Source of the DNA: a virus
Taxonomy: Duplodnaviria; Caudoviricetes
Direction: 5' to 3' (one strand)
IMG/VR virus record: IMGVR_UViG_3300026549_000050
Span: 32,001 to 96,000 of that record
Length of the DNA: 64,000 nucleotides
Shown: positions 1 through 64,000 of the stretch, piece after piece
Layout: the number at the start of each line of letters is the position of its first letter
How positions within the stretch are numbered: the stretch's first letter is position 1
Program-made: the position numbers and the translations under genes
The notes under the pieces: model-generated
Told to the model about the DNA's origin: nothing
What the model saw: only the letters and a program-made list of their open reading frames with translations
The model's database searches: none

Positions 1-484
1 TATTATATGCCCACTCTTTATAAGCCCACTGTTTACAGATTGTATCTTGTGCCATTTTGAGAGTATCCCAAAGTGGTATTCCATAAGGGAGGAAAAACCT
101 ATATTTTGACTTTGTAAGATATCTTTGTGTGCAAGTGGTGGCACGATAGTCAAATCTTGCGTTGTGTGCGATGATTGCTTTGACTTTGTAAGTGTCGCAA
201 AGTTCTTTAATTTTGTTTCTGATTGTAAAGTACTTTGCAATTGTGCGTTGTCCACTTGCTATCTGTTCTTCATACATTGGAATTTTCTTTGCATAGTAGG
301 CAGTTTTCATTAAGTCTTTCATTCCGCAAAATGTTTCATAGACTATAAAGGAAAATGTTTCGTATATATTACCCTTTTTATCGTGTATACAACCGCCTAT
401 ATCGTATACAATTGGATTATCAAGTCCGTTTGCGGTTTCTGTGTCGATTGTGAGATAGTAATTTTTTCTTCTGTCAATTTTCAT
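1..484 (-). CDS. DEDDh 3'-5' exonuclease (DnaQ-like), runs off the left edge
   Basis: Not in the ORF track; translated by hand from ATG at 484 (RBS GAAAGGAG): MKIDRRKNYYLTIDTETANGLDNPIVYDIGG...IIAHNARFD...; ExoI motif DxE and ExoII motif HNxxFD; clear paralogue of 3942..4583. Confidence 0.85.
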   Translation of the reverse strand, partial: MKIDRRKNYYLTIDTETANGLDNPIVYDIGGCIHDKKGNIYETFSFIVYETFCGMKDLMKTAYYAKKIPMYEEQIASGQRTIAKYFTIRNKIKELCDTYKVKAIIAHNARFDYRATTCTQRYLTKSKYRFFLPYGIPLWDTLKMAQDTICKQWAYKEWAYN

Positions 485-517
485 TTCTGTATTGACTCCT
501 TTCTTTAATGTAACTAA

Positions 518-546
518 AGTATACCATAGAATCAAACCAATTGCAA
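518..546 (-). promoter_or_regulatory. Sigma-A-type promoter (TTGCAA-17-TATACT, extended -10)
   Basis: Reverse complement reads TTGCAA ttggtttgattctatgg TATACT upstream of the exonuclease RBS. Confidence 0.7.
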
Positions 547-634
547 CCCCTTTTAGAAAAATTTTTTATGTTTTTATTTTCGTACAAGATTGCGCCCGGG
601 CGCGAAGAACGTATGTTCGATGAAGAGGGATTGC

Positions 635-1090
635 CTAAGCAACCCCTTTCAGAATTTCTATGATATTGTCAACATCGTATGCAGTACCAATCCAATTTGT
701 TCTGTTTGGTTCTTCATCGTCAAAGAGTATTCCATTTGGGAAACGAACGACTGTTTCTTTCGGTGTGCCATATGGTACGATTTTAATTTCGTCAAACTTT
801 ACATTTTTGAGATGTGTTTTCAACCAATTTATTTTGGCAACCTTTACTCTTTCATCATATTCTTCTGTGGAGTTTTTAGGCAACCAACTTACAATACCGA
901 TTGTATATCCGTTTCTCTGTAACTTGTTGAGAAGTCTTGCAAGTACATTCATTTTTATCATTGGGATTGCGTTTGTATATGGTGTGGTTTCTCTTGCGAT
1001 AATCATATCCAACCAACCATTTACACCATAGAGATTTGCGATAGTACCGTCCATATCGAAATAAATTGCTTTGTTAGTAATCATCATCAT
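635..1090 (-). CDS. HAD-superfamily phosphatase, 5'(3')-deoxyribonucleotidase-like
   Basis: YFDMDGT motif I and LFDD motif IV; start moved to 1090 (RBS GAGGT) because the longer ORF would cover its own promoter; paralogue of 6522..6965. Confidence 0.8.
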   Translation of the reverse strand: MMMITNKAIYFDMDGTIANLYGVNGWLDMIIARETTPYTNAIPMIKMNVLARLLNKLQRNGYTIGIVSWLPKNSTEEYDERVKVAKINWLKTHLKNVKFDEIKIVPYGTPKETVVRFPNGILFDDEEPNRTNWIGTAYDVDNIIEILKGVA

Positions 1091-1224
1091 ATTTCTTACC
1101 TCTCTTTCTGTATTCATTATAGTCGATGAAGAGGGAAAAGTCAATACCCTTTTATGTTTTTTTATGTTTTTTTCGTTGGTGGCGCCCGGGCCATCCGAAC
1201 ATATGTTCTTTTTTAATTAAATGA

Positions 1225-1250
1225 AAAAGTCCACTGTAAGTGGACTTCTT
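1225..1250 (-). terminator. Intrinsic terminator after winged-helix gene 1328..1654
   Basis: AAGTCCAC-5nt-GTGGACTT hairpin followed by a short T-run on the minus strand. Confidence 0.6.
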
Positions 1251-1327
1251 CAATAAAGGAGGTAAACAATTTTCATAAAAGTGGGAAAAGGTTTTTTAAG
1301 GGATAAACCTTTTCAAAACCCTTGCGA

Positions 1328-1654
1328 CTACAGTGAGTAAGCCTTGCGAGTACCCTTACCCTTTACCTTTACATCGCTAACTGTCAGACCCTCAATCTGC
1401 TTGAGGAGAGCAGACGCTTTCTGTGTGGAGATTTCAACCTTTTCGGCAATCTCTGTGGCAGTCTGTGGCTCTTCTGTGAGAACGCCCTTGATTGCTTCTA
1501 TTATTGGGGCATTTTCGAGTGCCTTTTTCGATACTGTTTCTCTACGCTTTGCGTTACGAGCATCGAGTTTTTCGAGTTCCTCTCTTACCTTTGCGATAAC
1601 CTCATCAGTGATGTTGCCATTAACGATTTCTACGAACATTTCTCTGTTAGTCAT
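1328..1654 (-). CDS. Small winged-helix DNA-binding protein (paralogue 1)
   Basis: N-terminal amphipathic/coiled helix; C-terminal wHTH (QTATEIAEKVEISTQKASALL...DVKVKGKGTRKAYSL); strong RBS; own promoter at 1699-1727. Confidence 0.75.
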   Translation of the reverse strand: MTNREMFVEIVNGNITDEVIAKVREELEKLDARNAKRRETVSKKALENAPIIEAIKGVLTEEPQTATEIAEKVEISTQKASALLKQIEGLTVSDVKVKGKGTRKAYSL

Positions 1655-1756
1655 AATTCTTTTTCCTTTCTACTGACTTAACTTTATCTTATGTTTGTAT
1701 TATATCAGACTTTGTGGTGTCTGTCAATACCTTTTTTATGTTTTTCTTTGTTTTTC

Positions 1757-1844
1757 TGTCAAGGGGAACTTTTGACGCGTCCGTCATGGGATTCGAACCC
1801 TTGGCAAGCATTGGGCAGCCCACTTGCACCTAATCCCCTTGACA
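1757..1844 (-). ncRNA. Putative structured small RNA, unit C copy 1 (T-loop cloverleaf)
   Basis: Own promoter TTGACA(1873-1878)-17-TACAAT(1850-1855); 11-bp closing stem UGUCAAGGGGA/UCCCCUUGACA; three internal hairpins including GGG-UUCGAAU-CCC; no RBS-led ORF. Confidence 0.7.
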
Positions 1845-1936
1845 ATTATATTGTATCAGATTTTTATTAATCTGTCAATACCTTTTTTAGATTTTTTTAT
1901 TTTTTTGAGATTTTTTTCTCTCTTTACTGTATCTAT

Positions 1937-1965
1937 ATTATACTACAGATTTTTTATTTTGTCAA
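1937..1965 (-). promoter_or_regulatory. Consensus promoter TTGACA-17-TATAAT within array 1, with no stem cassette behind it
   Basis: Exact consensus hexamers with 17-bp spacing; followed only by about 60 nt of A-rich sequence. Confidence 0.65.
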
Positions 1966-1993
1966 GTGTTTTTTCAAACTTTTTTAATTTTTT

Positions 1994-2094
1994 TGTCTAA
2001 AGGGAGAACTGTTTTTTAGTGTTGAGATAGACGCATCTACTTCCCACTCACGCTCAACTTTCTTGGGATAGTTTTTCGTGTTCTCCCTTTGACA
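1994..2094 (-). ncRNA. Putative structured small RNA, unit E (possible pseudoknot)
   Basis: Promoter TTGACT(2123-2128)-17-TATACT(2100-2105); closing stem UGUCAAAGGGAGAAC/GUUCUCCCUUUAGACA; interleaved UCCCA/UGGGA and GUUGAG/CUCAAC pairings. Confidence 0.65.
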
Positions 2095-2215
2095 ATTATA
2101 GTATAGCAAAATTCTCAAATTAAGTCAACTATTTTTCTTAAAAAATCTTGTACTAAAATCCGTACAAGGCGCCCGGTCCGTTTGAACGTATGTTCGTCAT
2201 TATAAAAGTGAGGAA

Positions 2216-2647
2216 TTAAACCTCACTTAGTTTACAAATAATATTATTACATTCTACTTCATGATTACGATAATAATTTATTGCCCATTCTGTTGCATGA
2301 TACTCCATTGGTATGTTAAAATATTCACGATTGAATTCTTCAAAATTATCTTCTTCATATTTCATTTGTAAAAGAAAATAAATTACATTTCTTTCTTCAT
2401 TTAATTCCTCTGTATATGTCATTATATGCCCTATTTCGTGTAATACTGACATTAAATAAGGATTAAAATCTACATTAAATTCTTGTTTAAGAAACTGCGA
2501 CCATATTCTATCTTCCTCTTCATTTAGTTCGTGTGGTATATAGATAATTTCTTCTTGTATATCTACACAAAATCTATTATCATTTTCAACTTCTATATAT
2601 TCATCAATTGTTTTTATAAAATCTCTTATTAAAGTAATTTTATTCAT
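2216..2647 (-). CDS. Acidic protein with HExxH zinc-metallopeptidase motif
   Basis: VLHEIGH plus a downstream E (PMEYHA), the pattern of ImmA/IrrE-type zincins; own RBS and promoter. Confidence 0.55.
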   Translation of the reverse strand: MNKITLIRDFIKTIDEYIEVENDNRFCVDIQEEIIYIPHELNEEEDRIWSQFLKQEFNVDFNPYLMSVLHEIGHIMTYTEELNEERNVIYFLLQMKYEEDNFEEFNREYFNIPMEYHATEWAINYYRNHEVECNNIICKLSEV

Positions 2648-2777
2648 TTGTTTTTCTCCTTTCTATATTTTTAGTATAAACCAAATTTATAAAATTGTCA
2701 AGTATTTTTTAATAGTTATTTTTTTCACAAAGTGGCCCGGACCGACCGGCCGCGAACGTATGTTCGTTTTGTTCGTA

Positions 2778-2806
2778 AAAAAAGAACGCACGTTTCGTGC
2801 GTTCAA
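2778..2806 (-). terminator. Intrinsic terminator after winged-helix gene 2815..3153
   Basis: GAACGCACG-3nt-CGTGCGTTC hairpin plus T7 on the minus strand. Confidence 0.8.
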
Positions 2807-2814
2807 TTTTTCGA

Positions 2815-3153
2815 CTATGCGAGTGAGTAAGACTTCTGTGTACCCTTACCCTTGACTTTTACGTCCTCGACAGTGAGAGTACCAACCTCTACCAACTGTC
2901 TGCAAAGGGCAGACGCTTTTGATGTGGAGATTTCGCAACCCTTTGCGATTTCACTTGCGAGATGTGAACCATCAGCGAGGAACTCAACGATTTTTGCCTT
3001 GATTGGCTCGTTCTCGACAGACTTCTTGGAAGGCATATTCTTTCTCTTTGCGTTCCTCTCATCGAGTTTTGCGATTTCCTCTGTTGCCTTTGCGATTACT
3101 TCGTCTGTGAGGTTTCCGTTAATTACTTCTGTAAGCATTTCTCTGAGTGTCAT
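2815..3153 (-). CDS. Small winged-helix DNA-binding protein (paralogue 2)
   Basis: Clearly similar to 1328..1654 (MTxREM...NGNxTDEVIAK...DVKVKGKGTxKxYSL); promoter at 3198-3226. Confidence 0.75.
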   Translation of the reverse strand: MTLREMLTEVINGNLTDEVIAKATEEIAKLDERNAKRKNMPSKKSVENEPIKAKIVEFLADGSHLASEIAKGCEISTSKASALCRQLVEVGTLTVEDVKVKGKGTQKSYSLA

Positions 3154-3243
3154 AATTTTTTCCTTTCTACTGACATTTAACTTTATCTTATGTTTGTATT
3201 ATATCAGACTTTTTGGTGTCTGTCAATACCTTTTTTGAATTTT

Positions 3244-3343
3244 TCAAAGGGGAGAGGGCGCTTGACAGAAATTTATATAGCGCATCCGCGTCTTTCTCTG
3301 TAATGAGAATGTTCTTTCTTTGAACTATCCTCTCCCCTTGATA
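3244..3343 (-). ncRNA. Putative structured small RNA, unit D
   Basis: Promoter TTGACA(3372-3377)-17-TACAAT(3349-3354); closing stem UCAAGGGGAGAGG/CCUCUCCCCUUUGA; internal hairpins GUUC/GAAC, UUCUC/GAGAA, CGC/GCG. Confidence 0.65.
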
Positions 3344-3402
3344 ATTATATTGTATCAGATTTTTATTAATCTGTCAATACCTTTTTTAAATTTTTTTTAT
3401 TT

Positions 3403-3490
3403 TGTCAAGGGGAACTTTTGACGCGTCCGTCATGGGATTCGAACCCTTGGCAAGCATTGGGCACCCCACTTGCACCTAATCCCCTTGACA
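3403..3490 (-). ncRNA. Putative structured small RNA, unit C copy 2
   Basis: 88-nt copy of 1757..1844 with one substitution in a hairpin loop; promoter TTGACA(3519-3524)-17-TACAAT(3496-3501). Confidence 0.7.
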
Positions 3491-3518
3491 ATTATATTGT
3501 ATCAGATTTCTCTGATTT

Positions 3519-3661
3519 TGTCAAGAGGGTTTTGAAAAGTTTTTCAATTTTTTTTCGATGTCCTCTTCCCACAAAACTCTGTTCGCTCAATGTGAGTGTG
3601 CAAGGGTAAGCCCTTAGCCCCAAAGAGATTTCTCTTAATGGTCGTCATCTCCCTCTTGACA
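3519..3661 (-). ncRNA. Putative structured small RNA, unit B
   Basis: Promoter TTGACA(3690-3695)-17-TACAAT(3667-3672); closing stem UGUCAAGAGGG/CCCUCUUGACA; hairpins AAGAG/CUCUU, AAGGG/CCCUU, CUCA/UGAG. Confidence 0.6.
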
Positions 3662-3725
3662 ATTATATTGTATCAGATTTCTTTTAATCTGTCAAGCCTT
3701 TTTTAGATTTTTTTTATTTTTTTTA

Positions 3726-3819
3726 GTCGACTTGGGGAGAGATTTTCATATCAGAGAGTCCATAAGGCGCATTATCTCTCGTTGACGCCAACTTCGGAAT
3801 TTTATCTCTCCCCTTGACA
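3726..3819 (-). ncRNA. Putative structured small RNA, unit A (possible kissing loops)
   Basis: Promoter TTGACT(3848-3853)-17-TATACT(3825-3830); closing stem GGGGAGAGAU/AUCUCUCCCC; two hairpins with complementary loops (GGCGU and GCGCC). Confidence 0.65.
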
Positions 3820-3941
3820 ATTATAGTATAGCAAAATTTTTAAAATAAGTCAACACTTTTCTTTGTATTTGTTTAGAAACAATCGCGTTAATTTTTTAAC
3901 AAAGTGCCGGGCGCGGTAGACAATAAAAATGTGATAGTAAA

Positions 3942-4583
3942 CTACCACATTTTTGTTTCATAATAGAAACCATCAATTTTTTCACAAGCGAGCAATATTT
4001 TATATTCAATCTCACAATCTGCGAGTGCAGTATGCTCTTCTGTGAAATTTTTATCAAACATATACTGTGCTACGATTTCTGCGGTATATCTGTTTGCGTT
4101 TCTCTTTGTCAGATAGTTATTATCTTTACAAAATGCTCTGTATTCTTTATCGTTTTTGAGGACGTGGCGAGAGAGTGCAAGAATGTCGTGGAATTCTGTA
4201 CCATAAGGGAAGAAATACCTCCACTTTGAACTTGTAATATATCTCTGTGTCGTTGCGAGTGAGCAATAATCAAAATTACAATTATAAGCAAATACTTTTT
4301 TGATGTTGTATTTTTTCATAATGTGGCGAAGTGTCCACTTAACATTATTAAATGATGTAAGAGTGCGTTTTCCGTCTTTAATCTCTTTCCAATACTGTGG
4401 AATTTTTTCATTGAAGTATGCAACACTCATTAATTCTTTATTAAGAAAAATATCTGCGATTACAAAACTGTCTTTGTGGTAAATTGTTCCGTTGAAGTCT
4501 GCGACTATATAACCTAAATCATAGACGAGTGCGTCATCAAGTGAGTTTGTTGTTTCTGTGTCGAGAATTAAAATCTTTTCCAT
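3942..4583 (-). CDS. DEDDh 3'-5' exonuclease (DnaQ-like)
   Basis: ILDTET (ExoI), AYNCNFD (ExoII), EEHTALAD (ExoIII HxAxxD). Confidence 0.85.
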   Translation of the reverse strand: MEKILILDTETTNSLDDALVYDLGYIVADFNGTIYHKDSFVIADIFLNKELMSVAYFNEKIPQYWKEIKDGKRTLTSFNNVKWTLRHIMKKYNIKKVFAYNCNFDYCSLATTQRYITSSKWRYFFPYGTEFHDILALSRHVLKNDKEYRAFCKDNNYLTKRNANRYTAEIVAQYMFDKNFTEEHTALADCEIEYKILLACEKIDGFYYETKMW

Positions 4584-4708
4584 TGTTTTACTTCCTTTCT
4601 TTTGATATATTTATTATAAGCGATGAAGAGGATAAAGTCAAGTATAAATCTTGTTTTTTTATGTTTTTTTCGTCGAAGGCGGCCCGGTCAAAAAAAAGAA
4701 CAAGTGTT

Positions 4709-4873
4709 CTACAACCACTTGTCCAAATTGTTTTTATTTACTTTTTCTCTTTTCTTCCTTTTATCGGAATAAACACCTGTTCTAAATGGTATGTCCTGCA
4801 TACCTCTTGACTTTTTTATAAGGTCAAGTCCACTAATTGTGGATACATGAATTGTTTTCTTTTTCTTTCCCAT
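4709..4873 (-). CDS. Small basic hypothetical protein (54 aa)
   Basis: Hand-translated MGKKKKTIHVSTISGLDLIKKSRGMQDIPFRTG...; RBS GAGGT; below the ORF-track cut-off. Confidence 0.6.
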   Translation of the reverse strand: MGKKKKTIHVSTISGLDLIKKSRGMQDIPFRTGVYSDKRKKREKVNKNNLDKWL

Positions 4874-4877
4874 TTTT

Positions 4878-5021
4878 CTACCTCACTCCGTTTTTCTTTC
4901 CTACTAAATATATGTAGAGTTTCAGCAAGTCTTGTGCATTTTTTCTCATCAAGAAATCTCTTGATTTTTCCGATACGCAACCCATAATTATTAGTCTGTT
5001 TGTCATTTCCATTTTACTCAT
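4878..5021 (-). CDS. Small hypothetical protein (47 aa)
   Basis: MSKMEMTNRLIIMGC...; RBS GAAAGGAG with a sigma-A promoter just upstream. Confidence 0.6.
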   Translation of the reverse strand: MSKMEMTNRLIIMGCVSEKSRDFLMRKNAQDLLKLYIYLVGKKNGVR

Positions 5022-5175
5022 TGTTTTTCTCTCCTTTCTTTTCCTATAATAATATTACCACAATTATAGGAAGTTGTCAAGCAAAAATTTCAATAAATAT
5101 TTTTTTAACAAACTTTTCGACCGGCCGCACTCGACGAACATCTGTTCGATGAAGAGGGATAAAAAAGAGCGCGCA

Positions 5176-5538
5176 TTACTGCGCGCCCTTTTCTGCAATC
5201 TCTTTTTTCTTCTCTCTGATTGCTTTATCTTTGGCAATCTTTTGTTTCTTTTTCTCTTCTCTTTCTTTTGCTTTCTCCTCTTTCTCTGCAAGTTTATGTT
5301 CGTAATCTTGCGCGAGTTCATAACCATCGTAGACCTCAAGACCTTTGTTTGCGCCTGTTGGAATTTTAACGGTTATGACTGCAAAGTCTTCGTTTCCCTC
5401 ACAACCAACGCAAGGAATTGCTATCTCATTCGACTTTACTCTTAAAACCTCTTCATTTTGGGAGAGAAAACAATCAATAATTCTCTGAAGAAACTCACCT
5501 CTCAAAATTTCACGCTCGACTTTTCTTGAAACTGCCAT
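5176..5538 (-). CDS. Hypothetical protein with charged C-terminal helix
   Basis: Strong RBS, own promoter, terminator-like hairpin overlapping the stop. Confidence 0.7.
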   Translation of the reverse strand: MAVSRKVEREILRGEFLQRIIDCFLSQNEEVLRVKSNEIAIPCVGCEGNEDFAVITVKIPTGANKGLEVYDGYELAQDYEHKLAEKEEKAKEREEKKKQKIAKDKAIREKKKEIAEKGAQ

Positions 5539-5628
5539 ATTGTCAACTCCTTTCTTTTTTTTAAATTCTCTTTATTTTCTAAAATTATTATAACAAATTT
5601 TTACAAAAAAGTCAAATTATTTTTTGTT

Positions 5629-5772
5629 TTATTTTAGGAACAAAGGCACATAGAACATTATCGGAAGTGAAACCAAAAACAAAAATCCGAAAAAATCGTG
5701 GTTTGTTATTTCTGTAAGAATACCGCAGAACATAGCAAAGATTACCCATATTGTGAAAATTACCCAAATCAT
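5629..5772 (-). CDS. Small membrane protein (47 aa, two hydrophobic segments)
   Basis: MIWVIFTIWVIFAMFCGILTE...FFGFLFLVSLPIMFYVPLFLK; RBS GAAAGGAG. Confidence 0.6.
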   Translation of the reverse strand: MIWVIFTIWVIFAMFCGILTEITNHDFFGFLFLVSLPIMFYVPLFLK

Positions 5773-5958
5773 ATTTCTATCTCCTTTCTTTTTACAAACT
5801 AATTCTACAATATTCGGATTGTAAAGTCAATAGTTTTCGGAAAAATTTTTTCAATAGTTATTTTTTTAACAATCGCGCCCGGGCAATTCGCACAAATGTT
5901 CGATTATGGGATAAAAAAGATTGTACGAATTTTAGAATAAATTCGTACAATCTTTTTT

Positions 5959-6348
5959 CTAACGAAGTCTTTTACAGTCAATTACTGCAACTACATCATC
6001 GCAATAATTTGTATATGGATTGTAAACAAAGTATGATATAACCTTTTTATCTTTCTTTACATATTTGTTATATCTTACATATTCGCCTTTCTTACTATAT
6101 CCATAGTAACCACGAGAGTAGGAAGTAAACTTTTCAACATAGACAAACTTTGTATTCTTTCTGTGTTCCATTTTCTTTGCGTTGTACTTTGTAAATACTC
6201 TGATTGTCTTTGTTGGATAATGTTTCTTACAATACTGTTTCATTATTGTATAGTCTGTTTTTGTCTGTGCATAACTTGGAGACACATAGACAGAACACAT
6301 AAGAATAGCAATAACGAGTAGTGGAATAATAAACGGATTTCTTTTCAT
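5959..6348 (-). CDS. Basic, Tyr/Lys-rich protein with a predicted signal peptide
   Basis: Start moved to MKRNPFIIPLLVIAILMCSVYVSPSYA (RBS GAAAGGAG); n/h/c-region signal pattern. Confidence 0.65.
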   Translation of the reverse strand: MKRNPFIIPLLVIAILMCSVYVSPSYAQTKTDYTIMKQYCKKHYPTKTIRVFTKYNAKKMEHRKNTKFVYVEKFTSYSRGYYGYSKKGEYVRYNKYVKKDKKVISYFVYNPYTNYCDDVVAVIDCKRLR

Positions 6349-6521
6349 AACTATGTCTCCTTTCTTTAGTCTAATTATACTCGATGAAGAGGGATAAGTC
6401 AATACCTTATTTTGTTTTTATTGACGTACAATCGCGCGACTGCATGGATAGTCTTGAACGTATGTTCGATGGACCGGCCGCCGAACACGTGTTCTTCTGC
6501 GTTCAATCTCAAAGGGATTGT

Positions 6522-6965
6522 CTATGCAATCCCTTTGAGTACCTCGATGATGTTGTCAACGTCGAACGCTGTACCCGTCCAAGCGTCTCTATTTGGTTTT
6601 TCATCATCGAACAGAATACCATTTTTATCGCTTACTATTTCGTGTTTTGGTGTTCCATATTCTACGATGTGAATTTCATCGAACTGTACGCTTTTCAGAT
6701 GTATTTTTAACCATTTGATTTTTGTGGTGCGTACTCTCTCGTTATATTCTTTTGTTCCGTTCTTTGCCGTCCACGAAACAATACCGACTTTAAAACCTTT
6801 TCTTTTCAGACCGTTCAGAAGTCTTGCGAGTGCGTTCATTCCTACCATCGGCTCTGCGAGTGCATAAGGTGTAGTTTCTTCTGCTCTCAACATTGGAAGC
6901 CAATTCTCTACTGCATAAAGGTTAGCGATTGTTCCGTCCATATCGAAGTAAATTGTTCTTGTCAT
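6522..6965 (-). CDS. HAD-superfamily phosphatase, deoxyribonucleotidase-like (paralogue 2)
   Basis: YFDMDGTIANLY and GILFDDE; highly similar to 635..1090. Confidence 0.8.
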   Translation of the reverse strand: MTRTIYFDMDGTIANLYAVENWLPMLRAEETTPYALAEPMVGMNALARLLNGLKRKGFKVGIVSWTAKNGTKEYNERVRTTKIKWLKIHLKSVQFDEIHIVEYGTPKHEIVSDKNGILFDDEKPNRDAWTGTAFDVDNIIEVLKGIA

Positions 6966-7152
6966 TGTTTTATTCTCCTTTCCTTTCTGTATCTATACTA
7001 TACCATACATTTTACAATCTGTCAATCCCTTTTTTATGTTTTTCTTTGTTTTTTTATTGTTAAATAATTAACAAAGTCGCCCGGTCTATCGCACAAATGT
7101 TCGATGAAGAGGATAAAAAATAGACCTTTATTTTTAAGGTCTATTTTTATTT

Positions 7153-7332
7153 CTAATTTGTTTCAAACATTTCTACTTTTTCGATAGTGTATTTTGTTGT
7201 GTTGTGTTCTGTATTAAGTTCTTTTGCTGTTTCTTCAGCATTTTCTTTTGAGTAGCACCACATTACGAGTGAGGTTTCTCCGATTCTTACTGTTGATGGC
7301 TTTACTACAGCCCATGTTGTGTTAGTCTTCAT
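7153..7332 (-). CDS. Small hypothetical protein (59 aa)
   Basis: MKTNTTWAVVKPSTVRIGETSLVMWCY...; RBS AAAGGAGG, own promoter and terminator. Confidence 0.6.
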   Translation of the reverse strand: MKTNTTWAVVKPSTVRIGETSLVMWCYSKENAEETAKELNTEHNTTKYTIEKVEMFETN

Positions 7333-7442
7333 TGTTCTTTCCTCCTTTGTTGTCTTTATTATAGCTCACTTAATCTCTTTTGTCAAGCTCTAATCTTGTA
7401 TTTCTTTGTTCTTTCTTCCGGCTGAGCCTGAGAGCTTGAGGC

Positions 7443-7910
7443 TTAGCCTCTTGCTCTCATTCTCATCATCTGTCCCTCTGTGATGAAGGTTGCCTTTTCA
7501 AACTTGAGCTGATAGGCTACTCCGTCAACTGTGAGGTCTCCGTCCTCTGTGAATGGTACATTGTCTTTTATCCATTCCTGTCCGTTCAGCTCGGTTATCA
7601 TCTTCTCAAATACCTCGCCTTTGTTGTACTTGCTCGTTTCCACCATTGCGTTGAAGTATTCAACGGAGCAGAGGAGCTGTGGGTTCAGGTCGAACATCAG
7701 GCTTTTCTGTGTGTGGTCTGGTTTGAATCTGAGGCTATAGCCAGCACCTCTTGAAGCCTTATCGAGCTTTGTGAGATGGTCGAGCATTGAGCCGTCAACG
7801 ATTACAAAGTACACGTTGCCTTTGTTTGTGAAGCCGAGAATATATCTGTGTGTGTACGCTTTGCGATTGTAAAAGTCTACTAACATTTTTTTAATCTCGT
7901 TGTTTTTCAT
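7443..7910 (-). CDS. Hypothetical protein, possible PD-(D/E)xK-like fold
   Basis: ATG at 7910 with RBS GAGGTGA; KGEVFE...DGD...YQLK pattern. Confidence 0.55.
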   Translation of the reverse strand: MKNNEIKKMLVDFYNRKAYTHRYILGFTNKGNVYFVIVDGSMLDHLTKLDKASRGAGYSLRFKPDHTQKSLMFDLNPQLLCSVEYFNAMVETSKYNKGEVFEKMITELNGQEWIKDNVPFTEDGDLTVDGVAYQLKFEKATFITEGQMMRMRARG

Positions 7911-8050
7911 TTTGTTCACCTCATTTCGTTTGCTTTATCTTATGTCTTAATTATATTCATTTATAAAACAATGTCAATAACTTTTACATTAAAAATAGAT
8001 TAAAAATAAATTAATTTTTAGTTTCGGGAAGTGTACCCGCCACGTCAAAA

Positions 8051-8138
8051 AGTTAAGGAACTCTAACTATTTAGATTTTTCTCTGAAAATACACGCGCGC
8101 GATATAATACAGTTTAAAAAAGTTAGATATATCTAACT
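8051..8138. repeat. Two 18-bp AGTTA-N8-TAACT palindromes, 70 bp apart
   Basis: AGTTAAGGAACTCTAACT (8051-8068) and perfect AGTTAGATATATCTAACT (8121-8138), both preceded by an A-run. Confidence 0.6.
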
Positions 8139-8273
8139 GCTATATAGGGGGTATGTTTGCGGAAAATTAAAAAAACGTTTGTTCGAATTTGACCGAGCCT
8201 GGAACACAAACCCCACGAAATAAAAAATCCATTTTATAATAAAAAAAGAGGGCCCAAACCCTCTCTTCTCTAC

Positions 8274-8621
8274 CTATACGTAATATGCTTTCCTTTTTCC
8301 TTTTCCTTTGACCTTAACGTCCGTCGAATTAATCCTCCCTGCCTTTATCAAATTCGTACATATGGCAGTTAATCTCTGTCTCGTCAACTCGACTCCTAAC
8401 TTCTCCATCAAGTCTTCAACCTGGATTGGTTCCTCCGTTAAAACCTCTACAATTTTTTCCTCTAATACCTTATTTTCGTTGTAGTGGTCCGTCGATCTTG
8501 CCTTCTCTAACGCCTTCGCGCTCGCAACATCCAACTTCTTCAATTCTTCCTTACATTCGGCGATTAACTCCTCTGTAATTTCTCCATTAATAACGGCTTC
8601 TAATCTTTGTCTACGTGTCAT
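8274..8621 (-). CDS. Small winged-helix DNA-binding protein (paralogue 3, divergent)
   Basis: MTRRQRLEAVINGEITEELIA...DVKVKGKGKRKAYYV aligns with the two other paralogues. Confidence 0.7.
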   Translation of the reverse strand: MTRRQRLEAVINGEITEELIAECKEELKKLDVASAKALEKARSTDHYNENKVLEEKIVEVLTEEPIQVEDLMEKLGVELTRQRLTAICTNLIKAGRINSTDVKVKGKGKRKAYYV

Positions 8622-8634
8622 TTATTTGACCTCC

Positions 8635-8772
8635 TTAATTTTTAAAAGCTTTATGAATATTATTAACAGTAGTAACTGTTTTACTAATTGCGGTGTATGT
8701 GGTGGTTAATATGGTTATTAAAACATATCCAAAAAAACAAGTTCCAACAATAGTGCCTATGAACTCTGCCAT
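8635..8772 (-). CDS. Small membrane protein (45 aa)
   Basis: MAEFIGTIVGTCFFGYVLITILTTTY...; RBS GAAAGGAG; stop overlaps the next RBS. Confidence 0.55.
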   Translation of the reverse strand: MAEFIGTIVGTCFFGYVLITILTTTYTAISKTVTTVNNIHKAFKN

Positions 8773-8979
8773 TATTTTTTCTCCTTTCTTTTTTCTAATT
8801 ATAGTATAATTGATTTTTGAAAAAAAGTCAAATTTTTAAATTGAATAGGTTGGACTTATTCGTGCGGCCGGTTCGTTAGTGCGCAGACGATGGCTCACTC
8901 GATGGCTCGGCCGCCACCAACATAAAACCTCTACATACAATCCGTGAAATTTTTACTCAACTTTTTTAAGTCCCAAAAT

Positions 8980-9009
8980 TTGACTTCACTCCAAACCCCG
9001 TGGTATAAT
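8980..9009 (+). promoter_or_regulatory. Sigma-A-type promoter of the rightward operon
   Basis: TTGACT-18-TATAAT with extended -10 TG, followed by RBS AGGAGG. Confidence 0.7.
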
Positions 9010-9030
9010 TAAGTTGTAGGAGGAAAACTA

Positions 9031-10356
9031 ATGAAAAATAGATTGAAACTTGACTTTGGATTGGAAACTGCGCAAGAACGTGCCAGTTTCATTGAAACAT
9101 ATATAGTGCAATTTCCAGACTTGACTGCGGCTGAAGCCGAGACTATCGCGAACTATCTGCTCTGGGGAAAAACGAAAAGCGGCGAACCACTCGGCGCCGA
9201 TGTTGGATTGGAGACGAAATGGACGAAGAAGGACGATATAGATAGTTTGGATTCGCTTTTAGAGTCGCAGACTTTTAACGATTTACAGATACATGGACTG
9301 AATGATGCTCCGGTTTATAAGAAGCCGAGGAATGTATTTTCGAGAAGTAGAGTTAGAAAGAGTGCGCCGGAGCATTTGTTGAAGGTTTTTGAGGAACTGT
9401 GGAGAGTTATTGATGAGACGGATTTGGTTATTAATTATTATGAGTTGAAGATTGGGAAGAGGATAAATCCGCCAAGAGAGGAGTTGTTGGAGAGGTTTAC
9501 AGAAGAAGAACAAGAACAACTTAAAGAAAGAGCTAATCATTTGAATCAGTATAGTTATTTAAAACAGAGGCATTACTTGGTGGAGAAAAGGAAGGAACAA
9601 TTTACACTTCAGGACTCGTATATGCCGACAATTGGCGCTTTTGGTAAAGCGCCGTCGCATTATTCACCTATTTTACCGATTTTTGGAGAGAATATAGAGG
9701 TATTGCCGCTGGGGTTGAATGAAGGACCTACTGCAGGATTGATTTTTAGAGAAGATTTTGACCCGAAGAGGTTTAGCGAAAAGGATTTGCAAGCAATTTC
9801 AAAGTTAGTTAATCGGAAGATTGACGCGGAGAAGAAAGACGATAAGAAGAAGATTGATTTCAGAGATGCAGAGACAATTTATCAGTTGTATTTGTTTGAG
9901 GATGAATTGGAAAATCAGATTGAGGAAGAGAAAGAAGCACATTATGGAGAGAGCAATCTGCCGGGATTGTTAGCGACTCTGAAGTTTTACGAGAGAATTG
10001 CAGATTTGACGGATATACAACGCGAGATTTTGAAGATGAAGGAAGAACATATGAAGAATCAGGACATAGCGGGGTATATTAATAAGAAATATGGAAAGAG
10101 TTATACAGCGAACTATATAAGTACTATATTTAAGCAAAAGATTATTGTGAAAATTGTCGAGGCTGCGGCGCTTCATAGAGATACGATTGAGAACTGTTTC
10201 TTTGAAGAGAACTTTAAGGCTTGTAGTTGCTGTGGTAAGATTTTACTTTTAGATAGTAGAAATTGGATTAGAAAGGCTAGAAGTAAAGATGGTTTTCAAA
10301 ATAGATGTAAAATTTGTGAAAGGGAAATGAGAAAGAAAAAGAAGGAGGGTAATTAG
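9031..10356 (+). CDS. Putative phage transcription regulator (sigma region-4-like HTH plus C-terminal Zn finger)
   Basis: LTDIQREILKMKEEHMKNQDIAGYI resembles sigma-4/LuxR HTH; CSCC...RCKIC Zn ligands; first gene of the morphogenesis operon. Confidence 0.5.
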   Translation: MKNRLKLDFGLETAQERASFIETYIVQFPDLTAAEAETIANYLLWGKTKSGEPLGADVGLETKWTKKDDIDSLDSLLESQTFNDLQIHGLNDAPVYKKPRNVFSRSRVRKSAPEHLLKVFEELWRVIDETDLVINYYELKIGKRINPPREELLERFTEEEQEQLKERANHLNQYSYLKQRHYLVEKRKEQFTLQDSYMPTIGAFGKAPSHYSPILPIFGENIEVLPLGLNEGPTAGLIFREDFDPKRFSEKDLQAISKLVNRKIDAEKKDDKKKIDFRDAETIYQLYLFEDELENQIEEEKEAHYGESNLPGLLATLKFYERIADLTDIQREILKMKEEHMKNQDIAGYINKKYGKSYTANYISTIFKQKIIVKIVEAAALHRDTIENCFFEENFKACSCCGKILLLDSRNWIRKARSKDGFQNRCKICEREMRKKKKEGN

Positions 10357-10357
10357 A

Positions 10358-10657
10358 ATGGCCTTAAGAGAAGATAAAGCGGTTCGACTTATTAGAAAAG
10401 TTTTAGAGTTAGACCCGATTGAATTTTTAGGAATTTGTAAGATTTTAGGGGTTTCTATTTATGATACTGTTGTAGAGAATGGAGCAGTAGAATCCGTCGA
10501 GGGCGGCCGAGCGAAAGGAGTAGTCAACGCCTCTGTAACGGTAAGAAAATTTACTGATATTTGGAGTGATGTTTGCGACGCAATTGACGGATTAAATAGA
10601 GTACAAAAAAGAAATTTAGATAAATTGCTTAAGGCAGCAATAAAGAAGGAGAATTAA
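10358..10657 (+). CDS. Hypothetical protein
   Basis: Tightly coupled ORF with RBS. Confidence 0.7.
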   Translation: MALREDKAVRLIRKVLELDPIEFLGICKILGVSIYDTVVENGAVESVEGGRAKGVVNASVTVRKFTDIWSDVCDAIDGLNRVQKRNLDKLLKAAIKKEN

Positions 10658-10658
10658 T

Positions 10659-11657
10659 ATGGCACTTAATCCACAATTAGACATAGAATTAGATTTGAAG
10701 AAATGTAAATGTTGTGGGAGAAGTAGGACTAAATTAGAATTTCTGAAAAGTAAATCATTTATGTTTCCAAGTGGTGAAGTTGATGTATGCGCCAGATGCT
10801 TGGGAGAACGGATTAGTAATACGGATGAACAAGAACAATGGAATGTTATGAATAAGATATGTCAGTATTTGGATATTCCGTTTGAACCAAAACGTTTTGA
10901 AGAGTTGAGAGAAACTTCGCATACTGCGGCCGATTTATTAAAAGGTTATAATATGATTTACTTTTCAGAAGAATATGAAAGTGTTGATTGGACCGATTAT
11001 AATGAGGCTTATAAGGAGTTGTCCGCACTCGGCGGCCTAGCAGATGTGGTGCCAGGATTGGCGGATGAGGAGCGTAGAAAACTTCAAGAGAAATGGGGTT
11101 TTAACTATGATGAAGAAGCTTTGAATTATTTGGAAAAGCTTTATGATGGGTTGCTTTTAACTCAGAATATTAATGGCGCGCTACAGGGCGACCAAGCCTT
11201 AAAGATTTGTAAGATTTCTTATGAGATTGATAATAGAATTAGAGCTGGCGAAGATTTTGATAAGTTGTTGGCCTCTTATGATAAGCTGGTTAAAACTGGA
11301 GAGTTCACTCCGAAAAACGTAAAGAACGCAAGCGATTTTGAGTCGATGGGTGAATTATGTAGGTGGCTTGAAAAACGCGGTTTTGTTAATCAGTTTTATG
11401 ATGGAGAAACTCGCGATGTAGTTGATGAGACTATTAAGAATATTCAAAGCTGGAATCAACGCTTATATACTAATGAATCCAGTATTGGCGATGAGATTAC
11501 TCAACGTATTCAGGCTTTAAAGACTGCGGCAGAATTAGAAAATTATTATGACATTGACCCAGAGGTAGATGATTATGATAATTATGAAAACGAAGGCTTT
11601 GAAGAACTATTTAAAGATGAAGAGTTTTCTGCTGACTTGCCGGAAGGAGGTGAGTAA
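10659..11657 (+). CDS. Zn-binding protein upstream of the terminase (possible small terminase subunit)
   Basis: N-terminal CKCC...CARC, acidic tail; stop overlaps the terminase start. Confidence 0.5.
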   Translation: MALNPQLDIELDLKKCKCCGRSRTKLEFLKSKSFMFPSGEVDVCARCLGERISNTDEQEQWNVMNKICQYLDIPFEPKRFEELRETSHTAADLLKGYNMIYFSEEYESVDWTDYNEAYKELSALGGLADVVPGLADEERRKLQEKWGFNYDEEALNYLEKLYDGLLLTQNINGALQGDQALKICKISYEIDNRIRAGEDFDKLLASYDKLVKTGEFTPKNVKNASDFESMGELCRWLEKRGFVNQFYDGETRDVVDETIKNIQSWNQRLYTNESSIGDEITQRIQALKTAAELENYYDIDPEVDDYDNYENEGFEELFKDEEFSADLPEGGE

Positions 11658-13468
11658 TGCAAGAAAAACGAAAGAAAGTAATTCTTAGCAATCGTCAAGA
11701 ATTAATGAATGACGACTTCATTGAACGTGCAGAGCGCGCGGGCATAGAATTGGAGAAAGGCGCGGTTATTACTACTGAATATCTGGAAAGAAATTATGAA
11801 GACCTGTGTAAGTGGGTAAATTTATTCACTGCTTATCCAGATTACTATTTAGATATAATTAGACCAGCAGATTCTGAATTTAGTTTATTTTTCTATCAGA
11901 GATTTACACTGCGCGCGTTGATGAGATTTAAGGATGTATTTATTACTGCGCCGCGTGCGTTTTCAAAATCGTTCATTACAATATTAGCTCTTTTCTTACA
12001 ATGTGTATTTATTCCTGGTCGCAAAGTATTCATGTGTGCGAACACAAAACAACAGGCGGCGCAAATTACAAAAGAAAAGATTTATGAAATATACGACCAT
12101 TGGCCGCTTTTGAAGAAAGAAATAATCGGTTGGGAGTTAAGCGATTATCCGGGTAATTTTGGCAAAGATTACGTAACGCTTAAATTTAGAAATGGTTCGG
12201 TTTTTGACGTAGTGCTTGCTGGCGATGCTGCCCGTGGAGGGCGCCGGCACGGCGGAGAGATTGATGAGATAAGAGATGGCGATGAAGAATCTATTAACTC
12301 TGTAGTTATTCCTCTTGTAAACGTATCTCGTCGTTTACCAAACAATACCGTAAATGAAAAGGAACCAAACCAACAAATTATTGCTACAACTTCTGCAGGC
12401 AGTAAAACTTCTTTTGCATATGACCGTTTAATTGACACATTTGAAAATGCAATTATTGACCCACAACATTCTTTTATGTTTGGATGCGATTGGCGGCTGC
12501 CCGCCATGCATGGTTTGATTGATAAACAATATATTAATAAATTAAAAATGAGTCCGTCATATAATGCGGAGTCATTTGCTACTGAGTATTTATCTCTTTG
12601 GCAAGGTTCGAGCGAGGATGCATGGTTCTCATATGAGAAATTATCGAAATATAGAAAAATAAAGAATCCAGAAACGCACGCAATTAATAGACCCGATTCC
12701 GAACAATTCTACTTAATATCAGTAGACGTTGGCCGAATTTCGGACCAAACCGCAGTTAGCGTTTTTAGAGTTAATGTGGTTAAGAATAAATTTTATTCAA
12801 CTTTAGTAAATTTAATAGTGTTAGGCAGAACTCCACAAACCAAGCCATTTGCGGTTCAGGCGGTTGATTTGAAGAAAATAATTCAACAATTCAATCCGCG
12901 TGAGGTGGTAATAGATACGAATGGTTTGGGTGTAGGCTTGGCTGATGAAATGATTAAGCCACAATACGATGAGATGGGAAATGTACTGCCTGCCTATGGA
13001 TTTATCAATGATGATAACTATAAAAAAATTCAACCTAAAGATGCACCACAAATTCTTTATGGAATTAAAGCAAATGGACCATTGAATTCAAAAATTCACG
13101 GTAATTGCTATTCTCGTTTAACAAGCGGAATGGCGCGTTTTCTTATAAAAGAGCAAGAAGCAAAAAGTGCTTTATTGTCTACTAAAAAAGGTCAAAAAAT
13201 GACTGTGGAACAACGAGTTATACGTTTAATGCCACATGAGATGACCACTAAGTTATTTGAAGAGATGGCTAATTTACGTTTAAAGCGCACTGGCGCAAGT
13301 CTAGATATAGTTCTCGAACGAATTAATAGTCGTTTTCCAAAGGATAAATATTCAAGTTTTTCTTATGGATTGTGGCGCATTAAAGAGTTGGAAGAAGAAT
13401 ATTATAAAACTAGTCACCGTCGTCGCGCGGCCGGTCGTAAATTAGTATTTTTCTCAGGAGGAAGGTAA
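11657..13468 (+). CDS. terL: Terminase large subunit
   Basis: Walker A-like APRAFSKS, Walker B GGEIDE, RNase H-like nuclease ISVDVG...D and C-terminal KDKYS. Confidence 0.9.
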   Translation: MQEKRKKVILSNRQELMNDDFIERAERAGIELEKGAVITTEYLERNYEDLCKWVNLFTAYPDYYLDIIRPADSEFSLFFYQRFTLRALMRFKDVFITAPRAFSKSFITILALFLQCVFIPGRKVFMCANTKQQAAQITKEKIYEIYDHWPLLKKEIIGWELSDYPGNFGKDYVTLKFRNGSVFDVVLAGDAARGGRRHGGEIDEIRDGDEESINSVVIPLVNVSRRLPNNTVNEKEPNQQIIATTSAGSKTSFAYDRLIDTFENAIIDPQHSFMFGCDWRLPAMHGLIDKQYINKLKMSPSYNAESFATEYLSLWQGSSEDAWFSYEKLSKYRKIKNPETHAINRPDSEQFYLISVDVGRISDQTAVSVFRVNVVKNKFYSTLVNLIVLGRTPQTKPFAVQAVDLKKIIQQFNPREVVIDTNGLGVGLADEMIKPQYDEMGNVLPAYGFINDDNYKKIQPKDAPQILYGIKANGPLNSKIHGNCYSRLTSGMARFLIKEQEAKSALLSTKKGQKMTVEQRVIRLMPHEMTTKLFEEMANLRLKRTGASLDIVLERINSRFPKDKYSSFSYGLWRIKELEEEYYKTSHRRRAAGRKLVFFSGGR

Positions 13469-14964
13469 TGAGTGAACAAGTTGTCAAAGAGCCAATTAAG
13501 ACTTTAGATTTGGTCTCTTTTACCAAAGCCATTAATGGGATGATTGCGAAGAATGATAAGTCTTATTCTTCCAGTACACGCTATGGCTATGATAGATATG
13601 AAAGGACAAAAGATTACACCTTAGAGGATGTAGAAAAAATAATTGATTCTGGTTCGCTCAGAGCACAGATAGTCCTTTCTCGATATTACTTTGATAGAGG
13701 CGGTTTTTATCAACGTTTGTTAATGCATTACGCCACTTTATTGAAATATACGGGTATACTAATTCCTAATCCAAGTTTTGGTAAAAATCTCTCCGAATCG
13801 TATATTTCAAAAAAGTATTACTATGCAACCGCTTTTATAGATGGCGCTAAGTTGCCAAAAGTATTTAACCATATAATGCTTCGTGCGCTACGCGACGGGT
13901 GCTATTATGGGGCGATACAATCAATTACTGATAAATCTATTTCAATTTTGGATTTGCCTGTGTATTTTTGTCGTTCACGCTTCAAAGATACAGAAGGTAA
14001 TGAAATAGTAGAGTTTAATGTTAAATATTTTGATACGATTGCTGAAGATGAGTATCGAAAGAAGGCATTAAATGCTTATCCAAAAGAGATTGCTAATTGG
14101 TACAAGAGATATCGCAATCGTACTGTTAAAAGCCCTTGGTGTTATTTATCACCTAATATTGGAATCTGTATTTCACTATTAGATGATGGTAGACCAATGT
14201 TTTTAAACATTATTCCTGCGGCGCTGGAATATGAAGATGCGAAAGATATTAACAGAGAGCGTGATTTAGAAGAAATTCGTAAGATTTTGGTTCAGAAAAT
14301 CCCACATCTATCCGATGGCGGATTATTATTTGAACCAGATGAAGCCCTTGAAATGCATAAGGGCGCAGTTGATATGATGAAAAAGAATGAAAACTTAAGC
14401 GTATTAACCACCTATGCTGACATTGACGCTGTAGTTTCAAAAACTTCTAATGACAATTCGTTAAACTCTGTAGACAAAGCATTGACGAATATTTATGCCG
14501 AGGCTGGTTCGAGTAGCCAATTGTTTGGTACAGATTCTAATCTGTCACTAAGCACTTCTATCACCAATGACATGGCGTTAGTTATGGTTATTGCGAAAAA
14601 GTTAGATAGCGTTATTACTTTTATCATTAATGAGCGTTTTGGTAATGCAAATATTAGTTTTAACTATAAAACTTTACCAATTTCTTACTACAATCAAAAA
14701 GAGTATGTAGAAACGAGTTTAAAAATGGCAAATTCTGGTTATAGTTTCTTATTACCTGCACTTGCCATGGATATATCTCAACGTGAATTAAACAATCTTA
14801 AAGATTTAGAAAATGATGTGTTAAAACTTAAGGAAAAACTTTTACCTTTGAGTACTTCCTATACAGAATCAGGAAACGTAGGACGTCCACAAAAGGACGC
14901 ACAGGATAAAAGTGCGAAAACAATAGCTAATGAAGAATCATTAGATAGAGGAGGTTCTCAATAA
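13468..14964 (+). CDS. Portal protein
   Basis: About 500 aa immediately after terL; C-terminal GRP motif common in portals. Confidence 0.75.
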   Translation: MSEQVVKEPIKTLDLVSFTKAINGMIAKNDKSYSSSTRYGYDRYERTKDYTLEDVEKIIDSGSLRAQIVLSRYYFDRGGFYQRLLMHYATLLKYTGILIPNPSFGKNLSESYISKKYYYATAFIDGAKLPKVFNHIMLRALRDGCYYGAIQSITDKSISILDLPVYFCRSRFKDTEGNEIVEFNVKYFDTIAEDEYRKKALNAYPKEIANWYKRYRNRTVKSPWCYLSPNIGICISLLDDGRPMFLNIIPAALEYEDAKDINRERDLEEIRKILVQKIPHLSDGGLLFEPDEALEMHKGAVDMMKKNENLSVLTTYADIDAVVSKTSNDNSLNSVDKALTNIYAEAGSSSQLFGTDSNLSLSTSITNDMALVMVIAKKLDSVITFIINERFGNANISFNYKTLPISYYNQKEYVETSLKMANSGYSFLLPALAMDISQRELNNLKDLENDVLKLKEKLLPLSTSYTESGNVGRPQKDAQDKSAKTIANEESLDRGGSQ

Positions 14965-16361
14965 TGGATAAAGAGAAAGATAATTTAGCTAAATTTTCTC
15001 TTTCTATTTATGGTGATATTACTAGCTATAACGAAGTTTTATCAAAAGCTAGATGTAGAATTTTTTATACTGGTGCTAACCGAAATGGTACTTACATTAC
15101 GGATGATTTCGCCACAAAGTTGGTTTCAACTTTACCATATGTTCCGGTTAAAGGAATTTATGACACAATGAAAGACGATTTCACCGACCATGGAAGAGAA
15201 CGATATGAAGGACGTATCTATGGTATTGTTCCAGAAAATCCAAATTTTGCATGGGAAAAACACCTTGACATAGATGGGGTAGAGAGGACTTACGCTTGCG
15301 CGGATGTCTTGCTCTTTACTGGTATTTATAAACAAGAAGCTTTTGATATAGTTCAGAAGGCCCAATCTATGGAACTGTTTGCTGACTCTATCGAGGGAGA
15401 ATGGCAGTTTATCAATGGAAAAAGATTTTTTGTTTTCACAGAAGGTCGTTTCCTTGGTCTACAAGCCTTAGGCGAGGACTATGAGCCTTGCTTTGAGGGC
15501 GCCGCCTTCTACACTCTTGTAGATTCAATTAAAACATTAGTAACAGATTTAGAAAATTCTGAAATTTTTCAAAAGCAAAACTTGGGAGGAGAAAAACATA
15601 TGAATTTTAAACTTTCTGATAATCAGAAGTATAATATGCTTTGGACTCTTTTAAATCCAAGATTTAATGAGGAAAATGAGTTTGTTATGGATTACGCTGT
15701 ATGCGATGTTTATGACGGCTATGCAGTTGTTTTTGGTTTTGAAAACGCTGCTTATGAAAGAGCATATTATACTAAAGATGACGAAACAGATTCTCTCTCC
15801 ATTGATAAGATGGAAGTATGCTATATCGTAGATGTAAATGACGAGGAAAAGCGTGCGCTTGAAGTTCTTCATGCTATGAATAGCAATACATATGAGAAAA
15901 TCGACGAAGTTGTAATTGGACTCCAAAATAATGTTAATGAATTTAGCACGAAAATTGAAGAGAACGAAGCTACAATTACGACTTTAGAACAGGATAAAGA
16001 AGCACTTACTGCTGAATTAACCGAAGCTACTAATAATTATACAACTGCTTTAGATACTATTAATACTTTAACCGCTGAAAACGAAGAGCTTCAAAACTTT
16101 AAGGCTGCATCTGAACTTCAAGAGAAAGAGGCAGTAATTGAGAAGTATACTTCTCTTCTTGAAGCAGGGGAACTTGAAACTTTCAAAGAGAATATTGATA
16201 ACTATACTAAAGAAGAGTTAGATAAGGAATTAGCTTTCGTCTTAGTTCAGACTAAGTCAACTATTTTTACCAATAATACAGATGGATTTGTTCCAAAAGA
16301 CGAGCCTAAACTTACTGGTTTAGAAATCGCTTTAGAGAAACAGAAAAATAAAAAGAAGTAA
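14964..16361 (+). CDS. Prohead protease/scaffold fusion
   Basis: N-terminal protease-like domain (NRNGT, DH, QSMEL, EPCFEGA) and acidic coiled-coil C-terminus. Confidence 0.7.
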   Translation: MDKEKDNLAKFSLSIYGDITSYNEVLSKARCRIFYTGANRNGTYITDDFATKLVSTLPYVPVKGIYDTMKDDFTDHGRERYEGRIYGIVPENPNFAWEKHLDIDGVERTYACADVLLFTGIYKQEAFDIVQKAQSMELFADSIEGEWQFINGKRFFVFTEGRFLGLQALGEDYEPCFEGAAFYTLVDSIKTLVTDLENSEIFQKQNLGGEKHMNFKLSDNQKYNMLWTLLNPRFNEENEFVMDYAVCDVYDGYAVVFGFENAAYERAYYTKDDETDSLSIDKMEVCYIVDVNDEEKRALEVLHAMNSNTYEKIDEVVIGLQNNVNEFSTKIEENEATITTLEQDKEALTAELTEATNNYTTALDTINTLTAENEELQNFKAASELQEKEAVIEKYTSLLEAGELETFKENIDNYTKEELDKELAFVLVQTKSTIFTNNTDGFVPKDEPKLTGLEIALEKQKNKKK

Positions 16362-16379
16362 TAAAACGGAGGATTTATT

Positions 16380-16922
16380 ATGGCTTTCAAAAGATTTGTA
16401 ATTGACGGCTATGGTCAATTAGAACTTAACCAAGTTGCCTTCCGTAGAAATGGTAGGGTAGAAGCTCAGTGCGCACTTGATGACACTGATTTTGCTAGTG
16501 TTCCTGCCGAGAACGGAATGTTACTTGCGGTAGATAGAGTCAATAGAAAGATTAAGTTCGCTACAGATGACTCTCTGCCAATCGCTCTGAATTATACAAC
16601 TGAGCATATGTATGATGAGAGAGCAAACGCTCTGAAAGATTTCAAGCTTGAACTCGGTGAGTTCTACCCAAGACTTGGATTCCTTTCCGTTGGAGAATTA
16701 TTTACAACAAATTGTATCGGCTATGATGCTGATTTTGCTGATGATGATGCAGTAAAGGAAGTAGACCTGACAACTACTGACGTATTTGGCGGCATTAGTG
16801 AGGAAGGCGCTATTCTTCTTACTAAGACTGCTCCAGAGGCTGGTCCGGTTCTCAAGGCTGTTGAGAAGACAACTATGCCAGATGGTCAGTTTGCATTTAA
16901 GTTCCAGGTATTAACTGCGTAA
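16380..16922 (+). CDS. Capsid decoration/stabilising protein
   Basis: Position between scaffold and capsid; ENGMLL motif; highly expressed codon style. Confidence 0.55.
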   Translation: MAFKRFVIDGYGQLELNQVAFRRNGRVEAQCALDDTDFASVPAENGMLLAVDRVNRKIKFATDDSLPIALNYTTEHMYDERANALKDFKLELGEFYPRLGFLSVGELFTTNCIGYDADFADDDAVKEVDLTTTDVFGGISEEGAILLTKTAPEAGPVLKAVEKTTMPDGQFAFKFQVLTA

Positions 16923-16939
16923 TTAGGGGGTAATGAATA

Positions 16940-17986
16940 ATGACTATTAAAGAAATGAAAGAATTAGCCCTTTGCGCGGCTAAGAATGAAGCTCCAGCTA
17001 ATTATTCTGTAGAGAACGTAAACGATGCGCTCGCTGAGGCTCTCCAGGAAATGGCTGGTTCTATCAATCAGTTCATGAAGAACAGATATGATATTTATGA
17101 GATTATCATCCAGACCGCTGATGAAATCGTTCCTAACAAGGTAATCGATGCAGTAGGTATCTTCGCAGACGTACAGCAAGTAGGTCAGGGACAGAAGGCT
17201 CTTTTCAGAACTTCTCTTGGAAAGAGTAGAGCTAAGAAGTTCCTCACTCAAGTAGGTCTGTCTGGAGTATATGAGTCATTCAGACTCGATAATGGTAGAT
17301 TCGAAGTTAGCGCTCATGCAATCGGTGGAGCTTGCTCTATTGATTTCGAGAGAATGCTTGATGGAGCAGAGACTATGTCTGATTACGTTGCTGTTCTTAC
17401 AGAGGCTCAGACAGATGCTGTATATCAAGAAGTTCAGAAGGCTCTTCGCGCTGCCGTTTCTAAGACTGGTGTTCCAGCTAACAACAGAGAGATTGCTAAC
17501 AACTTCGATGGTAATGCTATGATGAGACTTATCAGCACAGTTAGAGCTTATGGTTCAGCTGCTGTAATCTTTGCACCACCTGAGTTCGTTGCTGCTATGG
17601 GCGCTGATGCTATCGTTCCAGTTAGCGTTGGTACAGGCCAGGGTATCTATCACCCACAAGATATTGATGCTATTCACAACACTGGATACATCAATCTGTT
17701 CAGAGGAACTCCAATCGTTCAGATTCCTCAATCATTCATTGATGAGAACAACGTTGAGACTTGGATTGATCCACAACTCGCTTACATTCTGCCAACTGGT
17801 GGAGAGAAGGTTGTTAAGGTTGTATTCGAAGGTAACACACAAATGTGGGATTTCGTTAATGCAGACCAGTCCATGGAGATTCACACTTATAGAAAGCTCG
17901 GTACTGCTATTCTTACATATCATAACTGGGCTATCTATCAGAACACAGGAATTACACAGACTTATAAAGAAGTCTATAATGTTTAA
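16940..17986 (+). CDS. Major capsid protein
   Basis: 348 aa, strongly biased codons, position, followed by a terminator-like hairpin. Confidence 0.8.
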   Translation: MTIKEMKELALCAAKNEAPANYSVENVNDALAEALQEMAGSINQFMKNRYDIYEIIIQTADEIVPNKVIDAVGIFADVQQVGQGQKALFRTSLGKSRAKKFLTQVGLSGVYESFRLDNGRFEVSAHAIGGACSIDFERMLDGAETMSDYVAVLTEAQTDAVYQEVQKALRAAVSKTGVPANNREIANNFDGNAMMRLISTVRAYGSAAVIFAPPEFVAAMGADAIVPVSVGTGQGIYHPQDIDAIHNTGYINLFRGTPIVQIPQSFIDENNVETWIDPQLAYILPTGGEKVVKVVFEGNTQMWDFVNADQSMEIHTYRKLGTAILTYHNWAIYQNTGITQTYKEVYNV

Positions 17987-17991
17987 TTTTT

Positions 17992-18023
17992 ATAAGGGGA
18001 GGGGTATATCCCCTCCCTTATTT
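17992..18023 (+). terminator. Terminator-like hairpin after the capsid gene
   Basis: Imperfect inverted repeat ATAAGGGGAGGGG-TATAT-CCCCTCCCTTAT followed by a short T-run. Confidence 0.7.
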
Positions 18024-18050
18024 GCTTAAGGAGTTAAAAGGAGTAAAATT

Positions 18051-18539
18051 ATGGAAGACAAAGTTAAAGTTGTAAATTTAGTTTCTAGCAGAGTTAGTAT
18101 TAATGTACCGGATGTTAGACTCAGTAGAGTATGGGAAAAGAAAGGAGCAGTTAAAACTATTCCTTTTGATCAGCTTGAAGAAGCTATGTATGACCCTGGC
18201 GTAGAAGCTATGTTTAGAGATGGAATATTGGGTATTGAGGATATTAAGATTAAGCAAAAGCTGGGTCTTGAACCAGAAGATGTAACAGAGCCAGTTAATA
18301 TTATTATTCTTAATGACCAGCAAAGAAGACGTTATTTAACCGTTATGCCTTTCCCAGAGTTTAAGGCTAAAGTACAAGAGTTACCAGTTGAACAAATTAA
18401 GGAGCTGGCTTATTTTGCGATTCAAAACGAACTTATTGATTTTGAAAAGGATGAGCTTCTTAAGAAGATGGTAAATATTGATGTAGTTAAGTCTATTGAA
18501 CTGGAGAGAGCAGACAAAGAAGAAACTACTGATAAGTAA
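18051..18539 (+). CDS. Phage protein (head module)
   Basis: ORF with RBS in the structural operon. Confidence 0.65.
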   Translation: MEDKVKVVNLVSSRVSINVPDVRLSRVWEKKGAVKTIPFDQLEEAMYDPGVEAMFRDGILGIEDIKIKQKLGLEPEDVTEPVNIIILNDQQRRRYLTVMPFPEFKAKVQELPVEQIKELAYFAIQNELIDFEKDELLKKMVNIDVVKSIELERADKEETTDK

Positions 18540-18549
18540 GGAGTGACAC

Positions 18550-18981
18550 ATGGCTTCAGTTTATGATGTATATGATGCTTTTTTAGCTAAAATGCTAGAA
18601 GATGAATGGCTAAACTGGACAGATGAAGAAAGAGAAGAAGATTGGCGAGCCTTGTTAGATGCCGCCATTCCTTATTTTAAGTTTCCAAGAGTTAGCTTAA
18701 AAATTAATAGAAATGACGACTTCTGTGACCCAAATGTTTCTAATGAAGAAATTCAAATTCTTGCAACTTATATGAAATGTGAGTGGTTAAATAGAACCAT
18801 TCTTACTTGGGAAAACGTTAAACCGTTATATATAGAAAGAGATTTTTCTCAAGCTAATTTAATAGATAAGTTAAGGAAACTTTTAGAAAGTGAGGAATAT
18901 AAGGCTTTAAAACTGGAACGTGTTTATTATCGCTCAAGAAAAGGCTTGCCATTTAAATATAGACAATTGGCAGGAGAATAA
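18550..18981 (+). CDS. Putative head-tail adaptor
   Basis: Size, helical character and position after the capsid genes. Confidence 0.5.
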   Translation: MASVYDVYDAFLAKMLEDEWLNWTDEEREEDWRALLDAAIPYFKFPRVSLKINRNDDFCDPNVSNEEIQILATYMKCEWLNRTILTWENVKPLYIERDFSQANLIDKLRKLLESEEYKALKLERVYYRSRKGLPFKYRQLAGE

Positions 18982-18983
18982 CA

Positions 18984-19271
18984 ATGAAATATGTTCCTGG
19001 TATGGATGAAGGATATGCAAATAGTTTAAAAAATAAATTATTTGGCTTACTTTGCGAATACGAGAAGGGAAGAGAATGGGAGAAGTTTTTAGACTCAATT
19101 TTAATTGAATTATTGGGTTTTGATTTGGACGAGCGTACCATTAATTATTATTGTCTGTTTCATAAAATTTCTTCTTTAAGATATTTACGATATGAATATT
19201 TCAGAAGTACAGTTTTCGATTGTATGTCTTTACTTTCGAAACAATCGGAGGTAAAAGATGGGATATTATGA
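18984..19271 (+). CDS. Hypothetical phage protein
   Basis: Coupled ORF in the neck region. Confidence 0.6.
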   Translation: MKYVPGMDEGYANSLKNKLFGLLCEYEKGREWEKFLDSILIELLGFDLDERTINYYCLFHKISSLRYLRYEYFRSTVFDCMSLLSKQSEVKDGIL

Positions 19272-19983
19272 AGAAATATATTTAAAAAGATTAAATAGAT
19301 ATGGAACGGATTTTCAAACTCGTATGCAAAATCAAAGAGAAGAAAATTTCCGGCGCCAGATGTTAAAATCAGTTTATTATGTTCGCTTTGAATATGATGG
19401 GGAAAAACGTGAGGGAGAGTTAACCCCAATGCGCCAGAATGAAACAAAAACTATGCAATATCTATTAACAGATGTGCATTTAGATATTCCGCACGGTACT
19501 ATATTATTTATACCAGATAAAGATATGGAGCCGCGCCCTTGGCTTGTTTATTACTTAGAAAGTATGAAAGCAAGTGGTTATAATCGTTATATTATGTTAA
19601 AGATGACGCATGAACTTACTTGGAAAGACAGAGAAGATAATATACAAACTTCTTGGGCATATTTTTATGGACAAGAAGATAATATGTTAAAGGATGAATT
19701 AAAATCGCGCAGTAGAAGTAGAGTTCTTTATACAGAGAATTTAAAATTAAGTTTCTTTATTTTACCAACTAATGTAAACTTAAGAAAAGATGATTATATG
19801 GAAGTTGCAGTAGATGGTTTGACAGAGGCTTATGTAGTTACTGGTTATGATATTCATTCTAATCCTGGTGTTGAATTTGTTTCTGTCGATCCGCAATATA
19901 TTAGAGATTTAACTCCACCGCCAGAACAGCAACCGGGTGATGACCCAGATGATTTCTTTTGGATTAATAAGGGGGTGGAATAA
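19258..19983 (+). CDS. Putative head-closure protein
   Basis: Beta-rich protein in neck position. Confidence 0.45.
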   Translation: MGYYEEIYLKRLNRYGTDFQTRMQNQREENFRRQMLKSVYYVRFEYDGEKREGELTPMRQNETKTMQYLLTDVHLDIPHGTILFIPDKDMEPRPWLVYYLESMKASGYNRYIMLKMTHELTWKDREDNIQTSWAYFYGQEDNMLKDELKSRSRSRVLYTENLKLSFFILPTNVNLRKDDYMEVAVDGLTEAYVVTGYDIHSNPGVEFVSVDPQYIRDLTPPPEQQPGDDPDDFFWINKGVE

Positions 19984-20477
19984 TGACAAAAGTAAGGGAT
20001 TGTAGTGATATTGGTGTTAATGCACAATATATTATAAAACGACTTTTAGCAAATCAGAATTTGTTAAAATTACTTTATTATACTGATAAAGACCCACTTA
20101 ATCATCCAGATTTGACTCAAGAACAAATACAAAAAGAAGTTTTTGAAAAATTAATTAAAATGGTGCCACGTGTTGGCCCTAAAGAGACAGCAAACTCATT
20201 AGTTGTACTTAGAATCGCGCGCGGGCGTGGTTTAGCGCAAAATAATGAGTTTAAAAATGTTTCTATTAGTTTAGAAGTATTTGTTCCTATGACTCAATGG
20301 ATTATTAAGGATACTAATTTAAGACCTTTTGCTATCATGGGAGAAATTCAAAAATCTTTAAATGGAAAAAAGATTGATGGTTTGGGCAAAATGACTGGTG
20401 GAGATTTTGATTTAAACTTTTTAACTGAAGAAATTTCCGCTTATGAGCAAACCTTTATTTTAACTTCGTATGATTGA
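19983..20477 (+). CDS. Putative tail completion/terminator protein
   Basis: Size and position upstream of the tail tube. Confidence 0.45.
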   Translation: MTKVRDCSDIGVNAQYIIKRLLANQNLLKLLYYTDKDPLNHPDLTQEQIQKEVFEKLIKMVPRVGPKETANSLVVLRIARGRGLAQNNEFKNVSISLEVFVPMTQWIIKDTNLRPFAIMGEIQKSLNGKKIDGLGKMTGGDFDLNFLTEEISAYEQTFILTSYD

Positions 20478-21204
20478 TGATAGGGTTTTTCTTGGATTTC
20501 CGCTAGAGTTTAAAGATATATGTAAGGTATATCCCCCTACTGTAAATGATGTAAGTGGGAATAATCATTTTTATATATATCAATCGCTTTTCACTATGAC
20601 ACAAGAAGAATTGGAAGATGCGTATTTAAAAGATGAAGTTTCTTACGTACCAACTCCATTTGAATATTTATTAATAAATTATCATCAAGATGAAGAAGTT
20701 AGAAGTTATATTTTAGAAGGCTTTCAAAAATTTCTTCGTGAACCAGTAACAATTGAACCTGAGATTAATATGATATTAATTGGTGTTGATGAAGAGCATT
20801 TGGATATAGAAAAAGATTTGGATAATCCAAGACTAATTACAGCAGAAAATTATTTTGAATTTCAAAATCTAATTCGGGCGGTTATGGGTGAAAGGCCAGT
20901 AGAGCCACCCGACCCCGACGAAGACCCGCGCATAAAACGCATCAAAGCAAAAGGACGTTATAGGGATAAATTAAAAGCAAAAAGACAACAAGGACCAAAA
21001 TTTGGAACTTTACTTGCTGCAATTTGCTGTATGGGAATAGGATTAACTCCACTTAATATTGGAGAGATGAGCTATGCCTGTGTTCAGTGGTTAATTGCTA
21101 TGGAACAACAACGTGAGTCTTATGATGTTGATATCCGTGCTTTACTTGCGGGCGCAGACAGTAAAAAAGTTAAACCAAAATATTGGATTAAAAATATAAG
21201 TTAA
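20470..21204 (+). CDS. Phage protein, possible tail assembly chaperone
   Basis: Position; C-terminal ALLAGAD...KYW; function inferred only. Confidence 0.4.
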   Translation: MIDDRVFLGFPLEFKDICKVYPPTVNDVSGNNHFYIYQSLFTMTQEELEDAYLKDEVSYVPTPFEYLLINYHQDEEVRSYILEGFQKFLREPVTIEPEINMILIGVDEEHLDIEKDLDNPRLITAENYFEFQNLIRAVMGERPVEPPDPDEDPRIKRIKAKGRYRDKLKAKRQQGPKFGTLLAAICCMGIGLTPLNIGEMSYACVQWLIAMEQQRESYDVDIRALLAGADSKKVKPKYWIKNIS

Positions 21205-21234
21205 ATTTTTAAAAAAATTAGGAGGCTATTTAAT

Positions 21235-22134
21235 ATGGCAAGTATTCTTGATAAATATGGTATTAAAGAAGTTGCTGACGTAGTGTTCTATGAGTTAGAC
21301 TCAAAGGGCGCACCTTCTGCTCCAGTACTTTATCTCGACACTCTTAAGGTTTCTACAATCGAGCAGAGTGCTGAGGTAGTTGATGCTACTGGTGGTAAAG
21401 GTAACGTTAAATTGATTTCTTGGGATACAAACAAGGAAGTTACAGCTACATTCGAAGATGCTCTGTTCAGCGTTAAGTCTCTCGCTATCATGTTTGGTGG
21501 AGAGGTTACAGACAATGCAGGCAATCAAGAAGTTCTTAAGACTGTTCCTTATAAGAGTGTAACAGCTGGAACCGGTGAATTTACTGTTGTAGTAAATGGT
21601 ACTGAGCTTCATATTGCTGATAATAAGGCTACTTATTTCAAGTATGTTGATGATAAGGTAGTTCCTCAAGAGGCTGCTGACCAAGATACAGAGTTTGTTA
21701 CATTTGACATTCTCGATGCTACTACAAGCGCAGGTGGAAAGGCTATGGCTAATGGTCTTGAGATTAGAATCGACGCTTCGAAGTTCGGTGGAACTTATTA
21801 TATTACTGGCGATACATATGCTAGAAATTATCAGTCTGGTAAGGACGAGTTCCTTCAGTTCATTATTCCTAAGGGCAAGGTTAGCTCCGAGGACCTCAGC
21901 TTAACAATGGAGGCCGATGGTGACCCAGCTACATTCACAATGAACGTAAATGTATTAAAGGCTGCTGATGGTTCAATGTTTAAGCTTGTTAAGTACACTC
22001 TCGCTGGTGGAGATACTAGTGATAAGAATAAGGGTGTTGCATCTGTTCTGAAGAACTATGATGATGAAGGCGTTGAAAATGCTGGATATGAAAGCGATGC
22101 TTATCCTGTAAGCGGAAGTCTTCCAACAGTATAA
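21235..22134 (+). CDS. Major tail (tube) protein
   Basis: Highly expressed codon style, DATGGKGN...W motif, LTMEADGDPATF, downstream hairpin. Confidence 0.75.
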   Translation: MASILDKYGIKEVADVVFYELDSKGAPSAPVLYLDTLKVSTIEQSAEVVDATGGKGNVKLISWDTNKEVTATFEDALFSVKSLAIMFGGEVTDNAGNQEVLKTVPYKSVTAGTGEFTVVVNGTELHIADNKATYFKYVDDKVVPQEAADQDTEFVTFDILDATTSAGGKAMANGLEIRIDASKFGGTYYITGDTYARNYQSGKDEFLQFIIPKGKVSSEDLSLTMEADGDPATFTMNVNVLKAADGSMFKLVKYTLAGGDTSDKNKGVASVLKNYDDEGVENAGYESDAYPVSGSLPTV

Positions 22135-22243
22135 TTAATACGATGATTAATTGGTGGGAAGGTGGAAACACCTTCCCATTTTACTTAGAAGTTATACGCA
22201 CTCGGCGGCCGGCCGTATTTGTGTGTGAAACGGAGATATATGT

Positions 22244-23044
22244 ATGGATAACGAATTTGGTATGCAAGAACTGTACTTCGTGCAGTTAAAATCCACTTAT
22301 CCTATAGAGGTAAAAGGAAAAGAAATTGCGACTGGAGAAGTGGTCGCAGCATTTGATAAAATTCAAATTGCTAACTTTCAAGAAATACATAAAGAGATTG
22401 CCGCACAAGGCGGTTATCAAAATAGAAAGTTAATAATTTGGAATAGGACTGAGGGCGTAAATTTAGTTTTTACACAGGGTATCTTTTCTAAAACGCAATT
22501 GGCGCTTATGAATAATACTCGATTAGTAAATATTGGTGAAAGTCAAATTATAAGAATAGCAGAAAGAGAAGAACTTGAAACCAATAGTGAAGGGATAATT
22601 ACACTAACCCACGCACCTATAGATTCGTGGATTTTTGTTTATAATAAAGAAACTGGTGAGAAACTGACGAACCTTCGTATGGTAGGAGAAAAAGAAATTC
22701 AAACCCCTCTGGTCTATAAAGAAGTCATTGTTGATTATGAATATGGATATGATAATGGCGTAGATGTGAGTATTGTGGGTGAAGAAATTTTTGATGGATT
22801 TCTTACACTGGAAGGTAGGTCAAGAATTAAAGATGACGTGACTGGAGAAACTCATACGGCTATTATACGTATTCCTAAATTAAAAATTACGTCAGATTTT
22901 AATCTCACTTTAGGAACAAACGCGCAGCCAGTGGTTGGAAAGTTTAGAGGAACTGCGATGCCGATAGGGCCCGCGCGTGATACGAAAGCCTTAGAGATAT
23001 ATTTTTTGGAAGATGATATAGATAAGGATTCCGAATGGCGTTAA
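22244..23044 (+). CDS. Tail-tube-like paralogue
   Basis: Shares the pattern with 21235..22134 (FGMQE/YGIKE, AQGG/ATGG, IPKLKITSD/IPKGKVSSE). Confidence 0.55.
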   Translation: MDNEFGMQELYFVQLKSTYPIEVKGKEIATGEVVAAFDKIQIANFQEIHKEIAAQGGYQNRKLIIWNRTEGVNLVFTQGIFSKTQLALMNNTRLVNIGESQIIRIAEREELETNSEGIITLTHAPIDSWIFVYNKETGEKLTNLRMVGEKEIQTPLVYKEVIVDYEYGYDNGVDVSIVGEEIFDGFLTLEGRSRIKDDVTGETHTAIIRIPKLKITSDFNLTLGTNAQPVVGKFRGTAMPIGPARDTKALEIYFLEDDIDKDSEWR

Positions 23045-23082
23045 TTTTTAATTAACGTCATTTTTATTTGGAGGAGAAGATA

Positions 23083-26000
23083 ATGGCAGAAACTGTTGAT
23101 ATTCTATTACGAGCGCGAATGGAAGCCAACGAAGTTACGTCTAGTATTGGCCAAATTCAAAAGTCATTACAAAGCTTAACTTTACCTAAAGGACTTTCCA
23201 ATGATTTAGAAAAAGAATTTAGTAAAATAGGTCCATTATTAAAAGATTATCAAAAGCAATTAAACAAGGGGTTTTCTAATAAAAAAGACCTCCAAACTTT
23301 TAGTGCCTTAAAAGAGCAAATTGGAGATACTTTAGGAACTATAAAAACACTTGTTAATCAAGCCAATTCGCAACAAATTAGATTAAAAGTAGATACACAG
23401 GCTATCGACCAGTTACAAAATAAAATTGTTTCTAAAACCGAAGCTTTACAAAAAGCATTAAGTCAAGTATTTACTAAATCTGTTAATGCGGATAATATAG
23501 CTACTCAGTTTGATAAAGTATTACAATCTACTTCTAGGTCTACCTCAGTTAAAGGAATGATTGGTAATGCTGGTAAATTATTTAATGCTCAAGAATATGC
23601 AGCATATAATGCAGAATTAGATAAAATTAAAAATAAGATTTTAAGTCTAAGTACAAGCAAAGTTAATTTTGCTAAATCATTAGGTGTTAAAGACGCTGAA
23701 AAAGATATTGCTGCAGTTGAGGCAAAAATTACTTCTTTTTTCAATAAATTAAAGGTTAATGAAGGTAAAGTTCAATCTATCGAATTACTTAAAAAAGAAC
23801 TGCGTGAAATGGGTGTTGAACTTGAACAATTAGATATATCTTCTAAACTAAAAGGTGCTGAAGAAGTTAATAGTTTACATGCCGGATTACAACAGATAGA
23901 GCAAGATTTTCATAATACTGGCAACGCGGCGAATGATGCTGCTTCTGGTATTCTTTCTATGAAAGATCAGGTGGGCCAGTTAAGACAATCGACTCAATAT
24001 TTCTTTAGTTTAAGAAATATGATAAATCTCTTTAAGAGAGGAATAGATGATGCGGTTAAGTCGGTTAAAGAATTAGATGCCGCCATGACGGAAACCGCAG
24101 TAGTTACCACCAATACTGTTGGTGATATGTGGAATATGCTTCCAGAATATACCAAAAATGCTAATGCATTGGGAGCAACTGTTTTAGATATGTATAAGGC
24201 AACAACTTTATACTATCAACAGGGTTTAAATGCAGAGCAGTCCATGTCAATTGCTGCTGAAACCATGAAGATGGCTAGAATTGGTGGATTAGAGGCTGCC
24301 GATGCTACCGATAAGATGACTGCTGCACTTCGTGGATTTAATATGGAAATTAATGAGTTGTCGGCACAACGCATTAATGACGTATATTCTAATTTAGCTG
24401 CTAAAACCGCATCTAATACTGAAGAATTAGGTAGTGCTATGCAACGTACCGCCTCTATTGCTCATTCCGCAGGCATGAGTTTTGAAGGTACGGCGGCATT
24501 TCTAGCACAGGCAATAGAAACTACCAGAGAACCAGCCGAAAACTTGGGTACGGCGATGAAAACAATTGTTGCCCGTTTCCAAGAATTAAAAGAAAATCCA
24601 TTAGAAATTGTTGAAGTAGATGGAGAGGAAGTTAGTTATAATAAAGTAGATACTGCATTACAATCTATTGGAGTTTCTTTAAAGGATGCTAATGGTCAGT
24701 TTAGAAATTTAGACAAAGTATTTTTAGAAATAGCCCAAAGATGGGATAGTTTAACACAAACTCAACAGCGTTATATAGCCACAACCGCGGCGGGTTCTCG
24801 TCAACAATCACGTTTTATCGCGATGATGAGTAACTATGAACGTACTATGCAGTTGATGAGCTATGCCAATGATAGCGCTGGAGCTTCTAATGAACAGTTT
24901 AATAAAACTATGGATTCATTAGAGGCTAAATTAAATAAATTACACAATGCTTGGCAAGCCTTTATGATGGGTATTGCAAATAATACTTTTGTTAAAGGCG
25001 CGGTTGATGGTTTAACTTTTGTTATAAGTCAAACAAATACATTAATTAATACTTTAAGTGGTGGTCGTGGTGTAATAAAATCTTTTCTTTCTTTATTTAC
25101 TGCCTTTACCGCTTTAAAAGGATTAGGTCGCTTCGCTAATGCTGCCATTGGTGGTTTGGGCGGTATGCTTGATCCACAATCTAGTTTTAAACAAGGGTTT
25201 TTTGGTGGCGGTATTATTGGCAATAAAGCTAATGCTAATGCGACTCAAGCAAGAATGATTTCTGACCCTATTGTTAATGCTATCAATAGATTATATCAGG
25301 CTCAAACAGGAAAGACGGTTACTAAAGATAGTCAAACTAGCGCCAAAGCAGATTATAAAGCTTTTACAGAAGCTAATACTGGTTTACGAGGAACAATTAA
25401 TCAGTTAAAACCTGGAGAACAATTTTCTATTGGCGAAGCCTATAGTAAGATTGATAAATTAGATACTCGTCAACAAAAAGCTGTATTACAACAATTGCCT
25501 GGGCTTACACTAAGTTTACAGAAAAATGGTATTAAATTTAATACAAAAGATATAAGCAGAAGTTCACAAGAACTTTTAAAAGTCTTTAATAAAGAAATAA
25601 ATGATGGTCTTAAAAATGGTAATATAGATTCTCAAACAGCATTAAAAATGTTTGGCTCTCCTCAAGAATTTGCTAAAGCCATGTCAGCCAGAGGAGATGA
25701 TTATGCTAGAGCCGCACAAGAAGTTCTTGGAAATAGTTTCGATAGGTCTACCTATAGAGAAGATTTAGCTAACAAATTATTACAAGTTGAAAAATTTAAA
25801 AATATGGATAAGGATAGTTTTAATAACTATCTAGACAAGGCTGTAGCAAAAAGAAATGAGAGAGATCAACAGGAATTTGCAGGATTCGCTACAAGTCAAA
25901 TAAGCAATGGTGCAAAATTAGCAAATAATATTGCTTCAGTTGGACAGGCCGCTACAATGGCGGGCCAAGGTGTAGCCCAGCTTGGTATGCAATTATCCAA

Positions 26001-29000
26001 TGCTGGATTTAAAACTGCGGGCGCAGCAGTTACCGACTTAGGATATAAAATTTCTTCTTTAGGTATGATTGCCTCAAGTGTAGGTTCAGTTTTTGGTAAG
26101 ATTTTTGCCAATGATGGTCCTATGGCATTAATTAATGCTCATCCAGTTATGGCAATGGTTACTGCAATTGCCGCGATTGCTGGTACTGTGGCATTTATTA
26201 ATAAACAAATAAAAGAAAATGCAAAAAATTCTGCCCAAGAAATTCAACAAGCTTATAGTGAGAGTGTTAAAGAAGCTTCTGATAAAATAGATTCACTTAA
26301 AGCTAATGTAAGCACTTTTAAACAACTATCTAAAGGCGTAGATAAGTACGGACATAATCTTAGTTTAACTGAAGAAGAATATGACCAATTCTTATCTACT
26401 TCTAAGGCTTTGGCAGAAACTTCTCCAAGTTTAATTAAAGGCTATGATGCTCAAGGAAGAGCAATTATAGCAACTGGAGATGCGGTTGACCAATTAATTA
26501 AAAAGCAAGAGGACTTACGTAATACAGCTAGAGATAATTATATTACCGGCGAAGCCTTTAGTACAAATATAGCTGGTATTCGTGCGGGAGAAAATTATGA
26601 ATCTATAGTTAGTTCCGAGTCTTATATAGACGAATATGGAACTACACAGTTTAAGCAAGTTTTCATGGGAAAACAAATTGCTACTTTTAATAAAGCTGTT
26701 AAAAAAATAGATAATAAAAAATTAAAAAATCTCAACGCAGAAATTACTAAATTAACAGGCCATGAAATTGATTTGGCCAATATAAATGACCAAAGTGTTA
26801 AAGTTATTGCCAGCCGATATCAAGACATTAATCGCTTAGTAGAAGAAAACTCTCAAAAATTAGATGATAAAACTCGCGAAGGATTACAAAAAGCTTTCTC
26901 CGGCATAGGAGAAGATTATAATTCTTTCTTATCAGATTTACAACCATTAACTGAACAACTTGGTTTATTTTTAGATTCTAAGGGATTGAGTGTTTTAGGA
27001 TTAGGCATTAGTGAAGAATTTGTTGCTGGTTTTAATAAGGGATTAGAAGATTTAGCCTTAACTTCAGTAACTGAAAACTGGGGAGGCAGTCGACTCCAGC
27101 GCGAGGCCGAAAATTATGCTAAAGGATTTAGAAATTTAACAAAAGAGGGCAGTGCTTATTCTAGAACTTTAGAGCAAATTGATAGAATACAGCAAGATTA
27201 TCTTAAAAATGCTGGTGAAACCGGAGCAATTGAAGATTATAATAAAAATATTCAAGAACAAATAAATCATTTAAATTCTTTAGCTAATCAATATGATGGC
27301 ACAAGCGCGGCTGGTACAGCTTTCGCCGAGATGTGTCGTAGCGCCGCAGCTGATGCGCAGATGTTCACAGAGTACGGCGTTGCTTTGTTGGGTGAGGGTT
27401 TAAATACTCTTGCTTCAGAATTTTCTCAGGCTCGTGAAGCCCAAAAACGTTTTGAAGAAGCCACTGCGGGCGGAGATTACTATACTGCCGCGGAAGGATA
27501 CAAGTCCATTATGGACACCGTAATGAACGAAAAGAATGATGCAGGGCAGGGATCTCTTACGGCTTGGCGCGGCGCAACGGAATTATTAGGAGCTTCTGTA
27601 GTTGATAATGCAAAAAGTTGGGATGAAGTAGCAAGTAAAATACAAAAAATCGCTCCTATGTTTGAGGATGGAGCCGAAGGAGTATTAGCCTTTAATGATT
27701 TCTTAGTTGAAGCTTGGCACAATGCCGGTGGGGCCTCTGGAGAACTTGCAAAACTTGGCTCAGTTATTGATGGTGAATTTCATTTTGATTTTGATACACA
27801 AAATGAAAGTTTAGAAAAGTTTGCAAAACTATTAGGCATATCTGAAGGAGCTCTCGCGGCATTAATAGATAAGAGTAGACAATGGGTACCTTGGGATATA
27901 AGTGACCCAGATATGATTATGTCTGCTCTACGTAATAGTGAAACGACTATTCAAGGAAGTAATGGTACATTATATACTGCTGAATCAGCCTTCCGTGACG
28001 AGGCTTATCGTAATGAAATTGTTGGTGATAATTATAAGGAAACTCGAAAAACGGTAGAGGATCGAGGGGTTAAACTTTTAACTGTTGATGAATTAACTGC
28101 CAAAAGTCAAAGTGGAATTGTTGCTAATGATATTTTAAAAGATTTAAATATTAGCAGTCAACAACAAAACAATACATTAGACAATGCTGTAAGAGTATTT
28201 TCTGGATTAGGATTTGGATTAGAAGATATAACCACGGTTTTAACTAAACAAGGTATGTCTTTACAAGAGGGTCCAGTTACGGCAGAGCAAATAGCCGAGG
28301 TTTATGACCAGCAAGCTTTTGCAGCAGAAAATCCAACTGTTGCTGGAATCGCTAGTGATACTGGAATAATTGCCAGCAATACATCCGCTTTATTAACCTC
28401 TATGGGTATTTTAGATAAAAATACAAAAGAAAAGGTTGATGAAGTTACTAGTGATAAATATGTTGATAATGCCTTTTTAGACTATAAACGCGAAAGAAAG
28501 GGCGCAACCAATCAAGCAGAACGTGAGCAAGCTCTTAATAATGTTCAAGCTAAAATTGATAAGTATGATAGCGACATTGAGCGTTTAAAACAGGGGCAAT
28601 CAACCCACAAGGAAGATACTGCAACCTGGAAAGAGTATCAAGAAACCATTGATAAATTAGAAAAAGCTAGAAATAATTTATCTGGTATGGTGGAAAAAGA
28701 TCAACAATTATTAATTGATACCGCTGAACAAGCTCAAACAATTATTCAAGACATTGGTATTTCTAATGAAAATACGGATTTTCTCAATGCAAATGCATTA
28801 GATGTCTCTAATGCTCTTAATAACACTGATATTAATGCAGGAATTGCATCTTTGGCAGCCCTTAGACAAGAAGGTAGTCTAACTAAAGATACAATGTTTG
28901 CTTTGGCTAGTGAATTTCAGAAAATACATAATACAGATTTATCACAATTAACTTATGGAGAACTTGCTAATCTCTATACTCAACTTGGTTTAGGTAAAGA

Positions 29001-32000
29001 ACAATGTACGGAACTTTACGCATCTTTGAATGGTTTATCAGAAGATGAGATTGAAATATTAATAAATCCTGAGGTTGAGGGTAAGGAGAAAGTTGATCAA
29101 TTCTTAGATGAATTAGCAAAAACTCCAAAACAAAAAGAAATTTTCATAGAAGCCGCCGCAAAAATCGCGGGTGGAAATGCTGCCAGTGCTAAAGATACTA
29201 TAATGCAGCAATTAGGCTTTTCTTCTGAACAAGCAGAAATAATTACTCAAAAAATTGAAGTAGCTCTTGAAACAGAAAGTCTTGATACTGCAAGCGTAAT
29301 TGACGCAGTAGATAGCATACCTTCATATAAAGGAATAAATGTCAATGCTAATATTGCAAATGCAATGAGCGGAATTGATCAAACTAAGGGCAATATTAGT
29401 TCCATACCAGATGAGCATGGTACTAATATTACGGCAGATAACTCTGATTTAAATAGTAAATCTGCCCAAGCCACCAGTAACATTAATAGTATTCCAGATA
29501 GTCATGGTACTAATATTACTGCTACAGATAGTGCTACTTCAGTAATAAGTAGAGTTAGAACTGCTTTATCAAGAATACCTAGTGTTGTTAGATCTATTAT
29601 TAAGGTCGATAAAGAGGCCGCGAGGGGTTTAAATTATTCAATTCCTGCTCATCAAACGCCTAGTTTTGGTTCGGCCGCGAATGGATTTAATACTACAGGT
29701 TCTTCCAAACGTTCAATGACTGCTTTGGTAGGCGAAGAAGGATTTGAAATCGCATATATACCATCTCAAGCGCGTTCAATGATATTGGGTGCAAATGGAC
29801 CAGAAATTACTTCTTTCCCAAGTGATACAGTTATTTATCCACATAAGCAGTCTTTAGATATTATTAGACGTGGAAAGCAAAAAAATAGTTTTGATTCATT
29901 TGCACAAGGTAGAAGCGGTGGTTTAAGATCATCAGTCATTAAATATGTTGAATCAAACAATGCACGTAAGTCGGGTGGTAGTAGTAGCAATAACAAAAGT
30001 AATAATAAATCCAATGCAGGTAATAAAGCCGCGAAAGCAGTTGAAGATACTGCAAAACGTATCGGTGGTGTATCTGTATGGTGGGAAAATATTGCTCGTA
30101 AAACTGAGGCAACTCAACGTAAAGCAGATAATAACCAGAAAAACTTTGATAAATATATCAAAGATATGCGTGCCACTCTTAAAAAGACCGGTACTGTTGG
30201 TCAAGGTGATGCTTATATATCAAATTTAAAGAACGTTATTTCTTTGAATCAACAACAGGTTAAAAAAGCAACACAACAATTATTAACTCTTGACATAGGA
30301 ACCGATGCATATAGAAAAGCTAAAAATGCCGAAGAAAGAGCCAAAGCTAATGAAAGAGCTTTTAATGGAGCTACTCCTGGAGTAGCACAGGTATCTTATT
30401 CTACTGGTTCTGGTGACAACAAAAAAACCGTTGATGAATTAGTTAATCTAGCTCCTTTTATAAAGAAAGATAAAACCGGCGCTTATGTTGTAGATCAGGG
30501 CGTACTTAATAGCGTTAAAAACCAAGAAAGACGTAAAGGTATCGCTGATGCTGCAAATAAAGAAGTTAATGATTTAACTAACAAAAGAAATAAAGCCGAA
30601 GATGAGATAAAAAAAGCTCAAGAAGCTTTGGAAAAGATGGGCGAAGAATTATATAATACATTCTTTGCTTGGGAAACTGAATTAACAAAAATTTGGAATA
30701 TTACTCAAAAAATAGAAAGAGCAGAAGAAAAATTATCTCGTCAAAAAGCTTATAGCGAATTATTGACTGCGCAATTAAATTCTGGACTGCAAAAAGCCAC
30801 AAAAGAATTTAACAAAAAGAGTGTGGCCGCATTTAAAACTGAAATAAAGCAAGAAACGAAAATATTGCGCTCTAGAGTCAATTCAATTTCAGTTTTACGC
30901 GATAATGTAACAAAAGCTTTAAGTACTGCGGATGAAAAAGCTACTTTAAAATCAATTAAAGCTAAGCTGGCGAGTGATAAAAAATATGATGCTGCTAGGG
31001 CAAACCTGCAGAAAAAAGCAGAAGCCAAAACTAAGGCTCGGAATAGAGTTAAAAAAGCTAAGGCAGGGGTTTCTTCAGCTCAAGCGCAATTAAAGGCCGC
31101 GAAAAAAACTGGTAATGCAAAACAAATAGCCGCAGCGCAAACAAAGCTTAATAATGCAAATAGGGAATTAGCTAATGCCAATAAAGCATTAACTAATGCT
31201 ACTAAAGCTTATAATACAGCTAGCAAAAGTTTATCACAATATAAAAACTTAAATGCAACTGAAAAATTAGGTTATGAGACTTATGCAAAAAAACTGCAAG
31301 AGGATATAGATATTCAAAATGCAGCGAGCAAGTATTTAACTGCGACAAGGCTCGCAGATGGCACAGTTGATTTTAATTTTAACAGTAGTAGATTTGAACA
31401 AGATAAATTAGCTGGTAACATAAGCGCAGATAAGGCTAAAAAAATTGAAGAATATGTTGAGAAAGTTCAAAAGGCAGTTGAAGAATTAAATACTACTTAT
31501 AAGGAAATAACTGATGTTTTAACAGATATGCATGATAGGTTGGCTGATTTAAAAGATCAATGGGCCAACTACGCAAGAGATTTATGGGAATATGTCGAAG
31601 AAAAGAAAAAAGATGATGTAGAAAACTTAAAAAAGCTTAGTTCTTCAATTAGCAATGCTTTAAAGAAGTTATTAGATGAAGTAAAACGTAAACTTGATGA
31701 GCGTAGACGCGTAGAAGATAATGCAAAAACTGAGTCCGATATCTCTAGAAAACAGCAGCGTTTAGCTATGTTACGTGCTGATACTTCTGGCGGAAACCTT
31801 GTAGAGATTGCTCAATTAGAACAAGAATTAGCCACAGCACAACAAAATTATCAGCGTTCTTTAGAAGATCAGCTATTAGATAAATTACAACAACAAGCAG
31901 ATCTTGCAGCTCAGCAACGTGAAAGACTTATTGAACTAAGTGAGGCTCAACTTGAAGCAACTAACAATGCTGCCTTGGTTGATATGTGGATGGCTAATCC

Positions 32001-33534
32001 AGAAGCATATAAATCAGAAATTCTTAAAGCATATCGCGCTAATAACAAATACGATATAAGTCCACAAGCTATTAAAGATTCAATAAATAGAGATTTTGAA
32101 ACTTTTTGGAATGGTTTAACTACAAATCAGCAAGAACAAAAGTTACTTACCAATGAAATCACTGGTATAAAAGATATAGTTAATAAAATTGAAAAAGAAT
32201 TAGCTAATTCAAGTGTTTCTCTTTCCAGTGCCAAATCTAGTGGTTATTCTGCAAAAGGGGCAAAAAATCTATTTGGTGCCTCTCTGAGTGATTTACGTAC
32301 AATAGGTAAGTATACCGCCGCTGATTTCTTAAAATCAAATTACAAGGCAAAAGACCTTAAAGCGGCTGGTTTTAGTGCGTCGGAAGCAATAAAAGCTGGT
32401 GTTAGTTTAAAAGATTTAAAATCAGCTGGTTATACTGCTGCTAATTTAAAACAAGCCGGCGTAAAAATTGAAAATGCTAAAAAAGCTGGTTATACAAATG
32501 CTGAGTTAGCACAAGGATATGGCGCCACCGCGGCAATGATCAATTTAAATATGTCTGGTAAGGCAGTACAAAATGCTACTGGCGCCAGTGCAGCATCGTT
32601 ACAAAAAATTGTTAATAAAAGCGCTACTGACAAAGCTGTACAAACAGATATGTCTGGTGTTACAGCCAAAATGGATACAAATGGTAAGACTGCTGGAGGT
32701 TCTATTACTGGTACCATTGGTACTACTGGTAAACAGATTGCTGCCAATCGTGGGTCTACACTTTATGTACAAGGCTGGGATACCAAAACTGGTAAGGCAA
32801 ATGGTAAACAAGCGGTTTATACAATCGACAAGTTAACAGCCGCGCTAATTAAAAGTCATCCACAAGAGGCTAAACAAGCGTTAATTTATGCTATTCAAAA
32901 TCAAGCTTGGGGCTCTAAAATTAATAAGAATTTTAAAGGATTAGTCTCTGCCGCGAAAATTGGTGGCAATTCTTATAAATTAGCTAGTAAAGGTCATGCT
33001 TGGTATGCTAGTGTTGGTTCAGATGGTGTTATTTATCAAAATCATAATAGTGGTGTAGTTACTTGGAATCCGGCAACTGGAAAAACAAGTACAATTAAAT
33101 ATGATAAAGCAAAATTTTTAGCAAAAGCCAAGAAAAATGATACAGTTAGTAGGGAATATGCACAAGTATTAATTGATAAAAAAGCTTATACTAAAACTCA
33201 ATTACAAAAAGCAGGAGTTAAAAAGTTTGCATCGGGCGGATTGGCAGACTTTACTGGTCCGGCCTGGCTTGATGGTACTAATTCCAAACCAGAACTTGTT
33301 TTAAATGCTCAGGATACTAAAAACTTCTTAGCCCTAAAGGATGTTTTAAGTAGAGCAGTTAAATCTACAAATGATATTTCTAACGGATATGGTAACGCTG
33401 TATATGAAATTAATATAAATGTCGACCATATTAATAATGATTATGATGTAGATCGCATTGCCGAAAGAGTTAAACGAAATATTGTTAAAGATTCTAATTA
33501 TAGAAATATTACACAAGTAAGAAAATTCCGCTAA
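23083..33534 (+). CDS. Tail tape measure protein (about 3480 aa)
   Basis: TP901-type core (ELDAAMTETAVV...NLGTAMKTIVARF), long helical Ala/Lys/Gln-rich body, C-terminal KFASGG...PELVLN; ATG at 23083 has RBS GGAGGAG. Confidence 0.9.
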   Translation: MAETVDILLRARMEANEVTSSIGQIQKSLQSLTLPKGLSNDLEKEFSKIGPLLKDYQKQLNKGFSNKKDLQTFSALKEQIGDTLGTIKTLVNQANSQQIRLKVDTQAIDQLQNKIVSKTEALQKALSQVFTKSVNADNIATQFDKVLQSTSRSTSVKGMIGNAGKLFNAQEYAAYNAELDKIKNKILSLSTSKVNFAKSLGVKDAEKDIAAVEAKITSFFNKLKVNEGKVQSIELLKKELREMGVELEQLDISSKLKGAEEVNSLHAGLQQIEQDFHNTGNAANDAASGILSMKDQVGQLRQSTQYFFSLRNMINLFKRGIDDAVKSVKELDAAMTETAVVTTNTVGDMWNMLPEYTKNANALGATVLDMYKATTLYYQQGLNAEQSMSIAAETMKMARIGGLEAADATDKMTAALRGFNMEINELSAQRINDVYSNLAAKTASNTEELGSAMQRTASIAHSAGMSFEGTAAFLAQAIETTREPAENLGTAMKTIVARFQELKENPLEIVEVDGEEVSYNKVDTALQSIGVSLKDANGQFRNLDKVFLEIAQRWDSLTQTQQRYIATTAAGSRQQSRFIAMMSNYERTMQLMSYANDSAGASNEQFNKTMDSLEAKLNKLHNAWQAFMMGIANNTFVKGAVDGLTFVISQTNTLINTLSGGRGVIKSFLSLFTAFTALKGLGRFANAAIGGLGGMLDPQSSFKQGFFGGGIIGNKANANATQARMISDPIVNAINRLYQAQTGKTVTKDSQTSAKADYKAFTEANTGLRGTINQLKPGEQFSIGEAYSKIDKLDTRQQKAVLQQLPGLTLSLQKNGIKFNTKDISRSSQELLKVFNKEINDGLKNGNIDSQTALKMFGSPQEFAKAMSARGDDYARAAQEVLGNSFDRSTYREDLANKLLQVEKFKNMDKDSFNNYLDKAVAKRNERDQQEFAGFATSQISNGAKLANNIASVGQAATMAGQGVAQLGMQLSNAGFKTAGAAVTDLGYKISSLGMIASSVGSVFGKIFANDGPMALINAHPVMAMVTAIAAIAGTVAFINKQIKENAKNSAQEIQQAYSESVKEASDKIDSLKANVSTFKQLSKGVDKYGHNLSLTEEEYDQFLSTSKALAETSPSLIKGYDAQGRAIIATGDAVDQLIKKQEDLRNTARDNYITGEAFSTNIAGIRAGENYESIVSSESYIDEYGTTQFKQVFMGKQIATFNKAVKKIDNKKLKNLNAEITKLTGHEIDLANINDQSVKVIASRYQDINRLVEENSQKLDDKTREGLQKAFSGIGEDYNSFLSDLQPLTEQLGLFLDSKGLSVLGLGISEEFVAGFNKGLEDLALTSVTENWGGSRLQREAENYAKGFRNLTKEGSAYSRTLEQIDRIQQDYLKNAGETGAIEDYNKNIQEQINHLNSLANQYDGTSAAGTAFAEMCRSAAADAQMFTEYGVALLGEGLNTLASEFSQAREAQKRFEEATAGGDYYTAAEGYKSIMDTVMNEKNDAGQGSLTAWRGATELLGASVVDNAKSWDEVASKIQKIAPMFEDGAEGVLAFNDFLVEAWHNAGGASGELAKLGSVIDGEFHFDFDTQNESLEKFAKLLGISEGALAALIDKSRQWVPWDISDPDMIMSALRNSETTIQGSNGTLYTAESAFRDEAYRNEIVGDNYKETRKTVEDRGVKLLTVDELTAKSQSGIVANDILKDLNISSQQQNNTLDNAVRVFSGLGFGLEDITTVLTKQGMSLQEGPVTAEQIAEVYDQQAFAAENPTVAGIASDTGIIASNTSALLTSMGILDKNTKEKVDEVTSDKYVDNAFLDYKRERKGATNQAEREQALNNVQAKIDKYDSDIERLKQGQSTHKEDTATWKEYQETIDKLEKARNNLSGMVEKDQQLLIDTAEQAQTIIQDIGISNENTDFLNANALDVSNALNNTDINAGIASLAALRQEGSLTKDTMFALASEFQKIHNTDLSQLTYGELANLYTQLGLGKEQCTELYASLNGLSEDEIEILINPEVEGKEKVDQFLDELAKTPKQKEIFIEAAAKIAGGNAASAKDTIMQQLGFSSEQAEIITQKIEVALETESLDTASVIDAVDSIPSYKGINVNANIANAMSGIDQTKGNISSIPDEHGTNITADNSDLNSKSAQATSNINSIPDSHGTNITATDSATSVISRVRTALSRIPSVVRSIIKVDKEAARGLNYSIPAHQTPSFGSAANGFNTTGSSKRSMTALVGEEGFEIAYIPSQARSMILGANGPEITSFPSDTVIYPHKQSLDIIRRGKQKNSFDSFAQGRSGGLRSSVIKYVESNNARKSGGSSSNNKSNNKSNAGNKAAKAVEDTAKRIGGVSVWWENIARKTEATQRKADNNQKNFDKYIKDMRATLKKTGTVGQGDAYISNLKNVISLNQQQVKKATQQLLTLDIGTDAYRKAKNAEERAKANERAFNGATPGVAQVSYSTGSGDNKKTVDELVNLAPFIKKDKTGAYVVDQGVLNSVKNQERRKGIADAANKEVNDLTNKRNKAEDEIKKAQEALEKMGEELYNTFFAWETELTKIWNITQKIERAEEKLSRQKAYSELLTAQLNSGLQKATKEFNKKSVAAFKTEIKQETKILRSRVNSISVLRDNVTKALSTADEKATLKSIKAKLASDKKYDAARANLQKKAEAKTKARNRVKKAKAGVSSAQAQLKAAKKTGNAKQIAAAQTKLNNANRELANANKALTNATKAYNTASKSLSQYKNLNATEKLGYETYAKKLQEDIDIQNAASKYLTATRLADGTVDFNFNSSRFEQDKLAGNISADKAKKIEEYVEKVQKAVEELNTTYKEITDVLTDMHDRLADLKDQWANYARDLWEYVEEKKKDDVENLKKLSSSISNALKKLLDEVKRKLDERRRVEDNAKTESDISRKQQRLAMLRADTSGGNLVEIAQLEQELATAQQNYQRSLEDQLLDKLQQQADLAAQQRERLIELSEAQLEATNNAALVDMWMANPEAYKSEILKAYRANNKYDISPQAIKDSINRDFETFWNGLTTNQQEQKLLTNEITGIKDIVNKIEKELANSSVSLSSAKSSGYSAKGAKNLFGASLSDLRTIGKYTAADFLKSNYKAKDLKAAGFSASEAIKAGVSLKDLKSAGYTAANLKQAGVKIENAKKAGYTNAELAQGYGATAAMINLNMSGKAVQNATGASAASLQKIVNKSATDKAVQTDMSGVTAKMDTNGKTAGGSITGTIGTTGKQIAANRGSTLYVQGWDTKTGKANGKQAVYTIDKLTAALIKSHPQEAKQALIYAIQNQAWGSKINKNFKGLVSAAKIGGNSYKLASKGHAWYASVGSDGVIYQNHNSGVVTWNPATGKTSTIKYDKAKFLAKAKKNDTVSREYAQVLIDKKAYTKTQLQKAGVKKFASGGLADFTGPAWLDGTNSKPELVLNAQDTKNFLALKDVLSRAVKSTNDISNGYGNAVYEININVDHINNDYDVDRIAERVKRNIVKDSNYRNITQVRKFR

Positions 33535-33562
33535 AAAAAGAGGGGTATATACCCCTCTTTTA
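33533..33562. terminator. Bidirectional terminator between converging modules
   Basis: AAAAAGAGGGGTAT/ATACCCCTCTTTTT inverted repeat with A/T runs on both sides. Confidence 0.8.
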
Positions 33563-33573
33563 ATTTGTTTTAA

Positions 33574-33957
33574 TTATTCCATAAAAGGCATCAATGCTTC
33601 CAGTTCTTCCGAAGTACATTCTACATTGTCGCCCAAATCTTCAAGACATAAATTAAAATTATCAATTTCAACTTCTAAGTTTTGTAAATCTTCTAAAGCT
33701 TGATTACACTCATCTATTTTGTCGTCTATTATCATAATTTGTGAACCGTCTTCTGAAAAAACAAATTCTCCGTTTGCATCTTTTTTTGCGTATATATCTA
33801 TAATTTCTTGAAATTTCTCACTATAAAATTCAGTTTCTTTTTCGATGGCTTTTTTAATTTTATTAATTTTATAAGCTCCCTTTAGTGGCAGATTTACTCC
33901 AGCAAAAAAATTGCTATTGTTTCTAAAGCTTATTAATTGTTCCATTTTTACTTTCAT
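33574..33957 (-). CDS. Hypothetical acidic protein
   Basis: Last ORF of the leftward operon. Confidence 0.65.
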   Translation of the reverse strand: MKVKMEQLISFRNNSNFFAGVNLPLKGAYKINKIKKAIEKETEFYSEKFQEIIDIYAKKDANGEFVFSEDGSQIMIIDDKIDECNQALEDLQNLEVEIDNFNLCLEDLGDNVECTSEELEALMPFME

Positions 33958-33963
33958 TTTAGT

Positions 33964-34698
33964 TTATTCCTCCCAGTTGAATGTTTCAACTTTCTTCTTA
34001 TAATTATCACTTACATATTTACCAATACCAATCGCATCGGCTACATCGTCAGATACTGTAATATCAAACCATTCTTTTACTTTCATTTGCATTGACCGTT
34101 TACGGTCCGCGCGGGTACGCCCTTTTACTTGACAATGACTACGCCATGTGGCGGGTGGTACGATTTTATAATCAACTTCTGCCATATAACATTCTGCCAT
34201 TAAGATGCCTTGTAATCGCGCAAGAGTTTGATATGTAGTAACTCCGATTGTTTTGTTGTTAAATTGTTGAAGTTGTATTCCCTCAATTCCAATTATATCT
34301 GGGTCCCATTTAAAAATTAATTGATATAACCAATTTTTAATTTCTATATCTCGTGCTATTTCGTCTTCGGCGGCCGCCTCAAACGTACCGGCATAGATAA
34401 GTTCCTTACCATCAAATATAGAATATCCTGTTACGTGGGTGGCTTGGTCTAAACCAATTGACCGCTGTATAAGTTTATTTTTGGGAATTATTTTTTCTTC
34501 AAAATTATTATATTGATTTTGTTTACATACTGGACACTCCCATTTATCTCTAACTTTCTTATAAGGAAGATAAACTCTATGTCCTTCATTACATTCAAAA
34601 ATTAAATCTGTGTCTAAATTTTTATATTCTTCTGAAATTAAACTCCAACTATGCTCTATCGCCGCCTTTCTTATATCATCAATTTTTATTTTAGCCAA
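33964..34698 (-). CDS. ruvC: RuvC-like Holliday junction resolvase with N-terminal Zn ribbon
   Basis: IGLDQAT, IGIEGI and DDVADAIGIG acidic motifs; CNEGH...CPVC; probable TTG start at 34698. Confidence 0.75.
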   Translation of the reverse strand: MAKIKIDDIRKAAIEHSWSLISEEYKNLDTDLIFECNEGHRVYLPYKKVRDKWECPVCKQNQYNNFEEKIIPKNKLIQRSIGLDQATHVTGYSIFDGKELIYAGTFEAAAEDEIARDIEIKNWLYQLIFKWDPDIIGIEGIQLQQFNNKTIGVTTYQTLARLQGILMAECYMAEVDYKIVPPATWRSHCQVKGRTRADRKRSMQMKVKEWFDITVSDDVADAIGIGKYVSDNYKKKVETFNWEE

Positions 34699-35683
34699 TT
34701 CCTGTACTTCCGAAGCCACCGCCGCGGTCTTCGCCGATTTCTCCTACAGATTCCACTTGTAAAAAGTTTGCTTGTGGAACTTGAACTAATCTCATTTGAG
34801 CGAAACGGTCACCTTTAGAGATTGTATAAGAACTTCCATGAAGTATTGATTTAATATGAATTTCTCCATTATCGTCAAAATCATATTCTATATCTTTAAA
34901 TGGCGGCTCGATGTTTTCTATGATAACACCAATTTCATCGCGATATCCTGCGTCAATAAGTCCTGGCGTATTAGCAATTCGAAGTTTTGTTTTTACTGAT
35001 TGTCCAGAGCGTGGTTGGATAAGTATGGCATATCCTTCTGGTATTGCCATTTTAATTCCTGTTCCTACAATTTTAGTTTCACCTGGGTTAATTGTAATTT
35101 CTTCTTTTGCATATATATCTAATCCTGCATCGGTTTTATGTGCATATGCGGGTAGTTTAACCTCTTCTTCAAGTTCACAAGGTATTTGAATAACTTGCGA
35201 ACCACCAAGAATTTGGTGTACCTTATTATTTACCAATGTATAAATTTCTTTAAGAAAATCTTTTTTTGGGTTACTTAAAAAGTCAATTTTATCAATAGCT
35301 TCTATAGCTGTGCTAAAGTCTGAATCTAAAGACTCTTGATTGTAGTTTTGCCCTATTACTAAAGCACGTAGTTCAACGGCCGCCTCTGGTTCATTTAAAG
35401 TTTCTGCAAAAATCCCAAGAAATTGATCTTTAAGTAGGTTGAAATTATCATCTTCAAGAGCTAGTAAAGACTCAAACATTTCTAGACCACCGAGTAGGTC
35501 GATTGCATCTTTATTATCTTCATAGAATTGTTGTAATTCTTCTTCGTTAATTTCTACTTCTTCATTGTCCGTCGTTGGCGCGCCGTCAAGATTTTTTATG
35601 ATAAATATATCATTTGTGGTTGTAAAAATATTACCCTCTAATTCTTCTTTAGATTTAAGCTCTACTATATTCTCATTATTCAT
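34691..35683 (-). CDS. dut: Trimeric dUTPase with long acidic N-terminal extension
   Basis: AGLD, PRSG, GLIDAGYRDEI, RFAQ and RGGGFGSTG motifs 1-5. Confidence 0.9.
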   Translation of the reverse strand: MNNENIVELKSKEELEGNIFTTTNDIFIIKNLDGAPTTDNEEVEINEEELQQFYEDNKDAIDLLGGLEMFESLLALEDDNFNLLKDQFLGIFAETLNEPEAAVELRALVIGQNYNQESLDSDFSTAIEAIDKIDFLSNPKKDFLKEIYTLVNNKVHQILGGSQVIQIPCELEEEVKLPAYAHKTDAGLDIYAKEEITINPGETKIVGTGIKMAIPEGYAILIQPRSGQSVKTKLRIANTPGLIDAGYRDEIGVIIENIEPPFKDIEYDFDDNGEIHIKSILHGSSYTISKGDRFAQMRLVQVPQANFLQVESVGEIGEDRGGGFGSTGIG

Positions 35684-36609
35684 AAATTATAACTCCCCGA
35701 AGAAATTCGATTTATAAAAATTATAATTTCTTCTATTATATTACTATTTTTATTTAAAACCAAAAGTGGAATATTATGTTTAAAACAATATTGTAGTTTC
35801 ATATCATCGTGCTGTTGTTGTCTTTTTAAATAATCATCGCCACCCCAGTATTCTATTGACTGGTAGTGTTGTTGACCTTGATATTCTATTAATCCAAGAA
35901 GTTGATTACTCTTATTTAAAATGGCAAAATCAAAGCGTAGTTTTTTATCTTTATCACTTTTTAAATCTTCAAAAGTGTATTGACGTTTAAAATTGATATT
36001 ATAATCTTTTAAAAAACGCGCTATTGTTTCTTCTTGCCAGGATAATAAACAACCACAAGATTTGGTATTGCCGCTACGTAGTCTTATACCTTCCACATCT
36101 ATTTCATTTCCACATCGACATTGGCAGTGCCAGATAGCTTTTGGACTTTTTTCCACTAAAGATAAAACAGTTAAGAAGCCATAGGTGTTTCCTGTTTCAT
36201 CTTTAAATTGTTTATTGCTTCGAGTTTCCCGTGCATAGCATCCACAAGATAAAACCTTCCCACTCCGTAAATCGGTACCATAGACTTCGGTTTGATTTCC
36301 GCAATCGCATTGACAGAGCCATTTTGCTTTTCCATTAGTGGTATTATTAACGCGTTTAATAACTAATAATTTACCATATCTATTGCCGGTTTCATCTTTA
36401 AATACCCCACTGCGCTGATGTCGCAGCGCGCAAGAGAGGCCGCAAGAAGTAATTTTTCCTTTGCGCAAATCACTTCCTCTAACAATCTTTGTATTTCCGC
36501 AATCACATTGGCATAACCAAGCGGTTCTTCCGTTTTTATCTTTGGTTAGTTCTTTGACAGTTAAAAAACCATATTTATTTCCACTTTCATCAATTAATTT
36601 TTGTCCCAT
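35680..36609 (-). CDS. Putative free-standing (homing-type) endonuclease: three Cys-rich repeats plus a Vsr/DUF559-like nuclease
   Basis: Three DE(S/T)GNxYG...WxCxCxCGN...SCG repeats; LRFDFAI...IEYQGQQHY. Confidence 0.65.
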   Translation of the reverse strand: MGQKLIDESGNKYGFLTVKELTKDKNGRTAWLCQCDCGNTKIVRGSDLRKGKITSCGLSCALRHQRSGVFKDETGNRYGKLLVIKRVNNTTNGKAKWLCQCDCGNQTEVYGTDLRSGKVLSCGCYARETRSNKQFKDETGNTYGFLTVLSLVEKSPKAIWHCQCRCGNEIDVEGIRLRSGNTKSCGCLLSWQEETIARFLKDYNINFKRQYTFEDLKSDKDKKLRFDFAILNKSNQLLGLIEYQGQQHYQSIEYWGGDDYLKRQQQHDDMKLQYCFKHNIPLLVLNKNSNIIEEIIIFINRISSGSYNL

Positions 36610-36615
36610 TATATT

Positions 36616-36828
36616 CTACTCCCAAAAAGTTGAAATCTCCTTTACAACTTTAAGTAGAAAACCGCTATCAATAACTTCACCTTTTTGCTTCTTTTCTTTA
36701 AGAGCATAACCACTTGCCTTTAAAATATAACCATTTTCTTTAGCATCTTGACGAAAATGTTCCATTACTTCTCTTGCTTCGTCTTCAGTTTCTACTCTAT
36801 ATTCTTCTGTTCTTTTAATTAATCTCAT
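36616..36828 (-). CDS. Hypothetical protein
   Basis: RBS AGGAG; upstream sigma-A promoter near 36885-36913. Confidence 0.65.
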   Translation of the reverse strand: MRLIKRTEEYRVETEDEAREVMEHFRQDAKENGYILKASGYALKEKKQKGEVIDSGFLLKVVKEISTFWE

Positions 36829-36947
36829 TGTATTCTCCTGTTGTTAAATTAACACATTATAAACTTTTCCTTATTTCTACTTATATTATACCAAAAAAAA
36901 TTTTTTTTGTCAAAATTTAAGGCCAGCGTTTAAGCTGACCTTAATGT

Positions 36948-37175
36948 TTATTCGTTTTCAGCGGCCCACCGTCTACCATCGCCATAGCCTGCGACGTAAC
37001 CAGCAGTATGCTGTTGTGCTAAGGCTTTCTTTATGTTTTCTAAAGCCTGCGGGAAACAGCTACCAACCAAAAATTCAAAGGAGATTTCTTCGAGATTATC
37101 TCGTTCTATTATATTTATAATTTTATCAAATTTTTCTCTACTTACTACAATTTTATCAGTTATTTCTGTACTCAT
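36948..37175 (-). CDS. Hypothetical protein
   Basis: Start MSTEITDK overlaps the nrdG stop (ATGA). Confidence 0.6.
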   Translation of the reverse strand: MSTEITDKIVVSREKFDKIINIIERDNLEEISFEFLVGSCFPQALENIKKALAQQHTAGYVAGYGDGRRWAAENE

Positions 37176-37672
37176 TCTATTATCTCCCATTTTCCATTAT
37201 TGTTTTTCCAAATGTGTTGATTAGTACTACCGCGTAAGCGTAAGTCTAAGTTTTTTAGTTTCTCGATAAAAGGACCTTCGATTAATATATCAGTATCAGA
37301 TAATATCTTTTTTAATATATCTGATTGATTATACATTAAATCTTCATAGGTGTAACCTGTCCACAAAGTTATTTCAATATGTGGATAGGCATGACGTACC
37401 GCGTTAATAACTTCCGCAGTCATTTCTAAATTTTGTTCTGCCAACGGCTCGCCGCCAAGTACAGAGAAATTACGGCATATATCATTAGCAGAAATTAATT
37501 TAATAATTTCCCATTTTACTTCTGAGGTATATTTTATTCCTTCATCAAAATCCCAAGTTTCTTCGTTGAAACAACCGGGACATCGGTGGGGACATCCTTG
37601 TACCCAAAAAGATACGCAAACGCCCCTACCATTAACTACATCATTTGGAATTATTGTATTATATCTGCTCAT
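37172..37672 (-). CDS. nrdG: Anaerobic ribonucleotide reductase activase
   Basis: GCPHRCPGC radical-SAM motif, LGGEP, LRGSTNQ; adjacent to nrdD. Confidence 0.93.
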   Translation of the reverse strand: MSRYNTIIPNDVVNGRGVCVSFWVQGCPHRCPGCFNEETWDFDEGIKYTSEVKWEIIKLISANDICRNFSVLGGEPLAEQNLEMTAEVINAVRHAYPHIEITLWTGYTYEDLMYNQSDILKKILSDTDILIEGPFIEKLKNLDLRLRGSTNQHIWKNNNGKWEIIE

Positions 37673-39846
37673 AATTTTTTACTGTGTTTAAATCTATCCT
37701 CTACTTCTGCTATTTTACCGGGGTTAAAAGCAGTAGTATAATTGCCCGTCAGATAGCCTGTTACCCTACGCAATCTTTGAACATCGGTACAACCACATTC
37801 AGGACACTCGTTTCCAATTTCACCAGTCCAACCACAATTTAAACAAGTGTCGCTTGGAACATTAATTGCAAAATATGGAATGTCTTTGTTCATAGCATAG
37901 TTTACAATTTGTTCGAGTGCTTCTAGATTTTTTAAAACAGCTCCTTCTAATTCAACATAAGTGATACAACCCGCACTAGAATAACCAGTTAACTGACTTT
38001 CGATATCTATTTTATCGAAAGGAGAAATCTCTTTCCATACTGGCACGTGCATTGAGTTGGTAAAATAATCTTTATCGCTAACTTTTGGAATTTCCCCAAA
38101 TTCTTTTTTAAATTTGTTCATAGCAGTATAGCACAGATTTTCTGCTGGCGTATAGTATACTCCAAAGTTTAATTGATACTCTTGTTTAAACTCGGCACAT
38201 CTGTCTTTGAATAATTGTTCTATACGTTTTGCAAGTTCCATACCTTTTTCTTCGGTGTGGTCACAATCAATAAGAATTTGAAGAGCTTCTGCAAGTCCTA
38301 ATTGACCTATTACTATTGTTCCATGCTTAAGAGCAGAGCGGATACCTTCTTCTGGTACATAACCAACCATTGTATTATTTTCGTACATAAACTTAGCCGC
38401 GTCTGCACTTTGGGAACATATATATTCAAATCTTTCCAATAACATATCTTTTGCTTCGTGAATTTTCTCATCGAGTAAATACATGAAGTCTTCTACATTA
38501 CCGGCCTCCATAGCGAGAGTTGGTAGGATTATTGTTACAGGACATATGTTACCGCGACCATCTTTAAGCTGACCGAAACCATTTATATCATAGCCATTCG
38601 CAGTTCTGCATCCCATTGTTGAGAAATAAGTGCGAGGGTCATTTACATCATAGCCTGCATTACCAGACCAATCTACATTAGCGTAGTTTGGATATAAACG
38701 TTTTGCTGTTGATTCGAGCGCGAGTTTATATAAGTCATAGTTTGGAGTGCCAGGCTTATCGTTTACACCTTTCCAATATTGGAAAATTCCACAAGGGAAA
38801 ATTGGAGTTTTATGTAAGTGACCTACACCTTTTATTGAACCCTCAAGCAGTGCTTTTATTACCATACGCCCCTCTGGGAGAGTACAAGTTCCATAGTTGA
38901 TTGAAGTAAATGGAAGTTGATTTCCAGAGCGAGATTGGAGAGTGTTTAAGTTATGATACATTCCTTCAACCGCTTGACGTGTTTCTTTTTCAGTCATATC
39001 CATAGCATATTGATATGCTTTTTCATAAGATTTATATTTTTCATTATCAATTGACATTTCATTGGAGAATAAATCTGGTGAATAAATTTTATCATCCACA
39101 TATTTTAATCCATCCATAAAATGTTTATAGAAAGATTTACGCACATATGGAACCATCGTCCAGTCTAAATGCGTAGCACTAACTCCACCAAACTGTTGCA
39201 GTGATTGAAGCTGAAACAAAACTGCTACAAGCTGAAAAGCAGTATTAATTGAATTGGCTGGTCTTACATCCGTTTGACGAGTATTAAAACCATTAGCTAA
39301 TAAATCATCAAAAGGTACTGATAAACAGTTGTGCATACCAAGAATATAACTATCAAGGTCATGAATATAAATTTCATTATTTAAATGATTGTTACGAGCC
39401 ATTTCAGATACTAAATTATCTAACGCATACTGTTTAAAGATAACTGAATCTGCCTCACCCCTGCGGCCGCCGAATGAGTATTCATCGACGTTTGCGTTCT
39501 GATTTTTAACATCACTTGCGGCGAGTTTAATGGCTACCTTATCCATCATCGCACTATTCCAATTACGGATGCGCGCTCTTTCTTCACGATAGGTAATATA
39601 TTTGCGAGCAACGTCTTTACGCTTAGTAGACATAAGACCGCGCTCTACCATATCTTGTACTTCTTCAACAGTTAAAATTTTATTTCGACTTTCTTTTTCG
39701 ATAAATTCTGCGATTTTGTTTGCTTTTTCAATTGCATATGGGGTAACTTCTCCATCTGCGTCTTTAAAAGCACTTGTAATAGCATCAACAATTTTGTTTT
39801 TGTTAAATTGAACTAATCTACCATCTCTTTTTTTAATATATTGCAT
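37669..39846 (-). CDS. nrdD: Anaerobic (class III) ribonucleotide reductase with ATP cone
   Basis: IKKRDGR ATP cone, YIHDLD, MGCR, TPAENL, C-terminal CxxC...CxxC and RRVTGYL glycyl-radical loop. Confidence 0.95.
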   Translation of the reverse strand: MQYIKKRDGRLVQFNKNKIVDAITSAFKDADGEVTPYAIEKANKIAEFIEKESRNKILTVEEVQDMVERGLMSTKRKDVARKYITYREERARIRNWNSAMMDKVAIKLAASDVKNQNANVDEYSFGGRRGEADSVIFKQYALDNLVSEMARNNHLNNEIYIHDLDSYILGMHNCLSVPFDDLLANGFNTRQTDVRPANSINTAFQLVAVLFQLQSLQQFGGVSATHLDWTMVPYVRKSFYKHFMDGLKYVDDKIYSPDLFSNEMSIDNEKYKSYEKAYQYAMDMTEKETRQAVEGMYHNLNTLQSRSGNQLPFTSINYGTCTLPEGRMVIKALLEGSIKGVGHLHKTPIFPCGIFQYWKGVNDKPGTPNYDLYKLALESTAKRLYPNYANVDWSGNAGYDVNDPRTYFSTMGCRTANGYDINGFGQLKDGRGNICPVTIILPTLAMEAGNVEDFMYLLDEKIHEAKDMLLERFEYICSQSADAAKFMYENNTMVGYVPEEGIRSALKHGTIVIGQLGLAEALQILIDCDHTEEKGMELAKRIEQLFKDRCAEFKQEYQLNFGVYYTPAENLCYTAMNKFKKEFGEIPKVSDKDYFTNSMHVPVWKEISPFDKIDIESQLTGYSSAGCITYVELEGAVLKNLEALEQIVNYAMNKDIPYFAINVPSDTCLNCGWTGEIGNECPECGCTDVQRLRRVTGYLTGNYTTAFNPGKIAEVEDRFKHSKKL

Positions 39847-39874
39847 ATTTATGCCTCCTAATTATTTAAATAGT

Positions 39875-40069
39875 TTAAGGATTCATAGATTTTCCACAGT
39901 AAATGCAAATTCCATCTCTATATTCGTGAGAACAGATTGACCTTAAGTATTCATTATCTTCCATTAGTTGTAGAACTTCAGGCTGAAGAACAAATACAGA
40001 AGGGTCAAGCAAAGCTTCAATTTGTTTATTATTGAAGTTAATTTTGTCTTTAATTGCTTCTCCTGTCAT
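39875..40069 (-). CDS. Small hypothetical Zn-binding protein
   Basis: CSH...CIYC; translationally coupled. Confidence 0.55.
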   Translation of the reverse strand: MTGEAIKDKINFNNKQIEALLDPSVFVLQPEVLQLMEDNEYLRSICSHEYRDGICIYCGKSMNP

Positions 40070-41181
40070 TATTTTACCTCCTCTCCACGATATTCGTAGA
40101 AATCTTTAAATAGTTCATAGTTATTTTCTCTTACAAATTGAAATACATTACGTGCTAACTCAACGGGAATAACAGGGGGCTTTATATCATATTGTTTAGT
40201 TGAAGCCCTTACATAACTGTATAAAGTTTCGTATGGTGCAACACGTGAAAAATAACTACGTCCGTGTCTGGATTCTGAAATCATATGGTCATCATAGGTT
40301 TTAATCAAATCCATCACTGCTTTCCAACTATTATCTGTGAAAATACTATTATCATATATAAGTGGAAAAACTAGCCTTTGAGTACGTAAGTTTATTATAT
40401 TTCGATAAACACGACGGATATTGTAATCTATTGGATAAGCATCTTGTAATGTTTCTGTTATATCAATAGATATTTGTCTACAAGCCTTTGATTCTTTAAG
40501 AACTTCAGTTAATTCCAACGCGGTTTCATGTGAAATTAAATCGTTATAATGTAATGAGTAATATGTTCCCATTGGATTAATTTTTAGCCATTTGATTAAT
40601 GTTTCTGGTTCATATATTTGTGCTGGAAACTTCATTCCCAGTCTACGCCCTGGTTTCCGATGTATTAATTGTAATATGTCGGGAATTATGTCTATGCAAC
40701 CGTCGATGGCGGCCGGGTCATAGTCATGTAGTATAAGACCAAAACAATCTGTATCTTTTCGCAATTGTTTTTCCCAATCTTTCCACACCGTCGCGCCATC
40801 TAAGGACAATCGTATATGTTCTGCTCTACGCATTGTGTTAATAGCTGGTTTATAGTAAGCTGCAAATTGTTTAGGAATTGCTTTACTATATAAAGATATA
40901 TCTGGTCGCATTATTTCAATCTCGTATGGCATAGGTTTATATACATCACCGTTAAAGGCTTTGCCACCATATTCTATGTTGTATAAATTAAGCGGATAAG
41001 ATTGATTAGCGTAAAAGTCTTGACGTACTATAAAGTGATTATATTTATTTGGAGAAAAGTCGAGTGATAACCCGACTATTTCTCGTTTTCTTTTATAATA
41101 GGCTGATAGTTTCATGAGGTCGAGATTATAAAATGGAATTGGATAGAATTGCAAATCCGCATCGTATAGTCCATAACTCAT
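40069..41181 (-). CDS. Degenerate radical-SAM-family-like protein
   Basis: N-terminus GLYDAD...NLDLMKLSAYYK and GG...PDISLY recall a phage radical SAM family, but there is no CxxxCxxC. Confidence 0.45.
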   Translation of the reverse strand: MSYGLYDADLQFYPIPFYNLDLMKLSAYYKRKREIVGLSLDFSPNKYNHFIVRQDFYANQSYPLNLYNIEYGGKAFNGDVYKPMPYEIEIMRPDISLYSKAIPKQFAAYYKPAINTMRRAEHIRLSLDGATVWKDWEKQLRKDTDCFGLILHDYDPAAIDGCIDIIPDILQLIHRKPGRRLGMKFPAQIYEPETLIKWLKINPMGTYYSLHYNDLISHETALELTEVLKESKACRQISIDITETLQDAYPIDYNIRRVYRNIINLRTQRLVFPLIYDNSIFTDNSWKAVMDLIKTYDDHMISESRHGRSYFSRVAPYETLYSYVRASTKQYDIKPPVIPVELARNVFQFVRENNYELFKDFYEYRGEEVK

Positions 41182-44100
41182 ACTTGTGTCCTCTCTATTT
41201 GAGTTTGAATATATCCTTTATCATCTATTGAAGTTATTAACTCTACCAAATGATGAGGAGTGTTTTTGTACTTCTTTGCAATATAATCACTATCTCGTCT
41301 AATTCCGGTTACAATAATTTTATTACCTCGCGAAAGCCAAGATTTTTCAATTACCTTCTTTGTTCCGTCTGGTCTTTTTTCAGATACTTGTCTATCATAA
41401 TGAGTGAACGCATCACCAAATATTTTTACGGTAACTACGCTATCATTAGTTAATAAAGTTACAGTTTTCTTATTTTTATCTTTATCTAATACTGTACCAG
41501 CTATTCTACTAATTTTAAACAAAGGAATCTTTTGTCCCGTTTCTTTTGATTTAAACTCATAGTTAACGACTGGATCTTCCGGTAGTTCACTAAATTTAAC
41601 CAAACCATATAAACCATTTTTTAGGTCGGTTAGTTCATGTTCGTGGATATAACAAGATATTGCATCCATTTCCCATTTACTAACAGTTCCTAAACAATAT
41701 TTGTCCCATAAGTCTTGTCTTAGTCTATTATTAATGGCATTTAATAATTCTTCATTGTTTTTTTGAATGAATGGACGTATAATATCCATATGCTTTTTAT
41801 ATATTTTATCCCATTCAGTCTGCTTAATTAAATAAAACAATCCATCTGTACTATCAGTTGATGGAATCAATAAATCCATATCAAAATGTTGACTATAGAA
41901 ATTTAATGCTATATCATCTAAACCGTAGTATACTTCTTTTTTAAACTTCTTTACATATTTGTTGAAGTTATAAACCTTGCATTGTAGTTCATATTCTTCT
42001 GGGATAAGATTAAAATCTATTAACATCTTCATGTTTTGAAGTGTTACTCTTTTCTTTTTGTCTGCAATTAAGTCAATATAAGTATTCATCGCATCTATGC
42101 GGTCGCCGCTGTATAGACCGTCAAAAGCGCCCGCCTTAATCAAATTAATCATTTGAGGCTTATTAATTTTTACCTTGTTAATAAAATCTTCAATTGAACT
42201 ATAAGGTCTATTGTCTATAATTTGACGCACTATTTCATCACCGACTTTAGTGATACCACTTAATCCGTATATAATTCTATTTCTATCTACGTCTGGCGCG
42301 AATGTATATTTAGATTTATTAATATCGGTTGCAACAATTGATACACCTTCGTGTTTCATTTTACCTATGGCTATTGCTATTTTTCCATAATTTTTCTTAG
42401 ATACCTTCTTCCGTGTCGTGGCGGTAGACTCATCAGAATCGGTTTCTTCATCGTCATTATCGTCTTCAAAAACTCCCATTGATACATCATCAAAGGTTTC
42501 CCAATCAAAGTCTCCACTTGTTTCTTCGTCATTTGTGTCATCTCTTTCATTTCCTCCACTATCTGAGATTAAACAAGCGCAATCCCACAAAATCGTTGGA
42601 TAACGATAAGCAAGATTTAATTCTTGTAATCCAATTAGTGAATAAGCAAGCGTGTGAGATAAGTTAAATCCATAGCCTTTACTCATGGCAATTAATACGT
42701 TCCACACATAAGTACAAAGTTGCTTATTTAAACCCTTCTCTTTTATTACTTCAAAATACTCTTCGGTTAACTTCTCATATTCTGCTGGATTCTTTTTAGC
42801 AATTGACTTTCTTAATTTATCCGCCCAAGTCAAATCAAAACCGCCAAGTTCTGGCAACTGTACTAATTGCATAAATTGTTCTTGAGCTATACATAAGCCA
42901 TAAGATACATCAAGAACTGGTTCTAATATATCTTTTGCCTCTTTATTTAATCCATATTTTTTTAATTCATAGTCCCAATCAGATGGGTGAGCCTTAAAAC
43001 GCGCCAGTTTATTAACTGGCATTTCTCCTCCTTTTTCTGTTGCCATTAGACGAATTGCTGAGTTAAGAATCGCCAAGTCGTCTACTGATGTTGGTTTCAT
43101 CGCGGCTATACCACTAATGCCAGATTGTTTTTCCATCTGGAATAAGCTCATTACCTTATGTTCCCAACACATCTGCCACATTTCTGGAGCTTCACGCTCA
43201 AGATTATAAATACCAATAATTTTTTCGTATGTTTCTTTTAATGTTGGTTCTGCCACTTCATAACCATATTCACATATGAGGTCAATACAATTATGAATTT
43301 TATCTAAAGCCTCAACAGAGAGGATATCATATTTGATAAGTCCCGTATCTTCTGCGTCATGGAGGTCGAATTGAGTTATGATTTCACCTTTAGGTGCGCG
43401 CATAAGCGCGGTTGATTCTGTGAATGGCTCATCGACAAAGATAACTCCACCCGCATGAATACCACAACCATTTATAAGTCCCTCAATTCCTTGAGCTACC
43501 CTCCATACTTCTGGATAGTTCTCTTCCATTTCTGTGCGGAACTGATAAGATGGCGCCATGTCATTATCGGGGTCACCATAGAATGTTTGCTTTAAACTTC
43601 TTTGTTGTCCTCTGTCTGCTTGAACGAATGAAGATAAGTAAGCAGATATGTCACTGTCAATTCCTAAGCCACGACAAGCCGTCTGGATTGCAGAACGAGC
43701 CTTTTCTGTCTTTAAAGTTAATACGTTAGCTACCCTATCTTCTCCATATATTTGACGAAAACTTTTTAATACGTCTGCGCGCCGGCCGCCCTCGATGTCT
43801 ATATCTACGTCAAGAACCGACACGCGCTCTGGGTTGAGAAATCTCCAACGTTTTGTTTGACTCTTTTCTCGAAGTGGGTTTATTTGAGTTATACCCAAAA
43901 GATATAATAAGATAAATCCTACTCCAGAACCACGGCCGCATCCAACGAGAGTTCCTGCATCCCAACAGGCATCAATTATGTTTTGAAGATTTAAGAAGTA
44001 TGCACTCCATCTACTTCCGTTTACTTCAGAGGATATCCAAGTATCTTCAAGACACGCATTTATTTCATCATATGTAGCTTCATTCTGAAGAGTTTCATCA

Positions 44101-45176
44101 CTTTCAATTTTATTTATTATTGTATCAGCCAACCTTCTATCTTCCTCATATTTTGAGTCAAGAAAAGTTTGCAAATAAGGAATAAAAGATATATAATGTT
44201 CTTTAATCCAATTATTAGTTGTTATTTCTTTCCAATTTAATCTTGGAATCTTTAGTGGCTTTATTAATGAATAATCTTCGCACTTGTTTCTAATTTCTTC
44301 AATTGTTTGATAGGCTTTCTGTATAATTTCTTCGCCTAGTGACTCTTCCATATAGTGATAAATCTCTTCATCGCTCATCAGATAAGTTGTTGCATAAAAA
44401 TCATCAACCTCTCTGTCTCCCTGTTGTGAGTTAAGAAAAGCCTTATGAATTGGTCTATCTTCTTTTTTCAAATAATGGGCATCATTTGTTATAATATATT
44501 TTACACCCATTTCATTTCCTAATTCTACTAATTTCTGATTAACATATATCTGGTCTTTATTAAACGATGGCTGCATTTCAAAATAAAAATCTTCTTTTCC
44601 AAATATATTTTGCATTTGTATAACCCATCGTTTAATTAAATCCATCGAAGGCGCACCTTCATCGCGATTACGAAGGAGTTGCGTTGGCAAACAACCACCA
44701 AGACAGGCCGTACTTCCAATAACGTGACCTGGGTTTGCTCCTATAATATCAATTAAGTCTTGATAATATGTTGGAACTCTACGCATACGGCGCGCAGTAT
44801 AACTACGCATCCAGGCGCGAGTTGATATTTCACGGATTTGTTTGTGGCCTTCTAAATCTTTTGCCAATAAAATGAAATGGAAATACCTATCCATTTCTTT
44901 TTTGAAGTTATTTCCATTTAATCCATTTCTAACCAAATAAATCTCATTTCCTCTAATGAGCTTAAAATTTGGATTTTTCTCTTTTATTTTATTATAATAT
45001 TTTTCTGCACGAATAGAGCTTGCAATAGTATCATGCTCAGTAATCGCTACTCCACTATGACCCAGCTCAATTGCATAATCTATTAAACTTTCAACAGTGT
45101 TTATGCTATCGCGCAAACGAAAGTTAGAGAAGTCAGTATGGTTATGCAGTGACATAGGATAACTTAGTTTATTCAT
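41178..45176 (-). CDS. dnaE: DNA polymerase III alpha subunit (family C)
   Basis: PHP domain (HNHTDFS, AITEH, TNDAHY), GRGSG, FLNPERVSVLDVDID, HAGG, KYDILS, YGFNLSH. Confidence 0.95.
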   Translation of the reverse strand: MNKLSYPMSLHNHTDFSNFRLRDSINTVESLIDYAIELGHSGVAITEHDTIASSIRAEKYYNKIKEKNPNFKLIRGNEIYLVRNGLNGNNFKKEMDRYFHFILLAKDLEGHKQIREISTRAWMRSYTARRMRRVPTYYQDLIDIIGANPGHVIGSTACLGGCLPTQLLRNRDEGAPSMDLIKRWVIQMQNIFGKEDFYFEMQPSFNKDQIYVNQKLVELGNEMGVKYIITNDAHYLKKEDRPIHKAFLNSQQGDREVDDFYATTYLMSDEEIYHYMEESLGEEIIQKAYQTIEEIRNKCEDYSLIKPLKIPRLNWKEITTNNWIKEHYISFIPYLQTFLDSKYEEDRRLADTIINKIESDETLQNEATYDEINACLEDTWISSEVNGSRWSAYFLNLQNIIDACWDAGTLVGCGRGSGVGFILLYLLGITQINPLREKSQTKRWRFLNPERVSVLDVDIDIEGGRRADVLKSFRQIYGEDRVANVLTLKTEKARSAIQTACRGLGIDSDISAYLSSFVQADRGQQRSLKQTFYGDPDNDMAPSYQFRTEMEENYPEVWRVAQGIEGLINGCGIHAGGVIFVDEPFTESTALMRAPKGEIITQFDLHDAEDTGLIKYDILSVEALDKIHNCIDLICEYGYEVAEPTLKETYEKIIGIYNLEREAPEMWQMCWEHKVMSLFQMEKQSGISGIAAMKPTSVDDLAILNSAIRLMATEKGGEMPVNKLARFKAHPSDWDYELKKYGLNKEAKDILEPVLDVSYGLCIAQEQFMQLVQLPELGGFDLTWADKLRKSIAKKNPAEYEKLTEEYFEVIKEKGLNKQLCTYVWNVLIAMSKGYGFNLSHTLAYSLIGLQELNLAYRYPTILWDCACLISDSGGNERDDTNDEETSGDFDWETFDDVSMGVFEDDNDDEETDSDESTATTRKKVSKKNYGKIAIAIGKMKHEGVSIVATDINKSKYTFAPDVDRNRIIYGLSGITKVGDEIVRQIIDNRPYSSIEDFINKVKINKPQMINLIKAGAFDGLYSGDRIDAMNTYIDLIADKKKRVTLQNMKMLIDFNLIPEEYELQCKVYNFNKYVKKFKKEVYYGLDDIALNFYSQHFDMDLLIPSTDSTDGLFYLIKQTEWDKIYKKHMDIIRPFIQKNNEELLNAINNRLRQDLWDKYCLGTVSKWEMDAISCYIHEHELTDLKNGLYGLVKFSELPEDPVVNYEFKSKETGQKIPLFKISRIAGTVLDKDKNKKTVTLLTNDSVVTVKIFGDAFTHYDRQVSEKRPDGTKKVIEKSWLSRGNKIIVTGIRRDSDYIAKKYKNTPHHLVELITSIDDKGYIQTQIERTQV

Positions 45177-45236
45177 TCACGTTACTCCTTTATTTTATTC
45201 TTTATATTATAATTATATCAAATTTTTACTATTTTG

Positions 45237-45458
45237 TCAAATTGGTTTTGGCTCAAATTTATTATTACATAAAGTATTAATTTCATCGTCTTCTTCACAC
45301 CAATCATTTGCATAAGGACAGTCCCACAGGGGTTGCCACTCATCGTTTTCAGAAAGTTTTATTATCTCATCAAGTGTATAGCCTTTACCAATATAAGGTT
45401 TTATATTTATTTCTTTTAGCTGGGTAGGTTGAAAATTTTTACAATCTTTACAAGTCAT
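45237..45458 (-). CDS. Small Cys-containing hypothetical protein
   Basis: Likely start MTCKDCK immediately after the recJ stop. Confidence 0.55.
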   Translation of the reverse strand: MTCKDCKNFQPTQLKEINIKPYIGKGYTLDEIIKLSENDEWQPLWDCPYANDWCEEDDEINTLCNNKFEPKPI

Positions 45459-45459
45459 A

Positions 45460-47214
45460 TTAAAACCCCAATGTATTGTCTTCAATTTGATAGTTAGATA
45501 TGAAGATTTGGCTGGTATAATTACCCATCCACTCATTTAAATTTGCTCTACCAACTACCTCCAATTTTACCTCGTTAAATTTATCAAGTTCAGCAATCAT
45601 ATCTTTTGCATGGAATTTCATATAAGCAATTCCGAATTTTTCTATTTTAATTGTGTCTTGATTTTTACCCATAATTCTAATATCATTTTTAGTTATATTA
45701 ATATCTTTTATGTGAATTAAAGGCTCTGGATTACCCTGTCCCCAAAGATTTTCGTGTAAAGCGATATTCATAATTAAATCTTCAAGGTCTGTATCCGCTG
45801 CGATGCGTTCAAAGTTTACTTCATATGAGGACTCACCAAAATCTACATCAGCTAGTTCCTTATTGGCATATTCGTGAAAAGCTCCTAAGTTTTTATCATA
45901 TATGCCAATTCCACAAGCATTATCGTGTCCTGCGGTAAAGGTAAAGAAACCACTCTTATCCATAAAGTCTTTAAAAGAAGTAAGTTCAGATTCGTTAAGT
46001 CCACGACTTGAGCCTTTAATTTCTCCCTCATCGTTTAGTCTGGCTACAATAGTTGGTTTTTGATATTTTGCCGCGAGCTTCATAGCACAAAGTCCATTGA
46101 GTTCAGGTGGGAAATCCTCATCATCAAGTCTGACAAATAAAATTTTATTTTCAAGCAAATTATATTTATGTATCTTAATTTCTAATGTTTCAACCGCTTT
46201 ATCAAGTATTCTATTTTGCTTAGCTCTTGCGTTGGTACACTCTCGCGCAGACTCGATAGCAAGTTCCTCCATAGTTCCTTTAGCACCACGCTTGTTGCTC
46301 GGTACCATTTTGTGTCCATCTATAAAAGCTTCAAAACATCTGTATTTTTCGTCTTCGGCGCCGGCGCGAATCATAGCATTAATGAGCGGAGTTATATAGA
46401 AAGCTACTGTTATTGGAGTAACCTTGTCACCCATTGAAAACGATTGTTTTTCGCATAGGGCTTTGAAGAAATAGTTATTTATATTTTTAAAACCAGTGTG
46501 AACGATATACCGATTTTCAAGAGAAAGCATAGACATCATATCACTAACTATACCAAGTGCCGCGAGGTCGATATATTCATTTGCATAGTCTGTGCCATAG
46601 AAGTTATCCATATATCTACAGAACTGCCAAGTAACTCCTGCACCACAAAGGTCTTTATTTTTATATTCTGGAGAAAGTTGGTTATTAATGATTACTGCGT
46701 GGTCTGAGAACTTGGTATCAGGTTCGACAATATGATGGTCTAAAATTAGACATTTTACGCCGTCAGCGCCCAAGCGTTCGATATATTCATAATCATTACT
46801 TCCGGCATCGGGGATTACGACATATTTGATATTGTGTCCTTTATCAATTAAGGCATATATCTTTTCAATTGTATCTGACAAACCATGACCTTTTCCATCG
46901 TGTAGAATATAATCAAATTGTACTTTACTATTTTGTTTACGCATATACTGTACGAAAATAGATGCAGAAGTGAAACCGTCTACGTCACTGTCTGCTATTA
47001 CAACTATATAGTCATTTTCAGTTAATAGAACTACCATTTCATCAAACATTTGTGCGCCTTTTTCAATATGGTCTAAAAGTTTTGGATTTTGTAAGGCACT
47101 ATCGTCTGGTACGTTAAGGAAATAGTTTAGTTCATCTTGGGTAAGTCCACGCTCCATTAAAAGTTCGTTTGTATAGTTTTCTCTTATATCTTTATTCACT
47201 AATTTGGTCTTCAT
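45460..47214 (-). CDS. recJ: RecJ-like ssDNA exonuclease (DHH family)
   Basis: DSDVDG, ILDHH, LCGAGV, SD, PLINA, GSSR and AGHDNACG motifs. Confidence 0.9.
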   Translation of the reverse strand: MKTKLVNKDIRENYTNELLMERGLTQDELNYFLNVPDDSALQNPKLLDHIEKGAQMFDEMVVLLTENDYIVVIADSDVDGFTSASIFVQYMRKQNSKVQFDYILHDGKGHGLSDTIEKIYALIDKGHNIKYVVIPDAGSNDYEYIERLGADGVKCLILDHHIVEPDTKFSDHAVIINNQLSPEYKNKDLCGAGVTWQFCRYMDNFYGTDYANEYIDLAALGIVSDMMSMLSLENRYIVHTGFKNINNYFFKALCEKQSFSMGDKVTPITVAFYITPLINAMIRAGAEDEKYRCFEAFIDGHKMVPSNKRGAKGTMEELAIESARECTNARAKQNRILDKAVETLEIKIHKYNLLENKILFVRLDDEDFPPELNGLCAMKLAAKYQKPTIVARLNDEGEIKGSSRGLNESELTSFKDFMDKSGFFTFTAGHDNACGIGIYDKNLGAFHEYANKELADVDFGESSYEVNFERIAADTDLEDLIMNIALHENLWGQGNPEPLIHIKDINITKNDIRIMGKNQDTIKIEKFGIAYMKFHAKDMIAELDKFNEVKLEVVGRANLNEWMGNYTSQIFISNYQIEDNTLGF

Positions 47215-47374
47215 TAATTTTCTCCTTTATTTTAATTAAAGTATCTAATATATCATAAATTGAACGCGCCATCATATAGATAAATCTATCTTGCCAAATA
47301 TCGCATCTTTCTGCAGTGCGTTCAAGTATTTCTTCCATATATTCTTTGTCTTCTAATAATCTTTCTCTAGTCAT
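47192..47374 (-). CDS. Hypothetical protein
   Basis: Coupled ORF between primase and recJ. Confidence 0.55.
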   Translation of the reverse strand: MTRERLLEDKEYMEEILERTAERCDIWQDRFIYMMARSIYDILDTLIKIKEKINEDQISE

Positions 47375-48421
47375 CTATCTTATTTTTACCCTCCTATTAT
47401 AGAGTTTCCAAAAGACATCTGGACCCTTATCGGTAGGGCTGTCTTTTAACTCTAATAAATCTTCTCTATCGTATATAAATGAGAAATCAGCATAGGTTGA
47501 ATACTTTTTTCCCATTTGATATAGCTTGTTAAAATAATCTTCTTTACCAGGCTCTTCCTCTTTATCAAAGCAAATTACGATCTCTCGCGGATGCGCTGTT
47601 TGCATTAGAAGTTTCAAAGCGTGTTTGTTGAACTGGCTTCCGCATACTGCGGCAGAGCAGTTTGCGAAATCCCAGCCTTCCATTTGAAGCACAGACTTCT
47701 CTGCTTCGACCAAAAAACAAACACCCGTTCGTTTAATGTTTTCTTTAGTCCAATTTAGACCATATAGATTTAATGAAAGCGGATGGCTATACCATTTACC
47801 TTCAATTTGTACTGGAAGATATTTTCCTACGTTTTCAACCTCCCATTCGTTGAGGGCGCGCCCTCGAATACCAACAAGTTCTCCATCTGGATTATAGTGA
47901 GGTATTATGATTTTGTTTTGCGGTGGCGAATAGCGTATGTTAAATTTATCCATAGTCTTTTTTGTAATACCGTCGTTTAACCATTCTTTAGGATAGAACT
48001 TAGTAAAACATTCTATTAGTCCGTTTGGATATGTTGGTAATTTTACACGCTCGGGCGCCCTATACATATCACGTACACGTTGATACTTATTCGGCGCGAA
48101 GCCTTCGTTTGGTTTAAAGTTACTACAGTCAAGAATGACTTTATATATATCTTGATACCAGTCATAGTCAATATTCCGGTTGGTGTAATAGGTCTTGAGA
48201 AAGGTAAAGATATTCATCACGCCTTCCTCTGTATAGCACATAAACATATGACTATTGAAATAATAATATAGTTTTAAGCTTCCACCTTCTTCATTATGGC
48301 ATATGGTATTTGTAATAAAATATCCTGGTTTTTCAATTACTTCTTCTGCACCAAGCGCATATAATAATTCTTTTATTTTTTCAGGTTGTAATTCTTCAAT
48401 AATAGTTTTATAATCAATCAA
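47375..48421 (-). CDS. DNA primase (DnaG-like, TOPRIM)
   Basis: N-terminal CH...C Zn site, IIIPH...VGIRGR, LYGLN, LVEAEKS, CFDKE. Confidence 0.8.
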   Translation of the reverse strand: MIDYKTIIEELQPEKIKELLYALGAEEVIEKPGYFITNTICHNEEGGSLKLYYYFNSHMFMCYTEEGVMNIFTFLKTYYTNRNIDYDWYQDIYKVILDCSNFKPNEGFAPNKYQRVRDMYRAPERVKLPTYPNGLIECFTKFYPKEWLNDGITKKTMDKFNIRYSPPQNKIIIPHYNPDGELVGIRGRALNEWEVENVGKYLPVQIEGKWYSHPLSLNLYGLNWTKENIKRTGVCFLVEAEKSVLQMEGWDFANCSAAVCGSQFNKHALKLLMQTAHPREIVICFDKEEEPGKEDYFNKLYQMGKKYSTYADFSFIYDREDLLELKDSPTDKGPDVFWKLYNRRVKIR

Positions 48422-49988
48422 CTATTTCACCATTATTTAACCTTTCTATAATTACTTTTAGATGTTCATCTTCATGCTCATCCCAACTTTTAATTTTATA
48501 TTCGTCTCGTTCATTAAAACCTTCAATCGGGTCCATTCGAGAATCTGTTATGAATAAATCTCTCTTTTTAAGTGTGCCTAAATTCATATCAGACCAAATA
48601 CGAACTTGCGTCCATTCGCCACTTCTGACTTTAAATATATCAGTTACTAAATTAGGTTTATTCTCTGGTTTATTCTCGTAAAGTGGCTCTAATATCTCTA
48701 ATTCTTCTTTTGTTGGTCGCGCCATTATCGCACCATTATCTGCTTTATTAATTGTACTACGACCTCCCGCCAAAGCTCCTTCATTTCGTATGTCTTTGTT
48801 TTCATCACCTTTTGCATTTAACTGTGTTGATGTAAACATTGCTACATCTAATTCAACAGCTAAGTCTTTTAATGCAGTTGCAAACATTAATAATACTTCA
48901 TCATTTCTTAAAGCAAAACCTCTAAACTCATTTAACAATGACGGACCGATGAATACATAGTCATAAAATACATAACCTATATCGTGTATAATACAATTCT
49001 CTCTTACAATTGTTTTAACCGATTCAATTGTTGGGTTCGGCATTTTAACTAAAATTAAGTTTTCAGAAAACTTTTCCATCAAATGAATAGCTTGAGTTAT
49101 TACTGCTCTTTCTCTATCGGAGAAATCTGCATATTTAAATCTACTTCTATTTATATCAGTTAAATAAGCCAATATCATTAGTCTAACTTCTTTAAATCTT
49201 TGCTCTGTTACGATGAATAAAACTTTTTCGCTATTTCCCTCTTGTTCCCACTCACAAGTTGTAGAGTTATATCTAAAAGGATAAGCCAAATAACAAGCAT
49301 CAGCTATTGCGTTAGAAGTTTTACCTACACCACTCGCGGCGGAACGTATAGTTAAAGTTCCTTTTTTAGCACCATCAATAACCTGGTTAAAAATAGAACC
49401 TTGTATTGATACTCCTATTTCGTAGGCGGCGCCGAGTTGACCAATCAACTCTTCCATTTTCTCTGCGGCGGATTCAACTTCTATTTCATCTGTAGTTTGA
49501 TACTTGGCTTCAACGCCTAAAAGTTTCTTTCTAACCGTATCAGTTATTTGTTTCGGACTTAAGAAGTTAAAGTTTTCATTTATTTCTTGAGCCTTTGGAT
49601 TAGTTAAATCTTCACAATAAAACTCGCCTATATCAAAACCTTGATGTTGAAGGTCTTTTAATAGGTTAAACATTTTAAATCTATTATAATAGAAGTCAAA
49701 GTTATCAACTTCTGATAATTCAATTATATCTTGTAAGTATTCAATACCATTTTTATCTTTAAAGACTTTCGCAGAAACTTGGTCTGCCTCTAAAAAGTTC
49801 TCTATATCTATAGGTTGTATCTTGGTTGCGCCGTTGCGATACAAACCATTAATCGCCATATATATAGAACGTTCAAATCTTGTTGGAAAGTCAGTTAAAA
49901 TAAAAGAATACTTATCAATTTCACTTAATATCTGCGGTCGTTTCATTAGACAACCGAGTATTTGTTGAGTATCTCTTTTATCAATCAT
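48414..49988 (-). CDS. Replicative DnaB-like helicase
   Basis: Walker A SGVGKT, FYDYV, STQLN, KAD, KVR; next to primase. Confidence 0.85.
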   Translation of the reverse strand: MIDKRDTQQILGCLMKRPQILSEIDKYSFILTDFPTRFERSIYMAINGLYRNGATKIQPIDIENFLEADQVSAKVFKDKNGIEYLQDIIELSEVDNFDFYYNRFKMFNLLKDLQHQGFDIGEFYCEDLTNPKAQEINENFNFLSPKQITDTVRKKLLGVEAKYQTTDEIEVESAAEKMEELIGQLGAAYEIGVSIQGSIFNQVIDGAKKGTLTIRSAASGVGKTSNAIADACYLAYPFRYNSTTCEWEQEGNSEKVLFIVTEQRFKEVRLMILAYLTDINRSRFKYADFSDRERAVITQAIHLMEKFSENLILVKMPNPTIESVKTIVRENCIIHDIGYVFYDYVFIGPSLLNEFRGFALRNDEVLLMFATALKDLAVELDVAMFTSTQLNAKGDENKDIRNEGALAGGRSTINKADNGAIMARPTKEELEILEPLYENKPENKPNLVTDIFKVRSGEWTQVRIWSDMNLGTLKKRDLFITDSRMDPIEGFNERDEYKIKSWDEHEDEHLKVIIERLNNGEIVD

Positions 49989-50509
49989 TCATCGTCCTCT
50001 AAATCATCTAATGCACTAAAATCCACTTCAAACTTACGAGGTTTAATATCTTCTTTTTTAACTATTTGTTGTTTTCTCTCTGCGGCGGCGCGCATCTGAT
50101 ATTCAATCTCGTTAACAACACCTTTGCTTTCTTTTTCTCTTAAAGCCCAATAAGTACAGGACTCATTATATATATAAGGGATAATTCCAAAACCGCCATG
50201 TCCCTTATCCCAATCTCCATGCTTAATTTCATAAAAATATTTTAACGCAAAAAAGATGCCTTTATTCGTCATTTTGTGTTCTTTCACAAATTTCTCCCTC
50301 TGTGCTTCACACATATGGTAGTTGTATGAAACTTTGAGGTCGCGCGAGATAAAGTCATATATATATGCTTTATATTCGTTATCAGTAGCCGGAGTTGCCT
50401 TTTTCCAGTCTTGATAACATTTTCTGTGATAATACCAGTTTGTTACTGGCTTCACCCAATCATCGTGTTTTTTATCAATTTCTATATCGCAAATTCTACA
50501 CTTCGCCAT
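49985..50509 (-). CDS. Hypothetical Zn-binding protein upstream of the helicase
   Basis: CRIC...HRKC; own promoter. Confidence 0.6.
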   Translation of the reverse strand: MAKCRICDIEIDKKHDDWVKPVTNWYYHRKCYQDWKKATPATDNEYKAYIYDFISRDLKVSYNYHMCEAQREKFVKEHKMTNKGIFFALKYFYEIKHGDWDKGHGGFGIIPYIYNESCTYWALREKESKGVVNEIEYQMRAAAERKQQIVKKEDIKPRKFEVDFSALDDLEDDE

Positions 50510-50601
50510 TTAAAACTCCTTTCTATTCCTTTCTTATATTATAACAGAATTTGTAGAATTTGTCAAATTTAAAAGAGTAGGCTTAACCTACTCTTTTACA
50601 T

Positions 50602-51576
50602 TTATTTAACCATATCTCTCATATCTAATACAACTAATTGCATTAAATCAACTTGGTCTTCTGTTATTTCGCTAAGCTTTATTTTTCTACCAAAAATCAT
50701 TTCAACTTTCTTGAGAATCTTATCTGCATTAGTGGCATCATCGTTTACTAATTTTGCCCACAGTTTAGATGCTTCATCTCTTACTGTTTCAAAATCTAAC
50801 TGTTCTTCAATAGATTGTTCCTCTTTTTCTACAACAGTTGCTCCATCAAGTTTCTCGCTTTGTTCAATTGCCGCGACAATTGCATCAACCAGTTCTTGAT
50901 AGCCAAATTTAATTTTTGGTGCGAGATATTTAAAACGACTTCCCGCCATTACGGTAGGAGTTTTACGAGTATAAAGCCAGCGTTCTGCATTACCTTCTTC
51001 ATCCCAAGTTATATCTATATATCCAATAATATCTACCAATTGGTTAACTATATCATAAGCTCTTTTTGGGATAGCAGGTCCTAGTATTTCTACTTCCGAA
51101 TCATCGGCTCTTTTTTCTACTCTTTTCTCAACGTGAGCAATTATAACAAGTCCATATCCTAATTGAGTAATTCTTCTTAAGCAAGATTCAAACTCTCTCT
51201 TGGTAGCTGCATAACCACCACCCCAAGGGATATCACCGACACTCTGTACGCCATTTTGCGCGCAGATATATTGCTCACATAAGTCCCAAGCAATACCTAC
51301 TGTATCAATTGTAATTGTATTATATTTTTCTTGAGCTTCAGGTTTCTCAAGCTGACGTAATATCAATTTTAAATCAGTCCATTTCTTTATGTCAACAGCC
51401 ATCGCTCCAGAAATAGCGTTCCATCCGTGCTCAAATCCAAGCAATAGATTTTTCGGAAACTGACAAGCAAGGGAAGTCTTGCCTACTTTCGGTAATGAAT
51501 ATAGACATACAAACTTCCCTCGTAAGTCTCTGGAAATTACAGATGGCTCTAAGTTTAGAATATCAATTCCTGCCAT
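50602..51576 (-). CDS. AAA-family ATPase, Sak4-like recombination protein
   Basis: PKVGKTS Walker A, ITIDT Walker B, IIAH; follows the SSB-like gene. Confidence 0.75.
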   Translation of the reverse strand: MAGIDILNLEPSVISRDLRGKFVCLYSLPKVGKTSLACQFPKNLLLGFEHGWNAISGAMAVDIKKWTDLKLILRQLEKPEAQEKYNTITIDTVGIAWDLCEQYICAQNGVQSVGDIPWGGGYAATKREFESCLRRITQLGYGLVIIAHVEKRVEKRADDSEVEILGPAIPKRAYDIVNQLVDIIGYIDITWDEEGNAERWLYTRKTPTVMAGSRFKYLAPKIKFGYQELVDAIVAAIEQSEKLDGATVVEKEEQSIEEQLDFETVRDEASKLWAKLVNDDATNADKILKKVEMIFGRKIKLSEITEDQVDLMQLVVLDMRDMVK

Positions 51577-51591
51577 AGAGCCTACCTCCTA

Positions 51592-52506
51592 TTAAAATCC
51601 GAGGTCTGCAAAACCGTTCTTTGTATCTGCAGAAGGTGCTGCCTTTGTTGCAGCGCGAGACATATCTCTATCCTTTTGCTTTTCAAGAGTTTCCTTTCTT
51701 GCGGCGAGTGCGGTCTGAATCTCTGCATTATCATAAGCAAAGTCGCCGTCAAGAGGCTCTTGCGAACCTCCAGTTATGATGAGGTCGCTTCTATTGATAG
51801 TTCTTGTCTTTTCGATTGGCTCACCGAAGTCAACTTCCTCGATAATTGTCTCAGTTGTAGCTGAGAAGTCAAGTCTACCATTAGCCTTTACTGTATCACC
51901 AACTTCCCAATATGTAGATACTGCGCTGATAACACTCTCACTCTGTGCATAGAATGGAACTACATCAACTCTGCCACCGTACTGTGGAATGACGGCGTCA
52001 ATTCTATATCTACCAGTTGGCTCACCATCTCTATTAAGCTCTTCATTCTTTGCAGCAACTACCATCTCAGTTGTGAAAGTAGCCTCTGGCTTGCACTCTG
52101 TCGCACCAATTTTTGTAACGAATGAAGCATTAATTCTTGGGAAAGAAACGAGTCTTCCGTCTGCGCTATAATACTCGTTCATGCGGATGTTTCCGCTTGT
52201 AATTCTAACTCTATCTGCACCAGCCTCTCCACCAGCGGCCGCGATTGATACATAATCATCAGCTACTTTCTTGATGGACTCGTAAGCTGGGTTAGGTGTT
52301 CCTTTGTTTGTCAGCTTTGAAGCAAACATATGAACTGGAATTGACAGTTCCTTTTCTTCTCCGCTAATTTTCTGAGTAACCTTAACGATAATAGAACCTC
52401 CAATGGACTCTACCTCCTTACCGTCTTTCATAAAAGAACCTGGCTTAAGGTCGATTTCTGCAAGGATACCTTCAATCTTTACTTTGTTTTCTGCTTGTCT
52501 TAACAT
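51592..52506 (-). CDS. Putative single-stranded DNA-binding protein
   Basis: Two OB-like halves (ENKVKIEG..., GDTVKANG), C-terminal DLGF tail, highly expressed codon style. Confidence 0.6.
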   Translation of the reverse strand: MLRQAENKVKIEGILAEIDLKPGSFMKDGKEVESIGGSIIVKVTQKISGEEKELSIPVHMFASKLTNKGTPNPAYESIKKVADDYVSIAAAGGEAGADRVRITSGNIRMNEYYSADGRLVSFPRINASFVTKIGATECKPEATFTTEMVVAAKNEELNRDGEPTGRYRIDAVIPQYGGRVDVVPFYAQSESVISAVSTYWEVGDTVKANGRLDFSATTETIIEEVDFGEPIEKTRTINRSDLIITGGSQEPLDGDFAYDNAEIQTALAARKETLEKQKDRDMSRAATKAAPSADTKNGFADLGF

Positions 52507-52593
52507 ATAATTTTCTCCTGTTTGTTAGTTCTGTTTAATTAGTTTTGTTTAAAGAATAATAAGTGGAGGGTTAAAATTAACCCTCCTTATTAA

Positions 52594-52845
52594 TTACTCC
52601 TCGTCCTCGCTTGGAACAAATGTCATACCCTCGTCAGTAAGAGCTACATAAGTTACAGGCTTGTCAGCGCCTTCAACCTCTACCTTCTCTCTGATAGCGA
52701 GACCCTTCTTTGTGAGGTCAGTTACGTTAGCACCAACGCTTCTCTCACTTCTGTCAAGTGCCTGTGCAAGCTCAGGAATGGAAACCTTTCCACCGTTACC
52801 CTTTACATACTCAAATACTTCGTTTGATTTCTCTGTAAGCTTCAT
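52594..52845 (-). CDS. Small winged-helix DNA-binding protein
   Basis: VSIPELAQALDRSERSVGANVTDLTKKGL...YVALTDEG. Confidence 0.7.
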   Translation of the reverse strand: MKLTEKSNEVFEYVKGNGGKVSIPELAQALDRSERSVGANVTDLTKKGLAIREKVEVEGADKPVTYVALTDEGMTFVPSEDEE

Positions 52846-52974
52846 AATTCTTTTTTCTCCTTGTAATTAATTAAAATGTTTGTTATGAGTTGGAAAGTTT
52901 TATTTCTTCAAAACTTTCTATATATATTATATCAAATTTTGAGAGTAAACTCAAATTTTCACATCTAAATTTTC

Positions 52975-55326
52975 TTAAAAAATTAACAGTCCGACCACCT
53001 TAGAATTTGAAAGTTTAATTGACTTTGTACCTTGCGCCCCTTTGGATAGTAGATTTACTTCGTTTAAGTTGATTTTTATCTGCGCATTGGAAGCAACTAC
53101 GATAACTTCCTGTTCGTTAAGTAGTGGATTGAAGGAAATTAATCTGTCGTCGGTATCTTTAAGAGCGTGGATTTTACTTCCTTTAGTTCCACGTCCTGTG
53201 ACGGTAAACTCTTTCGCAGCAGTTCGTTTTATATATCCCTTTTCGCTTATGCTTAGAAATTCTTTAGTATCTTTTGGTATAGCCCGTGCTTCAACTAAAG
53301 AGTCTCCATCATTAAGGGTTATTCCCTTAACTCCCCTTGCTACTCGTCCAATCGGACGAATATCCTTTGTTTCACAAATTACGAACTGGCCGCGCGCCGT
53401 CAACATACCAACTCGCTCTTCATCTACAAAAAGAATTGACACAATTTCATCGTCGTTATCAAGATTTAGAGCCTTAACACCACCTTTGCGTTTGGTGTTA
53501 TACTCTGAAAGTCTACTCTTTTTTAAAATACCTTTTTTCGTGAAAAAGATTATGTGTTCTTTTTGGTTCTTTTTGTTTAAGAAAACGAGTTCTTCAATTT
53601 TTTCGTCTGAGCTGGTTTCGGCTATACTTTCGATTGGGATTACCTCTTCAAAAGGAAGGTCGGATGCGGTGATACTGAAACAATTGCCTTTATTTGAAAA
53701 CAACAGAACTGTATCGAGATTAGTTCCCGATGCAGTAGCAATTACATATTCACCTTTGCTCATTTTGAATTTGTTTCCTACCCCACCGCGTCTTTGAGTA
53801 TAAAGAGTTGATGTGGTGGTAACGTATAGGTTATTTTGGTTTGACAGATTAATTAAAAGTTCCTGCTTTTCAGTAGGTTCTTCTTCATCTGTTGCGATGT
53901 TGAGAATTTGAGTTCTACGTGCGTCGCCAAATTTGTTAGCCACTTCACGCCAACCGTTGATTAGCTCTTGGTTGAATAACTCTTCATTTCTAATTATATT
54001 ATAGATAAAATCTCTTTCTTTTTCAAGTTTTGATTTTTCAGATTTTAACTTTTCTACTTCAAGGTGTGCCAAACGCGATAGCTTCATATCGAGAATGGCT
54101 TTAGTTTGTACGTCAGTAAGTTTGTACTCGGCGGCCAGTCGCTCGCGCGCCTTCAACGGAGACTCCGAAGATTTGATTATACGGACTACTTCGTCGATAT
54201 TTGCGAGACAGATTAGAAGTCCTTCAAGAATATGGAGGCGGTCTTCGATTTTTTTAATGTCAAATTCGAAGCCACGCATATATACTTCTTTTTCGTGGTC
54301 GATGTGCGCTTGGAGCATTTCTTTCCAAGTGAAGACTTTTGGAAAGCGACCTTTATCTAACATTGTAAAGTTAATTCCGTAGTGAGACTCAAGTGAAGTA
54401 TTTTGGTAGAGATACTTGAGGACTTTGTTTGGATTAGCTTTTTTAGTTAGGTAGATTTTAATTAGTGGAGTTTTTCCAGTGAGGTCGTTAAAACGGTCTA
54501 CGCCTGGATTTTCTTCACTATTTATTATATCTTCTAATTGACCGCAGATTGTATTGGTGTAAACTGAGTATGGTATTTCAGTTACTACAAAACAATTGTC
54601 TTTTTTATCGTATTCGACTACGCTTCTTAATTTACAAGCAAAACCAGTACCGTGTTTCATAGCATCTTTAACGGTATTTTCGTTTAATAATACTGCACCT
54701 GTAGCAAAATCTGGGGCGATGTAGATGTCTTCGAAATCACAGTCTGGATGGAGAAGAAGATATTCTAACTTCTCATTCATTTCTTTTAAATTATACTGTG
54801 GTATGGAGCAAGCCATACCGATGCCAATTCCTGTACTACCGTTACAAATGTTGTAATAACCTTTTGTTGGTAGAACCGCTGGGTATTGTTTTGTATTGTC
54901 ATAACTATCGCGCCATTCTTCTATTGTGTCTTTATTTATATCTGTAAAAAGAATGTTTGATAATTTAGAAAGTCTACTTTCTGTATAACGCATCGCGGCC
55001 CAGTTGCCAGATTCGATGAGTGAACCAGCATTACCTTTTACGTCAATTAGTGGATAACGCATAGCAAATGGCTGTCCCGCACGCATTATAACACCTTCAC
55101 ACGAGCTGTCTCCGTGAATGTAGAAGTCTGCCATAGCCATACCAACGGCGTTGGCGGTTTTCTTATATGGCTTATCGCTTGTTAGTTTATTTAAAAGCAT
55201 TGAATAGAATATTTGACGTGCGGAGGGTTTTAAACCATCGCGCACATCAACGAGGGCGCGGTTTTGAAGAACTGCACCAGCGTATTGTACGAAACTATCT
55301 TCTATAATTGGTTTTAATTTACTCAT
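52975..55326 (-). CDS. gyrA: Type IIA topoisomerase/DNA gyrase subunit A
   Basis: DVRDGLKP, HGD, AAMRYTE catalytic Tyr, QRRGGVG GyrA-box-like motif, beta-pinwheel repeats. Confidence 0.9.
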   Translation of the reverse strand: MSKLKPIIEDSFVQYAGAVLQNRALVDVRDGLKPSARQIFYSMLLNKLTSDKPYKKTANAVGMAMADFYIHGDSSCEGVIMRAGQPFAMRYPLIDVKGNAGSLIESGNWAAMRYTESRLSKLSNILFTDINKDTIEEWRDSYDNTKQYPAVLPTKGYYNICNGSTGIGIGMACSIPQYNLKEMNEKLEYLLLHPDCDFEDIYIAPDFATGAVLLNENTVKDAMKHGTGFACKLRSVVEYDKKDNCFVVTEIPYSVYTNTICGQLEDIINSEENPGVDRFNDLTGKTPLIKIYLTKKANPNKVLKYLYQNTSLESHYGINFTMLDKGRFPKVFTWKEMLQAHIDHEKEVYMRGFEFDIKKIEDRLHILEGLLICLANIDEVVRIIKSSESPLKARERLAAEYKLTDVQTKAILDMKLSRLAHLEVEKLKSEKSKLEKERDFIYNIIRNEELFNQELINGWREVANKFGDARRTQILNIATDEEEPTEKQELLINLSNQNNLYVTTTSTLYTQRRGGVGNKFKMSKGEYVIATASGTNLDTVLLFSNKGNCFSITASDLPFEEVIPIESIAETSSDEKIEELVFLNKKNQKEHIIFFTKKGILKKSRLSEYNTKRKGGVKALNLDNDDEIVSILFVDEERVGMLTARGQFVICETKDIRPIGRVARGVKGITLNDGDSLVEARAIPKDTKEFLSISEKGYIKRTAAKEFTVTGRGTKGSKIHALKDTDDRLISFNPLLNEQEVIVVASNAQIKINLNEVNLLSKGAQGTKSIKLSNSKVVGLLIF

Positions 55327-55528
55327 ATAATTGATTTCCCTCGCTATTAAAATATCCTATAATTTTCTCTGGTTTTTCATGAGTACGTTTATGTAAGGCT
55401 TTTTTAATACCCCAATAAGTGAAGGCTATATCTTTAAGCCACCATTCATTCCATCTTTCATCATACTCACGCAGTTCATACATCCCATTTTTTTTAGCGA
55501 TTTTATAAGTTGCTGGTTGATATCCCAT
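55319..55528 (-). CDS. Hypothetical protein between gyrB and gyrA
   Basis: Coupled to both neighbours. Confidence 0.6.
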   Translation of the reverse strand: MGYQPATYKIAKKNGMYELREYDERWNEWWLKDIAFTYWGIKKALHKRTHEKPEKIIGYFNSEGNQLYE

Positions 55529-55529
55529 A

Positions 55530-57389
55530 TTACTCCCTCACTTTCGAAAAATCTACCTTTTCCATTATAAATTCTTTTCGTGGTTCTACCGCTTCACCCA
55601 TTAAATCATAAAGCAAATTAACCGCAGTATTATTCCACTCCAGCACATCTAATCTCTGATGTTCTGGACTAAACATCGACGCTTGCGCTGTCTCTGCCGG
55701 AAGTTCACCAAGACCTTTCGCTCTCGTAACTTCTCCCTTTACTTTACTTCTAACCCTATTAAACTCATCATCAGTAAAGTAATATTCTTCTTTTCCTTTA
55801 TTATTTACTATATATAATGGTGACCGCAACCAACACAGTCTACCTTCTTTTATAAACTCTGGCGCGAGATATTGTAGTGCTGCCATTATTAATAACGCTA
55901 TGTGCGCGCCATCACTATCAGCATCGACACAAATACCAATGCGACCGTAACGCAATTTTGAAGCATTGTATTTACCTGGAACTATATTCATCGCACTTAG
56001 TAATAACTTAATTTCTTCATTATTAAATATCTTTTCTTCTGGATTGGAAAGACAATTAATAATTTTACCTCTGATTGCAAGCAGACCATATTTTGTGTAG
56101 TCGCGCGCTTGTGCCATACCACCCATAGCGGAGTTTCCTTCTACGATTAGAAGCGTTGCGTTCTGTCCGAGGAACTCTGCGTCTTTGAGTTTATCAGAGG
56201 CGAAAACTTTTTTCTTTTGATTTTTTTCAATTTCTTTTGAGGCTTCAAGGACTTGTTTGCGCGCCCGCTCTGCGGCACGCTCGGCTTTCAACTCTTTAGT
56301 TAGAAGTTCTACTATTTGATTAAATTCACTTGGATATCTACGTGAAAAATCATCAAGCATTTGAGTAGTACATCTTTGCGCGAGCCCTCGTAATTCTGGA
56401 TTTGTAATTTTTGATTTGGTCTGTCCGTCATAAATTGGGTTTTTTAAATTAACAGAACAAATATAAACTAAGCCTGCGCGCACTACATCGCCAGAACCTA
56501 AATCTTTAACTTTCTTTTTAAAGAAATTAGTTAACGCTGTTTTGATTCCGGTAATTGGCGTACCACCGTTTTCATTTTCTCCACCATTAGAAAAAAGATA
56601 AAATTTCTCTCTACCTGTTGTCCAGTTAAGAATAATCTCAATATCAATATCGTCTTCTGTGGTTTTAAGATGAATTGGGTTTTTATGTATGCGCTTTTGA
56701 ACTTTTGTATCCGCAAAATCCATTAATCCGTTTTTACTTAAATATTTCTGTTTCTTTTTAGTTTTTGCGTCAGTGACGATAAATTCAACACCTTTGTTAA
56801 AATAAGAATATTCCTCTATAATATTGCATATTTCTTCAAAATTAAAATTAACGGGTTCTGCGTTAAAAACTTCCTGACTTGGTTTATATTCAATATATGT
56901 TCCTTGTTTTTGATTATTAAGTGGTTTCTTTTGACATTTATCCCATTTAGGAATACCTTTATCAAACTCCATGTACCATTCCGCGCCATCTCGATAGCTT
57001 GAAATCTTAAACCAATCAGAAGAACAACAAGTTGCTGCGCTGCCTGTCCCATTGAGTCCTCGTGACTTGCCGCCGTATGCATTGTCGTCGAATTTCGCGC
57101 CCGAGTGGTTTTCTGTCAAAAGGTTTATCATCACTTCTTCAGAAAAATCATTTGGGCCATGTGGCATACCACGCCCATAGTCTCGACAGCTTGCCCAGTC
57201 AGGACCAATGGTTATTTCAATTTTATTTGCGGTAGGGCAAACTAAAGCTTCATCAGTTGCATTATTTACTAACTCTAAAAGCCCCGCAATTACTCCTGTG
57301 TGGTCTGCGGAGCCGAGATAAATACCGATACGTTTTTGAACTCCCTCTCTAAATGTTAATTGCTCTACAGATTGAGCATTATACTCCAT
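55530..57389 (-). CDS. gyrB: Type IIA topoisomerase/DNA gyrase subunit B
   Basis: ELVNNATDE, DYGRGMP, HSGAKF, GQTK, VEGNSA, IRGKIIN, DADSDG, KGLGE. Confidence 0.92.
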   Translation of the reverse strand: MEYNAQSVEQLTFREGVQKRIGIYLGSADHTGVIAGLLELVNNATDEALVCPTANKIEITIGPDWASCRDYGRGMPHGPNDFSEEVMINLLTENHSGAKFDDNAYGGKSRGLNGTGSAATCCSSDWFKISSYRDGAEWYMEFDKGIPKWDKCQKKPLNNQKQGTYIEYKPSQEVFNAEPVNFNFEEICNIIEEYSYFNKGVEFIVTDAKTKKKQKYLSKNGLMDFADTKVQKRIHKNPIHLKTTEDDIDIEIILNWTTGREKFYLFSNGGENENGGTPITGIKTALTNFFKKKVKDLGSGDVVRAGLVYICSVNLKNPIYDGQTKSKITNPELRGLAQRCTTQMLDDFSRRYPSEFNQIVELLTKELKAERAAERARKQVLEASKEIEKNQKKKVFASDKLKDAEFLGQNATLLIVEGNSAMGGMAQARDYTKYGLLAIRGKIINCLSNPEEKIFNNEEIKLLLSAMNIVPGKYNASKLRYGRIGICVDADSDGAHIALLIMAALQYLAPEFIKEGRLCWLRSPLYIVNNKGKEEYYFTDDEFNRVRSKVKGEVTRAKGLGELPAETAQASMFSPEHQRLDVLEWNNTAVNLLYDLMGEAVEPRKEFIMEKVDFSKVRE

Positions 57390-57409
57390 ATAATTTCTCC
57401 TCCGGTGAA

Positions 57410-57646
57410 TTAAAATCCAAACTCCCCATTTGCTTTGAAAGGTTCTATTATCTCCTCTTCTTCTACTTCAATTCCTTCAGAACAAACAAGTTCCAAATTA
57501 ACCACTGTCAATTTATCAACTTCTTCATTTACGATATTGTGACTTCTTGTTATTTTTACAATACCACTCGAAGGCAGTTTATAAGCGATGTTTTTTCCAT
57601 TATAATTTTCTATTTTAATTGTAATATAATCTTTATCCATTGTCAA
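57410..57646 (-). CDS. Hypothetical protein
   Basis: ORF with RBS AAGGAG. Confidence 0.55.
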   Translation of the reverse strand: MTMDKDYITIKIENYNGKNIAYKLPSSGIVKITRSHNIVNEEVDKLTVVNLELVCSEGIEVEEEEIIEPFKANGEFGF

Positions 57647-57658
57647 ATTCTCCTTTTT

Positions 57659-57886
57659 TTAAAATGGCGGGTCCTCATCAATTAAGTCGCCCGCTATTGC
57701 AGTTCTTACATTAATTGGCGCTATATCTCTTGGATTAATACTTGGCGGCACATATTTGTGCGCCGGCCTCCATCTCCACGCGTTATTGGACCAGACTAAG
57801 AAATAGGTCTGATGCATTACATCGTGATAGTCAACCGCAAGGACTGTTTCGATTTCTCCTGTATCAATTCTTTTTGCTTTAAACAT
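57659..57886 (-). CDS. Hypothetical protein
   Basis: Start MFKAK overlaps the end of the upstream gene. Confidence 0.55.
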   Translation of the reverse strand: MFKAKRIDTGEIETVLAVDYHDVMHQTYFLVWSNNAWRWRPAHKYVPPSINPRDIAPINVRTAIAGDLIDEDPPF

Positions 57887-58394
57887 TTTCAATACCTTCC
57901 ATATCTGTAAACTCCCAAGGATAATCGCCTTTGCTTAGTCTTTCCGCACATTTGTCACAGAATGGACTTATCCAACCAACAGACAATTTTGTTGCTGGGC
58001 GGCCGCACTCGATACAAGTTTTATGGGATAGTTTTTCATATTTGCTGATTATTTCGTATCCTTTTTCTGTGTTACCGTTGTCATACCAACGTAGACTACC
58101 ATATTTTTCTTTTATTTGCATTATCCTATATCCATCAAGATAATTTGTTTTGATAAGTTCTTCTCTCAGTTCCTCACATAGTTGTTCTCCGAACTTGGCG
58201 CGCCAGCCATTAGGCATTGCATCGAGTTCAGTATAAGAATATGGAGCGGTATACCACCACCCTATATGTTTATTTTTTCGTTTGTTCCAAACAACTTTAC
58301 CAGTCCAACGATTACGCGGAATAAGAAATGGATACTGCTTACAAAGTTTCTTGTTTTTCATTTTAATTTGTTTCTTTTTAATTCGTTTATTCAT
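57879..58394 (-). CDS. Phage hypothetical protein (QIKEKYGSLRWY, C-terminal CxxC...CxxC)
   Basis: RBS GAAAGGAG; first gene of the gyrase operon. Confidence 0.65.
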   Translation of the reverse strand: MNKRIKKKQIKMKNKKLCKQYPFLIPRNRWTGKVVWNKRKNKHIGWWYTAPYSYTELDAMPNGWRAKFGEQLCEELREELIKTNYLDGYRIMQIKEKYGSLRWYDNGNTEKGYEIISKYEKLSHKTCIECGRPATKLSVGWISPFCDKCAERLSKGDYPWEFTDMEGIENV

Positions 58395-58563
58395 ATAAAA
58401 TTCTCCTTTCTATATTTCCTATTTTTAGTATATCAAATTTTTTTAAAAATTGCAAATTTGAAGTTTTGAGTAATTTTATGGTCGGCCGCGAAAGTACGTA
58501 GGAAGTATTTGGTTTTTCTACTTTTATTAAGAGATATATTATTGTTAATAAGGAGAGAAACAA

Positions 58564-59565
58564 ATGGATAAACAGAAAATTATAGATTATATCTTAGAAA
58601 CGCCTGAGAATAATAACCCAGCGGTTCTGAGTACGTTACTTGACGAATATGGAGGAGGTGGCGGAAGTGGACAAGAGAAAGAATTGGTTGAAGGGACTAT
58701 TACGTCGTATTCCAATAGTGAGGTAACTAAGGTTAGAGATTATGGTTTTTATGGTTGTACTAAACTTGACTCGATAAATTTACCAAATGTAAGTTATATA
58801 GGAAATAGTGCTTTTAATGGCTGTAGTTCTCTTACTTCACTTACTTCAATAAATTTACCAAATATAAGTTATATAGGGCTCGGTGCTTTTTCAACTTGTA
58901 GACTACTTAGTTTAGTGAATTTACCAAACGCAAATCACATAGGAGAGTATGCTTTTTATGCTTGCTATTCACTTACTTCGATAGATTTACCAAACGCAAA
59001 TCAAATAAGTGGTTATGCTTTTTGTTATTGTACTCAATTAATTTCAGTTAATCTATCTAATGCAAACTATATAGGACAAGGAGCCTTTGCATCTTGTTCC
59101 GCACTCACTTCGATAGATTTGCCTAATGTAAGCTATATAGGAAGTTATGCTTTTAGAGATTGTTATTCACTTGCTTCGGTAAATTTGCCTAATGCAAATT
59201 ATATAGGAAGTAGTGCTTTTCATCAGTGTAATTCACTTGTTTCAGCGAATTTATCTAATGTAAGTTATATAGGAGGTTATGCTCTAGCGTTTTGTAAGTT
59301 GCTTTCTTCAATAGAATTACCAAACGTAAGTTATATAGGAGATAATGCTTTTAGGGGAGACTATAAATTACTTAGTTTATATCTTGGCAGCACATCTATT
59401 GTTTCACTTCCGTATTCTAACACATTTAGTTTCACTCCAATTGCAGGAAGCACTACATCTACAAGTGGTCAATATGGTTCAATCTACGTACCAGCATCAC
59501 TCTATTCTGACTACCTTACCGCCCCAAACTGGTCCTACTTCTCCGAACGTTTCGTCTCAATGTAA
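58564..59565 (+). CDS. BspA/TpLRR-type leucine-rich repeat protein
   Basis: About 10 repeats of about 22 aa (LxSIxLPNxxYIGxxAFxxC), IYVPASL...NW cap, Gly linker after a 29-aa N-terminal segment. Confidence 0.85.
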   Translation: MDKQKIIDYILETPENNNPAVLSTLLDEYGGGGGSGQEKELVEGTITSYSNSEVTKVRDYGFYGCTKLDSINLPNVSYIGNSAFNGCSSLTSLTSINLPNISYIGLGAFSTCRLLSLVNLPNANHIGEYAFYACYSLTSIDLPNANQISGYAFCYCTQLISVNLSNANYIGQGAFASCSALTSIDLPNVSYIGSYAFRDCYSLASVNLPNANYIGSSAFHQCNSLVSANLSNVSYIGGYALAFCKLLSSIELPNVSYIGDNAFRGDYKLLSLYLGSTSIVSLPYSNTFSFTPIAGSTTSTSGQYGSIYVPASLYSDYLTAPNWSYFSERFVSM

Positions 59566-59570
59566 ACCAA

Positions 59571-59606
59571 ATAAAAAACGGGTTCATACGAACCCGTTAT
59601 TTTTTT
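59571..59606. terminator. Bidirectional terminator
   Basis: AACGGGTTC-ATAC-GAACCCGTT with flanking A/T runs between converging genes. Confidence 0.75.
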
Positions 59607-59608
59607 AC

Positions 59609-59890
59609 CTATTCTCCTGCTGGTGTATCTGGATTAACCGGCTCTTCTGTCTGGTCATCGGCGCCCTGGTCATCCTGTCCACTCTCATTCACATTCTCTT
59701 TAATCCACTTTACATCATCTTCACTAAGCAATCCCGCAGCAACCGCATAGTCCCAATTCAACTCTTCCTCTGCAATAAACTGCTTATAAATAGCTGGGTT
59801 TTCAATTCCAATAGCCATTTTAGTTTTAACTGCGTCTTCGCTCATAGCAAGTAAAGTAGCAATTCTTGTGTTTTCTTTTGTTTTATCCAT
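59609..59890 (-). CDS. Hypothetical acidic protein
   Basis: Start MDKTKEN with RBS AGGAGG. Confidence 0.6.
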   Translation of the reverse strand: MDKTKENTRIATLLAMSEDAVKTKMAIGIENPAIYKQFIAEEELNWDYAVAAGLLSEDDVKWIKENVNESGQDDQGADDQTEEPVNPDTPAGE

Positions 59891-59935
59891 AACATTCCTC
59901 CTATTCACATTAGCCTATATATAAGTAGAATTTAC

Positions 59936-61009
59936 TTACTCCCAATTTACCGTTTTGCTTTTCTTTTTCTTTTTCGGTGGCATTTTCGCCCAGATAAGAA
60001 AGTCTTTCGCACGGGTGGCGGCAACGTAGCACAGGCGCGCTTCATCGTCGTTATATGCGCGGATATTATAAACCAATACATATGGTGATTCTAACCCTTT
60101 CGCCGAATGAGCTGTTAATACCTTTACTGTATTTTCTTTCAATCGTTCTTCAATTTGAGAACTTGTTAATTCTGCTTGTCTGAATGTATCTGTTGGAATA
60201 TCTTGTTCTTGAAGTAAATGGATAAATAAATCTATATCTGCGTTGGTTCTACATAAAACAAACCAATCTTTCCATTCGGTATTCAATCTTTCCTTATTCA
60301 TTAAAAGTGATTGTACGGCTTCGCTTGGTGTATAATTTCCTTCTAACACGTGCGGCCGCCCATCAGTTTGTCTCATGGCGATAGATTCGTCTTCGTAGTC
60401 AGGACCAAGTCTGTATAAAAACTTTTTTGCAAAACGTAATATATCTGGTAGATTTCTCCAGTTCTGTCTCATTTCATAGACCGTTACATCATTTTGATAG
60501 TATAGGTCAATTAAGTATTGTGGATATGACCCATTGAATGAAAAAATCGTTTGTTTGATGTCGCCGACATACATATAGTTATCTGGATTGATAAGTTCAA
60601 AAAATTGAAATTGTTGTTTTGTTGAATCCTGTGCTTCGTCAAGTAAAAGAAATTCAATAGGCTTAATACAACTTGGATTTTTTTGAATTTCTTCAAATAA
60701 GTCATCAAATCGTTCTTGTTGTATTATATCGCTTGTGTCTATGGCGCCGCCGCGGAGTAAGTAATTCGCATACGAATGTACCGTGCCAATGAAAAGTCCA
60801 TTTGGATTTCCTAATCTTTCATACATAACCGACGCTGCATTGTTGGTAAAAGTAATCGCCACAATCTTCGAAGGGTCTACACCTTGTTCGAGTAAATAAC
60901 GAATACGCTCTACTATTACCGCAGATTTACCACTGGCCGCGCTACTAAGTACAAGCACCTTCGGTTTTTCTGTTTCAATAATTTGTTTTTGCACTTGTGT
61001 TAATTCCAT
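59936..61009 (-). CDS. Compact UvrD/Rep-like SF1 helicase
   Basis: AASGKS, TFTNNAA, DEAQD, VGDIKQTIFSF, NWR, LCRTN, TAHSAKGLE, YVAATRAK. Confidence 0.88.
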   Translation of the reverse strand: MELTQVQKQIIETEKPKVLVLSSAASGKSAVIVERIRYLLEQGVDPSKIVAITFTNNAASVMYERLGNPNGLFIGTVHSYANYLLRGGAIDTSDIIQQERFDDLFEEIQKNPSCIKPIEFLLLDEAQDSTKQQFQFFELINPDNYMYVGDIKQTIFSFNGSYPQYLIDLYYQNDVTVYEMRQNWRNLPDILRFAKKFLYRLGPDYEDESIAMRQTDGRPHVLEGNYTPSEAVQSLLMNKERLNTEWKDWFVLCRTNADIDLFIHLLQEQDIPTDTFRQAELTSSQIEERLKENTVKVLTAHSAKGLESPYVLVYNIRAYNDDEARLCYVAATRAKDFLIWAKMPPKKKKKSKTVNWE

Positions 61010-61052
61010 TTTTCCTCCTTGCCCTGTCGGGCCTCGCTGTCGCGAGAATTAT

Positions 61053-62033
61053 TTATTTTTTATCGCCAGATATGCTATTTAGACCATAGTTCTTACTATC
61101 ATAGAAATCTATATAGTACGATTCTCTTTCTCTTAGTTTATCTTTAGGTACTTCCTCTAAAACCTCGAAATAGAAGTTTTCACATCCGTCTTGCGCCATA
61201 ACTCTATGAAGTTGACTTGAAGCTAAAGTCCCAACGCCTAATGCTGACTTAACGTGGTCGCTGAATCTTGAGCTCGTGTTAACAGCCTGTCCTATATATA
61301 CCTCACCCGTCTTTATTCTTGTAATCTTATATACGCCTGGACCTTCTACTGCAACTCTTTTTCTAAGTTCTGCAAGCGGTTTCTGATAATAACCCGTCCA
61401 AATAACTTTATTGACTGCTTCCGGATGTCTAAGCCTCGGCGCGACACTTCGTAAAATCTCAACGTCATCCTTATCGTTTGGGTCTAGCTGTATCCGATAA
61501 AAGTCTTGCTGTTCTTCGAGGGCGCGCTGGCGTAAAATCTCTTCATTAACCGCGGCGCGCTTTCTACGTTCTTCTTCTAATTCTTCTCGTATTTTAGTAA
61601 GCTCTTCATTTGTTTGACCAATTGCTATAATTTTTGAATTTATATCTTTGTTAGCTCGTCCGATTAAAATTGTTCGATAGTTGTCTACTGCATTATCTAC
61701 AATCAAACGTTTACGCTCTTCGTATTCGGCGCCCGCGCTATCAATTTCTTTAAGTCTACCCTTTCGATATACTTCTAAATCTTGATTGATTTCTTCATAG
61801 CGACTTTCTTTCTCTGCCAGAACACATTGTAATTTGCTAAGTTCTCCTTTTAACTCTGCGCGCCTTACCTCAAATTTGTTTGTTTCTTCCTTGAAGTATT
61901 CTTTTAATTCTTCTTGTTCTAAATTTTCTAACTTCTCTATTTGTTTTGTTAAAGATTTAATATTTCGTATTGCTAATATAATAATACTAATACAACAAAG
62001 AAAAATAATACAAAAAATTAAATAATAATTCAT
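61053..62033 (-). CDS. Membrane-anchored coiled-coil protein with C-terminal GIY-YIG nuclease domain
   Basis: N-terminal hydrophobic helix; long coiled coil; GVYKIT...YIGQA...R...H...E...N. Confidence 0.75.
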   Translation of the reverse strand: MNYYLIFCIIFLCCISIIILAIRNIKSLTKQIEKLENLEQEELKEYFKEETNKFEVRRAELKGELSKLQCVLAEKESRYEEINQDLEVYRKGRLKEIDSAGAEYEERKRLIVDNAVDNYRTILIGRANKDINSKIIAIGQTNEELTKIREELEEERRKRAAVNEEILRQRALEEQQDFYRIQLDPNDKDDVEILRSVAPRLRHPEAVNKVIWTGYYQKPLAELRKRVAVEGPGVYKITRIKTGEVYIGQAVNTSSRFSDHVKSALGVGTLASSQLHRVMAQDGCENFYFEVLEEVPKDKLRERESYYIDFYDSKNYGLNSISGDKK

Positions 62034-62100
62034 ATTAAATCCTCTTATATATATTTTTTATTTTTTAGTTTTTCTCTCTCTCTATTATATTCTATCAATT

Positions 62101-62505
62101 TTATTGGCTTTTTGTCAAATTTTGAAAGCGTTGCCAATCCATGTCATTCTTCCACCTGTTTCTGGCACGAAACTTTTCTTGAAAAATGTCAGAAGCAGAG
62201 CGCAAATTATCAATCTCCCAGTAGGGTATTATGTAAAGTGGTATTCCGCGTGAGAGACAATAACTAATTTTACACCTGTCTCTCTCTTGTGCTGTTTTGA
62301 ACTCGGCGCGCGTGCCATAAAATTTGCGATTAGACACATAGTGCTGCGCCCCGTTCACTTCTACGATGGCTCGGCCGCCCTCGACGGCAACGTAGAAGTC
62401 AAACCTATACTTTCCTTTTTTAAGGTCAGTAAATCTTTTTTCACGCTCAAATTTAATTTTATCTTTCTGTAAAAGACTTATAATTTTCTCTTCATAACTA
62501 CTCAT
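62101..62505 (-). CDS. Vsr/DUF559-like endonuclease
   Basis: SSYE...YRFDFY...VEVNGAQHY...D..K pattern; similar to the C-terminus of 35680..36609. Confidence 0.65.
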   Translation of the reverse strand: MSSYEEKIISLLQKDKIKFEREKRFTDLKKGKYRFDFYVAVEGGRAIVEVNGAQHYVSNRKFYGTRAEFKTAQERDRCKISYCLSRGIPLYIIPYWEIDNLRSASDIFQEKFRARNRWKNDMDWQRFQNLTKSQ

Positions 62506-62586
62506 AATTTATCCTCCTTAAAGAAGTAGAGTCTCAATGGTCAAACTCTACTTACCTCTGAAGAGAATGTTCCTAAGCGGAATTAA

Positions 62587-63054
62587 ATGGAGGAAAAGTC
62601 AATGACAGTTGAACAATTAAACCTATTAGCTGAAACAGGAGCTATTGGTTTTATTATAATTTTACTTGGAATGATTAAAATTCCCAAATTAGAATTAAAT
62701 ATATGGTCGTGGATTGGTCGAGGTTTTGGTAGAGCAATAAACGGAGAAATAATTGAAGAAGTTAGAAAAATTGATATGAAGCTTGATAATCATATCAAAT
62801 ACGAAGAAGTGGAACATATTAGAAACGTGCGTCAACGCATTCTTCGTTTTAGTGATGAAATTTTAATGGGTAAAAAACATTCTAAGGAACATTTTGATGA
62901 AATTTTATCAGATATTGATGTTTATGAAAGATACTGCGATGAGCATACCGATTATATAAATAATAAAGCAGTTTTATCAATAGAAACGATAAAAGATGTA
63001 TATAATGATTGTTTAGTTAGTCATGGTTTTGTTACTTATAACAAAAAGAATTAG
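62587..63054 (+). CDS. Membrane protein, holin-like
   Basis: N-terminal hydrophobic segment, charged helical C-terminus; start of the second rightward module. Confidence 0.45.
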   Translation: MEEKSMTVEQLNLLAETGAIGFIIILLGMIKIPKLELNIWSWIGRGFGRAINGEIIEEVRKIDMKLDNHIKYEEVEHIRNVRQRILRFSDEILMGKKHSKEHFDEILSDIDVYERYCDEHTDYINNKAVLSIETIKDVYNDCLVSHGFVTYNKKN

Positions 63055-63080
63055 ACAAATTTAAAAGGAGTTAAAAGGAT

Positions 63081-64000
63081 ATGGGAGACTTTACTGGTTT
63101 CTGGTTTAATGGAGTACACAGCTCTGAGTTAGGGATTACAAGAGTTAGTGGAGGAGACAGATATAAAGAAGAGTTGTCTCCAGAAATTAATGATATAAGT
63201 GTAGAAATACCTGGAATGGATGGTGAGTATTATTTTGGTAGTCAATTTGGTACTCGCCAGTTTTCTATTGAAATTGCTTATGATTCTATGACAGAAAAGC
63301 AATTTAGAAAAATAAGTCGAATTTTTCATCAAAAAACAATTGGTGAATTAATTTTTGATGAAAGACCCTATAAAAAATATTTAGTAAAAATTGAAAGCCC
63401 AATTGAGTTATCTTATGTGTGCTTTGATGAGCCAAAAAAAGTTGAGGTTAATTTTAACGGTATCTATGGCCCCACAACAGTATGGGAGGAAACCGATGGA
63501 ACAGAACGTATTTATAAAGGAGAAGGCAGTATTGAATTTGTAGCTTATTATCCTTTTGCGAAATCAACTAAAAAGGCTTTAGATAGTGCAGACATGAGTA
63601 GTGATTGGGCTATTTCTAGTGGAATTTTATCCACAAATGAAAAAAATAAATTTTATATAGATACAATTATCACTGAACGCACCGAGATTGAAGATACTGA
63701 ATTAGTATATGAGGTTCCAGATGGCGCCTCTTGTATTATACCTCTATATAATCCAGGTGATTTTCAGACCGGTTTTGTTTTGTATGTACCTTATGCTGAC
63801 GGTGTAAATACTTACCAAGTGGAATTAACTCTGTCAGATGGTTTGGGTAGCTTATCTACCTCAGAATTTACAATAAATACAGAAGATACGTCAAATGAGA
63901 TAGGTTTTATTGTTAATTCTGGTAATGGTTTGATAGAGGGAGTTAATTCCTTTAATGAAGGAGAGTGGACTACTTCGGGAAAAATTTATAATAAATATAT
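63081..64000 (+). CDS. Distal tail (Dit-like) protein, runs off the right edge
   Basis: Not in the ORF track; MGDFTGFWFNGVHSSELGI...VEIPGMDGEYYFG...GELIFDERPYKKY is the typical siphophage tail-component pattern. Confidence 0.75.
   Translation, partial: MGDFTGFWFNGVHSSELGITRVSGGDRYKEELSPEINDISVEIPGMDGEYYFGSQFGTRQFSIEIAYDSMTEKQFRKISRIFHQKTIGELIFDERPYKKYLVKIESPIELSYVCFDEPKKVEVNFNGIYGPTTVWEETDGTERIYKGEGSIEFVAYYPFAKSTKKALDSADMSSDWAISSGILSTNEKNKFYIDTIITERTEIEDTELVYEVPDGASCIIPLYNPGDFQTGFVLYVPYADGVNTYQVELTLSDGLGSLSTSEFTINTEDTSNEIGFIVNSGNGLIEGVNSFNEGEWTTSGKIYNKY

What the first reader, a model, noticed from the sequence alone, without database searches (positions are those of the whole stretch)
1328..3853. 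Two arrays of individually promoted, stem-clamped small RNAs with variable cargo, each placed upstream of a winged-helix gene
Seen: six minus-strand non-coding units (1757-1844, 1994-2094, 3244-3343, 3403-3490, 3519-3661, 3726-3819) share one design. Each has an A-rich tract, TTGAC(A/T)-17 bp-TA(C/T)A(A/C)T, the spacer ATAATT, a 5' strand (G/A)UCAA(A/G)(G/A)GG..., a 60-120 nt interior, and a 3' strand complementary to the 5' strand. The closing stems differ between units yet stay paired (GGGGA/UCCCC, GGGAGAAC/GUUCUCCC, GGGGAGAGG/CCUCUCCCC, GAGGG/CCCUC, GGGGAGAGAU/AUCUCUCCCC), which is covariation. The interiors are five unrelated, GC-richer, hairpin-dense sequences. The expected +1 (about 7 nt after the -10) lands on the first stem base. 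No U-tract terminators separate the units. Both arrays end in a near-identical promoter and leader driving a wHTH paralogue. This is not CRISPR (no constant repeat/spacer length, no cas gene) and not tRNA. Inference: a phage early-expressed library of structured RNAs on a common scaffold, released by processing (e.g. RNase III-like cleavage). They could be decoys or antitoxin/tRNA mimics against host RNA-sensing defences, or ligands for the wHTH protein. I know no named system with this layout.
Basis: partly seen in the sequence, partly recalled or inferred. Interest (0 to 1): 0.92.

Follow-up and report, generated by a model that had tools for sequence, protein, structure and literature searches.

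The report
Phage arrays of stem-clamped small RNAs
A large gut/rumen phage carries two rows of tiny non-coding RNA genes, each with its own strong promoter and a closing stem around a different folded interior. Related phages carry the same design with over a hundred different interiors, so this looks like an undescribed way for phages to make many small structured RNAs early in infection.

Summary
Six minus-strand units (1757-3819) share one design: near-consensus sigma70-type promoter, ATAATT, a 5' strand GUCAAGRGG at the predicted +1, an unrelated GC-richer interior, and a complementary 3' strand. The motif occurs only here in the 115-kb phage genome. No tRNA, Rfam family, CRISPR or ORF explains the units.

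The design is widespread. I found 177 distinct promoted units in 146 viral or metagenomic loci, falling into 108 interior families. In 75% the 3' strand's TTGAC is also the next promoter's -35, and none has a U-tract. Pairing is at RNA level on this strand: G.U pairs occur but no A.C, and position 7 covaries. Interiors are real folds: the T-loop family has 5 compensatory pairs (0 of 500 shuffles), and GNRA/UNCG hairpins are enriched threefold. About 71% of units sit within 1.5 kb upstream of a phage-only winged-helix gene.

Best reading: early-expressed small-RNA cassettes on a shared clamp scaffold, shuffled between phages. A decoy or anti-defence role is plausible but unproven. A relative's operon carries a free-standing abiF antitoxin RNA motif.

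RNase III release is doubtful. The scan had flagged this same stretch before (first-reader notes only).

The parts
3825..3853 (-). Promoter of unit A (first of array 2; TTGACT-17-TATACT, TG-extended)
3726..3819 (-). Unit A: 10-bp clamp GGGGAGAGAU/AUCUCUCCCC, singleton cargo
   Evidence: no homologue in about 2 Mb of related loci
3667..3695 (-). Promoter of unit B (TTGACA-17-TACAAT; spacer palindrome CAGATT/AATCTG)
3519..3661 (-). Unit B: 11-bp clamp. Its 3' strand is the -35 of unit C's promoter. Conserved flanks enclose a variable central domain
3496..3524 (-). Promoter of unit C; its -35 overlaps unit B's 3' strand; spacer hairpin with GAAA loop
3403..3490 (-). Unit C: T-loop family (bulged hairpin, GGGUUCGAAUCCC arm, hairpin with GACG loop)
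3349..3377 (-). Promoter of unit D
3244..3343 (-). Unit D: 13-14-bp clamp, begins AUCAAGGGG, singleton cargo
3198..3226 (-). Promoter of wHTH paralogue 2 (12/12 consensus; spacer palindrome CAGAC/GTCTG)
2815..3153 (-). wHTH paralogue 2 (112 aa), phage-only family phrog_19455
2784..2804 (-). Intrinsic terminator that closes array 2's transcription unit
2100..2128 (-). Promoter of unit E (first of array 1; same class as unit A's promoter)
1994..2094 (-). Unit E: 13-bp clamp. The interior is conserved in L055 and L161, which have different clamps
1937..1965 (-). Orphan consensus promoter with neither unit nor ORF behind it
   Evidence: the L008 counterpart drives a small ORF
1850..1878 (-). Promoter of unit F
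1757..1844 (-). Unit F: second copy of the T-loop family, differing from unit C by one base, in a hairpin loop
1699..1727 (-). Promoter of wHTH paralogue 1 (12/12 consensus)
1328..1654 (-). wHTH paralogue 1 (108 aa); model pLDDT 89.7, generic PadR/MarR/ArsR-like winged helix
1222..1252 (-). Intrinsic terminator that closes array 1's transcription unit

Best explanation
Each unit is a small non-coding RNA gene built as a cassette in the phage's early, host-RNA-polymerase-transcribed region.

Proposed mechanism:
1. A strong sigma70/sigmaA-type promoter (UP-like A-tract, -35, TG-extended -10) starts transcription at the G of GUCAAGRGG.
2. A cargo domain of about 40-200 nt folds on its own.
3. The 3' strand CCYCUUGAC pairs with the 5' end to form a 9-14 bp clamp. 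This strand is usually the -35 box of the next promoter read as RNA.
4. There are no terminators, so polymerases read through into the next unit and the downstream gene.
5. The clamp insulates each cargo fold. After cleavage or 3' trimming in the AU-rich promoter-derived linker, it protects both ends, so stable small RNAs accumulate early.
6. The roughly 70-nt promoter modules are repeated and would serve as recombination handles. That would explain why cargo is swapped so freely between phages.
7. Cargoes are most likely binders or decoys of host (or rival) factors. One family copies a tRNA T-arm/elbow.
8. The conserved downstream winged-helix protein is the locus's regulator or partner, as Aca proteins are for variable anti-CRISPR genes.

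Shown: the design, its spread, RNA-level pairing, structured cargo, and the wHTH linkage.
Inferred: the transcription start, read-through and trimming, RNA stability, the decoy role and the wHTH role.

The stated confidence is for the core claim, that these are functional, individually promoted, clamp-closed small-RNA cassettes. The decoy role alone I put at about 0.25-0.3.
For: - The motif is unique to the arrays in the genome. Promoters are near consensus, and there are no terminators between units. Clamped folds have z-scores down to -5.3.
- The same layout, with two wHTH paralogues, is in L008.
- 177 distinct units in 146 loci form 108 cargo families, 78 of them singletons.
- In 132/177 units the 3' strand doubles as the next -35, and 0/177 have a U-rich tail.
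- RNA-level pairing on this strand: 14 G.U and 0 A.C pairs in clamps. An A at position 7 always faces U, whereas cross-pairing units gives 22% mismatches. Variant 5' strands pair with the unchanged -35 through wobble.
- Cargo structure is selected. The T-loop family has 5 compensatory pairs and 97.7% of cells paired, with 0/500 shuffles as high. The E and B families keep their interior while the clamp or hairpins change. GNRA/UNCG hairpins number 36 against 11.3 +/- 3.3 in shuffles.
- 103/145 assessable units from loci fetched without reference to wHTH have a wHTH homologue within 1.5 kb downstream.
- A relative (L037) carries a free-standing abiF RNA motif (45 bits, cut-off 37) in such an operon, with no Abi_2 gene on its partial record (27% complete). 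That motif is an experimentally shown RNA antitoxin (bioRxiv 10.1101/2025.04.15.648962).
Against: - There are no expression data.
- There are no terminators or known processing signals, so the units might exist only as parts of long leaders.
- The constancy of the 5' strand is partly ascertainment, because most loci were fetched with that motif.
- No cargo matches a known decoy or antitoxin. The abiF motif lies outside the clamped units, and the copy in this genome scores only 17 bits.
- Some units are nearly empty (A-rich, no GC-rich cargo).
- Units A and D have no homologue among the loci held here, so their structure rests on single-sequence folding.
- The wHTH recognition helix is near invariant while the promoter-spacer palindromes vary. 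A simple operator model therefore fails.
Confidence: 0.6

Rival explanations
1. Tandem-promoter leader device. The units are not separate genes. They are structured modules of a long 5' UTR, and the repeated strong promoters serve only to drive and tune expression of the downstream winged-helix (or other early) gene, for example by stabilising its mRNA 5' end.
For: No terminators lie between the units and the gene. In 75% of units the 3' strand overlaps the next promoter, so every unit's RNA must run into the next element. 71% lie just upstream of wHTH. 5' stem-loops are known mRNA stabilisers in Firmicutes (general knowledge).
Against: wHTH has its own 12/12 consensus promoter and a conserved leader right next to it. 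A cis-regulator should co-evolve with its gene, yet cargo falls into 108 unrelated families and turns over between close relatives. Cargo folds such as the T-loop family are conserved independently of the downstream gene. Units also precede unrelated small ORFs.
Confidence: 0.15
2. DNA-level shuffling cassettes. The repeated promoter modules and the inverted repeats that flank each interior act mainly as recombination sites, like PeSL cassettes of T4-type phages or hairpin recombination sites. On this view the interiors are passengers with no RNA function.
For: There are eight copies of a roughly 70-nt promoter module. Cargo turnover is extreme, and empty units and an orphan promoter exist. 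PeSL-mediated shuffling is documented (PMC2839356).
Against: G.U but never A.C pairs, and wobble-compensated variants, point to pairing in RNA of one strand. Interior stems covary and carry GNRA/UNCG loops. No tyrosine integrase or reverse transcriptase is encoded. Homologous recombination at the promoter repeats is compatible with, and is part of, the best explanation.
Confidence: 0.1
3. Members of a known small-RNA class in disguise: degenerate tRNAs or tRNA-like RNAs, bacterial Y RNAs (YrlA-type), retron msr/msd, type III antitoxin repeats, or a CRISPR-like array.
For: Units C and F have a canonical T-loop. A 112-nt unit in the L054 array scores as tRNA (37 bits). The 5'/3' closing stem recalls acceptor or Y-RNA stems.
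Against: ARAGORN finds 0 tRNAs and Rfam 0 families in the window, even at E up to 10. None of 130 ARAGORN-predicted tRNAs in the loci then held sits directly behind such a promoter. The phage has no TROVE/Ro, reverse transcriptase or Abi_2 gene. The only direct repeat is the promoter module, at irregular spacing. Only 10 of 177 units have a T-loop.
Confidence: 0.05
4. Decayed remnants: the units are leftovers of small early gene cassettes that lost their ORFs and have no present function.
For: The orphan promoter at 1965-1937 matches a promoter that drives a small ORF in L008. Unit 5' strands resemble the purine-rich mRNA leaders of neighbouring genes.
Against: Decay would not create or keep complementary 3' strands, compensatory changes or tetraloop hairpins. 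Nor would it preserve near-consensus promoters on 177 units.
Confidence: 0.03

Closest known systems
PeSL (promoter-early stem-loop) cassettes of T4-type phages (Arbiol et al. 2010, PMC2839356; PMC4122927)
   Same: Repeated strong sigma70-type early promoters combined with stem-loops. They are concentrated in a plastic early region, flank variable cargo, and probably mediate modular shuffling by recombination.
   Different: PeSL stem-loops are local terminators and the cargo is ORFs. Here the stem spans the whole non-coding cargo, has no U-tract, and is built from the transcript start plus the next promoter's -35.
Phage tRNA gene clusters and tRNA-like RNAs
   Same: Small structured RNAs whose 5' and 3' ends pair. 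One cargo family has a canonical T-arm. The same genome carries tRNAs elsewhere.
   Different: There is no cloverleaf, anticodon arm or CCA. Each unit has its own promoter. ARAGORN and Rfam do not recognise them, and most cargoes have no tRNA feature.
acr-aca anti-defence operons and RNA anti-defence decoys (pseudo-ToxI of phage PhiTE, RNA anti-CRISPRs; from my own knowledge)
   Same: Very strong early promoter, highly variable cargo, and a conserved small HTH gene downstream. The cargo is RNA, as in pseudo-ToxI and Racr. A relative carries an abiF antitoxin-type motif in the operon.
   Different: No cargo mimics a known repeat or antitoxin. The wHTH is not a known Aca family, and its helix does not track the promoter palindromes. 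Function is untested.
Bacterial Y RNAs (YrlA) and phi29 pRNA
   Same: RNAs of about 90-170 nt closed by a 5'/3' helix with functional internal modules. YrlA carries a tRNA-like T-arm, and pRNA is made from a strong early phage promoter.
   Different: There is no Rfam match and no Ro/TROVE gene. The phage is a long-tailed one of about 115 kb, not phi29-like. There are many unrelated cargoes rather than one RNA.
Repressor-gated tandem promoter arrays of a Limosilactobacillus phage-plasmid (earlier scan notes e1-3720500, e1-3776185)
   Same: Back-to-back consensus promoters with palindromes in the spacers, next to a small HTH gene.
   Different: Those arrays have no structured cargo between promoters, and all share one operator. 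Here the palindromes are optional (19% at 6 bp or more), vary within a phage, and do not track the wHTH helix.

Membership tests
tRNA | Cloverleaf with anticodon arm, recognised by ARAGORN or RF00005 | tested here: not met
   0 tRNAs in the window. No RF00005 hit even at E up to 10; the only hit is a 13-nt T-loop match.
tRNA | T-arm with GUUCRAAUC loop | tested here: met
   Met only in units C and F, and in 10 of 177 units overall.
Any Rfam 15 family | Covariance-model score at or above gathering | tested here: not met
   0 matches in the window. Across 15 related loci the only hits were tRNAs and one abiF motif outside the units.
CRISPR array | Constant direct repeat with regular spacing and unique spacers; cas genes | tested here: not met
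   The only repeat is the roughly 70-nt promoter module, with spacing of 87-171 nt. Unit ends are inverted, not direct, repeats. cas genes were not searched for.
Retron msr/msd | Adjacent reverse transcriptase | tested here: not met
   No RVT_1 match in the complete genome.
Bacterial Y RNA (YrlA) / Ro RNP | Rfam Y-RNA model match; linked rsr (TROVE) gene | tested here: not met
   No Rfam hit and no TROVE gene in the phage. A host rsr gene could not be checked because the host is unknown.
Type III toxin-antitoxin (ToxI-like) | Tandem near-identical RNA repeats next to an endoribonuclease toxin gene | tested here: not met
   Interiors are unrelated. The next gene is a wHTH. No Abi_2 gene is present.
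PeSL cassette | Strong sigma70-like early promoter repeated through a plastic region | tested here: met
PeSL cassette | Stem-loop that is an effective intrinsic terminator; cargo is an ORF | tested here: not met
   No U-tract after any of the 177 clamps. Interiors are non-coding.
Integron attC / hairpin recombination site | Tyrosine recombinase; folded single-stranded DNA site | tested here: not met
   No Phage_integrase match. The G.U versus A.C asymmetry argues for RNA.
acr-aca-like anti-defence operon | Variable cargo upstream of a conserved small HTH gene | tested here: met
   103/145 units have a wHTH within 1.5 kb downstream; 108 cargo families.
acr-aca-like anti-defence operon | The HTH protein represses the promoter through inverted repeats in it | tested here: inconclusive
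   Spacer palindromes are enriched (19% against 4% at 6 bp or more), but they vary while the recognition helix is near invariant. Binding cannot be tested here.
acr-aca-like anti-defence operon | Cargo inhibits a defence system | not testable with these tools
   The only hint is a free-standing abiF motif in relative L037.

The most novel reading that the evidence does not exclude
These arrays are an RNA counterpart of anti-CRISPR/anti-defence loci. On this reading they form a recombination-shuffled, phage-borne library of more than a hundred families of clamp-stabilised decoy RNAs: tRNA-elbow mimics, antitoxin mimics and other protein baits. The RNAs would be fired from consensus promoters in the first minutes of infection. 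The scaffold re-uses each next promoter's -35 as half of the clamp, and a dedicated phage-only winged-helix protein acts as regulator or RNA partner.
Probability: 0.25. Interest if true: 0.92.

Novelty: new variant of a known kind. Interest (0 to 1): 0.8.

Why it matters
If the units are expressed as predicted, they make up a large, unannotated class of phage small RNAs: 108 cargo families in a shallow sample, and none in Rfam. The compact gene architecture has, as far as I could find, not been described. In it the promoter -35 doubles as RNA clamp, and there is no terminator.

The class would give a ready list of candidate RNA decoys against bacterial defences or host RNA-binding proteins. 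It would also offer a marker, the wHTH gene plus the clamp motif, for finding more such RNAs, in the way aca genes led to anti-CRISPRs.

The scaffold may also be useful as a natural design for expressing stable structured RNAs in Firmicutes.

Tried and rejected
- Self-targeting or antisense cargo: blastn-short of all six units against the whole phage genome gave only chance matches of 11-14 nt. The one exception was the T-loop hitting tRNA genes.
- Cultured relatives: there are no DNA or wHTH protein matches in 50,697 phage records. The neighbouring exonuclease gene finds only distant hits (35% identity or less) in Enterococcus phages.
- Host chromosomal copies: the genome-contig scan found clamped units only on short, phage-like MAG contigs. 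The other hits are ordinary promoter-plus-leader sites.
- The wHTH as a known structure: the PDB profile search and Foldseek give only generic MarR/PadR/ArsR-type winged helices, with no Foldseek hit at E <= 0.001. The Atlas gives only viral hypothetical proteins.
- Spacer palindromes as wHTH operators: rejected as a simple model, because the palindromes vary or are absent while the recognition helix stays the same.
- The 3488-aa ORF as a virion RNA polymerase with hairpin promoters: rejected, because it is a tape-measure protein.
- The abiF motif in this genome: the exact 15-nt core is present after tRNA-Asp, but the score is 17 bits against a cut-off of 37. It is not counted as a member.
- Alignment A7: two references were offset by one base, so its closing-stem 'compensatory' counts are artefacts and are not used. 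Only the interior hairpin is cited.
- Literature: full-text searches found no description of this layout.


Full report
**Context.** The window is bases 32,001-96,000 of a complete 115,301-bp virus record with direct terminal repeats. The phage encodes:
- a 3,488-aa tape-measure protein, Pol III alpha, an anaerobic ribonucleotide reductase and GyrA;
- several tRNAs, all elsewhere in the genome.

Its promoters, strong Shine-Dalgarno sites and relatives in rumen, herbivore-gut and human-gut metagenomes point to an anaerobic Bacillota host. This is an inference. Bases 1-8,000 of the window hold a minus-strand train of small early cassettes, each with its own promoter and terminator.

**Observation.** All six units are real.
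- The string ATAATT followed by RTCAARRGG occurs six times in the window and in the whole genome, all inside 1757-3824. Shuffles give 0.08.
- Each unit lies behind a TTGAC(A/T)-17-TAYAMT promoter with an extended -10 TG.
- The G of GUCAA is 7 nt past the -10 hexamer, the usual start distance. The start itself is inferred.
- RNAfold closes every unit with a 10-14-bp stem between its first and last bases. z-scores are -3.4 to -5.3, and -2.2 for unit A.
- Interiors are 40-56% GC and the promoter modules 13-25%. There is no credible ORF.
- No intrinsic terminator lies inside either array. The arrays end at the terminators after the two winged-helix genes.
- The two wHTH promoters and leaders are 80/86 identical.
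- ARAGORN, Rfam at gathering threshold and Rfam at E up to 10 find nothing except a 13-nt T-loop match in units C and F.
- The only direct repeat is the roughly 70-nt promoter module: eight copies at irregular spacing.

**Spread of the design.** Pattern scans with the -10/ATAATT/5'-strand motif returned:
- 62 stretches in IMG/VR;
- a handful of phage-like MAG contigs.

L008 shows the same layout as the window: two arrays, each ending in a wHTH paralogue, but mostly with different cargo.

I then required a full promoter and a clamp of at least 8 bp. That gave 177 distinct units in 146 loci, with a median length of 99 nt. By interior similarity they fall into 108 families, 78 of them singletons. 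Units A and D of the window have no homologue in about 2 Mb of related DNA. Units B, C/F and E have a few.

**The clamp.**
- In 132 of 177 units the TTGAC at the end of the 3' strand is itself the -35 hexamer of the next promoter. No unit has a U-rich tail.
- The window's A-tract-separated units are therefore the minority form. Unit B into unit C is the common form.
- The core stem GUCAAGRGG/CCYCUUGAC is nearly constant, but part of that constancy is ascertainment, because most loci were fetched with the 5' motif.
- The informative signals do not depend on that bias:
  - In a 60-unit subset, A at position 7 always faces U, while cross-pairing different units gives 22% mismatches.
  - Clamps in the same subset hold 14 G.U pairs and no A.C pair.
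  - In loci fetched through the wHTH protein, variant 5' strands (for example GUUAAGGGG and GUCAGAGGG) still pair with the unchanged -35 through U.G or G.U wobble.
- G.U tolerance with A.C avoidance means pairing in RNA of the promoter strand, not a DNA cruciform.
- Within the window and in family E, stem extensions differ while the cargo is conserved.

**The cargo.** The interiors are selected folds.
- The T-loop family comprises units C and F plus eight relatives. It has a bulged first hairpin, a T-arm, a hairpin with a GACG loop and, in the long form, a fourth AU-rich hairpin.
  - On seven long-form sequences, 97.7% of cells pair and five pairs show compensatory change.
  - None of 500 column shuffles reaches these values, and slid registers collapse.
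  - The short form adds three more compensatory pairs.
- Family E keeps its interior, including a UGCG-loop hairpin, under three different clamps.
- Family B keeps its flanks and an AAAU-loop hairpin with covarying stem around a variable centre.
- Across all interiors, 4-bp hairpins with GNRA or UNCG loops number 36, against 11.3 +/- 3.3 in shuffles.
- Only 10 units have a T-loop.
- One 112-nt unit in L054 scores as a tRNA.
- None of the 130 ARAGORN-predicted tRNAs in the loci then held sits behind such a promoter.

**The winged-helix gene.**
- The two paralogues (108 and 112 aa) belong to phrog_19455, which has no known function.
- They model confidently (pLDDT 89.7) as N-terminal helices plus a winged helix.
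- They resemble only generic MarR/PadR/ArsR-type domains.
- Their Atlas neighbours are viral hypothetical proteins only.
- Among loci fetched without reference to this protein, 103 of 145 assessable units have a homologue within 1.5 kb downstream on the same strand. Others precede unrelated small ORFs.
- Unit promoters are enriched for inverted repeats in the spacer (6 bp or more in 19%, against 4% of coding promoters), some with GAAA loops.
- These repeats vary within and between phages, while the recognition helix (consensus EISTQKASAL) barely changes. They are therefore not a simple operator for it.
- What the protein binds remains open: the constant +1 box, the clamp RNA, or something else.

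**Mechanism (inference).**
1. Host RNA polymerase fires each promoter early.
2. The transcript starts with the 5' clamp strand, and the cargo folds.
3. Transcription through the next promoter's -35 supplies the 3' strand.
4. With no terminator, polymerases continue.
5. Unit-length RNAs would arise by cleavage or 3' trimming in the AU-rich linker derived from the promoter. The clamp protects both ends and insulates the fold.

The repeated promoter modules give homologous-recombination handles, as shown for PeSL cassettes of T4-type phages (PMC2839356). That fits the extreme cargo turnover, the empty units and the orphan promoter at 1965-1937.

**Function.**
- The layout (very strong early promoter, hypervariable cargo, conserved small HTH gene) parallels acr-aca loci. 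This comparison rests on my own knowledge.
- One concrete hint is a relative, L037 (also L220). It carries a free-standing abiF RNA motif (45 bits against a cut-off of 37) at the terminator position after its wHTH gene, between two arrays.
  - There is no Abi_2 gene on its partial record, which is 27% complete.
- abiF-motif RNA has been shown to neutralise an AbiF toxin directly (bioRxiv 10.1101/2025.04.15.648962).
- In this genome only the exact 15-nt abiF core is present, after tRNA-Asp, at 17 bits. That is not a member.
- These points make an anti-defence decoy role plausible. They do not show it.

**What it is not.** It is not tRNA, CRISPR, a retron (no reverse transcriptase), a Ro/Y-RNA system (no TROVE gene, no Rfam hit), a type III toxin-antitoxin system, or an integron (no integrase). 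Antisense cargo against the phage's own genes is also excluded.

**Verdict.** The 'library of structured RNAs on a common scaffold' reading is supported by comparative evidence. Processing, expression and function are open. I rate it a new variant of known kinds (phage small-RNA genes and promoter/stem-loop early cassettes) with high interest. There is a 25% chance that it is a distinct RNA-based anti-defence locus type.

Noticed in passing
window 2150-2215, 2730-2775, 590-640, 1185-1215 (minus strand): Cassette boundaries carry a Firmicutes LexA-box-like palindrome (CGAAC-N4-GTTCG type) followed by a GC-rich CCGGGCGCC-like block, just upstream of the next A-rich promoter. The same pattern is seen in L008. 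Earlier scan notes count 11-19 such boxes in this 10-kb region.
   Followed up: no
window 1937-1965 (minus strand): A 12/12 consensus promoter with no unit and no ORF behind it. The matching promoter in L008 (about 476-505) drives a small ORF starting at 536. This looks like a cassette whose cargo was lost.
   Followed up: partly
L037:3642-3678 (-) (= L313; also L220): A free-standing abiF RNA motif (RF03085, 45.1 bits, cut-off 37) doubles as the terminator hairpin after a wHTH homologue, between two unit arrays. There is no Abi_2 gene on the 38.5-kb partial record. It is a candidate RNA antitoxin mimic.
   Followed up: partly
own genome G000:C1 about 11676-11690 (= L312:1177-1191), outside the window: An exact 15-nt match to the abiF motif core loop, flanked by a 6-bp outer stem, lies just after tRNA-Asp. 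It scores only 17 bits, below threshold.
   Followed up: yes
L054:12307-12418 (-): The third member of a unit array is a 112-nt tRNA-like RNA (RF00005, 37 bits). It has an acceptor-type closing stem, a T-arm and a long insertion, and sits directly behind a unit-type promoter.
   Followed up: no
promoter spacers, e.g. window 3496-3524 and 3349-3377; L008 about 185-215: Many unit promoters hold a 5-7-bp inverted repeat between -35 and -10. Some have GAAA or GAGA loops (ATCACA/TGTGAT, ATCAGA/TCTGAT, TCACC/GGTGA). In read-through RNA these would be small tetraloop hairpins between clamps. Their purpose is unknown.
   Followed up: partly
L098, L102, L104, L109, L117: about 40-60 nt upstream of the wHTH start (locus position about 3940-3990): Distant wHTH homologues share a leader hairpin just before the ribosome-binding site. 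The loop is of the GACCNAC type, and the stems covary (UGCG/CGCA, CGUG/CACG, GGUG/CACC). It is a possible autoregulatory RNA site. It is absent from the window's own leaders.
   Followed up: no
L008:2733-2795; L020:478-536: 'Empty' units: promoter, 7-9-bp clamp and only an A-rich interior with no GC-rich cargo. This suggests the scaffold can exist without a passenger.
   Followed up: no
window 23068-33534 (+): A 3,488-aa tape-measure protein (PhageMin_Tail plus decapeptide repeats), which implies an exceptionally long tail.
   Followed up: partly
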